NCBI GenBank assembly: GCA_964619725.1
Contig: CAZUFC010000001.1
Location: 140,396 to 204,395, forward strand
Reading direction: 5' to 3'
Source of the DNA: an uncultured bacterium
GTDB lineage: Bacteria; CSSED10-310; CAZUFC01
DNA: 64,000 nucleotides
The position numbers and the translations under genes are program-made. Positions within the stretch are counted from its first letter, which is position 1, and each line of letters starts with the position of its first letter. Below, one piece after another: positions 1-64,000 of this stretch. The notes beneath the pieces are model-generated. The model did no database searches. It was not told where the DNA came from and was given only the letters and a program-made list of their open reading frames with translations.

Positions 1-81
1 GACCCTTACGGCAAGGGCTGGTTGATGACGCTGCAGGCAAGCTCCGTAAAAGAGGATTTGAGAAACCTTTTGAAGGTATGA
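1..81 (+). CDS. 3' end of a glycine-cleavage H-protein (GcvH)-like gene, truncated by the window
   Basis: Frame 1 reads DPYGKGWLMTLQASSVKEDLRNLLKV*; DPYGxGW is the GcvH C-terminal signature. Confidence 0.75.
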   Translation, partial: DPYGKGWLMTLQASSVKEDLRNLLKV

Positions 82-125
82 AGCCTGAGTCATGCGAAAG
101 GACTTTATCCTGAAAGGAGTTGGAC

Positions 126-902
126 ATGGCAAATATACTGGTTGTAGATGACGAAGCTGTGGTGTGCGGCAGCGTTGAACGCATATTGAAACGGAACGGA
201 CATGAAACCGAATGCGTTTTGACGGCGAAAGAAGGCCTGGATTTAATGCAGAACAGAGATTTTGATCTGGTGATAACGGATTTAATGCTGCCGAAAATGA
301 GCGGCATGGATTTAATGCAGATCATCCATGATAAGAAGCCGTCCTTGCCCATAATAATGATTACGGGGTACGCCACAGTAAAAAATGCGGTTCAGGCTTT
401 AAAAATCGGCGCTTTTGATTTTATTCCAAAACCTTTTACTCCGGAGGAGCTACGTTCTGCGGTCACCCGGGCGCTGGAACGGAGCCGTCTGAAAAAGGAA
501 AGCATCAGCCCCCTGCCTGATACCAGGAATATGTATGGGATTCCTGAGCATTCATGGATAAAAATCGATAACGGTGAAGGGGTGGCGGGCGTCGATCCCG
601 TTATGCTTAAAACGATCTCAAAGGTGATCAGCATCGAATTTCCCTTTAAAGGCGACGAACTTTCCCAGGGAGGAATTTGCGCCCGCCTGATATCGAAGAA
701 CAGGAAAATATATGCGGTATGGTCGCCTTTATCCGGGAAAGTGACGGATGTGCACTACAGGCTAAATCAGAATATCGACAAGTTGGAGACTGACGCTTAC
801 GGTGAGGGATGGCTGTTGAAGATAGAACCGACTTTGTTCGATGAAGAAGTGAAAAACTTGAAATCATACCAGGAACAAACCGAAGAGAATGAATCAGAAT
901 AA
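126..902 (+). CDS. Response-regulator receiver domain fused to a GcvH-like domain
   Basis: REC motifs ILVVDD, ITDLMLP, ITGY, KPF; C-terminal half HSWIK...WSPLSGKV...DAYGEGWL; AAGGAG RBS favours ATG 126. Confidence 0.85.
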   Translation: MANILVVDDEAVVCGSVERILKRNGHETECVLTAKEGLDLMQNRDFDLVITDLMLPKMSGMDLMQIIHDKKPSLPIIMITGYATVKNAVQALKIGAFDFIPKPFTPEELRSAVTRALERSRLKKESISPLPDTRNMYGIPEHSWIKIDNGEGVAGVDPVMLKTISKVISIEFPFKGDELSQGGICARLISKNRKIYAVWSPLSGKVTDVHYRLNQNIDKLETDAYGEGWLLKIEPTLFDEEVKNLKSYQEQTEENESE

Positions 903-1419
903 GATAGGACGGATTCTGGCTGCAGGCGTCGGTAATTCCGCCATGAGCGACGATTCCGTCGGAGTGCGGATTATCGAAGAACTGAGAAAACGGGAATGGC
1001 CGGAGAACATTGATTTTGTCATGCTTGATTATGATCCGGTCGACCTTTTAACGTTTTGCGAACAGTACGAATGTCTCGTATTAATCGATGCCGTATCGCG
1101 AAGCGGGAATCCCGGTCAATTGCATATAATAGCCCAGGAGGATTTCTTCAAAGAAGCAAAGCGAGAACGTCCGTGTTCGCTTCATCAACTGGGGCTTTCA
1201 GAAACGTTGAAGCTGGCCCGTGCACTGGGATACCGTTTCCGGTTTTTCCTTTTCGGCATCGAATTCGAAGATTTAAGTCCGGGATTCAGTCTCTCCCGAA
1301 AATTGGCCGACCGTTTTTCCGGCCTGGTTGATGAGATCGCTTCAGAGCTTTTAAAAATCTCTAATAAGAAATCGAAACAGGCGATCTGCAATGATCGTTT
1401 GGAGGTTGCAGTAAAATGA
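889..1419 (+). CDS. Hydrogenase maturation protease (HyaD/HycI family)
   Basis: GVGN...DDSVG, LIDAV and SLHQ motifs; sits in the hydrogenase operon. Confidence 0.9.
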   Translation: MNQNKIGRILAAGVGNSAMSDDSVGVRIIEELRKREWPENIDFVMLDYDPVDLLTFCEQYECLVLIDAVSRSGNPGQLHIIAQEDFFKEAKRERPCSLHQLGLSETLKLARALGYRFRFFLFGIEFEDLSPGFSLSRKLADRFSGLVDEIASELLKISNKKSKQAICNDRLEVAVK

Positions 1420-2447
1420 TAGCTAAACTGTTGCCGAAACAGTATACGAGGAAATTTATCAAGAACCTTGAGTCGTTCGGCAAGGTCCATGCTCCGGTCA
1501 TGAAAGACGATCAGAACGTCGTTTTTTCAGAAGTCGAGGACCCGAAAGACGTAGTTCTGCATTATCAGACGACGATAATTCCGCCGAAGAAGTATTTTTT
1601 CAAGCCGGAGCAGGTCATATTGACCTTTTCGAAAGATAAGGGTTATGAGATACCTGAGGAGGAATTACGGGAAAAACTGGTGCTGTTCGGAGTTCACTCC
1701 TGCGATATAGCGGCTTTACAGATTCTGGACCTGGTTTTTTCGGACAATTATTACGATAAATTCTACTTCACCAGGAGGCGCAATACGGTCGTCATCGGAA
1801 TCAGTTGCACTCCTGACATATATTGTTTTTGTTCGTCCATGGGAACGGATTATGTCGAAAAAGGCTTTGATCTTTTTTTGACGGACATTGGCGATGAGTG
1901 GTTCGTTCGTATCGGAACGGCGAGAGGCGACGACATAGTTCGCCATAACGACAGATTCTTTAAGGAGGCTACTCCGGAGAGCATACGGGAATTCAAGGAC
2001 TTTGCGAACAAGTTTCATGAGATGTTTACACGTCATCTTGATTTGAGCAATCTTTCGCCTATTCTGGAACTGGAATATCAGAGCAAGTTGTGGGATGAGC
2101 TGGGCGACAAGTGCTTAAGCTGCGGAACCTGCTCCTTGATATGTCCGACGTGCTATTGCCACAACATGGTCGACAAGGTTGATTTTAAAGGAACAGGAGA
2201 ACGTGTTAGGACCTGGGATTGCTGTTTGTATGAGGATTTCTCCCTGGTAGCCGGCGGTCATAACTTCAGAGAAAGCAGAGCCTCCCGCATAAAAACCCGT
2301 TTTTTTCACAAACAGCAGGGTTTCGTGGAAAAATACGGCCGACCCAGTTGCGTCGGGTGCGGTAGATGTATTGAAAAATGCCCTGCGGGTATTGACATGG
2401 TCTCCATTCTTGAAAAAATAAGGGGGGAAACGGATGTTGCCGTCTAA
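1416..2447 (+). CDS. hydB: Group 3b [NiFe] hydrogenase (sulfhydrogenase) beta subunit, AsrA-like Fe-S protein
   Basis: CLSCGTCSLICPTCYC and CVGCGRCIEKCP motifs; PPKKYF. Confidence 0.9.
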   Translation: MIAKLLPKQYTRKFIKNLESFGKVHAPVMKDDQNVVFSEVEDPKDVVLHYQTTIIPPKKYFFKPEQVILTFSKDKGYEIPEEELREKLVLFGVHSCDIAALQILDLVFSDNYYDKFYFTRRRNTVVIGISCTPDIYCFCSSMGTDYVEKGFDLFLTDIGDEWFVRIGTARGDDIVRHNDRFFKEATPESIREFKDFANKFHEMFTRHLDLSNLSPILELEYQSKLWDELGDKCLSCGTCSLICPTCYCHNMVDKVDFKGTGERVRTWDCCLYEDFSLVAGGHNFRESRASRIKTRFFHKQQGFVEKYGRPSCVGCGRCIEKCPAGIDMVSILEKIRGETDVAV

Positions 2448-3309
2448 GTTAGCCAGAACGCTTTCCGATCCTAAGGAAGGCTACATATACAAGCCTCACA
2501 ATGCAAACATAACTGACATAAGGTCTTTAATACCTGAACATAAGGTGTTCCGCATCGTCTTCGAGGATGAAGACTACCGGGAAAAATTCACTTTCAATCC
2601 CGGTCAGTTCATGATGCTGAGTCTTTTAGGGGCCGGTGAAGCGCCGATATCGATATGTTCTTCGCCGACCGAAAAAGGTTTTTTTGAATTATGCGTGCGG
2701 CGCACGGGGAGAATAACCGACAAGCTTCACGATATGCAGGAGAATGATCGGGTCGGCGTCAGGGGACCATACGGAAACGGCTTTCCCGTTAATCTGCTGA
2801 AGGGTAACGATCTTCTTATGATAGTCGGCGGTTTAGGCATGGCTCCCCTGCGTTCCTTGCTGCGATATGTCGTCGACAAACGGAAAGAATTCGGAAGGGT
2901 TACTCTGGCGTACGGAATAAGGTCGCCCGATGACATGCTGTTTCACGATGAAATTATGCACCTGTTTCATCGCAAGGATATGAACGTGCTGCTGGCAGCG
3001 GAAAACGCCGGAGAGCATCAAGACTGGCCGGGGAGCATCGGAATGGTTACTGACTTGTTCGACTCCTTTGACGTCGACCTGGAAAAAACTTATGCCGTCG
3101 TCTGCGGTCCTCCCGTAATGTATAAATTCGTTTTAAAGGGGCTGTTGGATATCCATTTCTCCAAAGACAAGATTTTCATGTCTCTGGAACGAAAAATGAA
3201 ATGCGGCGTAGGCAAATGCAATCATTGTTCGATCGGTTATAAGCTAACCTGCATCGATGGACCTATTTTTACTTACTGGGATGCGATTAATCTTCCCGAA
3301 ATAATTTAG
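2434..3309 (+). CDS. hydG: Group 3b hydrogenase gamma subunit (FAD/NAD(P)-binding, 2Fe-2S)
   Basis: PGQF, RGPYGNGF, GGLGMAP, CGPPVM, CGVGKCNHC, CIDGP. Confidence 0.9.
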   Translation: MLPSKLARTLSDPKEGYIYKPHNANITDIRSLIPEHKVFRIVFEDEDYREKFTFNPGQFMMLSLLGAGEAPISICSSPTEKGFFELCVRRTGRITDKLHDMQENDRVGVRGPYGNGFPVNLLKGNDLLMIVGGLGMAPLRSLLRYVVDKRKEFGRVTLAYGIRSPDDMLFHDEIMHLFHRKDMNVLLAAENAGEHQDWPGSIGMVTDLFDSFDVDLEKTYAVVCGPPVMYKFVLKGLLDIHFSKDKIFMSLERKMKCGVGKCNHCSIGYKLTCIDGPIFTYWDAINLPEII

Positions 3310-3320
3310 GGGAATGAAAT

Positions 3321-4106
3321 ATGAGTGAAAAACCTTCGTTATCAATTTACGGACTCACGGGTTGCGCAGGCGATCAGTTGACGATATTGAACTGCGAAGA
3401 TGAACTGCTTGAAATATTTGATGCGGTCGATATACACTCCTTTGTTATGGCTCAAACCGGAAACGTCGAAGATAAAGTGGACGTAGCCCTGGTTGAAGGT
3501 TCAGTCACGCAACCGCATGACAAGGAACATCTGCTGCAAATACGCGAAAACTGTAAGATGCTGGTCGCTATTGGCACCTGTGCTGTTTGGGGCGGCGTTA
3601 ATGCTCTCAGAAACGACGCCGACCGCAGACAGCTCATCAACATCGTCTACGGACCCGAAAACAAAAGCGTGAAATACCGGGAACCAGCGCCGCTGAGCGC
3701 CTTCGTTCATGTGGACTACGCAATTCCCGGATGTCCTGTTGAAAAATCGGAAATCCTGCACGCACTGGCATGCCTGGCTCAAGGCGTCGCTCCCGTTATT
3801 CCCAATTATTCTGTCTGTCATGAATGCAAAATCAGGGAAAATCGCTGCTTATTGATGGAAGACGGCGCCTTCTGCATGGGACCCATAACAAGAGGCGGCT
3901 GCGGGTCCAAATGTCCGAATCTCGGAAGGCCCTGCATAGGATGTCGAGGTCCTGTGGCGGATGCCAATATTCTTTCGGAAGCGAAAATTTTGAGGGAAAA
4001 GGGATATGGGTATCCGGAAATATTGAGACGGCTTCAAACATTCGCTTATCCTGCTAATGCCGTCAATGAAGTTAGAAAAAAATTTCTGCTTGATTCGAAA
4101 ATATAA
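3321..4106 (+). CDS. hydD: Group 3b hydrogenase small (delta) subunit
   Basis: VEGSV, GTCA, PGCP, VCHEC, CMGPITRGGC, CIGCRG. Confidence 0.9.
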   Translation: MSEKPSLSIYGLTGCAGDQLTILNCEDELLEIFDAVDIHSFVMAQTGNVEDKVDVALVEGSVTQPHDKEHLLQIRENCKMLVAIGTCAVWGGVNALRNDADRRQLINIVYGPENKSVKYREPAPLSAFVHVDYAIPGCPVEKSEILHALACLAQGVAPVIPNYSVCHECKIRENRCLLMEDGAFCMGPITRGGCGSKCPNLGRPCIGCRGPVADANILSEAKILREKGYGYPEILRRLQTFAYPANAVNEVRKKFLLDSKI

Positions 4107-4121
4107 GGGAGGAAAAAGGCG

Positions 4122-5420
4122 ATGCCTCATTCTTTTACTATAGACGTTAACGAAGTATGCCGGGTTGAAGGGCACGGTAATATCCACGTTGCAGTGAAAA
4201 ATAATGCCATAGAATACGTCAGGATGGGTATTCATGAAGGTCCCCGATTATTCGAAGCAATGTTCGTCGGCCGCAAATTCCAGGAGGTCCCCAAAATAGT
4301 TTGCCGTATCTGCGCCATCTGCTCAGCTCATCACGATCTGACCTCCATCATGGCACTGGAAAACGCCCTCGGCGGCGTCCGAGTCTCCGAACAGACGAAA
4401 CTTCTTCGAGAATTGCTTTTCCTGGGCGGACAGATCGAAAGCCATTATCTGCACATTTTTTTCCTGGCTCTGCCTGATTTCCTAGGATACGACGGTGCAG
4501 CCGCCATGGCGGCTGATTATCCCGAAGAAGTCAAGCTGGCGCTCAAAATGAAAAAATTGGGCAATACGATCCAGGAATTGGTCGGGGGAAGGGCAATTCA
4601 TCCCATAACTACCGATATCGGCGGTTTCTCAGACGTTCCTTCCGAAAAGGCATTGATGGATTTAAAAACCCAACTGGAAGAAGCCCTGGAAGGCTCCGTC
4701 AAAACAGCGGATATCCTGGCGGGAATAGATTATACGGATTATTACACTGACCAGGACTTCAAATACCTCGCCGTCAAACCGAACCACGATGATTTCGGAT
4801 TCATGGGCGACAAAATCATGGATTCCAACGGCGGACTGAATCCTGTCGAAAAATACAAAGATTACATCAGGGAATACGTCGTGGACCATTCCACGGCCAA
4901 GCAAAGTCTATACAATGAAAAGTCTTTCATGGTGGGCGCTATCGCCAGGACCAACCTCCTGGGAGACAGACTGAAAAACAGGGCGGCTGAAGCATTAAAA
5001 AAACTCGGCCTCGACGAATACTCTGTCAATCCCATTCATAACACTCCCGCCCAGGCCGTCGAAGGTATCTACTGCATCGAACGATGCATCGAAATAATCG
5101 ATGCCCTGCTGGAGAAAGGCGTCAAAAAGGAACCTCAAGCCGGCTATGAAGTAGTTCCGGGAACGGGAGCAGCCGCTACGGAAGTACCCCGTGGAACCCT
5201 TTATCACAGCTATTCCATCAATGAAAAAGGAATCATTACTGCCGCAGATGTTATTACCCCAACGGCTCAAAACCTGGCTAACATCGAATTCCACATGAGA
5301 CAAACAGTCCGGGGTACAAAAGATAAATCTCAGCAGGACATCCGGATGGAATTGGAAAAACTCGTTCGGGCCTATGACCCATGCATTTCATGTTCCGCTC
5401 ACGCCGTCTTCCTGGATTGA
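4122..5420 (+). CDS. hydA: Group 3b [NiFe] hydrogenase large (alpha) subunit
   Basis: RVEGH; L1 RICAIC; EVPRG; L2 DPCISCSAH followed by a short cleavable extension AVFLD. Confidence 0.93.
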   Translation: MPHSFTIDVNEVCRVEGHGNIHVAVKNNAIEYVRMGIHEGPRLFEAMFVGRKFQEVPKIVCRICAICSAHHDLTSIMALENALGGVRVSEQTKLLRELLFLGGQIESHYLHIFFLALPDFLGYDGAAAMAADYPEEVKLALKMKKLGNTIQELVGGRAIHPITTDIGGFSDVPSEKALMDLKTQLEEALEGSVKTADILAGIDYTDYYTDQDFKYLAVKPNHDDFGFMGDKIMDSNGGLNPVEKYKDYIREYVVDHSTAKQSLYNEKSFMVGAIARTNLLGDRLKNRAAEALKKLGLDEYSVNPIHNTPAQAVEGIYCIERCIEIIDALLEKGVKKEPQAGYEVVPGTGAAATEVPRGTLYHSYSINEKGIITAADVITPTAQNLANIEFHMRQTVRGTKDKSQQDIRMELEKLVRAYDPCISCSAHAVFLD

Positions 5421-5773
5421 TGGAACGCCCCTGGTTATTAACATAAATTCATATGCTCTGCTTCCCATCCAATAGCGCCTTCAATACTTCAGAAAAAATG
5501 ACGGTGACTGAAACTACGAATCTCAGAACAGACGCTTCCCCCTTGGACTATCCCGCTGCGATCCCTCTTTTCACGCCCCTTGACAGGTCCAGCCATTTGA
5601 ATTCATGGTCTGCGTTATAGAATAAATTCTTGACTTTGATTGATCGTTTGTGCAGTAATATACTAGAGAAAGCTTCCGGTCGTGAGGAACGGACGGCTTG
5701 TAAAGCATTCGGAAATAAAACAGTCGAAGGGTTTGTCCCATTTGAAAATGAAATTTTTTATTCAGAGGAGGCT

Positions 5774-7402
5774 ATGATGCGTTTCAGCAGTAGAACTCTG
5801 TTTATCGCGTTATTTTTTATTTTATATTGCGGCGCCGGGCTTTCGGGCGTTGAGGGTGCAGGCGGGTTTGAGCCCGTTGCAGCCGAATGGATCGATACGG
5901 CGGCCCATGGATGGATATTGAATTCGGAATATGTCGAGTGGGAGGATGCTGAAGCGGGGCGGCCGATTCCCCTGGAGAATCTGGACGGCGAGATTACGGC
6001 ATATCTTTATCCTGTTCATAAAGGAGCGGAGGTTAAGGGTTATGTGACCATATCCGCTATAAAGGCTTACAGCCCTTTGTTTGAAAGGGCTGCCGGTTCT
6101 GACTTTGTCGATATGGTTCGTCGTTACGGCATCGATTATGATCACAGGCTGCTGTTTTTGGGAAATTTATATTATTTCGTTGAAATCGAAAGCGATAACC
6201 ATAATGAACCTGCTTACATTCATTTGCCTTCATTGGAAGTTTACGAAATAGAAAAAATAGAAAAAATTCAGGAACTTTTCTATGAACGCGAGGAAGACCT
6301 CCTGAGGACATCCCGGGACCATTGGACCGATATGGAAAGAGGCGAATTTTTTACAGGAACGATAGGATCGAATGAAGTTCCCAATGCGGAAGGGTTCGGA
6401 TGGTATCGCGGTTGCGGTCCGACCACCATAACCATGATGCTGCGTTGTTACGGCCGTAACGGGTATCCTGCCATGAACGAAAACATGCAGGAATTTTACT
6501 GGTGCGGTTTAAGAAAGCGGACGGCGCGTCTGTTGCACGACCGGGTAGCCAATTCATGCGGAATGCCTTATGACAGTTGCGATTATAACCAGTACGGAGT
6601 AACGGTTTTCCAGATGCGCAATTCTTTTACCGATACGGCGGCAACTTATGGCTACAACATGGGTGCGACAGTCGACGGGACTCCCAGCTACAACGAATTC
6701 AAGGCTGAAATCGACCAGGGCGATCCGGTGGGGCTGGCGATCTATAATGACAATGGTCCTATGGATTATGACGGGCATGCCATCATGGGATACGGATATA
6801 TTTTCAACGCACAACATGTGGCTTTGGTTTTCGATACCTGGACCAGAAATCCCAGACAATACGCTCTCGAAAACCTGGCGGGATGGAACATGGTCAAGGC
6901 CGAACCCGGTTCGCCGCCGCAGAATACTCCAACGCCGACACCCACTCAACCTCCGCCGCCCACTTTCACGCCGACTCAAGGCTCCACCGCTACTCCGACG
7001 CCCTCTCTGACTCCAACTCCGTCCCCTACTTTTAATCCGCAAAACCCTTTCGTCATCCTGCAGCTCAACGGAGTCTTTTTTACTGAGGGAGACATGTTCG
7101 ACGTCTCACTTAACATCTGGAATCCGGAAGAATCCCAACTGACCTATATCATGATTGCTCTGGACCTCTCCGTGTTCGGACTTCCGGACCCCTACTATTT
7201 CTGGCCCCAATGGAACCAATCTCCGGCAATGGTTCCCAGAAGATTGCCGGCATCCAAAGTATATCAAGAAAAAATCCTGGGCTTCCAGTGGCCGGAAACT
7301 TCCGGTGAAGTATGGGGACTGAGATTCTGGACTGCAGTTTTCGATGCTTCAGGAGAAAACCTCTTCGCCAATTTATTCTTTATCGATTTTGGATATAAAT
7401 AA
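5774..7402 (+). CDS. Secreted papain-fold cysteine peptidase (C10/C39-like) with P/T linker and shared C-terminal domain
   Basis: GAGGAG RBS before ATG 5774; signal peptide; GCGPT (Cys), GHAIMGYGY (His), DTW; PT linker; C-terminus FQWPE...FGYK. Confidence 0.75.
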   Translation: MMRFSSRTLFIALFFILYCGAGLSGVEGAGGFEPVAAEWIDTAAHGWILNSEYVEWEDAEAGRPIPLENLDGEITAYLYPVHKGAEVKGYVTISAIKAYSPLFERAAGSDFVDMVRRYGIDYDHRLLFLGNLYYFVEIESDNHNEPAYIHLPSLEVYEIEKIEKIQELFYEREEDLLRTSRDHWTDMERGEFFTGTIGSNEVPNAEGFGWYRGCGPTTITMMLRCYGRNGYPAMNENMQEFYWCGLRKRTARLLHDRVANSCGMPYDSCDYNQYGVTVFQMRNSFTDTAATYGYNMGATVDGTPSYNEFKAEIDQGDPVGLAIYNDNGPMDYDGHAIMGYGYIFNAQHVALVFDTWTRNPRQYALENLAGWNMVKAEPGSPPQNTPTPTPTQPPPPTFTPTQGSTATPTPSLTPTPSPTFNPQNPFVILQLNGVFFTEGDMFDVSLNIWNPEESQLTYIMIALDLSVFGLPDPYYFWPQWNQSPAMVPRRLPASKVYQEKILGFQWPETSGEVWGLRFWTAVFDASGENLFANLFFIDFGYK

Positions 7403-7601
7403 ACGCCCCTCGATAAACTCGTTCGGCGATAAAAATCAAAATATCTCAAGGTGTCGACAGAAAACTCCAACAGTCTGTTGAAATTACCCTTACAAACGGA
7501 AAAATATGAATAATAGTCCCCGGGGCGGTATCTGCTGCAGTCTGAAAAGCGCCCGCATTTATCCGTCCCTTTTTAGCTCTGGCGTGGCGCTAACGCTGCG
7601 T

Positions 7602-7630
7602 TTGACTAATAAGAATTTGTTTAGTAGTAT
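7602..7630 (+). promoter_or_regulatory. sigma70-type promoter
   Basis: TTGACT-N17-TAGTAT upstream of the gene at 7657. Confidence 0.55.
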
Positions 7631-7656
7631 GATCCTTGCCTTCAATGGAGAGAGTG

Positions 7657-9081
7657 ATGACTAATCAAGGTGAAAAAAAATGCCCTCTTTGCGGAAGACC
7701 CTTAGAAAAAGATAAAAAAATATGCGATTATTGTCTGGGGGTAGCTAAAGCGCCGAACGACGTGGCTCGTCTCAGGAAAGAATTACTCGTTGATTTTCCC
7801 CCTTTGAACGAAAGCGAAGAAACAACCGCGGCATCCAGCGCGGAAGATGAAAGCGGGGGAACTTCTGCTGGAGAAAAACGAAAAGAGAAACCTGAAAAAT
7901 TCCGACCGGCTTTCGGCGTCAGAAAATCGGAAACATCAGAAAAACAGGAATTCCTTGCCGAAGAACTGCATAAACAGGCTTTCGATTACCTGAACAGAGG
8001 AAAATTCGCCAAGGCCATTGAATTGTGGGAACGAGCGCTTGAATATGATCCGGAATTCGATCAGGCAAGAGACTATATAACCAAAGCCAGACAACTGATA
8101 GATGAAGCACGTGAAACATATCGACAGAAAAAACCGGAAACCAGAAAGAAAAAGAAGATACGTTTTTCACGCGTTTTGCTGACCACATTAATTTTATGCG
8201 CTATGTTCGCTGCAGGATATTATTATTTCAGGGAAAAAATTAACAAGATACGCGAGGAGGCCGAAACGCTCGATATCAAGCCTAAAATGGAGAGGATCGA
8301 AGCGGTTGAGGTCCATGGAATGGTTCAGATTCCTGCCGGAAGCTTTCCCATGGGCAAACCGGAAGATGATCCGGGAGCAAGTAAAGACGAAAAACCAAAA
8401 AGGAGCGTTTACCTGAACGAATATTACATGGATAAATACGAAGTGACCAATTCCATGTACGCCCGGTTCATTAACGAGCGAGGTTTGGGAGAGCCGGGGA
8501 AGCAGCCCTGGATCGATATCAGAAATCCGGCATGCAAAATCAGGAAGTTCGGCAACCAATTCAAGGCGGTACCGGGATATGAAGATTATCCCGTCGTGGC
8601 GGTGAATTGGTTCGGCGCCATGGCTTTCGCTCGTTGGGCCGGCAAAAGACTACCCACTGAAGCGGAATGGGAAAAAGCGGCAGGAGGAACCCTGGGTTTG
8701 AATTATCCCTGGGGAAACGAATGGGAGCCCAACATGGCCAACCTGGAAGAACGAAATACGCAAAGTCCGATTTCTGAAACCGTGCCGTTAGAGGACATCA
8801 GTCCCTACGGACTTTATCATATGGCCGGCAATGTTATGGAATGGTGCGCCGATTGGTACCAGGATAACTATTATTCTCGAGGTTTCGGCAGGAACCCCCA
8901 AGGTCCGCCTCAGGGAAAATTTAAAACGAAAAGAGGCGGCAGCTTCAAAACCAGCTCATATCTCAGCCGTAACTCTCATCGCGGTTTTGCCTCTCCAAGA
9001 GAATACGCTGAAGACCTGGGTTTCCGTTGCGCATCCTATCAAGCCCCTAAGCGGGATATCGTTGACTTGGAAACCCCCTGA
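7657..9081 (+). CDS. Zn-ribbon/TPR/TM protein with a C-terminal FGE-sulfatase (SUMF1-like) domain
   Basis: CPLC...CDYC; one TPR; TM helix; FPMG, YEVTN, RLPTEAEWEKAA, GNVMEW, RGGS, LGFRC; GGAG RBS before ATG 7657. Confidence 0.85.
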   Translation: MTNQGEKKCPLCGRPLEKDKKICDYCLGVAKAPNDVARLRKELLVDFPPLNESEETTAASSAEDESGGTSAGEKRKEKPEKFRPAFGVRKSETSEKQEFLAEELHKQAFDYLNRGKFAKAIELWERALEYDPEFDQARDYITKARQLIDEARETYRQKKPETRKKKKIRFSRVLLTTLILCAMFAAGYYYFREKINKIREEAETLDIKPKMERIEAVEVHGMVQIPAGSFPMGKPEDDPGASKDEKPKRSVYLNEYYMDKYEVTNSMYARFINERGLGEPGKQPWIDIRNPACKIRKFGNQFKAVPGYEDYPVVAVNWFGAMAFARWAGKRLPTEAEWEKAAGGTLGLNYPWGNEWEPNMANLEERNTQSPISETVPLEDISPYGLYHMAGNVMEWCADWYQDNYYSRGFGRNPQGPPQGKFKTKRGGSFKTSSYLSRNSHRGFASPREYAEDLGFRCASYQAPKRDIVDLETP

Positions 9082-9214
9082 ATTTAAAAGATTTTACAGT
9101 CATGCCGGGATCAATGCCGGCTTAAAAACGGTAACGGAAGCGAAAAATAATATTGATTCAGAGGTTTCACTGATCGCTTGCCGCAGGATCAGATCATTTT
9201 CATAGCAGTCGGAC

Positions 9215-10282
9215 ATGAACGAAAACAAACGTCATTTTCTTTTCCTGAGCGCGCTTTTGATTATTTTGATTATTTCAGCGGCCGTTCTTCATCGTTATTC
9301 GGATATGAATCAAAGGGCGGCGCTTGAAAAGAAAGTTGATCCTGTAAAATTTTCCATCACCCGGAAAGAATTTTTGCGTAATTTTTATTCTTATAAAGAA
9401 CATTTTTTCGAAATCGATCATGAAACGGCCCGTAAACGGTTGATGAAAAGACAGGCTGCAGATTCAGTATCCCGCCTGAAAATTGAGGAATTAAAAAAGT
9501 CCTTACTGGCAAAAGCCTGGAAAAACATTCTATCAGGCAGTCTTAATGAGGCGGAGGATATTCTTGTACGTGTCAGGGAGTTGAATCCCGATCCGGAGGA
9601 ATTGTCGAAACTGGAAAATGAGCTGGCGGAACGAAAGTCTGAACTGAAAACAGAAAACCTGAACAGGATGCGACGTGAGCGCAAAGCAGAGGAAATGCTG
9701 GAAAAAGTAAGATTACTCTATTTTGAGGGCCGTTACCAAGAGTCGTTAAGCTTGCTTGATAAGCTGGAAGAAATCGACGGCGGAAATCCTGATATAGAAA
9801 CATTTAAAAATCGAAATAGGGCCGCCCTTAATGTAAAAAATGCAAAAGATGAGCGTGGCTTTATCGCTGAAAAACCATCTCCAGCCCCAACGAAAAGAGG
9901 CAATATAAAACCTCCGAAACTTTCGCCTTCTCCATCGCCCGGATCGGCGCTTCCCTTGCCCAGTGTTGATGTAATTCTTCTCGGTAAGACTGATATACAG
10001 GAACGGACCCCTGTCGAGGTCCTGGTCAGGGTTTCTCCATCGGGCGACGAATATCAGGTGATACTTTATTATAAAAATAAATTCATGTCTGAATACAAAT
10101 ACGAACGCTTGTCAGAGGAAAACGCAGGCGAATATTTCGGGAAGATACCGAAAAAGCATGTTAAATCTCCCGATATGGAATATTATGTAGTGGTCATCGA
10201 CAGCAAGGGCAACAATTTGGCCGAGCCTGCCGTAAAAAAAGTCAAGGTTTCGAAAAGGCAATGGGTTGAACCGCCGCTGTAA
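9215..10282 (+). CDS. Membrane-anchored TPR-like protein with a C-terminal beta-rich (Ig-like) domain
   Basis: N-terminal TM; helical TPR-like segments; Pro-rich linker; ...MEYYVVVID. Confidence 0.65.
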   Translation: MNENKRHFLFLSALLIILIISAAVLHRYSDMNQRAALEKKVDPVKFSITRKEFLRNFYSYKEHFFEIDHETARKRLMKRQAADSVSRLKIEELKKSLLAKAWKNILSGSLNEAEDILVRVRELNPDPEELSKLENELAERKSELKTENLNRMRRERKAEEMLEKVRLLYFEGRYQESLSLLDKLEEIDGGNPDIETFKNRNRAALNVKNAKDERGFIAEKPSPAPTKRGNIKPPKLSPSPSPGSALPLPSVDVILLGKTDIQERTPVEVLVRVSPSGDEYQVILYYKNKFMSEYKYERLSEENAGEYFGKIPKKHVKSPDMEYYVVVIDSKGNNLAEPAVKKVKVSKRQWVEPPL

Positions 10283-10371
10283 CAGGTATTATGATGATGG
10301 GAAGAACGGATGTTCGCAAGCCGGTATGATTTTGACCGCATGCGACCGGGCTTGCATGAGGAGGTAGGGAA

Positions 10372-11583
10372 GTGCGTCGTTATGATATTCCTTTTGATCA
10401 ATTTCAACGTTACGAAGATTTGAAGAAGCTCGTGAGCCAAATCAAACAGGTTTCCAGTTCTTCAAAGCTCAGAATTCTGGAAGTCGGCGGATATCTCGCT
10501 TCAGATGCTCAAATCGGCTATTTGCCCGTTCGTGATTTTTTAACGTCTGATGAGGTTGTCGTTACGGATGTAAAAGATTGTAATGAAGAGAGATATATAG
10601 TCGCATCGGGATATGAATTGCCTTTCTCTGACGGATCGTTTGACCTGGTATGCGCAATGGATGTGATGGAACATATTAATCCGCAAAACAGGATAAAATT
10701 TTTAGAAGAATTGAATCGAACTTCGTCTGAATATGTTGTGATCGCAGGTCCGTATGCCGACAAGAGGGTAGAATGGGCAGAAAGTTATCTGCATGATTTC
10801 GTTTCCGACGTTCTCCAAACAGGCGTTCCAACTCTCGAAGAACACCTGGAAAACGGATTGCCTTCACTGGCGGAGACGGAACAATTCTTCCGCAGCAAAA
10901 ATCAGGCGTGCTTGAGTATTCCGGGCAGTTCGCTGAAAAACTGGATTCAACTGATGATTATCAAACATTTCCTTTATACGGTTCCAGAGAATGACGCTAT
11001 ACAAAAACTCACCGACAGATACTATAACCTTTTCATTTATCCTTCAGATCGAAGCGAATCCTGCTATCGTCATATGTTGGTGAGCGCCAGGAATCATTCC
11101 GGCACGTTGCTTGAGGGGATGAGCGAAAGCTTCAGACTTCAGGAACAGGCAGACAAAGCTGACAGGAAGCTGGATGATTTTTTGAAATTGATAAATCTGG
11201 TGGCCGTTCATCTGTCGGGATTGCGCCCGAATCAACGTATCATAGAATTGGAGAGAATAGTCTCCGGTCAGCACAAAGTTATTCAGGACCAGAATCAATA
11301 TTTGGAAGAATCGCACGGCATCGTAAAACGACAGCAAAAAATAATGGAAGAACGGGATGTTCTAGTCAGAGAGTTCAAATCCGCAGCGGAAGAACGATTG
11401 AAAATAATAGACCATCAAAAACAGGAACAACGGAACCTGATGCGCCGATTAGAGGATATGCAAGAGGCATTGGATTTAAAGGAAAAACATATCCGGAACC
11501 TGGAAGACTTCCGCAACAAAATACAATCCAATTTTATATACCGAACGGCAAAAAAATCCAGACGACTATTCGGTAAAAATTGA
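10372..11583 (+). CDS. Class I SAM methyltransferase with C-terminal coiled coil (glycan-capping type)
   Basis: ILEVGG; LPFSDGSFDLV; DVMEH; long coiled coil; GAGGAGG RBS before GTG. Confidence 0.8.
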   Translation: MRRYDIPFDQFQRYEDLKKLVSQIKQVSSSSKLRILEVGGYLASDAQIGYLPVRDFLTSDEVVVTDVKDCNEERYIVASGYELPFSDGSFDLVCAMDVMEHINPQNRIKFLEELNRTSSEYVVIAGPYADKRVEWAESYLHDFVSDVLQTGVPTLEEHLENGLPSLAETEQFFRSKNQACLSIPGSSLKNWIQLMIIKHFLYTVPENDAIQKLTDRYYNLFIYPSDRSESCYRHMLVSARNHSGTLLEGMSESFRLQEQADKADRKLDDFLKLINLVAVHLSGLRPNQRIIELERIVSGQHKVIQDQNQYLEESHGIVKRQQKIMEERDVLVREFKSAAEERLKIIDHQKQEQRNLMRRLEDMQEALDLKEKHIRNLEDFRNKIQSNFIYRTAKKSRRLFGKN

Positions 11584-11966
11584 ACCATCATTTTTTCGAA
11601 CGAGGCATAACCTGCGGCACTGGCGGCGCATCATACCTTCAGGCGCTTTAACCTGTATGAACCTTGTTCCCTTATCAGCCTTAATTCGATTTAACCTTTA
11701 AAAATATTAATTTATCTGACACATCCAGCGGGGCGGCACATGTTGTCTTTTCGGAGAACAACTTCAGAACTCTTGACATACCCTAGTCAAACAATTGATT
11801 TTAAAGGCTTTACAAGCTCACCAATTCGGCAAAATTATTGTGAAATATTTTTGAATTTCACGACAAACAATATTGATATTCTTTGAACCGTGATCCGTTT
11901 TCATCAAAAAATTCACAATTCTTTTCAGGCACATTGTCAGGAGCTCAGAACTTTTGAAAAATGGCT

Positions 11967-13631
11967 CTATTCGCCTGATGAATTGTCAGACCGGCGATCA
12001 TGATGCCGGATAAAATAAAATTCGTTGTACGGTCGCACAAAAATTTTATTTTCAATGTATCGGGCTGCAAATCGTGAGGCTTCGCGCTGCCCCACGAATA
12101 CAGCCAGCCATTTGGGCGGTTCAACCAGCACATCCACGTTCTGTCGAACGTAATCCAAGTATCGGTCGGTCTTGTAAGCCTGGAAAGCTTTATTATTGAC
12201 CAGGCAGTCCAGATTTATCGCATAACTGCCGGGAGCGGTAAAATATAGAAGATATCCGAACAAGCCGGCGTTGAATGATCCGAAGCGGGTTCCCTGCGGA
12301 ATATGCTTTTGAATATTCTGGAAAAGAGGCGGTACATATTCATCCGGTTTTCGCAGTTCCCACGAGATGCCTGACAGCGAAATAACAGTCAGGCTGATTT
12401 GAAAAGCTAAGGCGAACATGAGAAAACCTGCGGTGATTTTTCTGAATCTGCGACAGAGTAAATTTGCGGCATCACCGATAAGAAGCGAGAATGCAACCGT
12501 AGGCAGCAAGAAATACCAGATATTGTAGGCAGTAAAGTATGCCGCATAGACAAGGAAATGCAGAATGCACGTTATGTAAATAAAAAGCAGGCTTTTTGAA
12601 ACTGAGATTTTTCTGTTTATTATAACGACGGCTGCGGAAATCAGGACGATCACAAATTGAATTCCGCAGAATAGATCGGACCAGCGCCTTTCTTTCAATA
12701 ACTCCTTCGTGATATTGAAATAGACTCGTCTTAAAATGGTCTGCACATTTATGAGAATATTTTTCCCTGCAGTGAAATAATATGTCCCGTCCTTCATATT
12801 CTCCGGAAAAACTTCAGGCAGATCGCCAAAAAGAACGAATTCTTTCCTGGCAAGTCCGCTCACCTGTGAAAAGGACCCGAAAAAAACTTTGCTGCGAATG
12901 AACCAGGGAGAAATGCACGCGACGCATACTATGACCGTGAACAAGACGAAGCCGGCGGCCCTGAAAAGTTTGCGGTTTCTTCTGTTCAAATGCAGGAATA
13001 AAAATGAGATCAGAACTCCTGCGAAAATCAGATTCTCGGTTCTGGCCAGAACGCATAAACCCAGCATTAAACCCAGCATCAGGAAATGAATGAAACGGAA
13101 ACTTTTTCTACCTGATTGTCTGATAAAAAGGTAACTCGCGGCAAGAAATAAAAACATACTTAAAGGCGTTTCCAGGCCCTTGAACGAAATATTGACGGTA
13201 AAGGGACTGGTTAAATACAACAGGGCGCCGATCATTCCTGCTCGTGATCTTCTGAGCGTTTTCAACATCGCATAAATAAGGTATGCGGATGCGCACTGGA
13301 AAAGGACCAGAAAGTTCAGAGCGACTCTGACCGGAATCCAGGGGGCTTCGGGGAATACATAATACAAGGGTAGCAGCAAGACGGCCCAGAGGGGATGGAA
13401 TCCGTCAGTAGGAGCCATGCGATCGAAAGAAAAGCAATAGCCTTTTGTATAATTTCGGCTGACCGTAAAATAATAGAAAGCATCATCGCTGATGTTGGGA
13501 GGAGCTGTCCCGCCGATCCAGATGATCGCCGTGCAAACGATAAAAAAGAGGACCAGAGTTATCCAAAAGACGAATTTCAATATGGTCGGATTATCGGATT
13601 CAGTCGTTTTAATGGAGTTCATCCTGTTCAT
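11967..13631 (-). CDS. GT-C fold membrane glycosyltransferase (ArnT/PMT-like)
   Basis: DDAFYY...GFHPLW, GLET, LARTE; many TM helices. Confidence 0.75.
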   Translation of the reverse strand: MNRMNSIKTTESDNPTILKFVFWITLVLFFIVCTAIIWIGGTAPPNISDDAFYYFTVSRNYTKGYCFSFDRMAPTDGFHPLWAVLLLPLYYVFPEAPWIPVRVALNFLVLFQCASAYLIYAMLKTLRRSRAGMIGALLYLTSPFTVNISFKGLETPLSMFLFLAASYLFIRQSGRKSFRFIHFLMLGLMLGLCVLARTENLIFAGVLISFLFLHLNRRNRKLFRAAGFVLFTVIVCVACISPWFIRSKVFFGSFSQVSGLARKEFVLFGDLPEVFPENMKDGTYYFTAGKNILINVQTILRRVYFNITKELLKERRWSDLFCGIQFVIVLISAAVVIINRKISVSKSLLFIYITCILHFLVYAAYFTAYNIWYFLLPTVAFSLLIGDAANLLCRRFRKITAGFLMFALAFQISLTVISLSGISWELRKPDEYVPPLFQNIQKHIPQGTRFGSFNAGLFGYLLYFTAPGSYAINLDCLVNNKAFQAYKTDRYLDYVRQNVDVLVEPPKWLAVFVGQREASRFAARYIENKIFVRPYNEFYFIRHHDRRSDNSSGE

Positions 13632-15234
13632 CAGGCGAAAGATTTTGATTTCCGAGAATTCTTAAAGCCTTCCATCCTTTTAATCGTTTTCTCCACGAAT
13701 GGCCTTGTTTAGAAAGATAAAGAAAACGGGGATACACTCTCAACCCGGAAAAGACCCGAAGTTTTGGGTTCGAGGAGGGATTCTCGCCGGCAAAATAGTA
13801 ATGTAAATTCAGTTCAGGATATTCCGGCTTGTTTTCACCGTCAAAAATGATGGCGGTGAATTTTTTCTGCCGGATGCTTTCCAGAATATCCTGCGGGAAA
13901 TCCTGTTCATCATTTTTCAAAATGTCGATCAGACCCATCTGATGATAATGCTGGAAACGCTGAGCTTTGTATGTATAGAAGGGATGATGGGGAATCAGTG
14001 CAGGTCCGGGCAACGCGGCGATCTGTTCCAGGAAGTTTTCGCCTGTGCGGATATCCTTCAGGACAGGAATGACGTGATCAGGCGGGTAAAACAGTATAAT
14101 ATATTGAAAGATTAGAACTGCGGCTGCAGCAGCAACTGTTTTTTCAGCCGCCTTTTTATTATTCTTCAAAAAGAATTGAAAAACATTCCATCCTGCCAAT
14201 CCCGTAAGCAGAGAGGCAAACCAGTAAGCAGGGATATAATTATATGCCCATCCGCCAGTGTTGGCTCTCAGCAGAATGCTTGTCATCGCTGCAGGAACGG
14301 CTGCAATAATCCAGAAATTATTGGAATCAGGCTTTAAAAACCCCCGGGGACAATAAAAAAAACGTTGGAGTGACCAGACAAGACTGATGCTTACGGCTAT
14401 CGGAAAAAAACCCGTCAGCTCTCGCGGGCTTTTGATGAAAAAAACATCCCAGAGAGTTTTTCGATGAGCCGGCACGAGGAACAGATAGTGAAAAAACCAT
14501 CCGTCCGATTTGACATGATAATATGTAAAGGCTGCGCTGATGAAAAGCACTGCCGAACCCATGAAAACAAGGGCATTTCGTTTATTTGATATCCACAGCA
14601 AAAAGAACAGGAAAGGCAGAAAAGCCAGCGCAGGCTGTTTGGTCATAACCGCTGCCGTATAAGTTAAGGCGCTGAGTATCAGGCCGGTTTTCGTTTTTCC
14701 ATGATGCCGGATAAGATAGAATGTTAAAACAGTCAGAAACAAATAAAGCATATCGACTCTGGCCAGATCGTACCATAAAAGAGCGATCCCGTAACAGGCC
14801 GGAAAAAGAGAAGATGAAGCAAGCGACCAGAACAGAGAACGTGTTTCCTTGAACAGGATTTTAAGTAAAATCAGCCAGGCGGCTATAGAAGAAACAATCG
14901 ATACGGAGCGGGCGATCCAATATTCCGCTCCGGTTATCTTCATCAGGCTGCCGATTATGACCATGTAAAGGGGAGGATAATTAGACGGAATAAATTCAAG
15001 AGAAGGGGGGCAATACAGCGGTTTATCCAGCATTACGCGGACGCCGTGCATCATGATCCACCCCTCCAGCCATTCCAGATCAAAGGGATAAGCGATTCGA
15101 TGAGCCGTGGTATAACCCAGAAAAACCACAGCGGAAAATGAGGCGCCCAGCAGTATAAGACAGAAGACTCCGGAAACCGATAAAACGGGAATTCCTATTG
15201 ATCGTTCAAAAAATGCGGGAATCCTCAAATTCAT
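13609..15234 (-). CDS. GT-C fold membrane glycosyltransferase (GT39/ArnT-like)
   Basis: YPFDLEWLEG, YPPLY, LARVD, TKQ; many TM helices. Confidence 0.78.
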   Translation of the reverse strand: MNLRIPAFFERSIGIPVLSVSGVFCLILLGASFSAVVFLGYTTAHRIAYPFDLEWLEGWIMMHGVRVMLDKPLYCPPSLEFIPSNYPPLYMVIIGSLMKITGAEYWIARSVSIVSSIAAWLILLKILFKETRSLFWSLASSSLFPACYGIALLWYDLARVDMLYLFLTVLTFYLIRHHGKTKTGLILSALTYTAAVMTKQPALAFLPFLFFLLWISNKRNALVFMGSAVLFISAAFTYYHVKSDGWFFHYLFLVPAHRKTLWDVFFIKSPRELTGFFPIAVSISLVWSLQRFFYCPRGFLKPDSNNFWIIAAVPAAMTSILLRANTGGWAYNYIPAYWFASLLTGLAGWNVFQFFLKNNKKAAEKTVAAAAAVLIFQYIILFYPPDHVIPVLKDIRTGENFLEQIAALPGPALIPHHPFYTYKAQRFQHYHQMGLIDILKNDEQDFPQDILESIRQKKFTAIIFDGENKPEYPELNLHYYFAGENPSSNPKLRVFSGLRVYPRFLYLSKQGHSWRKRLKGWKALRILGNQNLSPDEQDELH

Positions 15235-15331
15235 AGCAATTTCGCATCATACCCGCCTCGTTTGGATTAATCAATAAGTTTCGACCGGATGAGGCGTTAT
15301 GGTCCCGCCACCGTCATTGCAAACGCTTTCC

Positions 15332-16588
15332 CTACAGGCGTTCCTCGTATGCCAGTTCAGTATTCCTCTTTTCGTGTTCCTGTTTCAGTTCGAGTATTTT
15401 CAAATTTTTAGAGGCTTCTTCATGATCAGGATCAAGCTCAATCGCTTTCAAAAAAAATTTACGCGCCTCTCCTAGTTCGCCCTTGGCGAAAAAACTCATT
15501 CCCAATCCGTTGAAAGCGCCGGGATTGTTTCTTCTGCGTCGGATAGACCGGCGAAAGTATTTGGCGGCCTTGTCGGGCTCATCTTGCCGCAAATGAACCA
15601 TCCCGAGAAGAAAATTGTAATAATAGACCTGCTCGCCGTGTTTCAATGCCGCCCTGTAGTGTTCTTCAGCTTTTTTGAACCGGCCGTCTTTGTAATACAA
15701 ATTGCCTATGTTGACGTGAGCTTCCGCGAAATCAGGATCATATTCGAGAGCTTTTCTCAAAGTCTTCAACGCTTTCTGATCCAAACCCTTATGAGTATAG
15801 GCGGCGCCCAGGTTGCTCCAGGCTTTCGCGAAATCGGGCTTGATCTTTAAGGCCACTTTGTAGAATTCAATGGAATCTCTGTCGCATAAGCCGTCTCCTG
15901 ATCCGTTCAGAAAGTTCCGCGAACATTCATATCCAAGATTGTTAAAGAAGTTGGCCGCTGCTTCCAGATCATCGATCACTCTGTACCGGACATATTCCTT
16001 TCTCGGCTCCGAAGCGAAATCAATCAACGCGAATCCTGCATCATAAAAAAGACCTGCACATATATGGCTGCTGTGAACTATGACGTCTCCCTCATCAAAT
16101 GTGCTGCTCAATTCATACACTTCTACGAATACGGCTTTCAAGCCTACTTCACGAGCCATAGCCACAAAAAGGTTCGTGAAAGACAGGCAATTCGCCGATC
16201 CGGTTTTCAATACGTCCATAGCGCTTCGCGTCGCCCAGCGATCATATTTCACGTTCAGATTCGCCATATCAATTATCGCGTCTACCAGCGTCACCGCTCG
16301 AGAATAATCTGTCGTCTGATTATGGGTGATCATATTAGCCATCTCTTTTACTTCCGGTTCTATTTCAAACGGCACCTTGGCGATTTCCAGCTCATCCTCG
16401 TCCAGCCTCTCTTCCAGTATTCCCCATAGTTCCTTCGGTTTGTAAACCGACTTCTTGATCATGCAGCTCTGTGACAAAACGGCAATCAAAAAGAGCCAGA
16501 AAAATATTCTGACAAACGCCGGCCTTTCCTTGCCGGTTCCCGGATGAGACCGCAGTTTGCTTCTCAATTCTTTAAGAGCGATTTTCAT
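15332..16588 (-). CDS. Transglutaminase-like domain plus TPR repeats, probable lipoprotein
   Basis: Hydrophobic stretch then LSQSC; ANCLSFTNLFVAMAR, SHI, IDF (Cys-His-Asp); multiple TPRs. Confidence 0.8.
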   Translation of the reverse strand: MKIALKELRSKLRSHPGTGKERPAFVRIFFWLFLIAVLSQSCMIKKSVYKPKELWGILEERLDEDELEIAKVPFEIEPEVKEMANMITHNQTTDYSRAVTLVDAIIDMANLNVKYDRWATRSAMDVLKTGSANCLSFTNLFVAMAREVGLKAVFVEVYELSSTFDEGDVIVHSSHICAGLFYDAGFALIDFASEPRKEYVRYRVIDDLEAAANFFNNLGYECSRNFLNGSGDGLCDRDSIEFYKVALKIKPDFAKAWSNLGAAYTHKGLDQKALKTLRKALEYDPDFAEAHVNIGNLYYKDGRFKKAEEHYRAALKHGEQVYYYNFLLGMVHLRQDEPDKAAKYFRRSIRRRRNNPGAFNGLGMSFFAKGELGEARKFFLKAIELDPDHEEASKNLKILELKQEHEKRNTELAYEERL

Positions 16589-16758
16589 AATTGCATCGCC
16601 CTCCTCTCAATATTATTTTAGCCGGTTTCGAAGCTGAAACAAAAACTGCCTGTCGCCCTCGTTTCTTAATACAACTTTTTTATTGACTATGTTTCAAAAA
16701 AAAAACGGTACAGCTTAATATGGTTGCGAAATGATATGATATGAAAAGAAGAAATTCC

Positions 16759-16803
16759 GCCTGACGCAGCATTAGGGGAAACTAGCGGTTTACGGATAAA
16801 AAC
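16759..16803 (+). repeat. Dispersed 45-bp intergenic repeat, copy A
   Basis: GCCTGACGCAGCATTAGGGGAAA (23 bp) is identical to 33653-33675; 39/45 identity over the extended match. Confidence 0.85.
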
Positions 16804-16811
16804 GATTTAGG

Positions 16812-16840
16812 TTGACATAACTTTCCGGCTTAGTTAGGTT
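16812..16840 (+). promoter_or_regulatory. sigma70-type promoter for trxA-accD-lptD
   Basis: TTGACA-N17-TAGGTT. Confidence 0.55.
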
Positions 16841-16900
16841 TCGTTTGGAGAATGATATCACCTTTGTCAGGGTCGAAAACGAACCCGGAAAGGAGAAAAA

Positions 16901-17224
16901 ATGAGCGACGTGAAGTATATAACGGGAGATGAATTTAACGAAAAGGTCATTAATCAGAAAGAAACTGCTCTTCTGGATTTCTGGGCGGAATGGTGCGCGC
17001 CCTGTCAGATACTGACTCCTATCCTGAAAGAACTGTCGGCCGATTATGAAGGTAAAATCTCGATATACAAGGTGGACGTGGAAAAGGAAAGCGCTCTAGC
17101 CGCTCAATACGGCGTTGTGAATATCCCCACTCTGATATTATTCAAGGAGGGGGAAGAGGCGGAACGTCTGGTAGGGGTGGTTCCCAAGGCGAAAATAAAG
17201 AAAGCCGTCGACGAGAACGTTTGA
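16901..17224 (+). CDS. trxA: Thioredoxin
   Basis: DFWAEWCAPC, IPTL; AGGAG RBS. Confidence 0.95.
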   Translation: MSDVKYITGDEFNEKVINQKETALLDFWAEWCAPCQILTPILKELSADYEGKISIYKVDVEKESALAAQYGVVNIPTLILFKEGEEAERLVGVVPKAKIKKAVDENV

Positions 17225-17237
17225 AGAATATACGCCC

Positions 17238-18083
17238 ATGACTTGGTACAGCAAAGAGCGAAAAGCAAAAATAAACACCAGTTACGAACAAGTGACGCCT
17301 ATACCGGAGGGACTCTGGGACAGGTGCGACAGTTGTAAAGGCATATATTTTCAGAAGGACTACGATAAGAATTTAAAAGTATGCCCCTTGTGCGGGGCTC
17401 ATTCCAGGATATCAGCCGTTGAAAGATTGAATCAGTTATTTGACGGCGAATATGAATTGATGGATCAAAAATTATATTCGACTGATCCGCTGGAATTTAC
17501 GGATAAGAAAAGTTACAAAGAACGACTGTCGACAGCTCAAAAAAAGACGGGAATTTCTGATGCCCTGATTTCGGCTCACGGCAAAGTAGGCGAAAGGCCG
17601 ACGGTGATTTGCGCCCAGGAATTTTCCTTCATGGGCGGCAGTATGGGTTCGGTGGTAGGCGAACGGATAACCAGGGCCGTCGAATTCGCCATGCAGAAAA
17701 ATATGCCCGTAATAATCGTTTCCTGCACCGGCGGCGCCCGCATGCAGGAGGGCATACTTTCGTTGATGCAGATGGCCAAAACGGCTGCAGTTCTGGGCCG
17801 ATTCAAAAATAAAGGATTGCCCTACATTTCTGTGCTCGCTAATCCTTCGACCGCCGGTTGTCTGGCCAGCTTCGGGATGCTCGGCGACTTTATCCTGGCG
17901 GAACCAAAAGCGCTGATCGGTTTCGCCGGACCCCGCGTCATTGAACAGACCATACGCAAAAAACTCCCGGAAGGCTTTCAACGAGCAGAATTTTTATTGG
18001 AGCACGGTATGGTGGACAGAGTCGTCGACAGGAGAGAGCTGAAAGAAGTTATCGTCAGATTATTTGAATACGCCATGGGTTAA
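17238..18083 (+). CDS. accD: Acetyl-CoA carboxylase carboxyltransferase beta subunit
   Basis: Zn finger; FMGGSMGSVVGE; GGARMQEG; GFAGPRVIEQT. Confidence 0.95.
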   Translation: MTWYSKERKAKINTSYEQVTPIPEGLWDRCDSCKGIYFQKDYDKNLKVCPLCGAHSRISAVERLNQLFDGEYELMDQKLYSTDPLEFTDKKSYKERLSTAQKKTGISDALISAHGKVGERPTVICAQEFSFMGGSMGSVVGERITRAVEFAMQKNMPVIIVSCTGGARMQEGILSLMQMAKTAAVLGRFKNKGLPYISVLANPSTAGCLASFGMLGDFILAEPKALIGFAGPRVIEQTIRKKLPEGFQRAEFLLEHGMVDRVVDRRELKEVIVRLFEYAMG

Positions 18084-18136
18084 TTCTCGCTCCTCGAAAA
18101 TCGCTTGTTTTTGCGATCTCGTGTGGATGTTTCTTA

Positions 18137-20818
18137 ATGATTAAAATAGGAAGGCCATCACCGAAAAAATTTTTTTTGCCTCTTTTTCTGGCCGGCTTGT
18201 TTTTTTGTTTTACAGGCCCTTCAAAAAAAACATGGGCGCAGGGATTATCCGCATCCGATCCGGCGGACGGCGAAAACCGTGACAGGATGTTTGAAGAATA
18301 CAGAGACAATCAATACCGCCGATCATTTACCGAAGAAGAACGGTTCAGACGTGAATTCCAGGAAAAAGCCGAACGACTGGAACGACTGGAAACCAAACGT
18401 TCACCCGTATATTTCGATGCGGAGGTTCAGGAATATATTGAAGAGGAGAACCTGTTCATTTTGACGGGAAATGCCCGCATTATGAAAGATGATTTCTCCC
18501 TGTCGGCCGACAAAATCATCATTAATGACTGGACTCAGGACTTGACTGCCGAAGGCGATGTTTTTATTAAATTCGGCGAAGATGAAATAACATGCGATAT
18601 GGTTGAGTATAATTTTGAAACCAGACGGGGAAGGCTTTACAATTGCCGCGGCGTTTTGACTCCGAGCGTTTTCTTTGACTGTTCGCTTTTGGAAAAACTG
18701 GGTGATTTTGAAAAAACCGGAACGCCGCAATATTACATGGAAAACGGGACTTTCACCTCGTGCAAAGGACCGGTTCCCGACTGGAAAATTACCAGTACTA
18801 AAGCTTTAGCTCGTCAGGAGCATTATTTACACCTGAACAATCCGATCTTATGGATCAACCGGCTGCCGGCGGTTTACTTTCCCTATTGGGTCTATCCGAT
18901 CAAAACGGAACGAGCGACGGGATTCCTGGTTCCCACTATAGCCTATAACGCCAATCTGGGATTCGTCATGATGAATGAATTTTTCTGGGTTCTGGCAGAC
19001 AACGCAGACGTTACCTTCGGACTGGATTATTATTCTAAGACGGGATTGCGAGAGGATATAGATGCACGCTTTGCTTTCGATCATTTTTCCCGGGGAAGCT
19101 TTCATTTCAAGCACATTGAAGAGAGGCAGTCCCTGAGGTCGGACAGACCTGCCAGTGAACGTTGGAGATTTAATTATTATCAGAACCATGAGTTCGGATG
19201 GAACGTTCGGGGCACGGCACACCTTAATTTCGTAAGCGATGAATATTTCGATCAAGATTACAACTGGCAGCTCGATTACATGACGCATAGGGACCTGGTT
19301 TCCGGACTCTCATTAACTAAAACCTGGACCAGGGCTTCCATGACGATGGAAGCTGACTACACCAAGGACCTGGATGAAAACCTCCAGCGCGACCTTCAGC
19401 GCATACCCAAAATTTATTATAACTCAGGACTTCAAAAAATCGGCAAAAGCATCTTACGCTATTTCTTCAACGCATCGTTTGAGAATCTTGTACAACAAGG
19501 GCTGGAATCGTACTACCGGGAACTGGACTATATAAACGACGTGCCGTCTGGCTCTTTACTGGTCAAAGATTACCTGGACATACAGACCTACCGGAGCCAT
19601 CTTGTGCCCGGAATGCAACTCGTTTTCAACCAATTGCCCTGGCTCTCCTTTACACCGCGCTTTCAATATGAAGCGACTTTATGGAGCAAAAAGCGTATCG
19701 TGGACGAATCTTTTCCTTACGGGACCTGGGCGACTTTGCCGGAATCAGGTCCGGATATTAAACAGGAAGGCTTTCTCAGAGGAACAGGAGAATTCGGAGA
19801 CGACGGCATATGGCGGCAGCTTTATCGAACCGGATTCGATCTCCAGGGACCCCGTTTCTTTCGAATTTTTCCTGCTGAGTTCGGTCGTCTCATGAAAATC
19901 AAACATCTCATATATCCCGAAGTCAATTATAACTTCGTGCCGGAAGTCGAACAGACCAATATAATGCAGTATGACGGCCTGGATATGATACGCCCCAGCA
20001 ACGCAATCACCTATTCTCTCGTCAATACAATTCTCGGAAAAGTGAAACAACATTCAGACACTCCAGGAACTTATTCCTCCTCCATGAATGACGAATCAGA
20101 GGAAAAAATGGAGCTGGGTTCATCAGGCGTTCTGCCGGAAGATGCTGAAACGCCGGAAGGCGTCTTCCCCGAAGACGATGACTACGAAAAAAAAGATAAA
20201 ACTACCATCAGAGAATTTGCCCGTTTTACCGTCAGCCAGACTTACGATGCCTCCAAAGAAACCCTTTTCCGGGAAAAGCAGGAGGAATACGACTCCGGCG
20301 AAAGCCTGGAAAAGCCGACTCGGTATGATTACCCTTACAGCGACATCAGATTCAACGCTATCGCACGTCCTTATGCTTATATCGACTTTTCATCCAACCT
20401 TTACCTGGACCCCTACGAATCTCGTCTGGCGAGAACCGATCTGAATTTAAGATATTATGCCGGGCGATGGGCTGTTAAACTTGGCTGGAACTACAGCGTC
20501 AATGATTATGAAAATCCTAACGACGATTTCAAAACTGTGACGCTCGAATGCGGCGCACGCCTGAGTCAGGCCTGGTCGACCGAAGTTTCGCTTTATTACG
20601 ATCAACATAAAGATTTTTTCAATCATTGGATGACGAACATTACTTACCATTCCCAGTGCTGGTCCGTTACGCTACAGACGCTTTACCGGCAAAAAATTCT
20701 TGATGGAGTCTGGCCGGACTGGCAAACGGAAGATGAATACCAGTTCGGTTTTTCGTTGAGTTTAAAAAATTTGGGAGAAGTAGGTAGCCTGGATTTGGGA
20801 GAATTCAAGTTCTATTGA
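18137..20818 (+). CDS. lptD: LPS-assembly outer-membrane protein LptD
   Basis: OstA-like N-terminal domain; FTSC...PDW; RATGFLVP; beta-barrel ending YHSQCWSV...LKNLG. Confidence 0.85.
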   Translation: MIKIGRPSPKKFFLPLFLAGLFFCFTGPSKKTWAQGLSASDPADGENRDRMFEEYRDNQYRRSFTEEERFRREFQEKAERLERLETKRSPVYFDAEVQEYIEEENLFILTGNARIMKDDFSLSADKIIINDWTQDLTAEGDVFIKFGEDEITCDMVEYNFETRRGRLYNCRGVLTPSVFFDCSLLEKLGDFEKTGTPQYYMENGTFTSCKGPVPDWKITSTKALARQEHYLHLNNPILWINRLPAVYFPYWVYPIKTERATGFLVPTIAYNANLGFVMMNEFFWVLADNADVTFGLDYYSKTGLREDIDARFAFDHFSRGSFHFKHIEERQSLRSDRPASERWRFNYYQNHEFGWNVRGTAHLNFVSDEYFDQDYNWQLDYMTHRDLVSGLSLTKTWTRASMTMEADYTKDLDENLQRDLQRIPKIYYNSGLQKIGKSILRYFFNASFENLVQQGLESYYRELDYINDVPSGSLLVKDYLDIQTYRSHLVPGMQLVFNQLPWLSFTPRFQYEATLWSKKRIVDESFPYGTWATLPESGPDIKQEGFLRGTGEFGDDGIWRQLYRTGFDLQGPRFFRIFPAEFGRLMKIKHLIYPEVNYNFVPEVEQTNIMQYDGLDMIRPSNAITYSLVNTILGKVKQHSDTPGTYSSSMNDESEEKMELGSSGVLPEDAETPEGVFPEDDDYEKKDKTTIREFARFTVSQTYDASKETLFREKQEEYDSGESLEKPTRYDYPYSDIRFNAIARPYAYIDFSSNLYLDPYESRLARTDLNLRYYAGRWAVKLGWNYSVNDYENPNDDFKTVTLECGARLSQAWSTEVSLYYDQHKDFFNHWMTNITYHSQCWSVTLQTLYRQKILDGVWPDWQTEDEYQFGFSLSLKNLGEVGSLDLGEFKFY

Positions 20819-20825
20819 TGGTCCT

Positions 20826-20856
20826 TCTGCGATAAAAAACTGATCCTTGTCGCAGA
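20826..20856 (+). terminator. Hairpin after lptD (possible terminator or processing site)
   Basis: TCTGCGATAA...TTGTCGCAGA inverted repeat; weak U-tract. Confidence 0.4.
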
Positions 20857-21045
20857 TTCGAAAATAACGCAATTATGGAAACTCTTTTCAACATGCAATC
20901 ACTCATTTTCCATAAGAAAAGAAAAATTCATACTTTTAACGGAATATTCCGCCCGTATTGCGGACGGTTGCTGATTAAAGACGTCAGGACCTGTCGCCGG
21001 AAGCATATACGGCGAATGAAGCGGTTATGAGGGGAGAAATTTGAA

Positions 21046-22110
21046 ATGAAAGGTTTGATATTGAGCGGCGGTAAAGGAACGCGATTAAGACCGTTGACCT
21101 ATACTCGCGCAAAACAGCTCGTGCCGGTAGCCAACAAGCCGGTGCTTTATTACGGCATTGAAGCGATTAAGGAAGCCGGCATCAGCGACATAGGTATAGT
21201 CGTCGGCGACACGAAGGATGAAATAAAAGCCGCCGTTGGCGACGGGTCCCTATGGGACATAAAAGTAACTTACATCGAACAGGATGCTCCTTTGGGGCTG
21301 GCTCACGCCGTTATGATTTCGGAGGAATTCATCAAAGATGATCCTTTTATCATGTATTTAGGCGATAATCTCATCCGAAGCGGCATTAAAGGAATCGTGG
21401 ATGAGTTTCGAAAGGGACTGTGCAATTCTCAGATTTTACTTGCGAAAGTCCCGAATCCTCAGCAATTCGGTGTGGCGGAGCTTGTAGACGGGCGAGTTTG
21501 CAAACTTGTGGAAAAACCCAAGGAACCCAAAAGCGACCTGGCGCTTGTGGGGGTCTACATGTTCGACCGTAACATTTTTGAAGCGGTCAAGAGTATTAAG
21601 CCGTCATTCCGTAATGAACTGGAAATTACCGACGCCATTCAATATCTGATAGACCACGGATACCAGGTGCGTCCGCATATAGTCAAAGGCTGGTGGAAGG
21701 ACACAGGCAAACTGGAGGACATGCTGGAGGCGAACCGCATGGTTCTGGACAATTTTGAAACCAGCATCGAAGGTGAAGTAGACGCCGAATCGTGCGTTCA
21801 GTTTAAAGTAGTGCTCGGAAAGGGCAGCAAAGTTCTCAGAAGCACCATCCGGGGGCCTGCCATCATTGGAAATAATTGCCGCATAGTCGATTCCTTCATC
21901 GGGCCTTTTACTTCTCTCCAGCATGACGTCTCTATCGTCAACAGCGAAATCGAGCACACCATCGTCATGGAAAAAAGTTCAATTGAAAATCTCAATACAA
22001 GAATCGTCGACAGTCTGATCGGACGAAACGTCAGGGTACGCTGCAGTCAAAGCAGGCCCAGAGCCTTCCAGTTCGTTCTCGGCGACAGAAGCGACGTGAG
22101 CCTTGTCTGA
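21046..22110 (+). CDS. rfbA: Glucose-1-phosphate thymidylyltransferase (long form)
   Basis: LSGGKGTRLRPLT, KQLVPVANKP, ELEITDA, WKDTG; C-terminal hexapeptide repeats. Confidence 0.93.
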   Translation: MKGLILSGGKGTRLRPLTYTRAKQLVPVANKPVLYYGIEAIKEAGISDIGIVVGDTKDEIKAAVGDGSLWDIKVTYIEQDAPLGLAHAVMISEEFIKDDPFIMYLGDNLIRSGIKGIVDEFRKGLCNSQILLAKVPNPQQFGVAELVDGRVCKLVEKPKEPKSDLALVGVYMFDRNIFEAVKSIKPSFRNELEITDAIQYLIDHGYQVRPHIVKGWWKDTGKLEDMLEANRMVLDNFETSIEGEVDAESCVQFKVVLGKGSKVLRSTIRGPAIIGNNCRIVDSFIGPFTSLQHDVSIVNSEIEHTIVMEKSSIENLNTRIVDSLIGRNVRVRCSQSRPRAFQFVLGDRSDVSLV

Positions 22111-22268
22111 AATCGCCGGCGCTTGTGCAATTAAAGAATTCGATTTATTTCGAGCGCCGCGCTTGCAGGAATTACAAGGGCGCTATATAATCAAATGCTT
22201 TCAAACCCAATCCCGGATGCGCAAGGGATATCGACGGTTTTAAAGGTCAATTAAGGGAGCGATTAATT

Positions 22269-22730
22269 ATGAGTGATATTAAAGATGTGACGGTCAAACA
22301 GCTTCGGGTCATCCCTGATGAAAGAGGTTGGTTGATGGAGATACTCAGGAGAGACGATCCGATTTTTAAAAAATTCGGACAGGTCTATATTACGACTACT
22401 TATCCGGACGTCGTCAAAGGATGGCATTATCATAAAAAACAATGGGATTTCTTTACCGTCATCAAAGGTATGGCGAAAATCGTTCTTTATGACGGAAGAA
22501 AAGATTCGCCGACTTACGGTGAAATAATGGAATTTTTTGTGGGTGAGAAAAACCCCCGCCTGATCGTTATTCCTCCCTATGTCTACCACGGTTTCAAAGG
22601 TATAGGAACCGAACCCGCCTTCGTACTCAATTGCGTTACCGAACCTTACGACCACGATGACCCGGATGAACACAGAGTCGACCCTCACAGCGGCGGCATT
22701 CCTTATGACTGGGCACGGAAAGATTTCTAA
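22269..22730 (+). CDS. rfbC: dTDP-4-dehydrorhamnose 3,5-epimerase family
   Basis: DERG, VKGWHYH, IPP.VYHGF; operon context. Confidence 0.88.
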   Translation: MSDIKDVTVKQLRVIPDERGWLMEILRRDDPIFKKFGQVYITTTYPDVVKGWHYHKKQWDFFTVIKGMAKIVLYDGRKDSPTYGEIMEFFVGEKNPRLIVIPPYVYHGFKGIGTEPAFVLNCVTEPYDHDDPDEHRVDPHSGGIPYDWARKDF

Positions 22731-22784
22731 TTTTTTACTTTCAGCGTAAGGTATTTCATCATATGCGCTGGTTGGGAGAAAAAA

Positions 22785-23816
22785 ATGGAAACGTTGTTGA
22801 TTACAGGCGGTGCGGGATTCATAGGCAGCAATTTTGTTCGGCATATTTTAAAGCATTACGACGATTATCGCGTGATTAATCTTGATAAACTGACCTACGC
22901 CGGCAACCTGGAGAATCTGCGGGACATTGAAAATGATGATCGATATACTTTCGTCAAGGGCGACATCTGCGATGAAAATATTGTAGGTAATTGTCTGGAA
23001 CAGGCCGAATCTCTGAAAGCCGTCATTAATTTCGCGGCAGATACTCATGTCGACAGGTCCATAGCAGGAGCCGGCAGTTTCATACAAACCGACGTTATGG
23101 GCGTTTATGTGCTGCTGGAACAACTCCTGAAATACCGCAACGATGCGATTTTCTTTCAGATAAGCACCGATGAAGTTTACGGAAGCATTGAGGAAGGGTC
23201 CTTCAGGGAATCAGACCCCCTTAAACCCAACAGTCCTTATTCAGCCAGTAAAGCCGGCGCCGAGATGCTGGTGAGAGCTTATCAGATCACATACGGAGTG
23301 AAGACTCTCGTTGCCAGGAGCTCCAATAACTTCGGCCCCTATCAATATCCTGAAAAACTGATTCCTCTCTTCATTACCAACGCTCTCCAGAACAAGGAAG
23401 TCCCCTTATACGGCGACGGCTTGAACGTCAGGGACTGGTTGTATGTTGAGGACAACTGCAAAGGCATTGATTTCATTTTGCATAACGGAGAACCCGGAGA
23501 GACTTACAATGTCGGCGGCGGAAACGAGGAAACCAATATCACCATTACGAAAACCATATTGAATCTGCTCGGAAAAGATGAATCCCTCATCAAATATGTA
23601 AAGGATCGGCCGGGGCATGACCGGAGATATTCCATAGATTGCAGCAAATTGCAAGCTATAGGCTGGGCGCCTGAGAAAAATTTCGTCGAAGCGATGAATG
23701 AGACGGTGAACTGGTATCGTGACCGCCGGGAATGGTGGGAAAACATTAAAAATAAAAGAGAGGAGTACAAGAGGTTCTATCAATCCTGGTATTCCTCGTT
23801 GGAAAAAGGAGAATGA
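22785..23816 (+). CDS. rfbB: dTDP-glucose 4,6-dehydratase
   Basis: TGGAGFIGSNF, THVDRS, STDEVYG, YSASK, DRPGHDRRY. Confidence 0.95.
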   Translation: METLLITGGAGFIGSNFVRHILKHYDDYRVINLDKLTYAGNLENLRDIENDDRYTFVKGDICDENIVGNCLEQAESLKAVINFAADTHVDRSIAGAGSFIQTDVMGVYVLLEQLLKYRNDAIFFQISTDEVYGSIEEGSFRESDPLKPNSPYSASKAGAEMLVRAYQITYGVKTLVARSSNNFGPYQYPEKLIPLFITNALQNKEVPLYGDGLNVRDWLYVEDNCKGIDFILHNGEPGETYNVGGGNEETNITITKTILNLLGKDESLIKYVKDRPGHDRRYSIDCSKLQAIGWAPEKNFVEAMNETVNWYRDRREWWENIKNKREEYKRFYQSWYSSLEKGE

Positions 23817-24697
23817 GCTACATGCGAGTTCTGATAACGGGAGCGAAGGGCATTTTGGGTTCCGCATTGACGGAGATTCTGGAGGAGAGGAAGCATCAGC
23901 CCATTCCCGTGGATATAGACGATTTTGATATCCGGGAAAAAGCTGAAGCGGAAAAGTGGATAAACAAGACGGAACCGGATTGCATCGTGCATTCTGCAGC
24001 CTTTACCGCTGTTGATGATTGCGAGCGCAGGAAGGAAGAATGTTTTAAAATAAACGGAGAGGGGACGGGAAACATAGCCGGCGCAGCGGCCAGAAAACGG
24101 ATTCCCCTGGTTTATATATCAACTGATTTTGTTTTCGACGGTCGAAAAACTTCTCCGTATGTCGAAACAGACGATCCTGCCCCATTGAGTCGCTACGGAT
24201 TATCGAAACTGAACGGCGAACGCGAGGTGCGGCGATACTGTGATCGTTGGACGATCGTGAGGACGGCTTGGCTTTTTGGAAAGAACGGCGGAAATTTTGT
24301 CCGCACAATTCTGAAAAAAGCGCACGAACTGCCGGTTTTGAAAGTAGTTTCCGATCAGAAGGGTTGCCCGACGTATGCAAAAGATTTGTCTGAAGCCGTT
24401 ACCGTCCTGATGGAAAAAGAATGCTTTGGAGTTTATCATGTCGTCAATAGCGGCAGCGCGGACTGGTATGAATTGGCTGAAACTGTTGTGAGGATGGCTG
24501 GATATGAAGACGTCAGGATTGATCCGATAAAAACGGAAAATTTGCGGCAACCGGCAGAAAGACCCCGATATTCGGCGCTTTCGACGCAAAAACTGACGAA
24601 TGATACTGGACTGGAAATGCGATACTGGAAGGAAGCCTTAAAGGATTATCTTATTACGTTAGGAATAAAGATCGCTCATTATGATATAGCCGTCTGA
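23813..24697 (+). CDS. rfbD: dTDP-4-dehydrorhamnose reductase
   Basis: TGAKGILG, AAFTAVD, STDFVFDG, YGLSK, DQKGCPT. Confidence 0.93.
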   Translation: MSYMRVLITGAKGILGSALTEILEERKHQPIPVDIDDFDIREKAEAEKWINKTEPDCIVHSAAFTAVDDCERRKEECFKINGEGTGNIAGAAARKRIPLVYISTDFVFDGRKTSPYVETDDPAPLSRYGLSKLNGEREVRRYCDRWTIVRTAWLFGKNGGNFVRTILKKAHELPVLKVVSDQKGCPTYAKDLSEAVTVLMEKECFGVYHVVNSGSADWYELAETVVRMAGYEDVRIDPIKTENLRQPAERPRYSALSTQKLTNDTGLEMRYWKEALKDYLITLGIKIAHYDIAV

Positions 24698-24741
24698 AAG
24701 GACGATTCATAAAGAGAACGAGAAGATGAAGGAGTAATAAT

Positions 24742-25701
24742 ATGCGAGTTTTAATAACGGGCATCACAGGTTTTGCAGGCAGTCATCTGGCTGATTATAT
24801 TCTGAAAGAGCATCCTGATGTGGAGCTTTTCGGCATTTATCGGTGGAGAAGTCGAACAGAAAACATCGAACATAACCGGGATCACTTTAAAATAATAGAA
24901 TGCGATCTGCGGGACGCTTCTTCCGTCAGAACCGTCTTGAGCCGCATCCGGCCGGACAAAATATTCCATCTGGCGGCCCAGAGTTTCGTTCCTTCTTCGT
25001 GGAAAGCTCCCAGCGAATCCGTCGTAACGAACGTCATAGGACAGATCAACATTTTTGAAGCGGTCCGTGATTTAAATCTGAACCCCTGGATTCAGCTTGC
25101 CTGTTCCAGCGAAGAATACGGTATGGTTTATCCTCACGAAACCCCCATCAAAGAAACCAATCCGCTGAGGCCCCTGAGTCCTTACGGCGTGAGCAAGGTC
25201 GGTCAGGACTACCTGGGCTATCAGTATCATATGAGTTACGGAATGAATATCGTCAGAACCAGAGGATTCAATCATACGGGTCCTCGACGGGGCGACGTCT
25301 TCGTCTGTTCTGATTTCGCCAAACAGGTCGTCGAAATTGAATTGAAAAAGAGAGAATCCGTAATTCGAGTCGGCAACCTTGAAGCGCTTCGGGATTTCAC
25401 TGACGTCCGCGATATGGTAAGAGGGTATTGGATGGCTTTGGAAAATTGCAAACCCGGAGAAGCCTATAATATTTGCTCCGGTCGCGCCTATTCCATTAAG
25501 GAAGTTCTCGACAGCCTGCTTTCCATGACTGATGTCGATATTACAGTGGAACAGGACCCTGACAGGTTGCGCCCTTCTGATGTGCCGATATTGCTTGGCG
25601 ATAATACGAAATTCAGAGAAATATCGGGCTGGGAACCCCAAATTCCATTCCCCCAAACTCTTCGTGATATCCTGAATTATTGGCGGGAGAGGCTTTCATG
25701 A
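24742..25701 (+). CDS. GDP-mannose 4,6-dehydratase-family SDR
   Basis: TGITGFAGSH, HLAAQSFV, SSEEYG, YGVSK, FNHTGPR, GNL...RDF. Confidence 0.85.
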   Translation: MRVLITGITGFAGSHLADYILKEHPDVELFGIYRWRSRTENIEHNRDHFKIIECDLRDASSVRTVLSRIRPDKIFHLAAQSFVPSSWKAPSESVVTNVIGQINIFEAVRDLNLNPWIQLACSSEEYGMVYPHETPIKETNPLRPLSPYGVSKVGQDYLGYQYHMSYGMNIVRTRGFNHTGPRRGDVFVCSDFAKQVVEIELKKRESVIRVGNLEALRDFTDVRDMVRGYWMALENCKPGEAYNICSGRAYSIKEVLDSLLSMTDVDITVEQDPDRLRPSDVPILLGDNTKFREISGWEPQIPFPQTLRDILNYWRERLS

Positions 25702-26690
25702 TCGAAAGCGATAAAAAGAAAGTCGTCCTCATTACCGGCGTCGCCGGTTTTGTCGGAGGACCGCTGGCGGAATCCTTTCTGAAAGAAGGGATGCATGAGA
25801 TTCATGGGATAGACCTGGCGGAGTGTATGAAGGAGGAAGCCGGGTTGAAGGCTTATCCCAACTTTACTTGTCATGCCTGGCCTGAGAATGATTCGGAAAA
25901 AATTCATCAACTCATTTCCAGAATCGAACCGGATTATATTTTTCATCTTGCCGGCGCCAGCAATGTCGCACAATCCTGGAAAACCAGAGAAATTACCTTC
26001 CGCGCTAACTTCTGGACCTGCCTTCAACTGCTGGAATCCGTCAGGCGTAATAAGCTTGATGCCAGGATTCTCATCATAGGCTCAGGAGAGCAATACGGGC
26101 TGGTACCTGAAGAAAAACAGCCCATCAAAGAACACGAACCCTACGATCCTAGAACCCCCTATGCAGCCAGCAAAGTATGCCAGGAAATACTGGGCAGACA
26201 ATACTTTCAGACGGATAAACTGAATATCGTTCTCATCAGAGCCTTCAATCATATTGGTCCCAGACAGAAACCTACGTTCGTGGCTGCAGACTTCGCCAGA
26301 CAAGTCGCTGCTATCGAACTCGGTAAATGCCAACCCGTTATGCGGGTCGGCAACCTCAAAGCCAGAAGAGATTTCACCGACGTCAGGGATATGATTCGAG
26401 CATACCGGACCGCTATAAAACGATGTCCTCCAGGGCAACCCTTCAATATCTCCTCGGAAAACACCCTTTCCATTAAACAAATTCTTGACTTCTATCTGCA
26501 GAACGCCTCTGTCCCCATCAAAGTAGAAGAGGACCCCGCTAAATTTCGTCCTGTCGATATACCGCTCATAAGCGGCGATGCTTCAAAATTTCGCAAATTC
26601 ACAGGCTGGCAGCCTCAATACGATATTAAAGACACATTGACGGATATCCTCAATTTCTGGCGCCGACGGGAAGCAGATAACAAGGAATGA
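25698..26690 (+). CDS. Gmd/Rmd-family SDR (probable GDP-4-keto-6-deoxymannose reductase)
   Basis: Paralog of the upstream gene; ATGA overlap with its stop; GSGEQYG, YAASK, FNHIGP. Confidence 0.75.
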   Translation: MIESDKKKVVLITGVAGFVGGPLAESFLKEGMHEIHGIDLAECMKEEAGLKAYPNFTCHAWPENDSEKIHQLISRIEPDYIFHLAGASNVAQSWKTREITFRANFWTCLQLLESVRRNKLDARILIIGSGEQYGLVPEEKQPIKEHEPYDPRTPYAASKVCQEILGRQYFQTDKLNIVLIRAFNHIGPRQKPTFVAADFARQVAAIELGKCQPVMRVGNLKARRDFTDVRDMIRAYRTAIKRCPPGQPFNISSENTLSIKQILDFYLQNASVPIKVEEDPAKFRPVDIPLISGDASKFRKFTGWQPQYDIKDTLTDILNFWRRREADNKE

Positions 26691-26694
26691 AAAA

Positions 26695-27441
26695 ATGGAC
26701 CAGGATAACGATCAGTCTCCTTTTACTGAAAATAATAAGCAGGACCGATCCACGGAACCTCCTCTGACGCCTGAATACGTCAATAAAACATCGGAGGTCT
26801 TCCCAGAACCGGAAATTGACGTCCCCGCCTGGGAGCGAAGACATGAACTGGGCTTTCTCAAATCCATCGTCGATACCCTTAATGACGTTCTGGCCAATCC
26901 GACTCGAACCTTCCGGAAAATGAAAAAATCCGGAGGCCTTGCGGTTCCGCTGACGTACGGATGGATAATGGGCATTGTGCTGGGATGCGCCGAAACCATT
27001 ATCAGCCACCTGCTGACCATGAAATCCGATGAATTTGTGCGACAGATGTACCCCAGGGAAGTTCTGGAACTTTTTCCCATGCTCCTGGAACAGAGCCTGT
27101 CGTCGAAATTACTCCAGTTGATCGCTTTCGTAACCATAGGCTTGTTCATCGCACCAGCCGTAATGCATATCTGTCTCTGGTTGCTCGGCGCTAAAAAGTA
27201 TCCATACGAAGCGACCTTTAGGCTATACTCCTACACCGTCGGCAGTATCGCTCTCATTAAAGTCTTCCCCTTCTGCGGCGAACCTGTCAGATTAATCTGG
27301 CAGTTCGTTATTCTCGTCATTGCCTTAAAGCAGGTTCATCAAACTACTACCGCTAAAGCCGTTATGGCTCTTTTACCCCCCCTCATCGCCTGCTGCCTGG
27401 CTGACGATGCATATGTTATGTTCGCCCTTACAAATCTTTAA
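26695..27441 (+). CDS. Yip1-family membrane protein
   Basis: PAWE...VLANPTRTF; GAK..YEATFR; about 5 TM helices. Confidence 0.75.
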   Translation: MDQDNDQSPFTENNKQDRSTEPPLTPEYVNKTSEVFPEPEIDVPAWERRHELGFLKSIVDTLNDVLANPTRTFRKMKKSGGLAVPLTYGWIMGIVLGCAETIISHLLTMKSDEFVRQMYPREVLELFPMLLEQSLSSKLLQLIAFVTIGLFIAPAVMHICLWLLGAKKYPYEATFRLYSYTVGSIALIKVFPFCGEPVRLIWQFVILVIALKQVHQTTTAKAVMALLPPLIACCLADDAYVMFALTNL

Positions 27442-27464
27442 CCTCCAAAATAAAGCGTCTCCCC

Positions 27465-27878
27465 TTGAAAACTCAATGGAAAATACTCGCAGAACAGGAT
27501 ACCGATCATGAACTGATCTGGGGAACGATCGGTTGGATAACGACTGCCATCATTCTTTTCATGCCCTCTCTGCTCCAACGCCTGCCTCCATGCCCCTTCC
27601 GATACTTCACCGGACTCCCCTGCCCGACTTGCGGAACCGTCACGGCCCTTCGTGAATTGCTCCAGGGACGCTTCTTCCCTGCCTTGAAATCAAATCCACT
27701 GGCCGCTGTTTTCATTCCTGCAGTCGCCCTCTATATGCTTTACGCAACCTTCGTCGTCGCTGCACGATTGCCGAGACTCCGCTTGAAACATCTCTCCCCT
27801 CATCAAGAAAGAATGCTGCGCATCTCCATTCTCTCCATCATCCTAATTAATTGGATTTTTATGATTCTTACTTCTTAA
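27465..27878 (+). CDS. DUF2752-like membrane protein
   Basis: CPF..FTGLPCPTCG...G.F..AL..NPL. Confidence 0.8.
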   Translation: MKTQWKILAEQDTDHELIWGTIGWITTAIILFMPSLLQRLPPCPFRYFTGLPCPTCGTVTALRELLQGRFFPALKSNPLAAVFIPAVALYMLYATFVVAARLPRLRLKHLSPHQERMLRISILSIILINWIFMILTS

Positions 27879-27893
27879 AGGATTTATGTAACC

Positions 27894-29150
27894 ATGTCCA
27901 CAATTGACGCAAAAGATTGGCATAATTACCTCGTAAATTTCGTGTTCAATGAAAAAAATGATCTTTTTTCAAACGAACAAAAAAAGACGCAGGCGCTGAA
28001 ACTTAATCTTAACGGCAGAGAATACGACGCTTACGTCAATGAATTCTGGACCTCGAGACAAAGGCAGATGAACTCGATCCATGAAATCTCATACAGAGCT
28101 TGTTTCAAACCCCAATTGCCTGAGTTTTTCATTAAAAAAATGACCCGGACCGGAGACACGGTTTACGATCCGTTCTCAGGAAGAGGTACGACCGTATTGG
28201 CGGCAGCATTGGAGGATCGCAACATTATATCGAATGATATTAATCCTTTAAGCGAAATTCTGGTTAGGCCCCGGCTTTTTATACCTGAGCTGCATAAAGT
28301 GGAAGACCGTCTTGATTCTCTGGAATACGATAAAGATATTGAATCCGGTCTCGACCTCTCCATGTTTTATCATCCAAAAACAGAAGCTGAACTGGCGTCA
28401 TTAAGGAATTATCTTATTGAACGAAAATCGTCCGGAAAAGAAGACCATATCGACCGATGGATAAGAATGGTCGCAACGAATCGGTTGACGGGACATTCAA
28501 GAGGTTTCTTCTCGGTCTATACGCTGCCGCCCAACCAGGCCGTATCGCAAAAAAGTCAAATAAGAATCAACAAAAAAAGAGACCAGAAACCGGAATACAG
28601 GGATACGAAAAAATTAATCATGAAAAAAAGCAAAAGTCTGCTGAAAAATATGACTCTGCCGCTTAAAAACCGTATCAAAAAGATCGGCGAACGGGCCCTC
28701 TTCATCAGCAAAGATGCCGGAGAAACGTCAGAAATTCAGGATCATTCCGTCGATTTAACCGTAACCTCACCGCCGTTCCTGGATGTCGTCCAATATGATG
28801 CGGACAACTGGCTGCGATGCTGGTTTAACGGCCTGGATGCAAAAAATATTGCCCGGGGAATTACCATGAGCACGTCAATCGACATATGGTGCGACGTGAT
28901 GATCAGTATATTTCGTGAATTATATCGCATTACCAGGCCGGGAGGATATGTAGCTTTTGAAGTAGGTGAAGTTAAACGCGGAAAGCTCAACCTCGAAGAA
29001 TACGTCCTGCCGATGGGTAGAAAAACAGGTTTTCATTGCGCAGGAATAATGATCAATCGCCAGAATTTCACGAAAACAGCCAATATCTGGGGTATAGAAA
29101 ACAACAAAAAAGGCACTAATTCCAACCGCATCGTCATCTTACAAAAATAG
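27894..29150 (+). CDS. Orphan amino-DNA methyltransferase (N4-C-like, SPPF catalytic motif)
   Basis: YDPFSGRGTT (motif I) N-terminal to TSPPF (motif IV); no restriction endonuclease gene adjacent. Confidence 0.8.
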   Translation: MSTIDAKDWHNYLVNFVFNEKNDLFSNEQKKTQALKLNLNGREYDAYVNEFWTSRQRQMNSIHEISYRACFKPQLPEFFIKKMTRTGDTVYDPFSGRGTTVLAAALEDRNIISNDINPLSEILVRPRLFIPELHKVEDRLDSLEYDKDIESGLDLSMFYHPKTEAELASLRNYLIERKSSGKEDHIDRWIRMVATNRLTGHSRGFFSVYTLPPNQAVSQKSQIRINKKRDQKPEYRDTKKLIMKKSKSLLKNMTLPLKNRIKKIGERALFISKDAGETSEIQDHSVDLTVTSPPFLDVVQYDADNWLRCWFNGLDAKNIARGITMSTSIDIWCDVMISIFRELYRITRPGGYVAFEVGEVKRGKLNLEEYVLPMGRKTGFHCAGIMINRQNFTKTANIWGIENNKKGTNSNRIVILQK

Positions 29151-29264
29151 TCTGACAAGAGCATACCTCACCCTACAAACATTAAGCCCCTGTCCGTATA
29201 AACCGGTTAACTTCCCGTGAAATAAGTTTTCTCGATGCATCTGCCTGAAAAATATTCGCCGGAA

Positions 29265-29570
29265 TCAGGTCCAGTAACCGATCAGATAAATGACGATTTT
29301 GCCGGAAAGAGAACCGGTTACGTTATCCAAAAATTTTCCGGACAAAAACAGCTTCCCAAGACGTACACTGTGATAAAATATTAGTGAGACGCCGAGTGTA
29401 TAAGCGGTAAGGTGCGAGAAAAGCAGTTTTTCAACCAATCGGATTCTTTTCTTTTTAATCGTTTCATATGTCGTTAAAGGAATAGCTGCCGCCATCGCCA
29501 GGTAAATCAGCGGACCAAAAAGATGATACGAAATCGCAGTTACAATATTTGAAATAATCGAGTGTTTCAA
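29265..29570 (-). pseudogene. Possible 5'-truncated DUF2752-like membrane protein
   Basis: AISYHLFGPLIY resembles the DUF2752 C-terminal half; the CPxCG part is absent. Confidence 0.35.
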
Positions 29571-29616
29571 CGTAGCCTCGCCTTAATGACCATTATGCAG
29601 AGGATGAAAGGCTGCC

Positions 29617-31671
29617 CTAGTCGACGTAACCCAGACTTTTCAAAGCATCCTTCTGGTAATGATCCAATACCGGATTCAACCTTTCGCCGGCAATGACTAT
29701 TCTGTCGTATGAGGCCAGATACAACTCCAGCTCGGCAGCCATTTTCTGCGTCAGTTTTTTTCTTTCGGAAGAACAATCAACGGTTTCCATTTTCATTTTA
29801 CTCAAATCGAACAGTTGGTGATTGCCGTCGGAATGATGGATGAGTTTCCAGGGATACTGGATCAGGCATTTAAGATCGCCTTCGAAGATGTTTCTACCGC
29901 TGATGTCGGTTCTGGGATGTTCGGCGCCGAAAACCTCAGCCACAAGTCCCGGATCATCGGGACGTTGAGGCGGAGATAAACCTGCGGCTCTCAAAATGAG
30001 GTCATGAAGTTGCAGGCAGTTTTCCGGCAATTTTACGGTCAAAGCTTCCGCATGTTGCTTATTTTCCGGGGTGGAAATAATGCAGGGGACCTGAATTTCC
30101 TGAGTATAAAGCGTATTGGAATGCTTGAGCAGACCATGTTCGCCCATGGATTCTCCATGATCCGAGAGTATGACTACAAGCGTATCGGAATGATTAATTT
30201 CATTCAACAACCGGATCATACAGCGGTCTACGTATTGCAATTCATGTTGATACAGCGTCCAGAGAAAATTCAGTTCATCTTTCGTCAAAGCGGAACCGGT
30301 TTTCAGCAATTTCGATTTTATTTTTTCTATCGGTTCGCCGTCCCTGATCCAGCCGCTGCCGGCGATTTTTTTACGGAGTTTCCAATATTCAGGCGGCAGA
30401 TAAGGGGAGTGAGCATCGAAAATGTTGACGAACAAAAAGAAAGGTTGCGTTTTTTTCATGTTGCGGAGTAATGCTATGGCCTTATCCGTTATGCGTTTAC
30501 CGTTACGATAGGGAGTGGCGGTATCGTAGCCGAAAACTGGAAAAGGAAAATCCTCGATGATTCTTCTTATCGGAATACATCGGAACAGAAGCGTTTTCTG
30601 TATCATTTTATAGATTTCGTTTCTTTCCGCATCGTAATAGTCGAATCCTTGATTCAGTCCGTATCGCGGAGACAAAGGACCGAAGTTTCCGCTGACGGCT
30701 GCAGTTACGTAACCCTTGCTTGAAAGTCTTTCCGCAAGCGTCGGCAATTTTTTTGAGAGTTTATACGCATAAAAAGGAGGATCGGGATCATCGAAACGAG
30801 GTTTATGTGCGCCGTGAATGCTTGAGGGGTATCCTGTGAACAGGGTTGCATGCGTGGGCAGCGATGACGGCGCTGGAACCGTAAAGTAGGGCAGCATGGC
30901 TTTTGATTCGGCATATTTGAGCAGATTCGGCATGAGAGGTTCACAATCTTGATTTCGCAAAAGAGCTTCAGGACGAACCGTGTCGATTATGATAAGAACG
31001 ACATTCTGGCCGCCGGCGTTTTCTTTTGGTGAAAATTCAGGCAGCTCGGTTTCCGGTGAAAAAAATCCCCAGCAGGCCGTGAAAGCTATCAGAGATAAAT
31101 AAATAACCTTCAACGGAAAGGAATAACGGTATCGTCCTTTTTCTTTCGATATTGCGCCGAAAACCTGAAAAATTCCTACGCTGATGAAAAACCATAACGA
31201 ACCCCACACAACATTCATCCAGCCTCCGCTTTCCAGCAGTGAACCCTTGGCGGCAAGAGATGCAAACGCCGTGGTGAAAAAAAGCGCTCCAGAATTCCGT
31301 TTGTTTAATTCGAAATCGGCAGACTTTCCCCAAAAAAGCGTTAATAATAACAAAACAAGCGTTCCTGAAATTATCGGGACAGGATGAAGAACATCATTGC
31401 CGGACGTCAGAATCATCATTCCAAGAGTAAAAAAATAGCCGACGGATAATCCGTATCCCAAAATCTTAAAAAATTTGATGCAAAGAAAAATGGGAAGGAT
31501 CAGGGCGACATGAGCTGCAGCCAGCCGCAACGGTAGATCGACAGGCGTCTCCGTCATCCTGAAAACGATCGCCGTACCCTCGACCGCATATAAACTCAGC
31601 GCCGTAAAAACTGCCGTCTTTAACGAAGCGTATTTTTTTTCGTTTTCACATTGCGTTGTCGAACGTTGCAT
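29617..31671 (-). CDS. Membrane-anchored sulfatase-like hydrolase/transferase (alkaline phosphatase superfamily)
   Basis: N-terminal TM helices; NVVLIIIDTVR; SLPTHATLFTG; DAHSPY; SDHGE; LKSLGY tail. Confidence 0.85.
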   Translation of the reverse strand: MQRSTTQCENEKKYASLKTAVFTALSLYAVEGTAIVFRMTETPVDLPLRLAAAHVALILPIFLCIKFFKILGYGLSVGYFFTLGMMILTSGNDVLHPVPIISGTLVLLLLTLFWGKSADFELNKRNSGALFFTTAFASLAAKGSLLESGGWMNVVWGSLWFFISVGIFQVFGAISKEKGRYRYSFPLKVIYLSLIAFTACWGFFSPETELPEFSPKENAGGQNVVLIIIDTVRPEALLRNQDCEPLMPNLLKYAESKAMLPYFTVPAPSSLPTHATLFTGYPSSIHGAHKPRFDDPDPPFYAYKLSKKLPTLAERLSSKGYVTAAVSGNFGPLSPRYGLNQGFDYYDAERNEIYKMIQKTLLFRCIPIRRIIEDFPFPVFGYDTATPYRNGKRITDKAIALLRNMKKTQPFFLFVNIFDAHSPYLPPEYWKLRKKIAGSGWIRDGEPIEKIKSKLLKTGSALTKDELNFLWTLYQHELQYVDRCMIRLLNEINHSDTLVVILSDHGESMGEHGLLKHSNTLYTQEIQVPCIISTPENKQHAEALTVKLPENCLQLHDLILRAAGLSPPQRPDDPGLVAEVFGAEHPRTDISGRNIFEGDLKCLIQYPWKLIHHSDGNHQLFDLSKMKMETVDCSSERKKLTQKMAAELELYLASYDRIVIAGERLNPVLDHYQKDALKSLGYVD

Positions 31672-32257
31672 CTATTGCCCTTGCATAATTTCACTCAAAA
31701 AATACGGTCCGCTGTCCGTTTCTCCTCAGTTCCGATATGAAATACAAGTTTCATCCGAAACGAGCAGATCAGCATATATTCAGTAAAATTGCATCGAAAG
31801 TCAATGCTTTTTGAAAAATAGTTCAAGGAAGAACGCGGTATTCAAACAACTCCGCATCCTGACGCGATTCCTGAAAATTTCGCCGTTTATGGACAGGCGC
31901 TCGACTAATGTTCTGAATATGGTATATTGACGGAGGTCCGGCGACTTCGGGCGGGACCGGAGGCTCTATTGTATTGAAAAATGAGGGTGAAAGGCTGCTG
32001 CGTTGTTTTTTTTTCATCTTTTTTCAAAGGTTTTGTCGACATTGATCTGGAGTGAGGTGATTTTACCGGCGGGAACGTTATGCCTCTGAAATGGTGACGT
32101 CATTGCCGATGTTCAAAGATAAAAGCAGGCATTCATTTGCATAATTGCGGAATAAATGTTCACGCGCTGGACTTGTCGGAATTTTTGAAAGGAACGGGAA
32201 GTCCCAGTTGTCTCATCATGCCCCTGGAGAGAAAAGAATCATAAATTCATCCGTCCT

Positions 32258-33604
32258 ATGAATCAAGAACTCAAGTTTAAAACTATATTCCTTTTTTGGG
32301 TTCCTCTCGCCGCAACCTGGCTTATGATGGCGATCGAAGGTCCATACGTTTCGGCTGTCATAGCGCGGTTAAGCGAACCGAAATACAATCTGGCGGCCTT
32401 CGGGATAGCGATTGCCCTGGGTCTGCTGGTAGAAGCCCCTATCATTATGATCATGAGCGCGGCCGTAGCCCTGGTCAAAGATCGTGAAACTTACAGACGG
32501 GTCAGAAATTTCTCCTTCGCATTAAATTTCGGCGTTACCGCTGTGATGGCTATACTGGTTACGCCGCCCGTTTTTCGTTTTATTGCGGAAGATATCATCG
32601 GACTGCCGCCGCCGGTCGCTCATCTGGCTCACATCGCCTCCATAATTCTGCTGCCGTGGCCCGGCGCCATAGGGTTCAGAAGATTCTATCAGGGAATTCT
32701 TATAAAATACGATCTCACCCGGCGTGTGGCCTATGGAACCGCCGTCCGGCTCACCGCCATGTCGCTCACCGCTTTGCTCCTTTATCTGCTCGATTCGCTG
32801 GAAGGCGCCTATATCGGAACTGCCGCTCTATCCATGGGCGTCGTTTCAGAATCTCTCGCCGTCAGGTTGATGACGCACAAAACCGTTGTGAAAATCAAAA
32901 AACAGAAAAGGTCTCCCGAAGACCAAAAAACCGCTGAAGAACCGCCTACATATTGGGAAATAACAAAATTCTATTACCCGTTAGCCCTGTCATCCATAAT
33001 GGGTTTAGCTATCGTTCCCATGATAAACTTCTTTCTCGGCAGAAGCAGACTCGCCGTCGAATCCCTGGCCGTTCTGCCTGTCATTAACGGGCTTAATTTT
33101 CTTTTTGTTAGCCTGGCGCTGTCATTTCAGGAAGTCAGCATCGCTCTTCTAAGTGAAAATCGAAAAAATTATCCGGCCGTCAGAAGTTTCGCCCTTTTGC
33201 TGGGTATACTTCTGGTGTGCGGTTCTGTCGGCATAGCCTTCACGCCGCTCTTTATCCTTTGGTTCCATAATATCTCAGGACTCACGATGGAACTGACCGG
33301 ATTGTCCGTTGGACCATATCGGATGATGGTCATTTTACCGGGACTCGTGACGCTCCTTTCCTTCCAGCGATCCATTCTGGTCCTTCACAGAAAAACCATG
33401 CCCATAACTATTGCTACTGCCATTGAAATCATTGCCGTTTCCAGTTCATTATACGTCAGCATACATTTTTTTGATGCCATAGGCGCTTTCGCTGCCGCTC
33501 TCGCTTTCGACATCGGAAAAATAAGTTCTAACTCTTATCTGCTGATCTCCTTTGCTAAAGTCGTCCGCAGCAACTATGCGTCTCGCAGCGACTCTCACGC
33601 TTAA
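32258..33604 (+). CDS. MATE-superfamily (ANKH-like) membrane transporter
   Basis: About 12 TM helices with internal duplication (FWVPLA / FYYPLA); RRFYQGIL. Confidence 0.65.
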   Translation: MNQELKFKTIFLFWVPLAATWLMMAIEGPYVSAVIARLSEPKYNLAAFGIAIALGLLVEAPIIMIMSAAVALVKDRETYRRVRNFSFALNFGVTAVMAILVTPPVFRFIAEDIIGLPPPVAHLAHIASIILLPWPGAIGFRRFYQGILIKYDLTRRVAYGTAVRLTAMSLTALLLYLLDSLEGAYIGTAALSMGVVSESLAVRLMTHKTVVKIKKQKRSPEDQKTAEEPPTYWEITKFYYPLALSSIMGLAIVPMINFFLGRSRLAVESLAVLPVINGLNFLFVSLALSFQEVSIALLSENRKNYPAVRSFALLLGILLVCGSVGIAFTPLFILWFHNISGLTMELTGLSVGPYRMMVILPGLVTLLSFQRSILVLHRKTMPITIATAIEIIAVSSSLYVSIHFFDAIGAFAAALAFDIGKISSNSYLLISFAKVVRSNYASRSDSHA

Positions 33605-33652
33605 GCCTTGGCCTAAGCCGGATTACCAATAGCCTGACTGAGCAAATCTGCA

Positions 33653-33697
33653 GCCTGACGCAGCATTAGGGGAAATTCGCCGTTTCCGGTCAAAAAC
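33653..33697 (+). repeat. Dispersed 45-bp intergenic repeat, copy B
   Basis: Matches 16759-16803 (39/45). Confidence 0.85.
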
Positions 33698-33718
33698 TAA
33701 AATTAAAAACAAAAAAAC

Positions 33719-33753
33719 TTGTCATTACTTTAATTAAATATTATAATTTAATT
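33719..33753 (+). promoter_or_regulatory. sigma70 promoter overlapped by a palindromic operator
   Basis: TTGTCA-N17-TATAAT; AATTAAAT-N6-ATTTAATT at 33732-33753 covers the -10. Confidence 0.65.
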
Positions 33754-33814
33754 TGGATAACATCGAATCGAAAAAATTTTTCCGATTCGAATTATTATTT
33801 GAACGGAGGGGACC

Positions 33815-34081
33815 ATGACGATGCAACTGGAAAAAGGAGAAACCTATCACAGCGCTTTCAGAAAAGTAATGAACAGCGATACGCCGGATATCGACAAATT
33901 GAGGGAGATGTTTGAGCTGATAACGGGGCATATTGTGGAGAATGCGGAAAAGGAAATAGAATTGAGGAAGGCGATGCAGGACAAGGAGGCGGTCATCAAG
34001 GAGCAGATTAAGATGGCGGCCATGAAGCATGTGCGGGGCATTTTTCAGGAGTGTTACAAGCGCGTAAGGGAAGGGGGTTAA
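33815..34081 (+). CDS. Small helical hypothetical protein
   Basis: GGAGG RBS; follows a strong promoter; directly upstream of the ArsR gene. Confidence 0.7.
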   Translation: MTMQLEKGETYHSAFRKVMNSDTPDIDKLREMFELITGHIVENAEKEIELRKAMQDKEAVIKEQIKMAAMKHVRGIFQECYKRVREGG

Positions 34082-34086
34082 AAGCG

Positions 34087-34668
34087 ATGAAGGTCCATAA
34101 ATCGAATCATACGGCAGAGGAGAAATTGGAATTCAAGGCGGAATTTTTCAAATCGATGGGACATCCAGTGAGGTTATTGATTTTGAATCTAATAAAAATG
34201 AAGCCTCGTCACGGACAGGAGTTGAGCGCCATACTGAAATTGAATCCGGCGACGGTTTCACATCATTTAAGCAGGTTGACCAAATCCGGTCTGTTAAAGT
34301 CGAGCAAGGACCAGTATTACCAGACCTATTCGCTGGTAAAGGGGCCGTGGGAGAAGAATCTGGGCGATATAGTATTTCTGCCTGACGAAGGAATATCCGG
34401 CAAGGTGGAGGAAGATGCTTACAGGAAGAAGGTATTGAAAGCATTCTTTCGTCACGGAAGGTTGGAGCGCATTCCTTCCCAGTTGAAGAAGAGGCTGGTG
34501 GTGCTGGAAAAAATCTTACAGGAATTCGAGTCGGACCGGGAATATACGGAACAGGAGGTGAACCGCATATTAGTGGATTTTCATGAAGATGTGGCTTCAT
34601 TACGCCGGGGTATGGTTGCAAACGGATTTATGAAGCGGAGCCGGGGCATATATCGAAGGATTAATTAA
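34087..34668 (+). CDS. ArsR/SmtB HTH regulator fused to DUF2087
   Basis: FKSMGHPVRLLIL, TVSHHL; IPSQLKKR...YTEQEVN...DVASLRR. Confidence 0.85.
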   Translation: MKVHKSNHTAEEKLEFKAEFFKSMGHPVRLLILNLIKMKPRHGQELSAILKLNPATVSHHLSRLTKSGLLKSSKDQYYQTYSLVKGPWEKNLGDIVFLPDEGISGKVEEDAYRKKVLKAFFRHGRLERIPSQLKKRLVVLEKILQEFESDREYTEQEVNRILVDFHEDVASLRRGMVANGFMKRSRGIYRRIN

Positions 34669-34799
34669 TAAATGCAAGAGTTGTGAAGTCTTTACATGGG
34701 AGTCTTTTTCGGGAAAACTAAGGTGGGTCGGATTTATGATGTCGGGCCTGGCGACGGCAGAACGCCGGTGGAAGATTCTTCAATTAAAGGAGCGATCGT

Positions 34800-35678
34800 A
34801 TGATTGATTTCGTTTTTATAGGGGCAACGGCCTATGATCTGATCGCCAGGGTAGATCGTAATATTAAGGCGGCGGGGCATTACCGGTTTACTGAGTGGAG
34901 TTTGAGTTTCGGGGGAAAGGCCGCCAATGCAGCCGCGTACTTCGCCCGGAGCGGCGGATCAGCCGCATTTATCGGCGTTGTGGGCAGAGATTTCGAAAGC
35001 CTGGGCTACAAGAAATATCTGGAACGATTGGGAGTCGATGTGCAGGATGTCATTATTGCGGCTTCCCGGACGCCTTTGTTCGTATCAATGAGGTCCGGCG
35101 CATCGGAATATGCCTTTTGCGGGCATGCGGAAAAACTTCCGCTGAAGCCCGGGACTTTGGAGACTCATTTTAAAAAGCAACTGGTCAGAAAAGCCCCCCG
35201 AGGCGTTTACTGCACATTGTCGGAACCGGGTTTGACGTTGGAAATAATGAAAACCGCTGCCGCAGCAGGAATACGGACAGCCTGGAATCCCATATTTTAC
35301 ACTGAAAGCGTTCCAGAATTCGAGCACATCTTACCTTATATAGATTCCCTTTTCCTTAACCGCGCAGAAGCCGATAGACTCGTCGACATACTGGACTTAC
35401 GTCTTGAAGAAATCGTCTCTAAATGCGACATAGCCTGCATCTCGGTTACGCAAGGGGCAGGCGGAGTCGATATAATCACGAAAGCAGGCATCCAGAGAAT
35501 TCAGGCTGCAGATATTCCTGATCCCGTTGATGCTACGGGCGCAGGGGATGCTTATGCCGGAACGTTTCTGGCATGCTATGACAAACTAGGTGCAAACGAA
35601 ATAGCCCGTTGTGCTGAAGAGGCGAACAGAGTCGCCGCTGAGACGACGTTGCGGCTTGGGGCGCAAATTCCTCTGTAA
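34800..35678 (+). CDS. PfkB-family carbohydrate/nucleoside kinase
   Basis: GGKAANAA; DATGAGDAY. Confidence 0.88.
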   Translation: MIDFVFIGATAYDLIARVDRNIKAAGHYRFTEWSLSFGGKAANAAAYFARSGGSAAFIGVVGRDFESLGYKKYLERLGVDVQDVIIAASRTPLFVSMRSGASEYAFCGHAEKLPLKPGTLETHFKKQLVRKAPRGVYCTLSEPGLTLEIMKTAAAAGIRTAWNPIFYTESVPEFEHILPYIDSLFLNRAEADRLVDILDLRLEEIVSKCDIACISVTQGAGGVDIITKAGIQRIQAADIPDPVDATGAGDAYAGTFLACYDKLGANEIARCAEEANRVAAETTLRLGAQIPL

Positions 35679-35789
35679 AATTTGCTGATGCGAATAATCA
35701 AGCGATTGACGTCTGGAATGAAGGTTAAAATCACTATGAAACACGCAAATCTTTGCGATAAACAGATCGACTGAGAATTTAAACTATAT

Positions 35790-35824
35790 TTCCCCTATTT
35801 TTTTTGAATAGGGGAATTCTTTTA
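35790..35824 (+). terminator. Intrinsic terminator-like hairpin
   Basis: TTCCCCTATT-N7-AATAGGGGAA followed by TTCTTTTT. Confidence 0.55.
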
Positions 35825-35870
35825 TGATAAGATTTTTATGATTTAAACTGAAAGTTGAAAGGAGAATGAA

Positions 35871-36362
35871 ATGGGAACAAAAGGACGAGAAATTATCGGA
35901 ATGGACGTGAATGAGCTGCTGGAGCTGCTGAACAAGGCTTTTGCAGATGAATGGCTGGCTTATTATCAATACTGGCTGGGCGCCAAAGTTGTGGCTGGGC
36001 CTATGAAAGACGCCGTTATAACTGAATTGATGGAACATGCCGCCGATGAATTAAGGCATGCCGACATGTTGGCTGAAAGAATTCTGCAATTAGGCGGAAC
36101 CCCTCTGCTCGAACCGAAAAACTGGTACGACATGACCAACTGCGGATATGAATCTCCCTCAGACCCTCACGTCAAAAAGATACTCAACCAGAACATCAAA
36201 GGCGAACAATGCGCTATAACGGTATACGATAAACTTCAGAAACTCACCAGAGATGCAGACCCCGTGACTTTCAACATGGCCGTTCAGATACTGCAGGATG
36301 AAGTCGAACATGAAGAAGACCTTCAGGCGCTTTTCGAAGACCTGGCTATTATGATTAAGTAG
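35871..36362 (+). CDS. Ferritin-like DPS-like (DpsL) protein
   Basis: LNKAFADEWLAYYQYW; ELRHA; EQCAI; EVEHE di-iron motifs. Confidence 0.85.
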   Translation: MGTKGREIIGMDVNELLELLNKAFADEWLAYYQYWLGAKVVAGPMKDAVITELMEHAADELRHADMLAERILQLGGTPLLEPKNWYDMTNCGYESPSDPHVKKILNQNIKGEQCAITVYDKLQKLTRDADPVTFNMAVQILQDEVEHEEDLQALFEDLAIMIK

Positions 36363-36519
36363 CGTCTGTTCATAAACTCGAAGCTCGATTAAAAATTTAA
36401 TGTTGGACAGTCGCTGAGTAGAATATCTGAAATTTAACCTCTTACCGGTCTTCGTCACCGACTCGTTCGGTTTAAGAATAAGGGGCAGATCAAATTCGAG
36501 GCGTCAGCGTTTTGTCGGT

Positions 36520-37440
36520 TCAACCTCCGGTCTTTTCCTTTTCCGCAAAATAAACCGAAAGCCCGATGATCCTGGCTGATACCGTCCACGTATAATAAAC
36601 TGCAAGGAAGGTCATCAGTCTGTTTAAAAAGAAATGGCCGGGGAATTTTTGAATGAACTCTGACAGAAACCACATTTGAAGACTAATCATTATTACTGTG
36701 AAAGCTGCAGTTTTCAAGTAGTAAACTCCCATGGAACGGATGAAGAGATACAATTTAACAGGGTTGATCATATCCGTAAAATTGGGTGAGAGCGCTGCTA
36801 AGGTGAAGGCGGCGGGTATGATGCCCACGCCGAAGATGATGAGGAAAACAGCAGGAACTAGCAGTGCCGTCGAAATCTCAAGGGTGGGATCGGGACTCCA
36901 GAAAGTCAAATAAATGCCGGCGGGCAGCAGACAGATGAAAACGGAAACGAGGCCTCTGATAAAAGGAGAAAGAACCTGATCGAATAATTCGTGGGCGCTG
37001 ATGATGGGCAAAGCTTTTTTTCCGGTTGATGATGAACGTATGACGAGAATAGTCTGACTGAATATTAAAGCGGAGGCGATATGTTCTCCTACGAGGAAAA
37101 TAAAGGAAGAAATAAAGGTTGCCAGGACAAGGAAAAGAAAATAGAGGGCGTATATTCCCTGAAAAGTATAAAAAAATGCCTTGATGAATTGCGAATTAAA
37201 ATTACCGCTGACTTTTTGGCGTTCCGCTGGCTTGTGAACGAACGCTTTTGGACTCAGGTCAAGGAAAAAATCATCCTCTACCGGCTCATTTTTCCGTTGA
37301 GCGGATTTTGTTATGTTTTCTGCCTGTTCTTTTTTTGAGTCGGCATTTTCGCTCTTTGAATATTTGGCGAAAACTATGCCGCATTTTATGCAATCGATTC
37401 GTTTTTCATTCTGGGCGAAACCGCATCGAGGGCATTTCAT
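36520..37440 (-). CDS. Zn-ribbon plus multi-TM membrane protein
   Basis: CPRC...CIKC; about 6 TM helices; GGAG RBS. Confidence 0.7.
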   Translation of the reverse strand: MKCPRCGFAQNEKRIDCIKCGIVFAKYSKSENADSKKEQAENITKSAQRKNEPVEDDFFLDLSPKAFVHKPAERQKVSGNFNSQFIKAFFYTFQGIYALYFLFLVLATFISSFIFLVGEHIASALIFSQTILVIRSSSTGKKALPIISAHELFDQVLSPFIRGLVSVFICLLPAGIYLTFWSPDPTLEISTALLVPAVFLIIFGVGIIPAAFTLAALSPNFTDMINPVKLYLFIRSMGVYYLKTAAFTVIMISLQMWFLSEFIQKFPGHFFLNRLMTFLAVYYTWTVSARIIGLSVYFAEKEKTGG

Positions 37441-37634
37441 GGAAAAATCTCCTTATACTGAATTTTTAACAGCAAAGCTCCACAGATGTAAAGCAAAGGC
37501 AACGACGAGAGACCAGGCAACTGCGAAAAACATTATACTTTGTATTCCAGACAATTAAATTATTGCATCTCGGAAGAATTTTCGTTATAGAATAAAAAGG
37601 TTTTAACCGCCACTTTAATTTGAAAGGATAGGGT

Positions 37635-40600
37635 ATGAAAACCAAAAGGCTGAAGGGAATTACCGCTCTCTTTTTGATATTTTCAGCCTGCATTTGCGCG
37701 GCTGATCAAAATGAATTATGGTCACAGGACAATTTTGTTTCTGATGCCTGGTACTTTGATAAGTATTTTAACCGGACGGAACGCTTTAAGGTAGAAGGAA
37801 CAGAAATAATCGTCAAACTGGACGAATATGATGTCGCGAAATCAACGCTGCTGGCTTCGGTTTATGATATTGAGGAACTCCATGCATTGGACGAAGAATA
37901 TTATTTCGTTCATTACCGGATTCCGTTAAAAAAGGACATATGGGCTGTTTTAAAGCGTATTAATGCAGAAAAGGATGTTGCTTCTGCCTTTCCCGTTTTA
38001 ATTGACATGAGAGGAGCGAAGAAACCGGTTGTGGGAAATGAAATGACCGTGCGTTTTATTTCAGGACTGACGGAATCGGCATGTGAGGCGATAATTGAGG
38101 AGATGGGCAGTCGTGTGGTTCAGGACCATTGGACTCCGGGTTATTATACGATAACGGTTCCTGCCGGGATGACTTTATTTGAAGGAATACGGGCTTACAA
38201 TGCCCGTTCGGACGTTAAATTCGCAGAATTTTTTCTGATAGGTTATGACGACGCATTATTCATTCCGAATGATCCTGACTTTGATGATCAACAGAATTTA
38301 TTGAATACGGGCCAGGTGCCGTCGTGCGACGATTGTCCCCCGTTCGGAGATCATGACATAGACGCAGTTACGGCCTGGGACATAACCCGGGGCGATCCCG
38401 ACATCATAGTGACTATTATCGATTCGGGATGTGATTTGGATCATCCCGATCTCGTGGATAATTATCTGGACCGTGACGGAGAGGATTGGAATTTTGCGAG
38501 CACGAGCAGCGACGTCCCTGAAGACACCTACGGCCACGGCACGTCCTGTGCCGGCATAGCGGCAGCAGTGAGCGACAATGCAGAGGGAGTGGCGGGAATA
38601 GCGAATCACTGCCGCATTATGCCTTTGAAAATTGACCTTTCTTCAGGCGCCAATCAGAACAGAGCGGATGCGATTAATTACGCAGCCAGTCGTATAGGAG
38701 ATTTCGACGGTATCGTTATGAGCAACAGTTGGCGAATGAGTTCAGGTTCTTATACGGCGGTGTATGCAGCGATTGAAAGCGCCAAGGCTGCGGGTTGCGT
38801 GGTCTGCTTTGCAGCGGGAAATGAGAATCAATCCCCGGTGGAAGCGCCATCGGACAGCGAACATTGCATCTGTGTGGGAGCGTTAAGTCCTTGCGATGAA
38901 AGAAAAAGTTACAGCAGTTGCGACGGTGAATCCTGGGGATCAAGCTACGGGAACGCCCTGGATGTCGCAGCGCCCGGCGTGTTGATTCATACGACGGAAA
39001 TAGGAGGCGGATACACTGGAACGTTCAATGGAACATCCAGCGCCTGCCCGCATGTGGCTGGAGTTTGTGCGTTAATATTGTCGATAGCTCCTAATTTGAC
39101 GCCTGATGAACTTCAGGAGGCGCTGCAGGATGGATGCGACGATATTGATCCTCCAGGTTGGGATACGGAAACAGGTTACGGGCGGGTAAACGCATATAAT
39201 TCACTCAATCTGGTTTCAGGCGTTTTCATGAATAAAAAAGCCTACCAATGCGAAGACACCGTCTATGTTTCAGTCAGAGACTCAGAGCAGTCCGTCAGTA
39301 TTGAAGTCGAAGTCACCAGCAATACGGAAACTTTAGGTGAAACATTGACTCTACTCGAGATTCCGGGAGATGCCGGTTTATTTGAAGGCTCAATCGTATG
39401 CTCGGAAATACCTCCCTCTTCAGGAGACGATATTATTTCAGTCGTTCATGGCGATGAAATTACAGTTTATTACCCCGCACTAGACAAATCAGCATCATCC
39501 GCCGTTGATTGCTCTGCTCCGGACATATCCGAAGCGACGCTCGATAATATCGGCGATATCTTCGTTGAAATTTCGTGGGCAACCGATGAACCGGCTACGA
39601 CAAAAATCGTTTACGGTATAGGAACGCCCGATCAGTTTTATGAAGATTATGAATTGACTGATGCACATGAAGTGAGAATCGACGGCTTAACCGACTGCGA
39701 AAATTATGTTTTTTACGTAGAATCTTCTGACGCCGCCGGCAATACGGCCATCGACGACAACGGAGGAACATATTACTCCTTTACGACTCAAGATCGCGTC
39801 ATTTTGCTCGAAGCCGATATGGATACCGATCCCGGCTGGTCGACCGACGGACTCTGGGAATGGGGTCAGCCTGCGGGACAGGGCGGAGACCACGGAGGAC
39901 CGGACCCGAGTTCGGGTCATACGGGAAATAATGTTTATGGGTATAATCTGAACGGCGATTACACAAACTATATGGGCGAAACGGACCTGACTACGCCGGC
40001 TTTCGATTGCAGCAATGCCGATAATGTTAAATTGAGTTTCTATCGGTGGCTCGGAGTGGAACGAAGCTATTACGATCATGCTTACCTGAGAATATCCACG
40101 AACGGTTCCTCCTGGACGACTGTCTGGCAGAATCCCGACGCAGAAACTTATGACGGGCAATGGGTCCTTTACGAATACGACATAAGTCAATTTGCCGACG
40201 GAGAACCTGCCGTTTACCTGAAATGGGTTATGGGAACAACGGATTCAGCCTGGGTTTATTGCGGCTGGAACATCGACGACGTGGTCGTCTCTTACACCAT
40301 CCCATGCCAGACTTCACCTACGCCCACTGCTCCACCCACCTTTACTCCGACTCTCACTCCTACGGCTACACCTACCAGAACACCCACCTATTCGCCCACT
40401 CCCACACTTTCGCCGACGCTTTCACCTACCGCCACATTAACCCCCACCACCACCACCACCGTTACCCTCTCTCCAACCTGCTCGCCGTCTTTAACGCCGA
40501 CCGATCCGCCTTCCTATACTCCCACAGTAATCATCACTGCGACGCCATCTATAACTCCAACTTTAATTGAATTCACGCCTTCCGTTACACCTACTCATCC

Positions 40601-40961
40601 TCTGGAAGTCGGGGTGGAATTGATCATCAGCGATGAAATGTTTCATCCGGGAATGCTTTTCGAGCTTAAAGCTTTTATAGAAAATCCAGGTCCAGAAACA
40701 TACGAAGAACAACCTTTCGTCATTCTTCTCGATGTACTGGGCATGTACTTCTATTACCCGTTCTGGGATACAACCTTCTCCTTCGAACCCCTTAATCTGG
40801 GCGTCGAAACAATAGAGAAAAATATACTGACGTTTACCTGGCCGGAAACGGGCGAAGCAGCGCTCGACGGCATAGTCTTCTACGGCGCACTGCTTACCAG
40901 TGACTTTAACGATATCCTGGGAAGATTCGATGCTGAAGAATTTGGCTATGGACCCGAATGA
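37635..40961 (+). CDS. Secreted S8 subtilase with FN3-like and jelly-roll domains, P/T linker and shared C-terminal domain
   Basis: Signal peptide; IIDSG, HGTSCAG, GTSSACP triad; PT linker; FTWPE...FGYGPE. Confidence 0.9.
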   Translation: MKTKRLKGITALFLIFSACICAADQNELWSQDNFVSDAWYFDKYFNRTERFKVEGTEIIVKLDEYDVAKSTLLASVYDIEELHALDEEYYFVHYRIPLKKDIWAVLKRINAEKDVASAFPVLIDMRGAKKPVVGNEMTVRFISGLTESACEAIIEEMGSRVVQDHWTPGYYTITVPAGMTLFEGIRAYNARSDVKFAEFFLIGYDDALFIPNDPDFDDQQNLLNTGQVPSCDDCPPFGDHDIDAVTAWDITRGDPDIIVTIIDSGCDLDHPDLVDNYLDRDGEDWNFASTSSDVPEDTYGHGTSCAGIAAAVSDNAEGVAGIANHCRIMPLKIDLSSGANQNRADAINYAASRIGDFDGIVMSNSWRMSSGSYTAVYAAIESAKAAGCVVCFAAGNENQSPVEAPSDSEHCICVGALSPCDERKSYSSCDGESWGSSYGNALDVAAPGVLIHTTEIGGGYTGTFNGTSSACPHVAGVCALILSIAPNLTPDELQEALQDGCDDIDPPGWDTETGYGRVNAYNSLNLVSGVFMNKKAYQCEDTVYVSVRDSEQSVSIEVEVTSNTETLGETLTLLEIPGDAGLFEGSIVCSEIPPSSGDDIISVVHGDEITVYYPALDKSASSAVDCSAPDISEATLDNIGDIFVEISWATDEPATTKIVYGIGTPDQFYEDYELTDAHEVRIDGLTDCENYVFYVESSDAAGNTAIDDNGGTYYSFTTQDRVILLEADMDTDPGWSTDGLWEWGQPAGQGGDHGGPDPSSGHTGNNVYGYNLNGDYTNYMGETDLTTPAFDCSNADNVKLSFYRWLGVERSYYDHAYLRISTNGSSWTTVWQNPDAETYDGQWVLYEYDISQFADGEPAVYLKWVMGTTDSAWVYCGWNIDDVVVSYTIPCQTSPTPTAPPTFTPTLTPTATPTRTPTYSPTPTLSPTLSPTATLTPTTTTTVTLSPTCSPSLTPTDPPSYTPTVIITATPSITPTLIEFTPSVTPTHPLEVGVELIISDEMFHPGMLFELKAFIENPGPETYEEQPFVILLDVLGMYFYYPFWDTTFSFEPLNLGVETIEKNILTFTWPETGEAALDGIVFYGALLTSDFNDILGRFDAEEFGYGPE

Positions 40962-41062
40962 TGAGGATTCTTTACCGGCCTTCTTGAAAACCGTTTTTCG
41001 ATTCATTGCCGTGAGCGCTTTCATAAACCTGATTTAGAAAATTAGTCTCACCTAAATTCGAT

Positions 41063-41293
41063 TCATGCAAAAGTGTCGTTTTTGAAAGTAAAAAAAAACC
41101 GGAACGCTCGCAAAAGCGCTCCGGTTGCTGACGTGAACCCGATTAGAGTTCCACGTTCCTCCTTGATCCGATCATATTTATTCCTCCTTTCCAGGGGCTG
41201 CTCTTCCGCCGCCGCAATACCACCGAATCTTTCTCCGGCCCCCGATCGGAAAAATAGTATTCCTAGGCTCTCCTTCGCGGCGACCGTCATCAA
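41063..41293 (-). CDS. Possible small hypothetical protein downstream of the sigma factor
   Basis: Two SD-like tracts (AAGGAGG, AAGGAG) upstream; no recognisable domain. Confidence 0.3.
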   Translation of the reverse strand: MMTVAAKESLGILFFRSGAGERFGGIAAAEEQPLERRNKYDRIKEERGTLIGFTSATGALLRAFRFFFTFKNDTFA

Positions 41294-41340
41294 ATATACG
41301 ACTCCTTAATAATTCCTCCTTGATTGAAAACTATATCGGT

Positions 41341-41844
41341 TCATTTCCTTTCATTACTTCCCAACCTGAAAATTTTTCTCATCTGTTTAACGTGATACGT
41401 TACATTTGCCGCTGAAATTCCAAGTATCCCGCCGATTTCCCGGCGTGTATATTCCTTCTGCAATAAAATGAGTATCTCTCTTTTTTTTTCGTTCAAACGT
41501 TTGAAAAAAATAAACAGAGGCATTGTAGACGATCCGCTTGTTTCCCTCTCCGGAACATTTTCCATGAATACCAGATCATTCCGGCTCCGCCTTCTTATAT
41601 AATCCAGCATCCGCCATCGCGCCTTCTTTAATAAATAAAATTGAGGTTTCCCTATCTTCACGTCTACTTCCCTTAATGCTTCAAATACTCCAACCCATCC
41701 CTCCTGCTCCAAATCGTTCCTGTCAGCTCCCGTCCTCATCGACAACGATACCGCATAATGCCTTACGGACCTCCGTAGCCGCTCTACTAGAACCCGTCGC
41801 GCTCCAGAATCGCCGCAAGCAGCCGCTTCAATAAATTGATGCAT
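41341..41844 (-). CDS. Alternative sigma70-family factor (regions 2 and 4 only; ECF/SigH-like)
   Basis: AACGD..ARRVLV; DLEQEGWVGVFEA; RMLDYIRR; C-terminal HTH EIGGILGISAANV; RBS favours ATG 41844. Confidence 0.8.
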   Translation of the reverse strand: MHQFIEAAACGDSGARRVLVERLRRSVRHYAVSLSMRTGADRNDLEQEGWVGVFEALREVDVKIGKPQFYLLKKARWRMLDYIRRRSRNDLVFMENVPERETSGSSTMPLFIFFKRLNEKKREILILLQKEYTRREIGGILGISAANVTYHVKQMRKIFRLGSNERK

Positions 41845-41926
41845 CGATCCCTTCCTCAAAATTCAGTCTAGTTTCTTCCCTCTCGAAAAGCTCCGGTTTC
41901 TCCGGGATCAATCATCCACTATTAAG

Positions 41927-41992
41927 CTAGCCCTGATTGACGACGACTCCCCAAGAGGAATGCATTAATGCAGAGTAACTATCATTTATCAT
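41927..41992 (-). CDS. 21-aa small ORF MINDSYSALMHSSWGVVVNQG upstream of the sigma factor
   Basis: AAAGGAGG 6 nt before ATG 41992; TAG at 41927-41929. Confidence 0.45.
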   Translation of the reverse strand: MINDSYSALMHSSWGVVVNQG

Positions 41993-42277
41993 CGTATTCC
42001 TCCTTTCTGATAAATTTGACTCATCACAGTCTCATAATATATATCGCACAAAAACCACGTTTTGTTAAAATTTTATTTTCGATGATGTACTGATAATTCA
42101 AATGTGATTATGAAACCTTTATTTGCAATTCCTTGAAAGCACAATTCAAATATTTTGAATTCGAAGAACAAGTAGCCGGAAGCCGATTTTTCAGCGGGAA
42201 CAACTTTTAATTTATTGTTAAATAAACTTTTTAAAATTTTCTTTTTCGGGTGGGACAATTTAGGCTAATTGCTGAAT

Positions 42278-42310
42278 TCAAATTTTTTGAAAAAAATTCA
42301 AAAAATTTGA
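42278..42310. promoter_or_regulatory. Tandem TCAA-N5-TTGA palindromes (putative bEBP enhancer), copy 1
   Basis: Sites at 42278-42290 and 42298-42310 (20-bp period); extra site at 42146-42158; same arrangement at 57254-57286. Confidence 0.7.
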
Positions 42311-42364
42311 CCCCTTCTTAATGTTCGAAAAACTTAACTTATTGTCGATAAACTTAATTTTTTT

Positions 42365-42380
42365 TGGCACGAAAAATGCT
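42365..42380 (+). promoter_or_regulatory. sigma54 (-24/-12) promoter
   Basis: TGGCACGAAAAATGCT (GG-N10-GC). Confidence 0.75.
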
Positions 42381-42390
42381 TAATGAATAT

Positions 42391-42570
42391 CGTCAGCTTC
42401 GGACCGAAAGCAGACATTCTTATAAGCTCGGCGGAAGGCAGGGGGCGTGCTTCAAAAAAGCAGCCAGGCTGCGGAACCGAAGTATGCCCGCGGTGGAGGA
42501 AAGAAAAGGCTGAAAGCCGGGCGGGGGAGGGCCCAATAAAAGGGGGACGGTGCGTTTTACACCTCCAATG
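42391..42570 (+). ncRNA. Putative structured sigma54-dependent ncRNA, copy 1 (3' end uncertain)
   Basis: Homologous to 56960-57160(-); covarying 11-bp stem 42443-42453/42479-42489; 26/27-nt conserved block 42508-42534. Confidence 0.65.
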
Positions 42571-42994
42571 CTTAACAGGCAATGATTTGCGATCACAAAA
42601 AACGGAACCGGACGTTGCCGCCAGAATAATGTTTGAATAAAGGTATGGCGGGAAAGTCCTGGAATTATTCAGCGGTTGTCCTCTATTTCGGCTTATTTGC
42701 GGAAGAGTCTGCTTGCGACAGATGGTCAGAAAAGGCACGGCAGTATGAAGAGTCAGAAAAAAGTAAATCTATCGAACGGGTTCCAGCAGCGCCGAATTTG
42801 CATCATAAAAATAACTGATTTCAGGCGACATCACTCAATCTTTGCTTAAAAGTCCCGGATCACGATAAGAAGCGAATGATCAGGGCGTCGTCCTGCAAGA
42901 ATGTTCTACCCGGTCCTTCAATAAAAATAATTTGGAGACGCTCCAATATTCCACCGACCCGTTCATCCGCTCTTCTGCACATCCAAGCTTCCAG

Positions 42995-44566
42995 TCAGCG
43001 ACTGTCCACAAACTTATTTTTTAGGGTTGATGAGAGTCCGATCACATTGCCTGGATTCAATAAAAAATCGGGATCGAACTCTTTTTTTACGGCGCTGATT
43101 TCCTTAAGCGCTTTTTTTCCGTACATCAATTGCAGATAAGGAACGCTGTTTCCGTTTATGACAATCGTTTTTTTTCCGACCCCGTGTTCTCCTGATATGG
43201 AGCCTTTAAATGCAACGGCTTTCTGCGCCAGCTTCACATACAATTTATCGACGAAATCTCGTTCCTTCTGCGACTCAGTAATAAAGTTGCAGTGAAGGTG
43301 GTAATCGCCGATATGGCCGAATATCAGGTAATGAAAGCCTTGTCTGGGAAAGTTTCTTTTGAATTCTTCCCCGGCCTTTTTATAAGCGGCGAACATTTCC
43401 GGGAATTTTTCCGGCGGCACGACGAAATCGGTTCCCAGTTTTTTGCTGTTCTTCTTTCTGATCATGCTGTTTATTTCATCCGGAAGGGTATGCCGAAATT
43501 CCTTTAATTCGCGGAATTGTTGCTGATTTTGAGCATACCAGTCCGCTGCCGAACCGTTTTTTTGCGCCGTTTCCATAAGCCATTCCAATTTTTCATCGTC
43601 CGTATAGATCATTTCGATAAAAACTCCGGCTTTCCAAACCGGATCAATCAGAGAGTATTTCTGCTGCAAAAGCGAGAGAGCATTTTCATCAAAAAACTCG
43701 ATTGCTGATATTCCTTTGTTTTTTGCCGATCTCATTTTATCAATGAAATCCAGGGATTTTGATTCTTCGTCAAAAAAATTTACTCCCTGTAAAACATTCT
43801 TAGGCGTATCGGCCAGTACAAGGGTTAATTCGGCCGTTACGCCGAATATTCCTTCGCTGCCGATAAACAGGTCTATCAGGTCCATATTCGGTCTGACGTA
43901 AAGACCGGCCGCGTTTTTGATTTTTGGAGAATCGTATGAAGGCAGAGTGAATGAGTATTTTTTTCCCGAATCCGATGCCAATGAAAAGCGGCGTTCGTTA
44001 TCTGCGAATATTTTACCTCTTTCCAGGGAAAGCAATTCCCCGTCAGGTAAAACAACGGTCATGGACTGAATCCATTCTCTTGTCGGTCCGTAGTAGAAAC
44101 TGTGAGCCCCTGAAGCGTTAGTTGCAGCGGTTCCTCCTGCGGATGCGCTCCATTCTGTAGGGTCCGGAGGATAAAAAAATTCAGCCGGCAAAAGACGGCT
44201 TATGTTGTCCAGAGAAACGCCTGGAGCGACCGTGAGCGTTTTTCTGCACTGATTCAACTGCGCCTTTAAAACGCCTTCCGATGTTTTTTCTTCAATAAGT
44301 TCCGCATTTTTATCATTTTCAATTGAAAGCATTTTTTCCATCGCCAGGACTATACCTCCGAATAACGGAGTTCTCGCTCCCGTTATCCCGGTTCCGGCGC
44401 CTGAAATCGTGCAAAAAACTCGATCTCGACGGCAATCCTTTATAACGGATACAATATCGTCTATCGATTCAGGGAAATATATTCCTTGAACATCCGTTTC
44501 ATCAGCCCGGAAAATATTGCTTTCATCTGATGTATAATTCCTAATCACATTTCGATTTTTGATCAT
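42995..44566 (-). CDS. FAD-binding oxidoreductase (GlcD/D-lactate dehydrogenase family)
   Basis: GAGTG, YPPDP, GGTAATNASG, FIGSEG, FGHIGD..LH, SGEHGVGK, LNPG; start uncertain. Confidence 0.88.
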   Translation of the reverse strand: MIKNRNVIRNYTSDESNIFRADETDVQGIYFPESIDDIVSVIKDCRRDRVFCTISGAGTGITGARTPLFGGIVLAMEKMLSIENDKNAELIEEKTSEGVLKAQLNQCRKTLTVAPGVSLDNISRLLPAEFFYPPDPTEWSASAGGTAATNASGAHSFYYGPTREWIQSMTVVLPDGELLSLERGKIFADNERRFSLASDSGKKYSFTLPSYDSPKIKNAAGLYVRPNMDLIDLFIGSEGIFGVTAELTLVLADTPKNVLQGVNFFDEESKSLDFIDKMRSAKNKGISAIEFFDENALSLLQQKYSLIDPVWKAGVFIEMIYTDDEKLEWLMETAQKNGSAADWYAQNQQQFRELKEFRHTLPDEINSMIRKKNSKKLGTDFVVPPEKFPEMFAAYKKAGEEFKRNFPRQGFHYLIFGHIGDYHLHCNFITESQKERDFVDKLYVKLAQKAVAFKGSISGEHGVGKKTIVINGNSVPYLQLMYGKKALKEISAVKKEFDPDFLLNPGNVIGLSSTLKNKFVDSR

Positions 44567-44978
44567 TTTCGGCAGCACAGGATTAATCCTCAGCAACGTT
44601 TGAAAGAAAACGTTCAGCATCGGTTTGAATACACTTTCTCCCCTGTCGCAAACGCCCCCCTTCCCTTGCAGTATCAATTTAAACCAGAAAACCCGCATTT
44701 ATCAAATTTCTTCTTATCGCTCAAACGAATTGATGCTGATCATCCCTTTCATGGCCAGTTTTTGTCGTTAAACCGCAGCGCCTGTCCAGCATAAAATTTT
44801 GAATTGAGATTCGAGTTTGTGGACAGGCGCCGGCTAGAATAGAGTGAAAACAGGACATCAGAATCAGATTAGATTTTCGCATCAATTATTTTTGGAAGCC
44901 GTCATTCTTCTGAAGTGTTTGAATTTCGGGAGCTTTATCTCTTATAATCATGGATGTTAAATCGGAAAGGTCGGATCA

Positions 44979-46199
44979 ATGCCGGGGAAAAAATCGAAAG
45001 AAATCAGCATTAACGGATACGTCGAACCCGGATTTGAATCGGTTAAGGCGGAGTTCATAAGGAATTTCACTCATCGTGGAGAATGCGGAGCGGCCTGCGC
45101 TGCTTATCATCAGGGTAGAAAAGTAATTGATTTATGGGGCGGATACCGGGATGCTGAGAAGCAGTCATTATGGCATAAAAACACAATGGTTGCCGTTTTT
45201 TCTACAACAAAGGGCTTTTCTTCTCTTGCTGCAGCCCTGGCGCATTCACGCGGACTTCTGGATTATGATGAAAAGGTTTCGACTTACTGGCCCGAATTCG
45301 GTCAAAACGGTAAACAGGAAATCACCGTCAAACAATTAACGTCTCATCAGGCCGGACTCAGCGCACTCGACAAACCCCTGGACCTGGAAACACTTTCTGA
45401 TTTGGATAAACTGGCTGATATCCTGGCAAGGCAGAAACCTTCCTGGAAACCGGGAACAAAAACGGGCTACCATTGCTGGAGTATTGGATTTTACTTGAAC
45501 GAACTCATTAGAAGAGTCGATCCCAAACACAGAAGCATCGGCCGGTTTTTTCTGGAAGAAATCGCCGAGCCCTTAGATGCGGAATTTTATATCGGCTTGC
45601 CTTATACCATCCCTGATTCAAGGATTGCCATAATCAAAGGTATAAGCAATCCTTTTCAGTTGCTGTTTCATCTGGGTGAAATTCCCTTCTCATTCGTCAT
45701 GCGGTTTCTTAATCCCCGATCCCTGACTGTCCGCAGCATGAACAATCCCAGGATATTGTTTAATCACAAGAACATAAACAGGCGAGACGTTTTAGCGGTA
45801 GAAGTTCCCTCGGGGAACGGCATAGGCGTCGTTCGGGACATGGCGAAAATATATAATGAATTTTTGAACAGCGGCAAGAGGCTTATCATCAGAAGGGAAA
45901 CATTAAAGGCGTTGCAAGCGCCGCCCGATCCATCAGCCGACGGCGCATTCGATGTAGTCCTGAGAACTAAATCATCTTTTTCTCTCGGTTTCACAAAGCC
46001 TTCCGTAAAATCCGGCATTCTTTTCGGAAGCAGCGGGAAAAGCTTCGGTTCTTATGGCGCAGGCGGTTCTTTCGCCTATGCTGATCCTGATGCCGAAACA
46101 GCATACGCTTATGCCATGAATAAATTAGGTTTCTGCATGCGCGATGATCCTCGTGAAAAATACGTCAGAGAAGCTTTTTACCGTTCTCTGCACCTCTGA
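44979..46199 (+). CDS. Beta-lactamase-family serine hydrolase (class C / EstB-like esterase)
   Basis: DLWGG; FSTTK (SxxK); YWPEF; SHQAG; GYH; GAGGS..ADP. Confidence 0.88.
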   Translation: MPGKKSKEISINGYVEPGFESVKAEFIRNFTHRGECGAACAAYHQGRKVIDLWGGYRDAEKQSLWHKNTMVAVFSTTKGFSSLAAALAHSRGLLDYDEKVSTYWPEFGQNGKQEITVKQLTSHQAGLSALDKPLDLETLSDLDKLADILARQKPSWKPGTKTGYHCWSIGFYLNELIRRVDPKHRSIGRFFLEEIAEPLDAEFYIGLPYTIPDSRIAIIKGISNPFQLLFHLGEIPFSFVMRFLNPRSLTVRSMNNPRILFNHKNINRRDVLAVEVPSGNGIGVVRDMAKIYNEFLNSGKRLIIRRETLKALQAPPDPSADGAFDVVLRTKSSFSLGFTKPSVKSGILFGSSGKSFGSYGAGGSFAYADPDAETAYAYAMNKLGFCMRDDPREKYVREAFYRSLHL

Positions 46200-46342
46200 T
46201 CCGAAAAAAAAAATTTCCTTGAAATTTGCTTTCTTATACGAATGATGCTAATAAGTATTACCCTTGCGGGTCGGCTGAAAATAAAAAAATATTCCTTTAT
46301 CATCACAGAAATTAGTGTAATTTAAATCGGAGGAGGAAAATC

Positions 46343-47860
46343 ATGCACAGCCCAATTCTTTATCGGTTAGGAGTGCTGCTCATTCTTACGGCGCTCATAT
46401 TCACAGTTGAACCCCAAATTGCAAAAGCAAGCATTACGATTGATTCTTTTGAGACGAGTCAATCATTGACTGCTGAAGGGGATATTCCGCCGGACAATGT
46501 CGAATACGGAACCGTGATTGGAGCGGACATTGCCGGAACGGAACGAGATGCTTACATAGAAATCACCGAAGGCGTCAATTACTTGACATTGAAGTCAAAC
46601 GACGGGGGAAACGGATTGCTGGCCCACAGCCAGGAAACCGGCGTAAAAGGCATTTCATTGCTTGTTTGGGACGGCCCGGACGGAGACCCTTTGTCCATCG
46701 ACTATACAGGCCTCGGCGGTATGGACCTGACTTCCGCCGGCGTTATGGACCATGTCAAGATTCTCGTTTATGAAGAGGACTGGCCGGCAGACATCGTTTT
46801 TTCCGTGTATTCCGATGCCGGCAACTGGTCAAGCTATGAACTTAATTTACCCGGTTTGATTGAAGCGCCGGGCATTTCTTTTTACTTGCCCTTCACCGAC
46901 TTTACGGTCCAGGCCGGCACCGGAGCAGACTTCACAAATGTCGGCGCCCTTTCCATGGAAATTGTCGGACACCACGTTTCAACTGACCTTCGGATACAAT
47001 CCGTTGAAGCCGTTACAGCTTCCATAGGGGATTATGTGTGGTTCGACGAGGACATGGAGGGCGACCAGGATGAAGACCCGGCGCTCTTCGGCCTGAATGA
47101 CGTCGTTATTGAATTATACGAAGATGAAAATTGCGACGGCATTATCGATCCAGAAGATGACCTGTTGGCGACTCATACTACCCAAATCGACCCGCTTACC
47201 GGTTTGCCCGGATGGTACCTGTTCAACGGTCTCCAAAACGGATGCTATGTCGTCAATGTCGATGAATCTTCCCTGCCGGACGGTTTCGTCCTTACCACAA
47301 ATAATGAACCCCATCCGGTCAATCTAGCGATCGGACAAAATTATACGGATGCGGATTTCGGCTATTGGATGCCTCCGCAAGCCTCCCCTACTCCCGTCGT
47401 TACGCCTACTCCAGCGCCATGCGAACCCAGAACGCCCGGTTATTGGAAAGTCCAGTGCAGAAAACATCAGCATGAAAATCCAGAACCCTACTTCCCCATT
47501 ATCAGAGAAGCATCCGCCATCTTCGACGAAATCGGCGATGCCTCCTGCGATACCGTAATGAGCAATCCTCACGGCATGATGCAAAAAGCCCTCTGGCACT
47601 CTCTCTCAACTTGGCTGAATATCTCTTCAGGAAAACTCTCTATGGACACTCCCGTCGACTTCCCGCAATTAACCGCTGCCGTCAATGTAGGCCAGGCTAT
47701 CGAAGAAATTGAAATGCTTATACTCGCAGAACAGGAACTGGAAAGAGCAAAGGATATCGCAGATGCAATCAATAACGGTTGGGCTTTGGATTGTAATGAC
47801 GATCCGCTTCCCGATTCCGGCAAGTCAGGCTTATCCCATTTTTCTTTGCTTAAAAAATAA
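46343..47860 (+). CDS. Secreted protein with SdrD-B-like domain and C-terminal TPGYW...DAINN domain
   Basis: GGAGGAGG RBS; signal peptide; SIGDYVWFD...DADFGY; short PT linker. Confidence 0.8.
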   Translation: MHSPILYRLGVLLILTALIFTVEPQIAKASITIDSFETSQSLTAEGDIPPDNVEYGTVIGADIAGTERDAYIEITEGVNYLTLKSNDGGNGLLAHSQETGVKGISLLVWDGPDGDPLSIDYTGLGGMDLTSAGVMDHVKILVYEEDWPADIVFSVYSDAGNWSSYELNLPGLIEAPGISFYLPFTDFTVQAGTGADFTNVGALSMEIVGHHVSTDLRIQSVEAVTASIGDYVWFDEDMEGDQDEDPALFGLNDVVIELYEDENCDGIIDPEDDLLATHTTQIDPLTGLPGWYLFNGLQNGCYVVNVDESSLPDGFVLTTNNEPHPVNLAIGQNYTDADFGYWMPPQASPTPVVTPTPAPCEPRTPGYWKVQCRKHQHENPEPYFPIIREASAIFDEIGDASCDTVMSNPHGMMQKALWHSLSTWLNISSGKLSMDTPVDFPQLTAAVNVGQAIEEIEMLILAEQELERAKDIADAINNGWALDCNDDPLPDSGKSGLSHFSLLKK

Positions 47861-47939
47861 TACTCTACTCTGAGCGCATTTCGGCTGCTTTCCTGAAAAA
47901 TATATCAGGAAAAAAACCGACTTCGTCGCTCCTTTCATT

Positions 47940-47995
47940 TCAGCGCCTCTCCATAACGTTTCTTCTCATAAATTAACGTTCTGGAGAGGCGTTGA
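47940..47995 (+). terminator. Long hairpin downstream of the 46343 gene
   Basis: TCAGCGCCTCTCCA...TGGAGAGGCGTTGA. Confidence 0.55.
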
Positions 47996-48210
47996 GTCGT
48001 TTAGTCGTTTCTTGATTCATTTATTTCTTTTAAAATTTTAAACGTGGATCAAAATAGGACAAATGTTTTTCAGGAGTTGTCATAAAATCGCGCGAAAAGC
48101 ATAATGAAATAAAGGTTCATTAGGGTTATTTGATGCGCAAGCGAGTATTAAGCGTGTGATAAACCTTGGAGATTAAGACTTAGAAATGAATTATAGTAAG
48201 ACATTGAACT

Positions 48211-48226
48211 CGGCATGAAGATTGCT
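48211..48226 (+). promoter_or_regulatory. sigma54 (-24/-12) promoter
   Basis: CGGCATGAAGATTGCT (GG-N10-GC), about 130 bp upstream of the TTG start at 48356. Confidence 0.65.
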
Positions 48227-48355
48227 TCTGTGTGAATGAAGCGGGAACTTTATTACAAAACGTTCCAATTGCAAACTGATTGGGAAGCAAGGGAATCCGG
48301 AAGACTTTGCGAATCAATCAATGAAATCAAGTTAATCAAAAAGGAGGAGGAAGTT

Positions 48356-49978
48356 TTGAAGAAAGTATTCAAGAATCTGTTAATTTTATCGGTGATGGCT
48401 GTTTTTGTCGGAACGGTTCATGGTGAAGCCTCTTTATGGTTGTTTCCTGACAGCGCCTTACCCGGAGCGCTGACGGACGATTACAATCAGGATCCGACTT
48501 ACGTGGGAGCGGATCAGGATCCGTGGTTGTCTGAGAGTTATGTAATCAGTGAGGATGGATTCATATTAGATGTATATAATCACGGACGGGGAGCAGGCGA
48601 CAACACGGCGTATAGCGTGCAGCTTATTGTAGCTGTTGAGGCGTTGGAAGAGTTTTACAGCGCGACGATAGACGGCGTGTCGTTGACGCCGGCATCATTC
48701 ACATACGGAACGCCGTCGTATTCATGCAGCGGCCGCAACATACCTTATCACGGAGTTTTTCCGACTTATAACACGACGATTGATTTAGGAGACATAGCCC
48801 AGGATGAGATACGCCAGGTGAGTGTAGAGGTAAGCGGGACGGAGAATTTGCGTGTACATTTTGATGCTTACGGCGAGGGATATACGACTCGAACCAGGGG
48901 CAAGAAAATCACGACGAGATGTTATGATGTGTTCAACCCGTTTTCCCATGATGTAACTTTGCTGGGCACGGGGGGGCAGGAGCCGACGCCTGTTCCCTGC
49001 GTATATGATCTTGACATAGTCAAAACGGGTCCAGCGAGCATTTCAGCAGGTGAGACGATCATATATACGATTGACTATTCCAGCGGCGAATCCACATGCG
49101 ATCAGAATAATGTGGTGATAACGGATACATTACCGACATTTTCGATAGCAGGAATGACGTTGCCGGCTCTTCATGTAGTATCGACTGTTTGCACTTGCGG
49201 AACAGATGTTTGTACAGCATCCGACGATGATCTGAGTATAAATTGCAACATCGGCGTATTGGCTGTGGGCGATTATGGTACAGTCACTGTAGAAGCCGTT
49301 GTGAGTCCTTTGATTCCCGGCGGGACCGTATTGACGAACGGAGTTTGCATCGACAGCGCTGAAGCGGACGAGGTCTGCGATTATGTCGACACGACTGTGG
49401 AGCTGCCGCCTCCGCCTCAGAATGATGCCGGCAATGATATAGGAACTCCCGGATTCTGGTGCAATCAGCTTCAACGTTCGCAGGCATGCGCCGATAGTCC
49501 GGATTTATGTTGCGTCCCCAACGGCGACCCCGGACTCTGCAGCAGCGACGGTTATCAGAAATTCAGTTACAATGAGGTCACGACCTGGTTGACCATGATA
49601 CAGTGGTTTTCACGAGTGTTTGATGAGTTGGGTTTCGGCGTGAATCTGGGCGATGCGATAACTTTGATCTGCGGAAGCGATTCCGATCCTACAGTGATGT
49701 CCATTAAATTACAGCGCCATTTGCTGACTTTATGGTACAATCTCACTTCCAATCAGGTTTATTCGGGAACGACCCTTGGTTCACTCTGCGGATACGGACT
49801 CCCTTCCTGCGCTTCAAGCATAGGCGTTGATTTGGATTGGACGGTCGGCGACGTAATGGTTACTGCCGAAAGTGCACTTCTCGCTCCCGATGACGATATA
49901 ACATTAGAATGCTGGAAAAACGTTATCGATGCGATTAATAACGCTCAGGCTCCCGGCGCCGGCGATTGTCCGTTATAA
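48356..49978 (+). CDS. Secreted Cys-rich protein: choice-of-anchor-like N-terminal domain, DUF11 repeat, TPGFW...DAINN domain
   Basis: AGGAGGAGG RBS before TTG 48356; signal peptide; GTP...HGVFPT...HFDAY...PFSHD; DLDIVKTG...YTI...VVITDTLP. Confidence 0.8.
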   Translation: MKKVFKNLLILSVMAVFVGTVHGEASLWLFPDSALPGALTDDYNQDPTYVGADQDPWLSESYVISEDGFILDVYNHGRGAGDNTAYSVQLIVAVEALEEFYSATIDGVSLTPASFTYGTPSYSCSGRNIPYHGVFPTYNTTIDLGDIAQDEIRQVSVEVSGTENLRVHFDAYGEGYTTRTRGKKITTRCYDVFNPFSHDVTLLGTGGQEPTPVPCVYDLDIVKTGPASISAGETIIYTIDYSSGESTCDQNNVVITDTLPTFSIAGMTLPALHVVSTVCTCGTDVCTASDDDLSINCNIGVLAVGDYGTVTVEAVVSPLIPGGTVLTNGVCIDSAEADEVCDYVDTTVELPPPPQNDAGNDIGTPGFWCNQLQRSQACADSPDLCCVPNGDPGLCSSDGYQKFSYNEVTTWLTMIQWFSRVFDELGFGVNLGDAITLICGSDSDPTVMSIKLQRHLLTLWYNLTSNQVYSGTTLGSLCGYGLPSCASSIGVDLDWTVGDVMVTAESALLAPDDDITLECWKNVIDAINNAQAPGAGDCPL

Positions 49979-50030
49979 ACAAAAACGGACCGTCAATTAA
50001 AACCAATTTAATATAAACAGCAGCTTCCGG

Positions 50031-50067
50031 AAAAAGCGCTTCTCGTTAACCGAGAGGCGCTTTTTTT
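50031..50067. terminator. Bidirectional intrinsic terminator
   Basis: AAAAAGCGCTTCTCG-TTAAC-CGAGAGGCGCTTTTTTT between convergent genes. Confidence 0.85.
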
Positions 50068-50142
50068 GCTGGGCAGTCTCTTTTGGATTGATCCAACAAT
50101 TTGAAATGCATGTTTATCTTTCTAAAAACCCGCATATGACGG

Positions 50143-50907
50143 TCAAAATACTATCAATGCGCTGAAATTCAAAATATCCAATAAAGCAGCCGCCAAAGCA
50201 GCATTCAATTCCCACTCGCAACCGAACGATTCATGCAGTCTTTTTATTTGAGCATCCCTGGTCCAGAACGGACAGTCCAAAATATCCTCCAGGCTATCTT
50301 TTTTGAATATTTCATTCAGGATCGCTTCGGAGTTTTCATGGTTTAACTCGGGGAATTTTTTTCTGATGTGAGCGCCCGGTAAAATGATGAGGAAAACGGA
50401 ATGGCGTTTGAAATTTTCCGGGAAACCGAACAGGGACAAACGTCCTGATGGAAATCTCTTAACTGTCAAATTTTCTTCTGAAAGCGGCAGTCCCGATAGA
50501 TTTATCACATCGAGCACAGCGGTTTCCATTTCAGCCGTCGCAGGGGCTTTACGTAAGACAGCGACGGGGGCCTGGAAAATTTGCGAAGGTGAAAGATGCT
50601 TGCTCCGCAGAAATTCCTGGATTCTTTCCAATCGCGTGTGACGATCGTACCTTTTCATGAGTTTTCTCTTTAGCGGATTTATATCGTAATTTTGAACTGA
50701 ATACAGGGCGGTATCAGGCAATCTTACAGAAGCATGGATTTTCATGCAGCGATCGCAATGGAAAAGATGCTTCAATTGATTATCGGCGAGTTCCTCGAAT
50801 GATTTTCCGAGAATCTCTTTCGAAAGGCAATTTTCATGATCATTATCAGAAATGTCATAACTCTGAAACAGTGTTTTCAAAATATCCACGAATTGTTCGT
50901 CGTTCAC
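50143..50907 (-). CDS. Hypothetical protein with zf-HC2/ZAS (anti-sigma-like) motif
   Basis: C...HLFHCDRC (HxxxCxxC) at 50746-50769; GAGG before GTG 50907 (ATG 50952 is an alternative start). Confidence 0.6.
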   Translation of the reverse strand: MNDEQFVDILKTLFQSYDISDNDHENCLSKEILGKSFEELADNQLKHLFHCDRCMKIHASVRLPDTALYSVQNYDINPLKRKLMKRYDRHTRLERIQEFLRSKHLSPSQIFQAPVAVLRKAPATAEMETAVLDVINLSGLPLSEENLTVKRFPSGRLSLFGFPENFKRHSVFLIILPGAHIRKKFPELNHENSEAILNEIFKKDSLEDILDCPFWTRDAQIKRLHESFGCEWELNAALAAALLDILNFSALIVF

Positions 50908-51072
50908 GATGTTACCCTCATTCTCATGAAAAAGAAAAGTTCCGGTCTGCATTTAGTTTCATCGGCAGCGCGCTTATCACGATTATCGCCTCCTATAATT
51001 AAACAATTCAAGGATTATTTTTGCACATAATTTTCTCATATTCAGAAAATATCGAATAAAAATGAAGAAAAC

Positions 51073-52446
51073 TCATTCGCCCCAACCGAATGTCCAGGAA
51101 TCCATGATGCCTCGCACGTCTGTAATTTCATAATTTGTAAAGGCGGCGAACCACATGATATTTCGTGCCGATCCGGCATTTTCCGGCCAGAGGAATTCTT
51201 CCACGACGGTAAATCCACCCGTTCCGGGGGTAAGGTCGATTTCATAATAATTAAATTCAGAAAAATCAGGAGCGAAATAATATTCTCCGAATACTTCCAG
51301 AACGACGAAAAGAGGAATATTTTCATACTGAATCTGATTGGGATTTTCAAAGAAAACGTTGCAGGAGCAGACGTCATTCGGATAATAGAAATTGGAGGGC
51401 ATCCAGAGCATTACAGAAACGGGTTCTGTTTGGGGCGTAGGCGAAGGCGGCACCGGAGTGTCCGTGCCTGGTACGGTTGACGGCGATATGCAAGGGGTAA
51501 AAGTTTCCGAATGTGAGGGAGCAGGAGTGGAACTAGCAATTAAAGTAGATGTCGGAGAGGGAGTCGGTGATGGGGGAGAAGTCGGCGTAATGCTGGGCAG
51601 GGGCGTATTTGAGGGTAGAACAGTCGGCGTTGGTGAAGGCAAAAAATCTTCGATTACGCAGGCTCCCCATCCTTGAAAGGCGGGAGCCGTTATTTCCAGT
51701 AAGATTTCGCCCTGGCAGTCGAACCGGTAAATTTTTCCGAGGGTTCCTTCTATACTTTCCGCTGTCCAGAAAAAATTTCCGTCAAACCAAAGCCCTCGGC
51801 AATGTTCAGAGGGCGGCTGAAAAGAATTTTCCGGGATTTCAGCAACAGCAGGCCAGTCGTCCAGTGTCCAGCATTTAACTACACTTGAATCCGTGAGCGT
51901 CCAGTAATATTCTCCATCCCAGGCCGCCCCCCACACATCTTCATCGTATGAAGCCGTCCCCTCTTTTTCTCCGTCAATGTAATATCGGTTCAAATCCCAT
52001 TCGGTTGCATAAAAGAAAGTTCCGTCGAACGCTACGTCGTAAAAATAATACAGGCTCCAGTCATCAATAATGACTTCCAGATCGCCGGCGTTGAGATCAA
52101 CTTTGTAAAGGCGGGGGGCGAACGCTTCTGCAGCATAAAGTTCATTGTTGACGGCCGCCAGGTCTACGAATCTGTAAAATTCATATTCGAAATAATTCAC
52201 AACATTGCCGTTCATATCGAGTATGTAGATGCGTGAAAGCCACTCCTGGTTGGCCGTAAAAATAATCGCATCGGTGTCTTCCAGTTTTGATCCACGTTCT
52301 AGTTCGCCAGATGAAATAATTTCCTGCATTGCATCGTTCTGGCGGTAGTTTTTTCCGTCTGGGGAGGATATCGGCGAAGAGGCATCCGCAACAGAAACAA
52401 TAAAGTAAAAGAAAAGGAGGATTATGACGTTAATTGCTTTCAACAT
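51073..52446 (-). CDS. Secreted beta-propeller-like protein with P/T linker and shared C-terminal domain
   Basis: Signal peptide; repeated AFDG/AWDG/WFDG blades; PT linker; FLWPE...FGWGE. Confidence 0.8.
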   Translation of the reverse strand: MLKAINVIILLFFYFIVSVADASSPISSPDGKNYRQNDAMQEIISSGELERGSKLEDTDAIIFTANQEWLSRIYILDMNGNVVNYFEYEFYRFVDLAAVNNELYAAEAFAPRLYKVDLNAGDLEVIIDDWSLYYFYDVAFDGTFFYATEWDLNRYYIDGEKEGTASYDEDVWGAAWDGEYYWTLTDSSVVKCWTLDDWPAVAEIPENSFQPPSEHCRGLWFDGNFFWTAESIEGTLGKIYRFDCQGEILLEITAPAFQGWGACVIEDFLPSPTPTVLPSNTPLPSITPTSPPSPTPSPTSTLIASSTPAPSHSETFTPCISPSTVPGTDTPVPPSPTPQTEPVSVMLWMPSNFYYPNDVCSCNVFFENPNQIQYENIPLFVVLEVFGEYYFAPDFSEFNYYEIDLTPGTGGFTVVEEFLWPENAGSARNIMWFAAFTNYEITDVRGIMDSWTFGWGE

Positions 52447-52513
52447 ATTTTTTCTCCAGTGGTCTGAATCGAATCCGGAAATTCGTCGGATCGAGGAATT
52501 AAATCAACAACAT

Positions 52514-53056
52514 TTATTCTTCAATAATTTCAGCGCTGAAAACCTGAATTTTAGCCCCTTGCTGCCAGGCATTCTCCGGTAAACCTGCTTTCCAGCATGT
52601 TCGTTTGAGGAATGTCAAACGGTCCCAGCCGTTATCAACAGCGACCTGCGGAAGAAGAACGCCTCTGTTGTAACCCTTGCTGATGTAAATTCCATGTTTT
52701 CCGATTTCTATTTCATCAATGGTTTTTATTTCTCTGAGAGGAGACAGGACAGACAATTCGATAGAGAGTTCGTCGACTTCCGCAGACTTGACTGGCGGAA
52801 ATCTGGGGTCTCTGAGAGCAGACTCCACGGCCATGTCTCTCACCGCCTTGTAAAGAGGTTTATCAGCCAGAAAACTTCCGATACACCCCCTTAATTGTCC
52901 ATGTTTTTTCAGCGTAACGAAAACTCCTCTCTTTTCCTTCAACACAGCGTCATCTTCTTTGACGGATATGATATCTCCTTCTTCGATGTAATGCCTGATA
53001 GAGTCTCGGGCAATTTGCTGCAGGCGCTGCTTTTGATTTTCCGTTAAATTACTCAC
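52514..53056 (-). CDS. amrA: AmmeMemoRadiSam system protein A (AMMECR1 domain)
   Basis: GVFVTL...LRGCIG; DPRF; SVLSP; LLPQV; KAGL. Confidence 0.9.
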   Translation of the reverse strand: MSNLTENQKQRLQQIARDSIRHYIEEGDIISVKEDDAVLKEKRGVFVTLKKHGQLRGCIGSFLADKPLYKAVRDMAVESALRDPRFPPVKSAEVDELSIELSVLSPLREIKTIDEIEIGKHGIYISKGYNRGVLLPQVAVDNGWDRLTFLKRTCWKAGLPENAWQQGAKIQVFSAEIIEE

Positions 53057-53199
53057 TATACATCCCCCTCCTTGGCGAATGAAAATCCGTTAAGAGATTT
53101 CATCAAATTGATTAAACTCAATCGACGGTTTGAATTCTCCTCCCTTATATCACCGAGAAATCCGGTTTTTTTTTCAAAACACTGAAAACACTCTATGAC

Positions 53200-54780
53200 T
53201 CAGTTATCGCAATGAAAATCAATTTCTTCAAAAACTTGCGCTTCAAAAACAAAAAAATTCATGTCTGATTTCCAGGCATCAGCAGGAAGTCCTGCTTTTC
53301 GAGAAAGCTGACGAAGCGTTTCCTCTATCTCCCAACCTTGCTCAGGCGCCACTTGTGGGAGAAAAACAGCCGAACGGCCATTTTTAAATATTTGAATTCC
53401 ATGTTTGCCGATAACTATATCATCTTTGGATTCCACGGGTTTCAGAGGCGTCAGCACGGAAATTTCTATTTCGATATCTTTCAGTTCCCCGGGCTGAACC
53501 GGCGGAAATCTGTGATCATTAACCGCCGCATTTACAGCGTTATCGATGATGGTCCGCCATAACGGCTTCACAGGTTGAATATATCCGATGCAACCTCGAA
53601 GACGTCCGTTCTTCTTCAAAGTGACGAAAGCCCCTCTTTTTTCTTCAAACAAACTCTCGGTAGATTCGAAATCAGATTTTTTGCGCTCGGTGACATAAGA
53701 ATTCAATGTCCTTCTGGCCAGCTTTATCAATACGCTCTTTTGCCGCTGATTCAGTTTACCGCCTGAATTAAGCTCTTCCCCGGCGCTCGCTTTTTCCGCA
53801 TCAGAGTCTCTTTGGATTTCCTGTTCTTCCGATGCTTGATAAAAAGCCGCAGCGCCGTAACCGACGACTTGTTTTGAATCTCCATATGGACTGTCCGCAG
53901 AATTGGAATAATGCAGCAAAATCCCCTTATCCGCCCCTAATGCTTTACTTAATCGCATTACAGTCATTACAGCAGTGTTCCCGCACATGGGAGTCTGGAG
54001 ATTGGGGACCCCAGCCTTCATGCTTTCATTCAATGTTTTCGCCAAGTGAGAATCATCCAGAGAACAGACAGCTTCCAGAGTTTTTTTGTCTGTTCTCTTC
54101 GCCTGTTTTTCCGGCGGATAATGAGACAGATCACTGCTAGCAACAAGCAGCACATCTCTCCCTTTCAGCGACTCAGGCAGTTTTTGAATTATTGATGCCT
54201 GAGTATTCATAGAATCATAACCGAATAAAACAGGAACGATTTTAATATCATCATAAATAGTTTGCAGAAAAGGCAATTCAACTTCAATACTGTGTTCCGC
54301 CGTATGAGCTCCAGGAATAAAAGAAATATGCTTATCCATCTCCGCAATCTCTTCCGCCAGCTCTCTGTCGATAGTGACAACTCCCAGAGGAGTCCGGTAT
54401 CCTTCCCCCAAATAGACCGATGCTCCTTTGAAATGCGCCCGATGTGCATCTCCAAACAGTATAACCGTGTCGACTTTTCTTGCTTTAACCGCTTTGAATC
54501 CGTGCGCAGCCGTCAGTCCGCTGAAAACATATCCGGCATGCGGAACCATAATGCCTAAAATCTTGCCTTTCACTTCCGGGGGCGATGCATCAGACAGATG
54601 TGCACCCACCGTTTTTTTCAATTCCTCAGCTTCATCAGGATAAAACGCTCCAGTAACCGCCGGCGCACGAATATTTTTTGATTCTGCTCCCGCACAAATT
54701 TGTCCGCTCAGCGCAACTATAATGAAAATGAAAATCAATAAAGAATTCCGTTGACGATCGACTCTTTTCAAAATATTCAT
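53200..54780 (-). CDS. amrB: Signal-peptide-bearing AmrB (MEMO1)-AmrA (AMMECR1) fusion
   Basis: AAGGAG before ATG 54780; hydrophobic N-terminus; PAVTGAFYP, PHAGYVFSG, EHSIEV, SSDLSH, VVGY; then GAFVTL..LRGCIG. Confidence 0.88.
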   Translation of the reverse strand: MNILKRVDRQRNSLLIFIFIIVALSGQICAGAESKNIRAPAVTGAFYPDEAEELKKTVGAHLSDASPPEVKGKILGIMVPHAGYVFSGLTAAHGFKAVKARKVDTVILFGDAHRAHFKGASVYLGEGYRTPLGVVTIDRELAEEIAEMDKHISFIPGAHTAEHSIEVELPFLQTIYDDIKIVPVLFGYDSMNTQASIIQKLPESLKGRDVLLVASSDLSHYPPEKQAKRTDKKTLEAVCSLDDSHLAKTLNESMKAGVPNLQTPMCGNTAVMTVMRLSKALGADKGILLHYSNSADSPYGDSKQVVGYGAAAFYQASEEQEIQRDSDAEKASAGEELNSGGKLNQRQKSVLIKLARRTLNSYVTERKKSDFESTESLFEEKRGAFVTLKKNGRLRGCIGYIQPVKPLWRTIIDNAVNAAVNDHRFPPVQPGELKDIEIEISVLTPLKPVESKDDIVIGKHGIQIFKNGRSAVFLPQVAPEQGWEIEETLRQLSRKAGLPADAWKSDMNFFVFEAQVFEEIDFHCDN

Positions 54781-55167
54781 TATGTTCTCTCCTTTGTTCG
54801 ATTTGCTTAGCCCCTTTATCACAGGGAATAATAGTTTATCAAAAAAATATTTATATGAAAAACCACATGAAGACGAACCCTTGATTGTTCCGCTGAAACA
54901 TCGGACTGAATTTCGACTAATATATCGAATGATATCGAATGAAAAAATTCGCTGCCTGATGCATTGCCAGGTAGAATCTCCGGCCCTGTTCAGAAAATTA
55001 TTTATACTTCTGTTTGACTGACATCTCAGAAAAGAATCGATAATGCTGTTGAACAAAGGCCCTAAAAAATTTAAGATAGCTGAGGAGATGAACTTCGGAT
55101 TCGAGGATGTGACATCCTGGAATAATCAATACTTCATGAACAGTAAGGTTAAAACAGGGAAAACGAA

Positions 55168-56847
55168 TTGAAAAAAAACCTCTTTTTGTCGGGGCTTATG
55201 CTGTTATTGATTTTGCTGGTTCGCCTTTTGCACCCCTTCGCAGACCCTCCAGCGGACTTAAGTTGGAGCGGCGGTTACTACAGCGATGAAGGTTTCTGGA
55301 CCCACAACGCCAGAAACGCAGTCCTTTTCGGGAAAGCCGTTCAAGACGACTGGAATAATATGTTCATCAGTCCTCTGATTCACTTTGTCCATCTGGCTGT
55401 TTTTAAAATTTTCGGAGTAGGGATGATGCAGGCGAGAATACCGGTAATTCTCATTTCTCTTTTATCATTTTTTTTCCTTCTTCTTACCCTCCGGTCTGAT
55501 TTTAAAAGAGCTGACGCTCTCCTGGGCGTAAGTCTGGCCGGCTTCAATTATATCCTTATCATGTATAATCGATTGTCGCTTCTTGAGACGCCGATATTGT
55601 TTTTTATAATCATGAGCCTTTTTTTATGGAGAAAAGGGCTGCGGAATGAAAGCCGGATGTATTTCATTTTATGCGGTCTTACTTTAGCCGCTGCCTACAT
55701 GACTAAAACGACCTCGATTTTTTTTCCGGCATCTTTGCTTTTTGCTGCATATTTTTCGAGTTATAAGACAAATGCTGAAAGAAGCAGAATTTTCTTTACG
55801 CGTATAACCTATTTAGCAACAGGAGCGATTTTACCCTTGTCCATATGGTTCTTTTGGCACTATCTTCCCCATCAATCTTTCATTCAGGCTTATAGTGATT
55901 ATTATCGATCTCAACAGAACTCAACTATCTATGGAATAATTAAAAATATTGCTTTTCAGCCTTTTTTCATTTATTTCGCCCGAACCCCTGTACTGCTTTA
56001 TATGGCTTGGACAGCTGTCCCTGCTTTAGTACACAGCCTCTTCGTCAAAAAAGAACGGGGCAAACCGGTCGTAGTCGCAGCTTTTTTCTGGCTTTTATGC
56101 GAGGCGGGCATGCTCAGTCTGTTCGGGTACCGTCCCCTGAGATATTATTTACCCATCATAATTCCCATGTGCATTATTTCTCTTGAATGGCTCACCGCAT
56201 TAAAAAATGAAAATAAAATCATGAACGTCAATATCTCCGTCGTCATTTTTTTTATTATATGGTGGGCTGTTCCGGCACTGGAATGGAGCGGTATGATTGC
56301 TGTGAAATTCAGCTCCTTTTTCGAGCCGCCGGCTTTTTTCACGAACCCGGCCATACCCTGGACTGGCGGCGCCGTTTTTCTTTTTTTAACTGCAGCAAGC
56401 GCAATTCTTTTAATCTTACATTCAAAGAAAAAATTTTTCTCCGATCCCTGCTTCTTGAAAGCGATATTCATGCTGATCCTGACTCTTTATGCTCTGTCCA
56501 ATGGAATTCAATACCTGAACTGGGCTCTGTCTCCGTCTCACGACGTCAGAGACGCCTCTTCAGACTTGAAAAAAATTCCCGATGCCGCAGTGATCGCAGG
56601 GCAATGGGCTCCCCAGTTGTGTTTATGCAATGAACTACAGGCCGTTCCATTATGGAAAAACTATGTGAATGATGAAAATCCCTTTCAACGGTTCCAGGTT
56701 ACTCATCTTCTTTCCTGGCAATATCAATGGGGCGATGAATACAAATATCATCATGATTGGTTTCCCGATGTTATGGCAAGATCAAAAAAAATAAAAACTT
56801 ACAGAATCAAAAATTCGAACGTCATTTTAACGCAAATATTTCCATGA
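55168..56847 (+). CDS. GT-C fold membrane glycosyltransferase (ArnT/GT39-like)
   Basis: DEGFWTHNARN; R...LET; TK; RYY; many TM helices. Confidence 0.78.
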   Translation: MKKNLFLSGLMLLLILLVRLLHPFADPPADLSWSGGYYSDEGFWTHNARNAVLFGKAVQDDWNNMFISPLIHFVHLAVFKIFGVGMMQARIPVILISLLSFFFLLLTLRSDFKRADALLGVSLAGFNYILIMYNRLSLLETPILFFIIMSLFLWRKGLRNESRMYFILCGLTLAAAYMTKTTSIFFPASLLFAAYFSSYKTNAERSRIFFTRITYLATGAILPLSIWFFWHYLPHQSFIQAYSDYYRSQQNSTIYGIIKNIAFQPFFIYFARTPVLLYMAWTAVPALVHSLFVKKERGKPVVVAAFFWLLCEAGMLSLFGYRPLRYYLPIIIPMCIISLEWLTALKNENKIMNVNISVVIFFIIWWAVPALEWSGMIAVKFSSFFEPPAFFTNPAIPWTGGAVFLFLTAASAILLILHSKKKFFSDPCFLKAIFMLILTLYALSNGIQYLNWALSPSHDVRDASSDLKKIPDAAVIAGQWAPQLCLCNELQAVPLWKNYVNDENPFQRFQVTHLLSWQYQWGDEYKYHHDWFPDVMARSKKIKTYRIKNSNVILTQIFP

Positions 56848-56959
56848 AAACTAATTCGTTTCTGCTCATAAACAATTTAAAAATAATCATCTCGACACGC
56901 CCTGACTCATATTGGCAGCCGGCCGGTCGCTGCATCAGATCGTTTCCATGCGGGATAGG

Positions 56960-57160
56960 TGAAATGCCGCCGCCGGATAAAAGACCCACCGGGCCGGACA
57001 ATCCTCCCCCCTTTTTTCGGGCCCTCCCCCGCCCGGGTTTCAGCCCCGGGCATGCTTCCTTCACGGGCGCAGCTCTTCACCGGATCAGAAGGGTCTGAAC
57101 CGCGCCCCCTTTCCCAACCATTAAGGAGTAGTTGTCTTCGTGCGGGCCGCAACTAGACGG
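56960..57160 (-). ncRNA. Putative structured sigma54-dependent ncRNA, copy 2 (3' end uncertain)
   Basis: Homologous to 42391-42570; 11-bp stem 57107-57097/57075-57065; conserved block 57045-57019. Confidence 0.65.
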
Positions 57161-57170
57161 TATAAAACAA

Positions 57171-57186
57171 AGCATATTTCATGCCT
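57171..57186 (-). promoter_or_regulatory. sigma54 (-24/-12) promoter
   Basis: Minus strand AGGCATGAAATATGCT (GG-N10-GC), at the same position relative to the RNA as in copy 1. Confidence 0.7.
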
Positions 57187-57203
57187 AAAACCCCCTTATA
57201 TCA

Positions 57204-57216
57204 TAATCCATTGATT
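57204..57216 (-). promoter_or_regulatory. IHF-binding consensus between enhancer and sigma54 promoter
   Basis: AATCAATGGATTA matches WATCAANNNNTTR. Confidence 0.55.
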
Positions 57217-57253
57217 TTATTAATAAATGAAATTTGGAACCATGGTGCAAAAG

Positions 57254-57286
57254 TCAAAATTTTTGAATTTTTTTCAAATTTCTTGA
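57254..57286. promoter_or_regulatory. Tandem TCAA-N5-TTGA palindromes (putative bEBP enhancer), copy 2
   Basis: Sites at 57254-57266 and 57274-57286 (20-bp period); extra site at 57340-57352. Confidence 0.7.
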
Positions 57287-57511
57287 CCCTCTCTGTCAAT
57301 AAATTCATTTTCACAATATGTTACGCATTGATGCAGCATTCAAAAAATTTGAACTAAAAAAGTGCGGCATTATGGCGTCGATCCAATTACTCAGATTCTT
57401 GAAATCAATTGAAAAACAGGCGGTTATCATGGATCATCATAAATGAGAGAAAAAGAGATTGAAAAAATGATAATTTCCATTTGCTCAGTCCCCGAATTTC
57501 GCATCCTGTAA

Positions 57512-57540
57512 TTGACAAAAGCCATTAAGATTATTATAAT
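57512..57540 (+). promoter_or_regulatory. Perfect-consensus sigma70 promoter for the giant protease gene
   Basis: TTGACA-N17-TATAAT. Confidence 0.8.
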
Positions 57541-57615
57541 TGTAACGGGTTAGGGTCATAATTAAATCCCAAAAAAGATGTCATTCATTTTTGGGAGGGG
57601 AGGGAGATACGTTTT

Positions 57616-60600
57616 ATGAAAAAGATGGGGAGAAGAAGTTTAATTTTGCTTCTGTTTCTTGCGATTTTATCGTTGTTTCCATTATCGATGATTTCAGCAA
57701 AGGAAGGCAATGAAAAGGAGGCAGCGGAGCGTGAGGAATGGTGGCCATACGAGTTGAAGCCGCCTTACGGTAAAGCGGAGAATCCTTTTTCGTCAGATGT
57801 CATAAGACTTGACGTGGGAGAAATTGATCGAAGTTCCGGAATGCCTTCAATGCCGTCCGAATTATTATATGATGGAGAATCTGCGGGGCGAATTCACTGT
57901 ATATTGCAATTCAGAGGCCCTGTATACGAATCATGGAAGAGCGAAGTGCGAAAAAGGGGTGTAACATTATATAACTATGTGCCCAATTATGCATTTTTGG
58001 CATCGCTTGAATCCGATCGAAAAGAATCGCTAATGGAGCTTGAAGAAGTATCCTGGATCGGCCGTTATCATCCTGCATTCAAGATAAGTCCTGATATCGG
58101 TAAAATGCCGTTAACTCATGCGGACCGGAAAGGCGAGAAGGAATTTTATTTAGTTGTAACTTTATTTGAAGACGAAGACCTGGAAAGAGCGGCGAAAGCG
58201 ATAGGGGTAATAGGCGGCAAGGTATTGGATCGTGTGGACAGTGGGACCCGGAAGTCGTTGGAGATCAAGTTGCTTCCGGAAAAGATACCTGATGTGGCAA
58301 AAATGGAAAGCATCAAATGGATAGAAGAGAAGGGCGAATATTTTACAGCGAACAATAAGACTCAGGAGGTAGTACAATCAGGCAGCGTATCGGGCGGGAC
58401 GCCGATATGGGGAGAAGGATTGCACGGCGAGGGACAATTAATAGGGCATTTAGATTCAGGCGTAGATATCGACAGTTGTTTTTTTTATGATCCTGTAGTG
58501 GGCAATAACCCCGGTCCGAGTCATTTCAAGATAGAGGCTTATAGAAATTACGGGAGCGGAGCGCAATATGACGGTTGCGTGGAAGGTCACGGAACGCATA
58601 CTGCAGGAACGGCTGCGGGTTGGGCTGCTTACAACGGATATGCGGCGACTTATGACGGAATCGCTTATGAGGCTCGACTAACGGTAGGCGATATAGGACG
58701 AGATACGTCGAGCGATTGTTATTATGGTTACCTCTATCCCCCATCCTCTCTGACTCAGGTTTATCAGGACACATTAAACGACGGCGGTTATTTACATACG
58801 AACAGTTGGGGCGGCAATTCAAATTCTTATGATTCATATTGTACGGATACAGATGATTTCATGTGGGACAACAAGGATTTTCTTATTTTATATGCTGCAG
58901 GCAATTCGGGACCGGGAAGCGGGAGCGTTCATTATCCCGGCACATCCAAGAACATCGTGTGCTGCGGAGGATCGGACCAGGACCCCAATCAGGATGATAT
59001 GTATTATTACAGCGGTCGAGGTCCCGTGAGCGGAAGTAACCGTTTGGCTCCATCGGTATGTGCTCCGGCAACGGATACGGCGGGGAGCGGAATAACTTCA
59101 GCCCGTTCAGACGGCAGCGTAGATTCGACCATGGAATGTCAGGTGGTCGGCGGATGGTCTGGTACGAGTATGTCGACGCCTGCCATTGCGGGATCGGCAG
59201 CGCTGATTCGTCAATATTTTACGGAAGGCTGGTATCCGTCAGGCAGCAAGACGTCGTCCGATGAATTAACTCCGACAGCAGCGCTGATGAAGGCATCTCT
59301 AGTAAACAGCGCGGTTAACATGTCGGGAACGACGGCGCGTCCATCAAATAATCAGGGTTGGGGACGCATATTGTTGGACAATGTTTTGTATTTCAGCGGC
59401 GAATCCAAAAAATTGTACATCGAAGACGATACAACGGGCATTTCGACGGGCGAAACAATAGATTTCGATATAACGGTGAATTCATCTTCTGAGCCTTTGA
59501 AGGTAACTCTGGTATGGACGGACAGGGCCGGCAATTATTTAACGAATGATTTGGATTTAAGAGTATGGCGAGGATTTTCCAACTGGTACGGGAATAATTT
59601 TACGAACGGCTGGTCCAACACTAATTCGACGGCAGACCGGACCAATCCTGTGGAATGTGTTTATTTAAGTTCTCCAGCGACGGGAGGATATACGATAAGA
59701 GTAAGCGGTTATAATGTGCCGAGCGGGGAAGCGGGAGGCAATCAGCCTTTTGCATTGGTGGTAACCGGGGACATAACGCCGGGATCAGGAGCCACCCCGA
59801 CGCCGACGGTGACGGCAACTCGCACGCCGACCAGAACGCCGACGCGAACGGCTACGCTGACGCCGACCAGAACGGTAACTCTCACCCCGACGAGAACGCC
59901 GACCCGGACATTGAGTCCGACGATCACATCAACCCTTACGCCCACACGAACGCCGACGAGGACGCCGACCAGAACGCCGACCCATACTTTTACTCCCGGA
60001 CCCACATCAACACCGACATTCACTCCAACCCGATCTCCCACGCCCACATTTACCGATACGCCGACGCGGACGCCGACCGTCACGCTGTCGCCTACTCCTC
60101 CGCCGACCTGGACGCCTACACTGAGCCCCACTGTGACTTTAAGTCCGACGAGAACGTGGACCAGAACGCCCACGAGGTCTCCTACCGTCACCTTATCGCC
60201 GACGCGTTCGCCGACCGGAACACCCACTCGAACGCCGACGGTCACTTCAACGCCTACGGCTTCGCCCACAGGTTTGGGTTTCAATCGACGCGTTACGAAT
60301 TTTACGACTAATGAGAGGCATCCGGACATGGTGACGGACAGCCAGGGTAATATTTTTATTTTATATGATTATGAACAAAGTTCGACGAATCGGGACATAT
60401 ATTCGGCCAAATCGACCGACGGCGGTCGAACGTGGAATTCTACGGCTGTTCTCAACGATTCACGTGATACTTTACGTCCGGTTGTCGATTGTTCAGATAA
60501 CGATGATCTTTATGTTACCTTTGAAAATAATTATACCGGCGATAATCATTTCCGTTATATGAAATCGACCGATTCAGGCTCGACCTGGACAGCGGGCAGT

Positions 60601-63600
60601 TATTCCGTTACGGGAATGGAAAACGAGAATCTGGATAATCCCGATATCGCTGTTTCGGGAAGCGGCAGCAACGCCGTCATTTATGCTGCCTTTGATTATC
60701 CCGTAGGAAACAACAGAGATATCCGCTACTTTTTCAGCGACGACGGAGGTTCTTCCTGGACGCACGGAACGCTTGACTGGCAAAATTGGAATAATGAGGA
60801 TCTCTATCCGAAAATCGTAATGGGTCCCAATAATGTTTCTATTTTGTGGGAAGACGAGTATTCCTCCAACGATCATGATATCGTGTCTTATTACAGGGAT
60901 TTGACGGGAGGCAGTTGGACCTATGTCTGGGTCGCCGCTTCCTATGACGATGAGCGTTATCCTGCTGCCACGGCTTACGGTTCTGAATTCAACGTGGTCT
61001 ATCATTATGATAATACGCTTGAAGCGGCACGTTCCACAAATGAGGGCGCTTCTTATACGGACGGATATTCAGTGGATTCCGGCTCTCACCCATCGATAAC
61101 CCGTAGCGGAACCACAGTAAGATCGGCTTATTTTCAATCAGGTTCTATCGTTTATTCTGAATCGTCTAATAGCGGAACAAGCTGGAGTTATATCGATGAG
61201 GCGACTGACGGTTATCACAGCGTATCGGATGACTTGCGCGTCGTAACGTGCAATTATGGAGGCTCACAGCCTTTTGTCGCCTGGGAAGATCAGAGAAACG
61301 GCCACTATGATATTTATTTTGACTGGCCTCTTCCAACGCCGACTCCTACCTATACGGAAACACCCGTCGACACTCCGACGACAACCCCGACTTTCACCAG
61401 GAGTCCAACCCTCTCGCCGACGAACACGGCATCCCCCACCAGAACGCCCACAAAAACGCCGACAGATACACCCACACGGACCCCGACGCTGATTCCCACG
61501 GACACTTTAACGCCTACGGTCAGTCCCACGCGAACGCCGACGCCTACATTTTCTCCCACACGAACTCCGACATCAACCTATTCGCCTACTTTTACGCCCA
61601 CAATAACGCTTTCCCCGACATTAAGCCCGACAAGTTCACCGACCCTCTCACCCACCGATACTCAGACAGCAAGCCCGACAAGAACGCCGACAGATACACC
61701 CACAAGGACCCCGACGCTGACTCCCACGGACACGTTAACGCCTACGGCCAGTCCCACGCGAACGCCGACGCCTACTTCTTCTCCTACACGAACGCCGACA
61801 TCAACCTATTCGCCTACGTTTACGCCCACAATAACGCTTTCCCCGACATTAAGCCCGACAAGTTCACCGACCCTCTCACCCACTGTTACTCCGACAGCAA
61901 GCCCAACAAGAACAGCGACATATACTCCCACACGAACCCCGACGCTGACTCCCACGGACACGTTAACGCCTACGGCCAGTGCCACGCGAACGCCGACAGC
62001 GACTGGTCTGCCTTCGTCAACGCCGACTTCGTCGCCTACATCAACCCTTTCGCCGACATTGAGTCCGACTATTACTCCTACTCTTTCCCCAACGCCAAGC
62101 CCCACTCTTTCAGCTACCGAAACAGCTTCACCGACGCGCACTCCAACTGTCAGCCCGACTTTCACGATGTCGCCGTCTCCCACACGTTCGCCGACTTTCA
62201 CCCAATCTTTAACTCCCACCAGAACTTTATCGCCAACCTTAACTCCGACATATACTCCTACGATGTCGCCTACTCGGACGCCCACGCATTCCCCAACTTT
62301 AACCTTTACTCCCTATCCCACGCCAACCCTCTCGCCGACCAACGCTCCTTCCCCAACGTCCACAGCCTCTCCAACCGCTACTCTTTCTCCGACCAGAACC
62401 TCAACCGATACCCCTACCAATACTCCAACTATTACGAATACCCCGACCGCCACGAGTATCTCCGGCAATATCCAGGTGACTGATTTAAGCGAAAACGAAC
62501 GACATCCGAATATGGCGACCGATTCTTACGGCAATATATATATCGTCTATGATTATGAATTTTCCGATTCTGATCACGACATCTACGTCGCCAGGTCGAC
62601 AGACCATGGTTACACATGGAATTCTTCCGCTGTGCTGGATGATTCCCGGGATACGTTGCGGCCGGCGATAGCAAAGTCTGAAAATGACGATCTTTATGTC
62701 GTTTTTGAAAATAACGAAACGTCGGACAATCATTTCCTTTTCGCCAAATCCACTGACGGAGCGGCAAGTTGGAATGTCGGTTCCTATTCCGTTTCAGGCC
62801 TTGCAAACGAAAACATGGATAATCCGGATATTTCCGTTTCAGGCAGCGGACAATCTGCCCTGATATATGCCGTTTTCGATTACCCGGTTTCTGGAGACCG
62901 GGACATCGCTTATTTTTTCAGCGAAGACGGCGGAACAACTTGGAATCATGGTACGCTCGACTGGCAGACATGGAACAATGACGATCGGTACCCGAATGCC
63001 GTTTTGAGCGGCGACAATGTTTCCATCATTTGGGAGAATGAATATTCTGCGAATGATCATGATATAGTATCTGCATACAGACCCAAGACAGGCGGAGCCT
63101 GGACCAATGTATGGATAGCCCTTTCTTATGATGATGAACGATACCCGGCTTCGGCGAGTGAGGGTAGTGAGATTAACGTAGTTTATCATTATATGAATGA
63201 ACTGCAGGCCGCCAGGTCAGTTGATGAAGGAGCGAGTTTCACGGAAGGATATACAGTGGACAACGGTTCGCATCCCTCATTATCGAGATCAGGCAATCAA
63301 TTACGTTCTGCATTTTTTGATTCAGGATCGATACATTATACCCGTTCGCTTGACAGCGGCGTAAACTGGACGTATGTCGATGAAGCGACAGATGGAAATC
63401 ATACAGTTACGGATGATGTAAGCGTAGTCGACATCAATTTCGGGGCATCTCTTCCTTATACGGCATGGGAAGACCAGAGAAACGGCAATTTCGATATATA
63501 TTTCGACTGGCCGGGTGAAATAGGCTCTCCCACTCCATCGGCTACTTCCACGCCATTAACGGGAACAGCAACGCCCGAACCGACGGGATCGCCGGCGACC

Positions 63601-64000
63601 GGAACAGCGACACCGACAGGAGCAACGCCGACAGGCACATCATCTCCCCTTCCCACGAATACGCCGACCCGAACACCAACGGATGTGCCCACAAGCACGC
63701 TTTCGCCGACTTTGACTCCAACGCTCTCGCCCACAGAGGCGCCGACATTGACGCCAACTAATACCCCAACTCGAACCCCCACGGACGCTCCCACAAGCAC
63801 GTTTTCGCCGACTTTGACTCCCACGCTTTCGCCCACAGAGGAGCCGACATTGACGCCTACTAATACCCCGACTCGAACACCCACGGACGTTCCCACAAGC
63901 ACGTTTTCGCCGACTTTGACTCCAACGCTTTCGCCTACAGAGGAGCCGACATTGACGCCTACTAATACACCGACACGAACACCAACGGATGTCCCCACAA
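57616..64000 (+). CDS. Giant secreted S8 (KP-43-like) protease with two Asp-box beta-propeller domains and three P/T tracts; runs off the window (>2,100 aa)
   Basis: ATG 57616 after GGGAG; signal peptide [23 protein letters not shown] (~58447), GHGTHTAG (~58585) and GTSMSTP (59161) in the same frame; STDGGRTW-type Asp boxes; same frame at 60241 and 62461 (frame spot-checked, not every codon). Confidence 0.9.
61461..62000 (+). repeat. ~228-bp coding tandem repeat (about 2.3 copies) within a P/T tract
   Basis: GACA(G/T)ATAC registers at 61461, 61689 and 61917. Confidence 0.8.
63660..64000 (+). repeat. 102-bp (34-aa) coding tandem repeat, at least 3.3 copies
   Basis: GAAC(A/C)CC registers at 63671, 63773, 63875 and 63977. 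Confidence 0.85.

Follow-up and report, generated by a model that had tools for sequence, protein, structure and literature searches.

A previously undescribed C-terminal domain on exported proteins of the uncultured phylum CSSED10-310

Do exported proteins with unrelated cargo in an uncultured bacterium share a C-terminal domain, and does this domain determine where they go? The question is raised by a 64,000-nucleotide stretch of contig CAZUFC010000001.1 (assembly GCA_964619725.1, positions 140,396 to 204,395, forward strand; hereafter the window) from the phylum CSSED10-310, in which the original prediction, made from the sequence alone, took the ends of three proteins to be copies of one domain, a candidate for a new sorting or anchoring system.

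Three copies in the window and the family they define

We translated the three genes (Table 1) and aligned the C-terminal stretches of the proteins, which measure 116-119 residues, share 24-25% pairwise identity and retain 17 invariant columns (V, L, NP, L, V, G, Y, P, P, F, WPE, A, FG). All three proteins display a hydrophobic N-terminus and a P/T-rich stretch directly before the domain, so that both the shared domain and the layout proposed for its carriers were recovered. Gene 1 likely starts at the ATG at position 5774 (the mechanical ORF begins at a TTG at 5630), and its Peptidase_C39_2 assignment is weak (27.2 bits for a cut-off of 24 in the Pfam search). The cargo of gene 3, predicted to be a beta-propeller, yielded 0 matches in Pfam or NCBIfam and a low-confidence, all-beta model in single-sequence AlphaFold (pLDDT 49.8), too poor to confirm a propeller. 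The presence of LptD in the window indicates that the organism is a diderm, as had been proposed.

Table 1. Positions of the domain copies, their genes and other features of the window
Feature	Positions	Strand	Evidence or remark
Gene 1, exported cysteine-peptidase-like protein	5774..7402	+	Peptidase_C39_2, residues 260-396, E 6.4e-6
P/T-rich linker, gene 1	6899..7042	+	P/T/S-rich run 6899-7051
C-terminal domain copy 1, including stop codon	7043..7402	+	Profile match E 1.2e-51
LptD	18137..20818	+	PF19838 and PF04453; outer membrane with LPS
Gene 2, exported subtilase (S8) with fervidolysin-type prodomain	37635..40961	+	PF00082 E 1.9e-45; PF22148 E 2.6e-8
P/T-rich linker, gene 2, ~95 residues	40287..40571	+	P/T-rich run
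C-terminal domain copy 2, including stop codon	40605..40961	+	Profile match E 2.1e-53
Gene 3, exported all-beta protein, no known family	51073..52446	-	Predicted all-beta, low-confidence model
P/T-rich linker, gene 3	51409..51648	-	P/T-rich run
C-terminal domain copy 3, subtype with Cys in strand 2, including stop codon	51073..51423	-	Profile match E 2.6e-49
Giant exported S8 and BNR-repeat protein with very long P/T linkers	57616..63999	+	Cut by contig end

To define the family, we built a seed profile from the three window domains alone, which retrieved at least 150 further matches in the same genome (9.2 Mb, 90.9% complete), all with E <= 4.8e-13 (150 scored among 305 candidates). Extension with an iterated HMM then resulted in 223 domains in 222 ORFs, about 3.5% of the genes of this genome. 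The resulting family spans ~113 residues, with the motifs PGD, NPGP, YFWxPxW, FxWP[DEN] and FG[WY] near the end, and all three window copies fit this definition. Most copies are terminal: 210/223 domains end at most 8 residues before the stop codon, as do 235/244 domains of public homologues relative to the C-terminus. The domain was expected always to be C-terminal, which holds for this large majority but not as a rule: in two proteins of the genome it immediately follows the signal peptide, and in three others its position is internal; among public homologues, 7/244 copies are internal.

A match to a characterized Pfam or NCBIfam family would have undone the claim of a new domain, and none was found with the HMM searches. 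The Por_Secre_tail models matched neither the three domains nor their full proteins (E <= 1), and 30 family members searched at E <= 10 yielded nothing meaningful: the stray hits, to 2 Pfam and 3 NCBIfam families, came in each case from a single member (best E 0.03 to 0.21) and had no relation to T9SS. A profile search of PDB sequences gave a best E-value of 0.57, and an ESM Atlas search with the domain returned unnamed clusters only. Among 1.84 billion proteins, 2414 cluster representatives match the domain profile. Within CSSED10-310, 11/14 genomes examined carry the domain, with 60 to about 250 copies each, a range that holds even for a 2.6-Mb genome, and 3/14 are without it, whereas outside the phylum we detected weak matches in 3/387 genomes, corresponding to distant single-copy relatives. 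The predicted lineage specificity is thereby borne out.

The AlphaFold model of copy 1 is a confident seven-strand Ig-like sandwich (pLDDT 89.6). Structural comparison with Foldseek and VIA-align returned generic Ig-like sandwiches only (best Z 10; 46 chains at Z >= 8), including a GH2 Ig-like domain (Z 10), CARDB (Z 9.3) and the Wzt carbohydrate-binding domain (Z 8.5), and is uninformative on function. The domain is a previously undescribed, phylum-restricted family with an Ig-like beta-sandwich fold. Residues N24, L39, P49, W51, F75, W77 and P78 are conserved across 207 copies, as is F-G-[WY] at the extreme end of the domain. Conserved residues are located in loops 1, 3 and 5 and in this C-terminal motif. 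Judging from the up-down order of the predicted strands rather than from coordinates, all of them would cluster at the end of the sandwich far from the linker, a position that suggests this end as a candidate docking face.

Export, cargo and exchange with an exosortase-type tail

We assessed export with home-made signal-peptide rules, of which the strict version was passed by 159/204 carriers compared to 364/1500 background genes, in line with the signal peptides claimed for carriers; the lenient version passes 48% of the background. Roughly two thirds of domains follow a P/T-rich stalk: for 137/213 copies, P/T/S make up at least 40% of the preceding 40 residues (genome background 17%). The stalk is not universal, since 59/213 copies have less than 30% P/T/S in this interval. 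The domain itself is free of the transmembrane helix and LPxTG motif that the original prediction had also found missing: the highest 18-residue hydropathy window has a median of 1.11, with 3/203 C-terminal copies reaching at least 1.8, and LPxT[GAS] occurs in 0/203. Cargo types comprise gingipain-like C25, S8, C1, M14 and M28 peptidases, PAD (PAD_porph), FGE-sulfatase domains, beta-helix/PMP adhesin-like proteins and propellers. One gingipain-type C25 carrier consists of a propeptide, the catalytic domain, an Ig domain and then the new domain, and one homologue combines a cohesin domain and the new domain in the same protein.

The same genome also holds a large PEP-CTERM-like tail class of about 182 ORFs, in which P-[IV]-P-[AST] is followed by a transmembrane helix and then basic residues, as well as an exosortase-family gene (TIGR04178, 65.7 bits). 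None of the 222 domain ORFs overlaps the 203 tail-class ORFs, so that the reported absence of a PEP-CTERM tail applies to the domain carriers and not to the genome as a whole. We then compared the cargo regions of both classes (at least 150 aa aligned, E <= 1e-15) and found a paralogue among 182 tail-class proteins for 86/202 cargo regions of domain carriers, with identities of up to 55-68% over about 850-1050 aa. In one such pair (66% identity, 874 aa), each protein has a P/T linker, followed by the domain in one and the tail in the other. Similarly, 14 of the 26 C25 peptidases of the genome have the domain and at least 6 have the tail, and in the domain-free sister genome G001 a VPTLS-type transmembrane tail ends 6/10 C25 ORFs examined; a tail model built from G001 was noisy. 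Because close paralogues end in an exosortase-type tail instead of the domain, we consider it a "choice-of-anchor" module; as sister proteins have a known membrane-anchor tail in its place, it most likely sets the destination of exported proteins. The sorting-type role first proposed thus gains support, the domain filling the slot of a recognized sorting signal.

One protein of the window probably belongs to the tail class. The giant ORF at 57616 was predicted to end in the domain, but it runs off the contig because the end of the window is the end of the contig. The only other place with the 102-nt linker repeat of this ORF is the start of a second contig (C75), where the open frame ends in "...PVPSFDSAG + TM + R", that is, P-V-P, a transmembrane helix and a basic tail. 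This prediction is therefore probably wrong, as the likely continuation of the ORF ends in an exosortase-type tail.

Search for a partner and weighing of explanations

We searched neighbouring genes, T9SS models and candidate families for a translocase, sortase or receptor dedicated to the domain and found none, so that the "system" part of the claim stays a hypothesis, in contrast to its better-founded part, namely a C-terminal module of exported proteins in the slot of a sorting signal. Neighbour-gene enrichment around 216 domain genes revealed no dedicated partner, the sole recurrent neighbour being a collagen-repeat family (15/55 members, p 4e-4) that probably owes its signal to low complexity. 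Other neighbours include TonB receptors, NACHT and RHS proteins, and PMT_2-type glycosyltransferases. Several candidates were discarded after comparison with domain-free genomes. The exosortase is found as a short form in 14/14 phylum genomes, domain-free ones included (full-length only in G001 and G002), and suits the tail class, not the domain. C25 peptidases, a family that includes the T9SS sortase PorU, were considered as a clade-specific sortase and are equally present in domain-free genomes (14/14 in total); their matches to the NCBIfam PorU models are under the cut-off. Secretins, with 2 to 7 matches in each of the 14 genomes, are likewise not discriminating as a domain-specific route.

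Searches for T9SS components were negative as well. SprA gave no first-look candidates in the phylum genomes (0/14) compared to 72/187 genomes outside, and GldM was not detected in the domain-bearing genome under study (90.9% complete). The Por_Secre_tail models (TIGR04183/PF18962) yielded 0 matches in this genome and 3 to 137 in five T9SS-bearing genomes, and hhalign comparison of 30 domain sequences with 23 T9SS C-terminal domains gave a probability of 0.45% over 8 aligned columns, in agreement with the claimed absence of a T9SS-like tail. The best match to the PorV model scored 17.5 bits for a cut-off of 250; the PorV-like candidate is an ordinary FadL/TodX protein encoded beside a short-chain dehydrogenase/reductase (SDR) gene, and G002, a domain-free genome, has a match to it with 37% identity.

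We favour, with a probability of roughly 0.55, the reading in which the domain localises Sec-exported proteins, most likely by retaining them at the surface. Carriers would be exported by Sec, fold in the periplasm and cross the outer membrane by a non-T9SS route, for which secretins are present in every phylum genome; the domain would then dock non-covalently onto an envelope component and so keep its cargo at the cell surface. The five proteins with the domain after the signal peptide or at an internal position speak for such a folded docking module rather than for an export signal that acts from the terminus. They also weigh, together with the internal copies of public homologues, against a cleavable outer-membrane export signal of the T9SS kind, in which an undiscovered translocon or shuttle would recognize the domain and a peptidase would remove it, possibly leaving a lipid or glycan anchor instead. 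In its favour, the domain shares slot, fold class and cargo spectrum with T9SS cargo (gingipain-type C25, PAD_porph, S8), 96% of copies are terminal, the extreme F-G-[WY] is conserved and C25 peptidases are abundant; yet the equal presence of these peptidases in domain-free genomes and the negative results for SprA, GldM, Por_Secre_tail, PorV and the profile comparison make it rather unlikely.

A general ligand- or substrate-binding or stabilizing Ig-like domain of the CBM or CARDB type, with no role in localisation, appears improbable to us. Its fold likeness to CARDB, GH2 Ig-like and Wzt domains, the conserved aromatic residues, the somewhat flexible position and the distant single-copy relatives in other phyla would all fit, but the cargo is far too diverse for one substrate, close paralogues carry an exosortase tail where others have the domain, and its copy number is high even in the 2.6-Mb genome. 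Least probable is a dockerin-like assembly module plugging many enzymes onto a protein scaffold: although cellulosome producers have dockerin counts comparable with the copy numbers of the domain, and although one homologue joins it to a cohesin domain, the genome encodes dockerins (11 matches, in ORFs other than domain carriers) and cohesins (31 matches) of its own, the dockerin model (PF00404) matches 0/30 family members, and no repeated receptor module was identified.

Beyond surface retention, we tentatively raise the possibility that the domain addresses proteins of the candidate phylum CSSED10-310 to an undiscovered system for secretion across, and attachment to, the outer membrane. This would be a functional analogue of T9SS that arose independently in a lineage without SprA, with its own receptor and processing enzyme, and would serve 60 to 250 cargo proteins in each cell alongside the exosortase pathway. 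With C-terminal sorting and anchoring domains such as those of T9SS, PEP-CTERM and LPXTG, the signal was in each case the lead to a dedicated machinery for secretion or attachment. Here, a tag on 3-4% of genes across a clade of an uncultured phylum without T9SS defines the exoproteome of that phylum, mainly proteases, adhesin-like proteins and hydrolases, and points to a receptor or export route that can be searched for by phylogenetic profiling of 11 genomes with and 3 without the domain. The HMM is ready to annotate more than 2400 protein clusters now labelled "hypothetical".

Comparison with known systems

Among Ig-like beta-sandwich domains, CARDB (PF07705; PDB 3idu) is likewise a seven-strand sandwich (rmsd 2.8 over 96 residues in VIA-align) with an N-x-G type loop after strand 2. 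This likeness is at the fold level only, the CARDB model matching none of 30 members at E <= 10, and the new domain differs in its own motif set (NPGP, YFWxPxW, FxWP[DEN], FG[WY]-end). We know of no mass expansion of CARDB as a terminal tag. Dockerin-cohesin and SLH systems follow the same plan, in which a linker joins the cargo to an anchoring module, and their modules are likewise numerous and mostly but not always terminal; they are unrelated in fold and sequence, and true dockerins and cohesins coexist with the domain in the genome.

Like the T9SS type A domain, the new domain folds as a beta-sandwich and forms the very C-terminus of proteins exported by Sec, a trait common to several unrelated systems, and is carried by dozens to hundreds of proteins per genome, with overlapping cargo (gingipain-like C25, PAD, S8 and beta-helix proteins). 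It differs from the T9SS domain in lacking sequence or profile similarity, in its greater length (about 113 compared to about 75-90 residues), in tolerating N-terminal and internal positions, and in the absence of SprA from 14/14 phylum genomes and of GldM and PorV from its own genome, where alone these two were sought. T9SS cargo is described as being attached to the cell surface once the domain has been removed (PMC7468200).

In PEP-CTERM-type signals, which act with an exosortase or archaeosortase, a short motif precedes a transmembrane helix and basic residues, and a membrane enzyme carries out the processing; the new domain is soluble, folded and devoid of a transmembrane helix. It nonetheless resembles PEP-CTERM, IPTL-CTERM and VPXXXP-CTERM tails in its place: within one genome, both kinds of ending follow the same P/T linkers on paralogous cargo, in keeping with the "choice-of-anchor" logic.

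Copies of the domain and their placement

We built a profile from the three domains of the window alone and searched the window's own genome (9.17 Mb in 344 contigs, 90.9% complete, 6.5% contamination), which yielded at least 150 matches, with all 150 scored out of 305 candidates at E ≤ 4.8e-13; the domain recurs far beyond chance and far beyond three copies. The HMM was iterated on all 29,275 stop-to-stop ORFs of at least 80 aa from the whole genome, resulting in 223 domains in 222 ORFs, 216 of which lie within a non-overlapping set of 6107 genes (about 3.5% of genes). The domain ended at most 8 residues from the stop in 210 of the 223 copies, mostly at 1-3 residues. A signal peptide was called with a strict home-made rule in 159/204 carriers versus 364/1500 background genes, and with a laxer one in 182/212 versus 714/1500; only 8 of the 182 carriers passing the laxer rule were lipoprotein-like. 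In the 40 residues upstream of the domain, P/T/S made up at least 40% in 137 of 213 cases (17% in the genome background) and less than 30% in 59. The expectation that the domain is always C-terminal on signal-peptide proteins thus holds for most carriers and fails as a rule: two proteins carry it directly after the signal peptide, with their remaining domains downstream, and three carry it internally, for which reason we regard it as a module rather than a strict terminal signal. An internal or N-terminal copy followed by an FGE-sulfatase-like domain is a recurrent layout, seen in this genome and in the public homologues P0166, P0185 and P0188.

In the window, the three C-terminal segments do share one domain, as originally observed (116-119 residues, 24-25% identity, 17 invariant columns in the alignment), and each of the three carriers begins with a hydrophobic stretch and has a P/T-rich linker before the domain. 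Their cargo is indeed unrelated: gene 1 has a weak Peptidase_C39_2 match, gene 2 clearly encodes an S8 subtilase with a prodomain of the fervidolysin type, and gene 3 matched no Pfam or NCBIfam family. The beta-propeller label of gene 3 could not be confirmed, its single-sequence model being all-beta at a pLDDT of only 49.8. In the 30-sequence alignment A2 the domain falls into at least two sequence subtypes, and the window contains both; one carries Cys in strand 2 and runs from an "LWMP" start to a "WTFGWG" end, and Cys occupies profile position 16 in 27% of copies.

Neither Pfam nor NCBIfam returned a match to the three window domains at E ≤ 1, and 30 members searched at E ≤ 10 gave isolated single-member noise only (best E 0.03). 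A PDB sequence search returned nothing better than E 0.57, and the ESM Atlas returned unnamed clusters only. AlphaFold2, run on the 30-sequence alignment, predicted seven strands (pLDDT 89.6, pTM 0.79). The best matches of this model were a factor XIII barrel with Foldseek (E 7.6e-4) and a GH2 Ig-like domain with VIA-align (Z 10.0; 46 chains at Z ≥ 8, CARDB at Z 9.3); the fold matches are generic Ig-like sandwiches. Among 207 full-length copies, the most conserved positions were N24 (93%), L39 (94%), P49, W51, F75, W77 and P78 (98%), together with F110 near the domain end. They map to loops 1, 3 and 5 and the C-terminus in the predicted strand order and, judged by up-down strand order rather than by coordinates, would all lie at the sandwich end opposite the N-terminal linker.

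Coordinates of the features (window positions unless a contig of the window's own genome is named)
Location	Strand	Feature
120-5420	+	Response-regulator/GCV_H fusion, then [NiFe]-hydrogenase cluster (HycI protease, Fer4 protein, FAD/NAD subunit, small and large subunits)
7043-7402	+	Domain copy, gene 1
7636-9081		TPR + FGE-sulfatase gene directly downstream of gene 1
11967-13631	-	PMT_2-type glycosyltransferase
21046-26690		Rhamnose and GDP-sugar genes
40605-40961	+	Domain copy, gene 2
48236-49978	+	"Choice-of-anchor N" domain (NF038141, 45.7 bits vs cut-off 40) and DUF11 repeats; C-terminal anchor of neither class
51073-51423	-	Domain copy, gene 3 (subtype with Cys in strand 2)
55168-56847	+	PMT_2-type glycosyltransferase, directly upstream of giant ORF
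57616-63999	+	Giant ORF
63600-63999		102-nt tandem repeat, last 400 nt of giant ORF
C75:1-470		Match to the 102-nt repeat
C179:522-2942; C153:3829-6570		Domain followed by FGE-sulfatase-like domain
C8:95371-114582; C34 (12,092-aa frame); C134:13003-13455		Tail-class ORFs
C64:26256-27383; C154:3811-5004; C15:19787-20965		Cohesin/dockerin examples

Exchange with an exosortase-type tail

The domain closes 14 of the 26 Peptidase_C25 genes in this genome; among the 12 others, at least 6 have a similar P/T linker leading into [IV]-P-[AV]...G, then a transmembrane helix and basic residues at the end. A regular expression for this tail retrieved 203 ORFs (182 of at least 200 aa, 118 with a P/T linker), none of which contains the domain. 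The roughly 182 longer ORFs form a second mass-expanded C-terminal class (P/T linker, P-[IV]-P-[AST]x4G, transmembrane helix, K/R), and 25 of them are above 2000 aa. With a criterion of at least 150 aa aligned at E ≤ 1e-15, 86 of 202 domain-class cargo regions were paralogous to one or more of the 182 tail-class proteins, at up to 55-68% identity over about 850-1050 aa; in one pair, cargo 66% identical over 874 aa is followed by P/T linkers, one protein ending in the domain and the other in the tail. This exchange on paralogous cargo points to a choice of anchor and is the key functional clue.

The exosortase/archaeosortase family is represented in the genome by a single gene (TIGR04178 signature, 65.7 bits vs cut-off 23), nearest to archaeosortase B and XrtH and below the cut-offs of both. 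This short protein (190 aa) presumably serves the tail class and, since it falls under every named subfamily cut-off, the two may represent a new exosortase subtype and signal. In G001, a phylum genome without the domain, a "VPTLS...G + TM + basic" tail closes 6 of 10 examined C25 ORFs; one scores 19.7 bits against IPTL-CTERM (cut-off 20.5), and for another C25 ORF midcut-by-XrtH matched the tail region (E 3e-5). The P/T-PIPA tail class has 2-21 matches in the other domain-bearing genomes versus at least 142 in the window's own, so that across most of the clade it is the domain that predominates as terminal module.

The window ends where contig C1 ends, so the 3' end of the giant ORF (an S8 domain plus BNR repeats) is missing. 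The assembly is broken there by the tandem repeat, which codes for PT-rich linker and matches only itself and the start of contig C75 (78-93% identity). On C75 the reading frame is already open where the contig begins, the PTxTPT repeat carries on, and the frame ends "...MPVPSFDSAGIALLILVLSAAILFFR...", an exosortase-type tail that the tail model also matches. C75 is likely the continuation of C1, a join that we infer and that is not assembled, and because it ends in this tail, the original prediction that the giant protein ends in the domain is probably wrong.

Both PMT_2-type (GT-C, protein-O-mannosyltransferase-like) genes of the window adjoin genes with huge P/T linkers, which may be O-glycosylated. 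This non-clostridial diderm also has 31 cohesin and 11 dockerin matches; several cohesin-bearing ORFs (on C97, C20, C8, C2 and C19) are picked up by the tail model too, suggesting a cellulosome-like scaffold anchored at the cell surface.

Distribution in and beyond the phylum

The domain was present in 11 of 14 phylum genomes examined, spread over four families, with 60 to more than 113 scored matches and 76-259 first-look candidates per genome (76 in a 2.6-Mb genome), and was not found in G001 (96% complete), G002 (87%) and G004 (93%). In other phyla, 3 of 387 genomes gave weak matches (E 7e-10 to 2e-6, 1-2 copies each): a 543-aa protein and a C25 peptidase have the domain at the C-terminus, and a 339-aa protein has it N-terminally, behind the signal peptide; the domain region of these proteins had no Pfam match. 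Among 1.84 billion cluster representatives, 2414 matched at E ≤ 1e-3 and 1944 at E ≤ 1e-10. Public homologues bear the name "candidate division CSSED10-310 bacterium"; in the 244 retrieved, the domain stops at most 8 residues before the C-terminus in 235 and 9-30 residues before it in 2, and it is internal in 7, several of these with an FGE-sulfatase domain following. CSSED10-310 is described as a Gram-negative phylum, sister to Acidobacteriota (PMC8248873). That paper, the only one found that is devoted to the phylum, has no word on the domain, nor do the passages naming the phylum in two other papers.

Function and comparison with the T9SS

We favor the domain being a localization module of the retention type, with a probability of roughly 0.55. 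The envelope is diderm (LptD is present), and every phylum genome has 2-7 secretins. Carriers would reach the periplasm through Sec and exit it by a route other than the T9SS, and the domain would set their location, most likely through its conserved tip docking onto an envelope component. That it is instead a cleaved export signal of an unknown machine is unlikely, at perhaps half the weight of retention: such a signal would be expected at the C-terminus, where most copies are, and the two N-terminal and three internal copies, a placement typical of docking or anchoring modules, are hard to reconcile with an obligatory C-terminal signal. A binding or stability domain with no role in localization is less probable still, and a dockerin-like module is the most improbable of these readings, true dockerins and cohesins coexisting in the same genome. 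No partner was found: none of neighbor-gene enrichment, a FadL candidate, the C25 peptidases, the exosortase and the secretins proved discriminating.

A T9SS C-terminal domain was ruled out. The window's genome had no Por_Secre_tail, SprA or GldM match, and PorV reached only 17.5 bits. Because the default control genomes lack a T9SS, we made our own controls from non-phylum relatives: SprA matched in 72 of 187 (43 above cut-off), and Por_Secre_tail gave 3 to 137 matches per genome in five T9SS-bearing genomes. SprA was found in 0 of 14 phylum genomes, without even a first-look candidate, and hhalign of the family against 23 T9SS C-terminal domains from the control genomes gave a probability of 0.45%. 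In this phylum without T9SS, Peptidase_C25 (gingipain/PorU family) occurs in all 14 genomes and is expanded to 8-26 genes per domain-bearing genome, some with the full gingipain layout including propeptide and Ig domain.

C-terminal sorting or anchoring domains on exported proteins are a well-known kind of feature. New here are the domain family, absent from the Pfam and NCBIfam copies searched, its lineage and its independence from the T9SS, none of which we found described in the literature searched. One carrier has the complete layout of a gingipain-type protease, from propeptide through the C25 catalytic and Ig domains, and ends in the new domain, in the slot that in Porphyromonas holds the T9SS C-terminal domain.

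Follow-up and report, generated by a model that had tools for sequence, protein, structure and literature searches.

The window, by which we mean the whole 64,000-nucleotide stretch of DNA analyzed here, lies on contig C1 of a metagenome-assembled genome (9.17 Mb, 344 contigs) obtained from a microbial mat. Two loci in it, for which a first-pass annotation had proposed a structured RNA, are real and carry the sequence described: copy 1 at 42391 on the forward strand and copy 2 at 57160 on the reverse strand. Upstream of copy 1 lie a palindrome TTCAAA-N3-TTTGAA (42145–42159) and a tandem of palindromes arranged as TTCAAA-N3-TTTGAA, N5, TTCAAA-N3-TTTGA (42277–42310), a putative site for an enhancer-binding protein (EBP). 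These are followed by a sigma-54-type promoter of GG-N10-GC geometry, TGGCACGAAAAATGCT (42365–42380, forward strand), whose −12 C at 42379 places the predicted +1 at C42391. A covariance model matches the RNA at 42388–42552 of the forward strand (C1:182783–182947, E = 1.1e-39), and the transcript may extend to about 42580–42590. Copy 2 shows the same elements, with its third palindrome at 57339–57353, its tandem palindromes at 57253–57286 (two mismatches to the pattern), a reverse-strand promoter, AGGCATGAAATATGCT, at 57171–57186 with a predicted +1 at C57160, and the RNA itself at 57001–57162 of the reverse strand (C1:197396–197557, E = 3.9e-35). Both copies face convergent genes, as the first-pass annotation had stated, namely an FAD-linked oxidase gene in the case of copy 1 (42995–44698, reverse strand) and a PMT_2-family glycosyltransferase gene in the case of copy 2 (55168–56847, forward strand).

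Copy number, genomic setting and distribution

The RNA had been described as existing in two copies. BLAST and a covariance model, R1, built from the RNA copies of the source genome, identified nine (E = 1e-33 to 1e-45), and R1 returned nothing beyond these nine in the 9.17-Mb genome down to E = 1. Contig C1 carries the two window copies, and the others are on C9, C17, C18, C26, C135, C185, and C205. Judging from a mean column identity of 71% in their alignment, the nine copies are old paralogues. Each has the same tandem palindrome upstream, the GG-N10-GC promoter, and about 160 conserved bases ending in GGGGGAGGGCCC. This 12-mer is exact in all nine copies; it occurs nine times in the genome, as compared with 0.6 expected occurrences, always within the RNAs, and is absent outside them from both strands of the whole 9.17-Mb genome. 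Conservation is island-like: it covers the palindrome block, the promoter, and the RNA itself, and the spacer between palindrome and promoter is unalignable in most pairs. Pairwise alignment of copies 1 and 2 revealed a 34-bp conserved block about 70 bp upstream of each window promoter, so that homology does not begin at +1, as had been claimed, but includes the promoter and this palindrome block as well. The same alignment contains the 26/27-identical block reported earlier, which ends in GGGGGAGGGCCC, together with the A-tract and the G-tract.

Downstream of the RNAs, a convergent gene lies 154–832 nt away in six of the nine copies, and the remaining three are followed, after 126–307 nt, by same-strand ORFs of 107–132 amino acids that are unrelated to one another. 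No downstream gene is common to the nine copies. The same-strand ORFs would suit a cis-acting 5′ leader, but their lack of relationship and the convergent genes in 6/9 copies speak against it and bear out the earlier judgment that a riboswitch is unlikely. The gene arrangement supports the RNA as a predicted stand-alone gene rather than a riboswitch or cis-regulatory leader. Homology between the closer paralogue pairs extends to about +170 to +198, and the transcript may therefore exceed the modelled 160 nt. We found no canonical terminator; a simple scan detected a terminator-like hairpin with a U-run, a consensus match only, after copy 2 alone (56975–56995, reverse strand).

We also considered whether the antisense strand encodes a small protein. 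One antisense frame is free of stop codons in 6/9 copies, and the distance from GGGGGC to the 12-mer equals 1 modulo 3 in 8/9. Against this, the pyrimidine-rich composition of the antisense strand makes a scarcity of stops expected in any case, the copies disagree in frame at the invariant GCCCG anchor (distance modulo 3 of 0, 2, 1, 1, 0, 2, 2, 2, and 0), and antisense ORFs of at least 90 amino acids exist in only four copies, with differing start positions. The substitutions in the stems are, moreover, compensatory. With no reading frame conserved at the anchors and with ORF starts that differ, we rejected a small protein-coding gene or antisense peptide; together, the leader and the antisense protein make up a very improbable account of the nine loci.

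The family was then sought elsewhere. The source genome is the sole representative of its family in the genome set compared. Among 13 other species genomes of the same phylum (60–96% complete), R1 found nothing credible (best E = 0.058), and in 47 other genomes it found no homologue. Weak R1 matches in two other genomes were false, one lying inside a coding region (G031) and the other inside tmRNA (G046). A pattern for the 3′ module matched four times in 400 further genomes, at a chance-like level and without the A-rich loop, versus seven times for the reversed control, and it gave no match in viral contigs. The pattern GGGGGC..GCCCG..GGGGGAGGGCCC is loose, matching at least 113 genome-contig and at least 120 metagenome-contig stretches, mostly from high-GC genomes; among the 233 matches listed from the two contig collections, none fits R1 at E ≤ 0.01, the best (L237) reaching 0.084. 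A full-text literature search yielded, in titles and abstract openings, nothing that resembles a nine-copy RNA family of this kind.

Fold and covariation

RNAalifold, single-sequence folds, and arm-by-arm duplex energies agree on four helices, P1 to P4. Alignment of the nine copies supports a predicted fold with two hairpins, one at the 5′ end and one long, and with a long-range helix that was absent from the first-pass annotation. The 5′ hairpin, P1 (42392–42415 in copy 1, forward strand; 57134–57158 in copy 2, reverse strand), contains alignment pair 14–22, which is UA in six copies and GC in three, in keeping with the U-A to G-C swap noted earlier; the copy on C17 retains the hairpin with a different stem sequence. 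The long-range helix, P2, joins a pyrimidine-rich 5′ segment (for example, CUUAC-GUCCG) to CGGAC-GUGGG, with a 3′ strand that extends into the initial Gs of the invariant 12-mer. In copy 1, duplex energies and the centroid fold place its strands at 42426–42432 (GCUCGGC) and 42516–42522 (GCCGGGC). Relative to the 12-mer, P2 occurs in two registers, each in four copies; the exception is window copy 2, which in place of these registers has a local GCCCGGG/CCCGGGC hairpin substituting for inner P2 (57031–57051, reverse strand), found in this copy only, together with CUCCUU/GGGGAG. P3, in which GGAAGGC pairs with GCC..CC, is a weak helix.

P4 is a long hairpin with an invariant closing GGGC/GCCC. 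It is formed by GGGCGUGCUUC ... GAAGUAUGCCC with a distal stem GCAGC/GCUGC in copy 1 (42443–42489, forward strand) and by GGGCGCGGUUC ... GAGCUGCGCCC in copy 2 (57065–57107, reverse strand); the 11-bp helix that had been described between these arms is present in both copies and constitutes part of P4. Between P4 and P3 lies a purine-rich stretch of 13–19 nt with a triplet rhythm (GAAGAAGAAG, GGAGGUGGAG), which is mostly unpaired in the predictions (mean probability 0.39–0.88; 0.88 in copy 1, at 42490–42508). The invariant 12-mer follows P2 (42523–42534 in copy 1, forward strand; 57019–57030 in copy 2, reverse strand) and leads into an A-rich loop and a G-run (42535–42546 in copy 1). The loop is unpaired in every prediction, and the module is only partly accessible in the predicted ensembles (mean unpaired probability 0.2–0.65 over GGGGGAGGG). 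A candidate helix P5 (CCC/GGG) at the loop and G-run never varies across the copies and, lacking covariation, is unproven. The comparison does not support the proposed GGGC/GCCC stem with a GGGGGAGG loop: such a stem could form only in the five of nine copies that have GGGC, the other four having GGAC-GU, the stem shows no covariation, and it competes with P2, the covarying long-range helix in which this stretch pairs with the 5′ segment in 8/9 copies. We also rejected a G-quadruplex formed from four G-runs, because the covarying pairs of P4 have three of the first run's Gs stacked beneath them.

Covarying stems, which had been claimed from two copies, do exist in the nine-copy alignment, in either register of P2. 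In this alignment, 90.7% of 225 cells pair, versus 29–54% when the 3′ partners are slid by one to three columns. The covariation score was 0.268, compared with 0.178 in shuffles, and 0 of 500 shuffles reached the observed value, a control that nine related sequences can beat without any real structure, nine from one genome being a thin basis. With the second P2 register, 89.1% of cells pair, and the score is 0.261 against 0.168 in shuffles. Pairs 14–22, 66–105, 67–104, 42–140, and 43–141 have changed on both sides, for example 66–105 (AU in five copies, GC in three, GU in one), 67–104 (UA in four, CG in two, GC in one, UG in one), and 42–140 (CG in four, UA in three, UG in two). The count of five such pairs is not significant in itself, as 142 of 500 shuffles reach it. 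When the arms of each helix were swapped between copies, duplexes were weaker than those of a copy's own arms for P1 (−8.8 versus −11.9 kcal/mol), P2 (−13.0 versus −16.0), and P4 (−20.1 versus −24.9), and P3 showed no advantage (own arms −7.1, swapped −6.8). Neither window copy has a significant folding energy on its own (z = −2.13 and −0.35 for copies 1 and 2, respectively). G-U pairs make up 28 of the 225 cells, and pair 68–103 is G-U in 6/9 copies, which fits the strand read from the promoter.

All of this evidence comes from paralogues within one metagenome-assembled genome (90.9% complete, 6.5% contamination). Reads of two DNA runs mapped to the RNA loci came from the same strain and had zero variants inside the RNAs, and thus no population covariation was gained. 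We consider it highly likely that the nine loci are a real family of structured RNA genes.

A common sigma-54-type promoter and putative enhancer site

The sigma-54 promoter, defined by the consensus TGGCAC-N5-TTGCW with GG-N10-GC spacing, is present in all nine copies as GGCA(C/T)-N6-TGC. GGCA and TGC are invariant, the spacer varies, and the distance from the promoter to P1 is fixed in 9/9 copies. The genome has one rpoN gene (a Sigma54_DBD match) and about 37 strong matches to Sigma54_activat, that is, about 37 enhancer-binding proteins. The earlier claim of sigma-54 drive thus stands at the level of the promoter.

The block upstream consists of two palindromes TTCAAA-N3-TTTGAA, 20 bp apart from centre to centre, with the third palindrome usually 64–145 bp from the pair. 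The tandem lies about 55–75 bp upstream of the promoter in eight copies and about 246 bp in one. Its half-sites are invariant, and the spacers vary within A/T only, a pattern that fits a protein-binding site. The genome contains 22 such double-palindrome sites, nine at the RNA copies and 13 elsewhere; at a tolerance of one mismatch, 20 sites were found, versus none for the reversed control, and the 13 same-phylum genomes have none. Ten of the 13 non-RNA sites are followed by a sigma-54-like promoter 163–289 bp downstream. Six non-RNA sites precede copies of a gene for a 226-amino-acid RAYT-like protein, which matches Y1_Tnp and has as its best match, below that model's cut-off, the REP-associated tyrosine transposase model. 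Other promoter-bearing sites precede genes for a ComEA-like HHH protein followed by SSB, an EF-hand protein, and a DUF3006 protein; of the three sites that lack a promoter match, one is followed by a gene for a 1043-amino-acid PMP-repeat/beta-helix protein. We read the 22 sites as one EBP regulon, the cognate activator of which we infer. A comparison of the positions of the sites with those of the EBP genes found no EBP gene adjoining any palindrome site. Palindromic repeats in general are abundant in this genome, with families of about 319 and about 150–177 copies.

The presence of the same palindrome block before six RAYT-like genes, in a genome full of such repeats, raises the question of whether the nine loci work at the level of DNA. 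The palindromes and the folded region could be single-stranded DNA structures handled by RAYT-like HUH transposases, in the form of a cargo-carrying REP- or PATE-like element that spread to nine sites, and the asymmetry of G-T wobbles would fit single-stranded DNA, too. The copies, however, are old and diverged (71%), with compensatory changes, and not near-identical as recent insertions would be; all the palindromes lie upstream, a second end is missing, and the copies do not share flanks. Invariant half-sites with spacers that vary only within W are, furthermore, the signature of a selected protein-binding site, and the sigma-54 promoter is at a fixed distance in 9/9 copies. Since the copies are old, carry palindromes on one side only, and keep the promoter in a fixed position, we regard a DNA-level or mobile-element origin as unlikely, indeed as quite improbable. 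A REP/RAYT or IS200/IS605-type element was rejected, the loci being without palindromes at both ends, near-identical copies, or sharp common boundaries.

The composition of the regulon would also allow the nine RNAs to be the RNA component of a DNA-handling program under one sigma-54 activator. Induced at the same time as SSB, a ComEA-like DNA receptor, and the six RAYT-like HUH nucleases, they would bind these nucleases, guide them, or control their action on the hundreds of REP-like hairpins in the genome, the G-rich module serving as a protein handle and the variable tip of P4 as the specificity part. To our knowledge, no RNA-assisted Y1/HUH system of this kind has been described, and we offer the idea as a long shot.

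Relation to known RNAs and possible modes of action

A search of the whole 64-kb window against Rfam 15 gave no match at the gathering threshold, and the E-value mode (E up to 10) gave only chance-level matches at both loci. The suggestion of a candidate new RNA family is in line with this outcome, as is the statement that the RNA is not 6S, SRP, tmRNA, RNase P, or a known riboswitch. Specifically, Qrr (RF00378) had no match at the gathering threshold or at E up to 10, and the GlmY/GlmZ models had none in the window or at both loci. Membership in either of these families fails, therefore.

Several known systems nevertheless share features with the nine RNAs. Qrr1–5 of Vibrio are paralogous stand-alone sRNA genes, each with its own sigma-54 promoter, that are controlled by a single EBP (LuxO) and share an absolutely conserved stretch. 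A related paper concerns these quorum-regulatory sRNAs of Vibrio (PMC10162802). Like Qrr1–5, the present RNAs are several paralogues encoded by stand-alone genes, each with a sigma-54 promoter and an upstream site, and share an invariant stretch. They differ in being longer (about 160–190 nt versus about 100 nt) and nine in number, in having a conserved stretch that is G-rich and partly paired, and in lacking any sequence or structure similarity to Qrr; the upstream site is different as well, and no Hfq was detected, as nothing in the genome reaches the Pfam cut-off. GlmY and GlmZ of Enterobacteria are homologous structured sRNAs with sigma-54 promoters, three GlrR sites, and IHF-like sites, and one of them binds protein. 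They are the subject of another related paper (PMC7073468). The resemblance lies in homologous structured RNAs with sigma-54 promoters; unlike GlmY/GlmZ, the present RNAs have nine members instead of two, are unrelated in sequence, and have no Rfam match.

Decoy RNAs such as CrcZ/CrcY of Pseudomonas and CsrB/RsmX/Y/Z are multicopy, too; CrcZ depends on sigma-54 and CbrB and exposes A-rich single-stranded motifs, and the Csr/Rsm RNAs carry GGA motifs, the known sponges having many of them in hairpin loops. The present RNAs are multicopy like these decoys but have a single invariant GGA and a single A-rich loop per RNA, their genome has csrA linked to fliW, and no Rfam match was obtained. The Brt family of Bartonella comprises about nine copies. 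The Brt RNAs are reported to be arranged in tandem with genes for DNA-binding proteins (PMC5387305). Brt resembles the present family as a lineage-restricted multicopy structured RNA family but differs in that no downstream gene is common to our nine copies, whose common feature is the sigma-54/EBP promoter.

A set of diverged genes with a single sigma-54 enhancer, a stretch that never varies, and no gene linked to them is the design of Qrr and, as regards the promoter, of glmY/glmZ as well, which leads us to suggest that the nine RNAs are trans-acting regulators. Multicopy, trans-acting logic of the Qrr type had been proposed on the basis of two copies, and with nine copies the case for such presumed action in trans is stronger than that proposal. 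We think that the RNAs are probably sigma-54/EBP-dependent and act in trans. According to the explanation that we favor, the two window loci would be two of nine paralogous stand-alone genes for folded non-coding RNAs of about 160–190 nt. Sigma-54 RNA polymerase would read each gene, switched on by one EBP acting at the tandem palindrome and the third site. The RNA would fold into P1 and then a long irregular hairpin (P2, the weak P3, and P4) with a single-stranded purine-rich bulge of 13–19 nt, and the 3′ strand of P2 would lead into the invariant GGGGGAGGGCCC, the A-rich loop, and the G-run. Acting in trans, the nine RNAs would provide the post-transcriptional control of the EBP regulon to which they belong, a regulon that also includes the six RAYT-like genes and the ComEA-like/SSB operon, with the invariant 3′ module as the effector. 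This G-rich module would pair with C/U-rich stretches of target RNAs in the manner of sibling sRNAs such as Qrr, and pairing without Hfq is plausible in view of strong G-C pairing, which needs little help from a chaperone. We hold this explanation, in full, with a confidence somewhat short of even.

Pairing as the mechanism, as opposed to protein binding, is the more tentative part of it. The exact complement of the 12-mer is absent elsewhere in the genome. The best target sites for 9-mer complements of the module are scattered without pattern, shuffled UTRs give duplex energies at least as good as those with the 5′ UTRs of the co-regulated genes, and where some stretch of the RNAs recurs exactly elsewhere in the genome, the matches are short and no better than chance (best, an 18-mer at E = 0.017). 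That these searches found no base-pairing target agrees with an RNA that acts as a protein-binding decoy or scaffold, as in the pairs GlmY/RapZ, CsrB/CsrA, and CrcZ/Hfq-Crc and in 6S, with nine co-induced genes titrating or assembling a protein. Three parts of the fold would be exposed to that protein: the invariant G-rich module, A-rich loop, and purine-rich bulge. Compensatory changes have kept the architecture over more than 100 nt, and the four-pair GGGC/GCCC foot of P4 and the 12-mer never vary, even though pairing alone would permit change. The consistently unpaired A-rich loop, the mostly unpaired linker (0.39–0.88), and the linker's triplet rhythm point in the same direction. Conservation of a fold with several helices is at least as compatible with binding to a protein as with base-pairing. 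Against this mode, CsrA, the obvious reader of GGA, is encoded beside fliW and would find one invariant GGA only, and no Hfq reaches the Pfam cut-off. We regard protein binding as rather unlikely, if still a serious candidate, and on our analysis lean slightly toward pairing with C/U-rich RNA.

A more specific suggestion had been that the RNA is a CsrA sponge with several GGA motifs, or a Shine-Dalgarno mimic, sequestering CsrA or the 3′ end of 16S rRNA by means of GGA/GGAGG. The genome does have one csrA gene, GGAGG lies inside the invariant 12-mer, GGAAGG is present in 6/9 copies (the other three having GGUUGG), and the linker contains GGA in three or four of the nine. But known sponges display many GGA motifs in hairpin loops, whereas the nine RNAs have a single invariant one, which P2 partly buries; no Rfam CsrB/Rsm model matches. 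The single csrA gene, furthermore, is 18 bp from fliW in an operon-like pair. Such an arrangement would make this CsrA the protein-antagonised type, which is controlled by FliW and flagellin and not by sRNAs. It weakens the sponge by pointing to protein antagonism, though an RNA may act on CsrA as well, and we consider the sponge or mimic improbable.

For now, the value of these observations is limited by the fact that the RNA family is seen in one uncultured genome and known from DNA sequence alone. If transcribed, the nine diverged paralogues, whose compensatory changes provide internal evidence of unusual clarity, would be a structured RNA family without a previous catalogue entry, and their regulatory input is well defined, in the form of one enhancer site common to 22 promoters. 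If our reading is correct, the arrangement in which a single sigma-54 activator governs sibling sRNAs, as with Qrr in Vibrio and GlmY/Z in enterobacteria, would reach into a poorly sampled phylum. There it would be linked to an unusual regulon comprising RAYT transposases that look domesticated and proteins of the DNA-uptake type.

Spacing and surroundings of the RNA copies

Across the nine paralogous RNAs of the family, the distance from GGGGGC, at the foot of the long hairpin P4, to the invariant 3′ 12-mer was 82, 79, 82, 82, 82, 81, 76, 73 and 79 nt. This distance equals 1 modulo 3 in eight of the nine copies, and the phase of its two sub-distances varies. By eye, the interval from the enhancer palindromes to the promoter of the RNA copies repeatedly contains an IHF-like motif (CAAT-R-N2-TTA / TAACTTATTG), and the same motif is found about 40–60 nt past the G-run that follows the 12-mer in at least six copies.

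In another genome (G046), a pseudoknot region of a tmRNA (L012:1501-1581) scored 17.8 bits, resembling the GGAAGG-GGGGGCG...CGCCCG...CCCGAA part of the family. We took this likeness to reflect chance or convergent G-rich helices.

Within the window, the region upstream of copy 1 holds an ECF-type sigma factor gene (41341-41859) on the minus strand, opposite to that of copy 1; a subtilase gene (37635-40961) and a Memo/AMMECR1 fusion gene (53200-55056) are also encoded. Elsewhere in the source genome, fliW and csrA are adjacent on one strand (contig C7, 53364-53893), and no Hfq was found in the genome at the Pfam cut-off.

Two abundant repeats

A palindromic, REP/MITE-like repeat of the GTGAC-TGTCCAGCATTAAATTTTGAAT...TGGACAG-TCAC type is present at 44760-44832 of the window. 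Repeats of this type occupy about 319 places in the genome, frequently at contig ends, and read depth over them in the source run was in roughly 20-fold excess. Another abundant repeat occurs outside the window, at position 130129 of contig C1 and at about 150 further places. Its conserved part spans about 60 nt around TTCAAAACTTTTGAC and gives way to a variable series of hexamers (GGTATC/GGGGTC/GCAATC). The core of this repeat is similar to the enhancer half-sites, and the 15-mer pattern had 177 matches in the genome, the enhancer sites among them.

Protein-coding genes behind the enhancer

A gene for a RAYT-like Y1 transposase of 226 amino acids is present in six copies, two of them on the extracted stretch L257 and one each on L254, L256, L258 and L259 (contigs C5, C12, C22, C27 and C35). 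Upstream, each of the six has a sigma-54-like promoter together with the enhancer palindromes and one further, third palindrome; each also carries a strong ribosome site, AAAGGAGG. To our knowledge, sigma-54 control of a RAYT is unusual. The substrate of these transposases may be the GTGAC-TGTCCAGCATTAAATTTTGAAT repeat.

The same enhancer stands upstream of tandem genes for a ComEA-like HHH protein and SSB (L260:844-1585, contig C43), where the promoter is a perfect TGGCAC-N5-TTGCT. This ComEA-like/SSB pair hints at DNA uptake or single-stranded DNA as the theme of the regulon.
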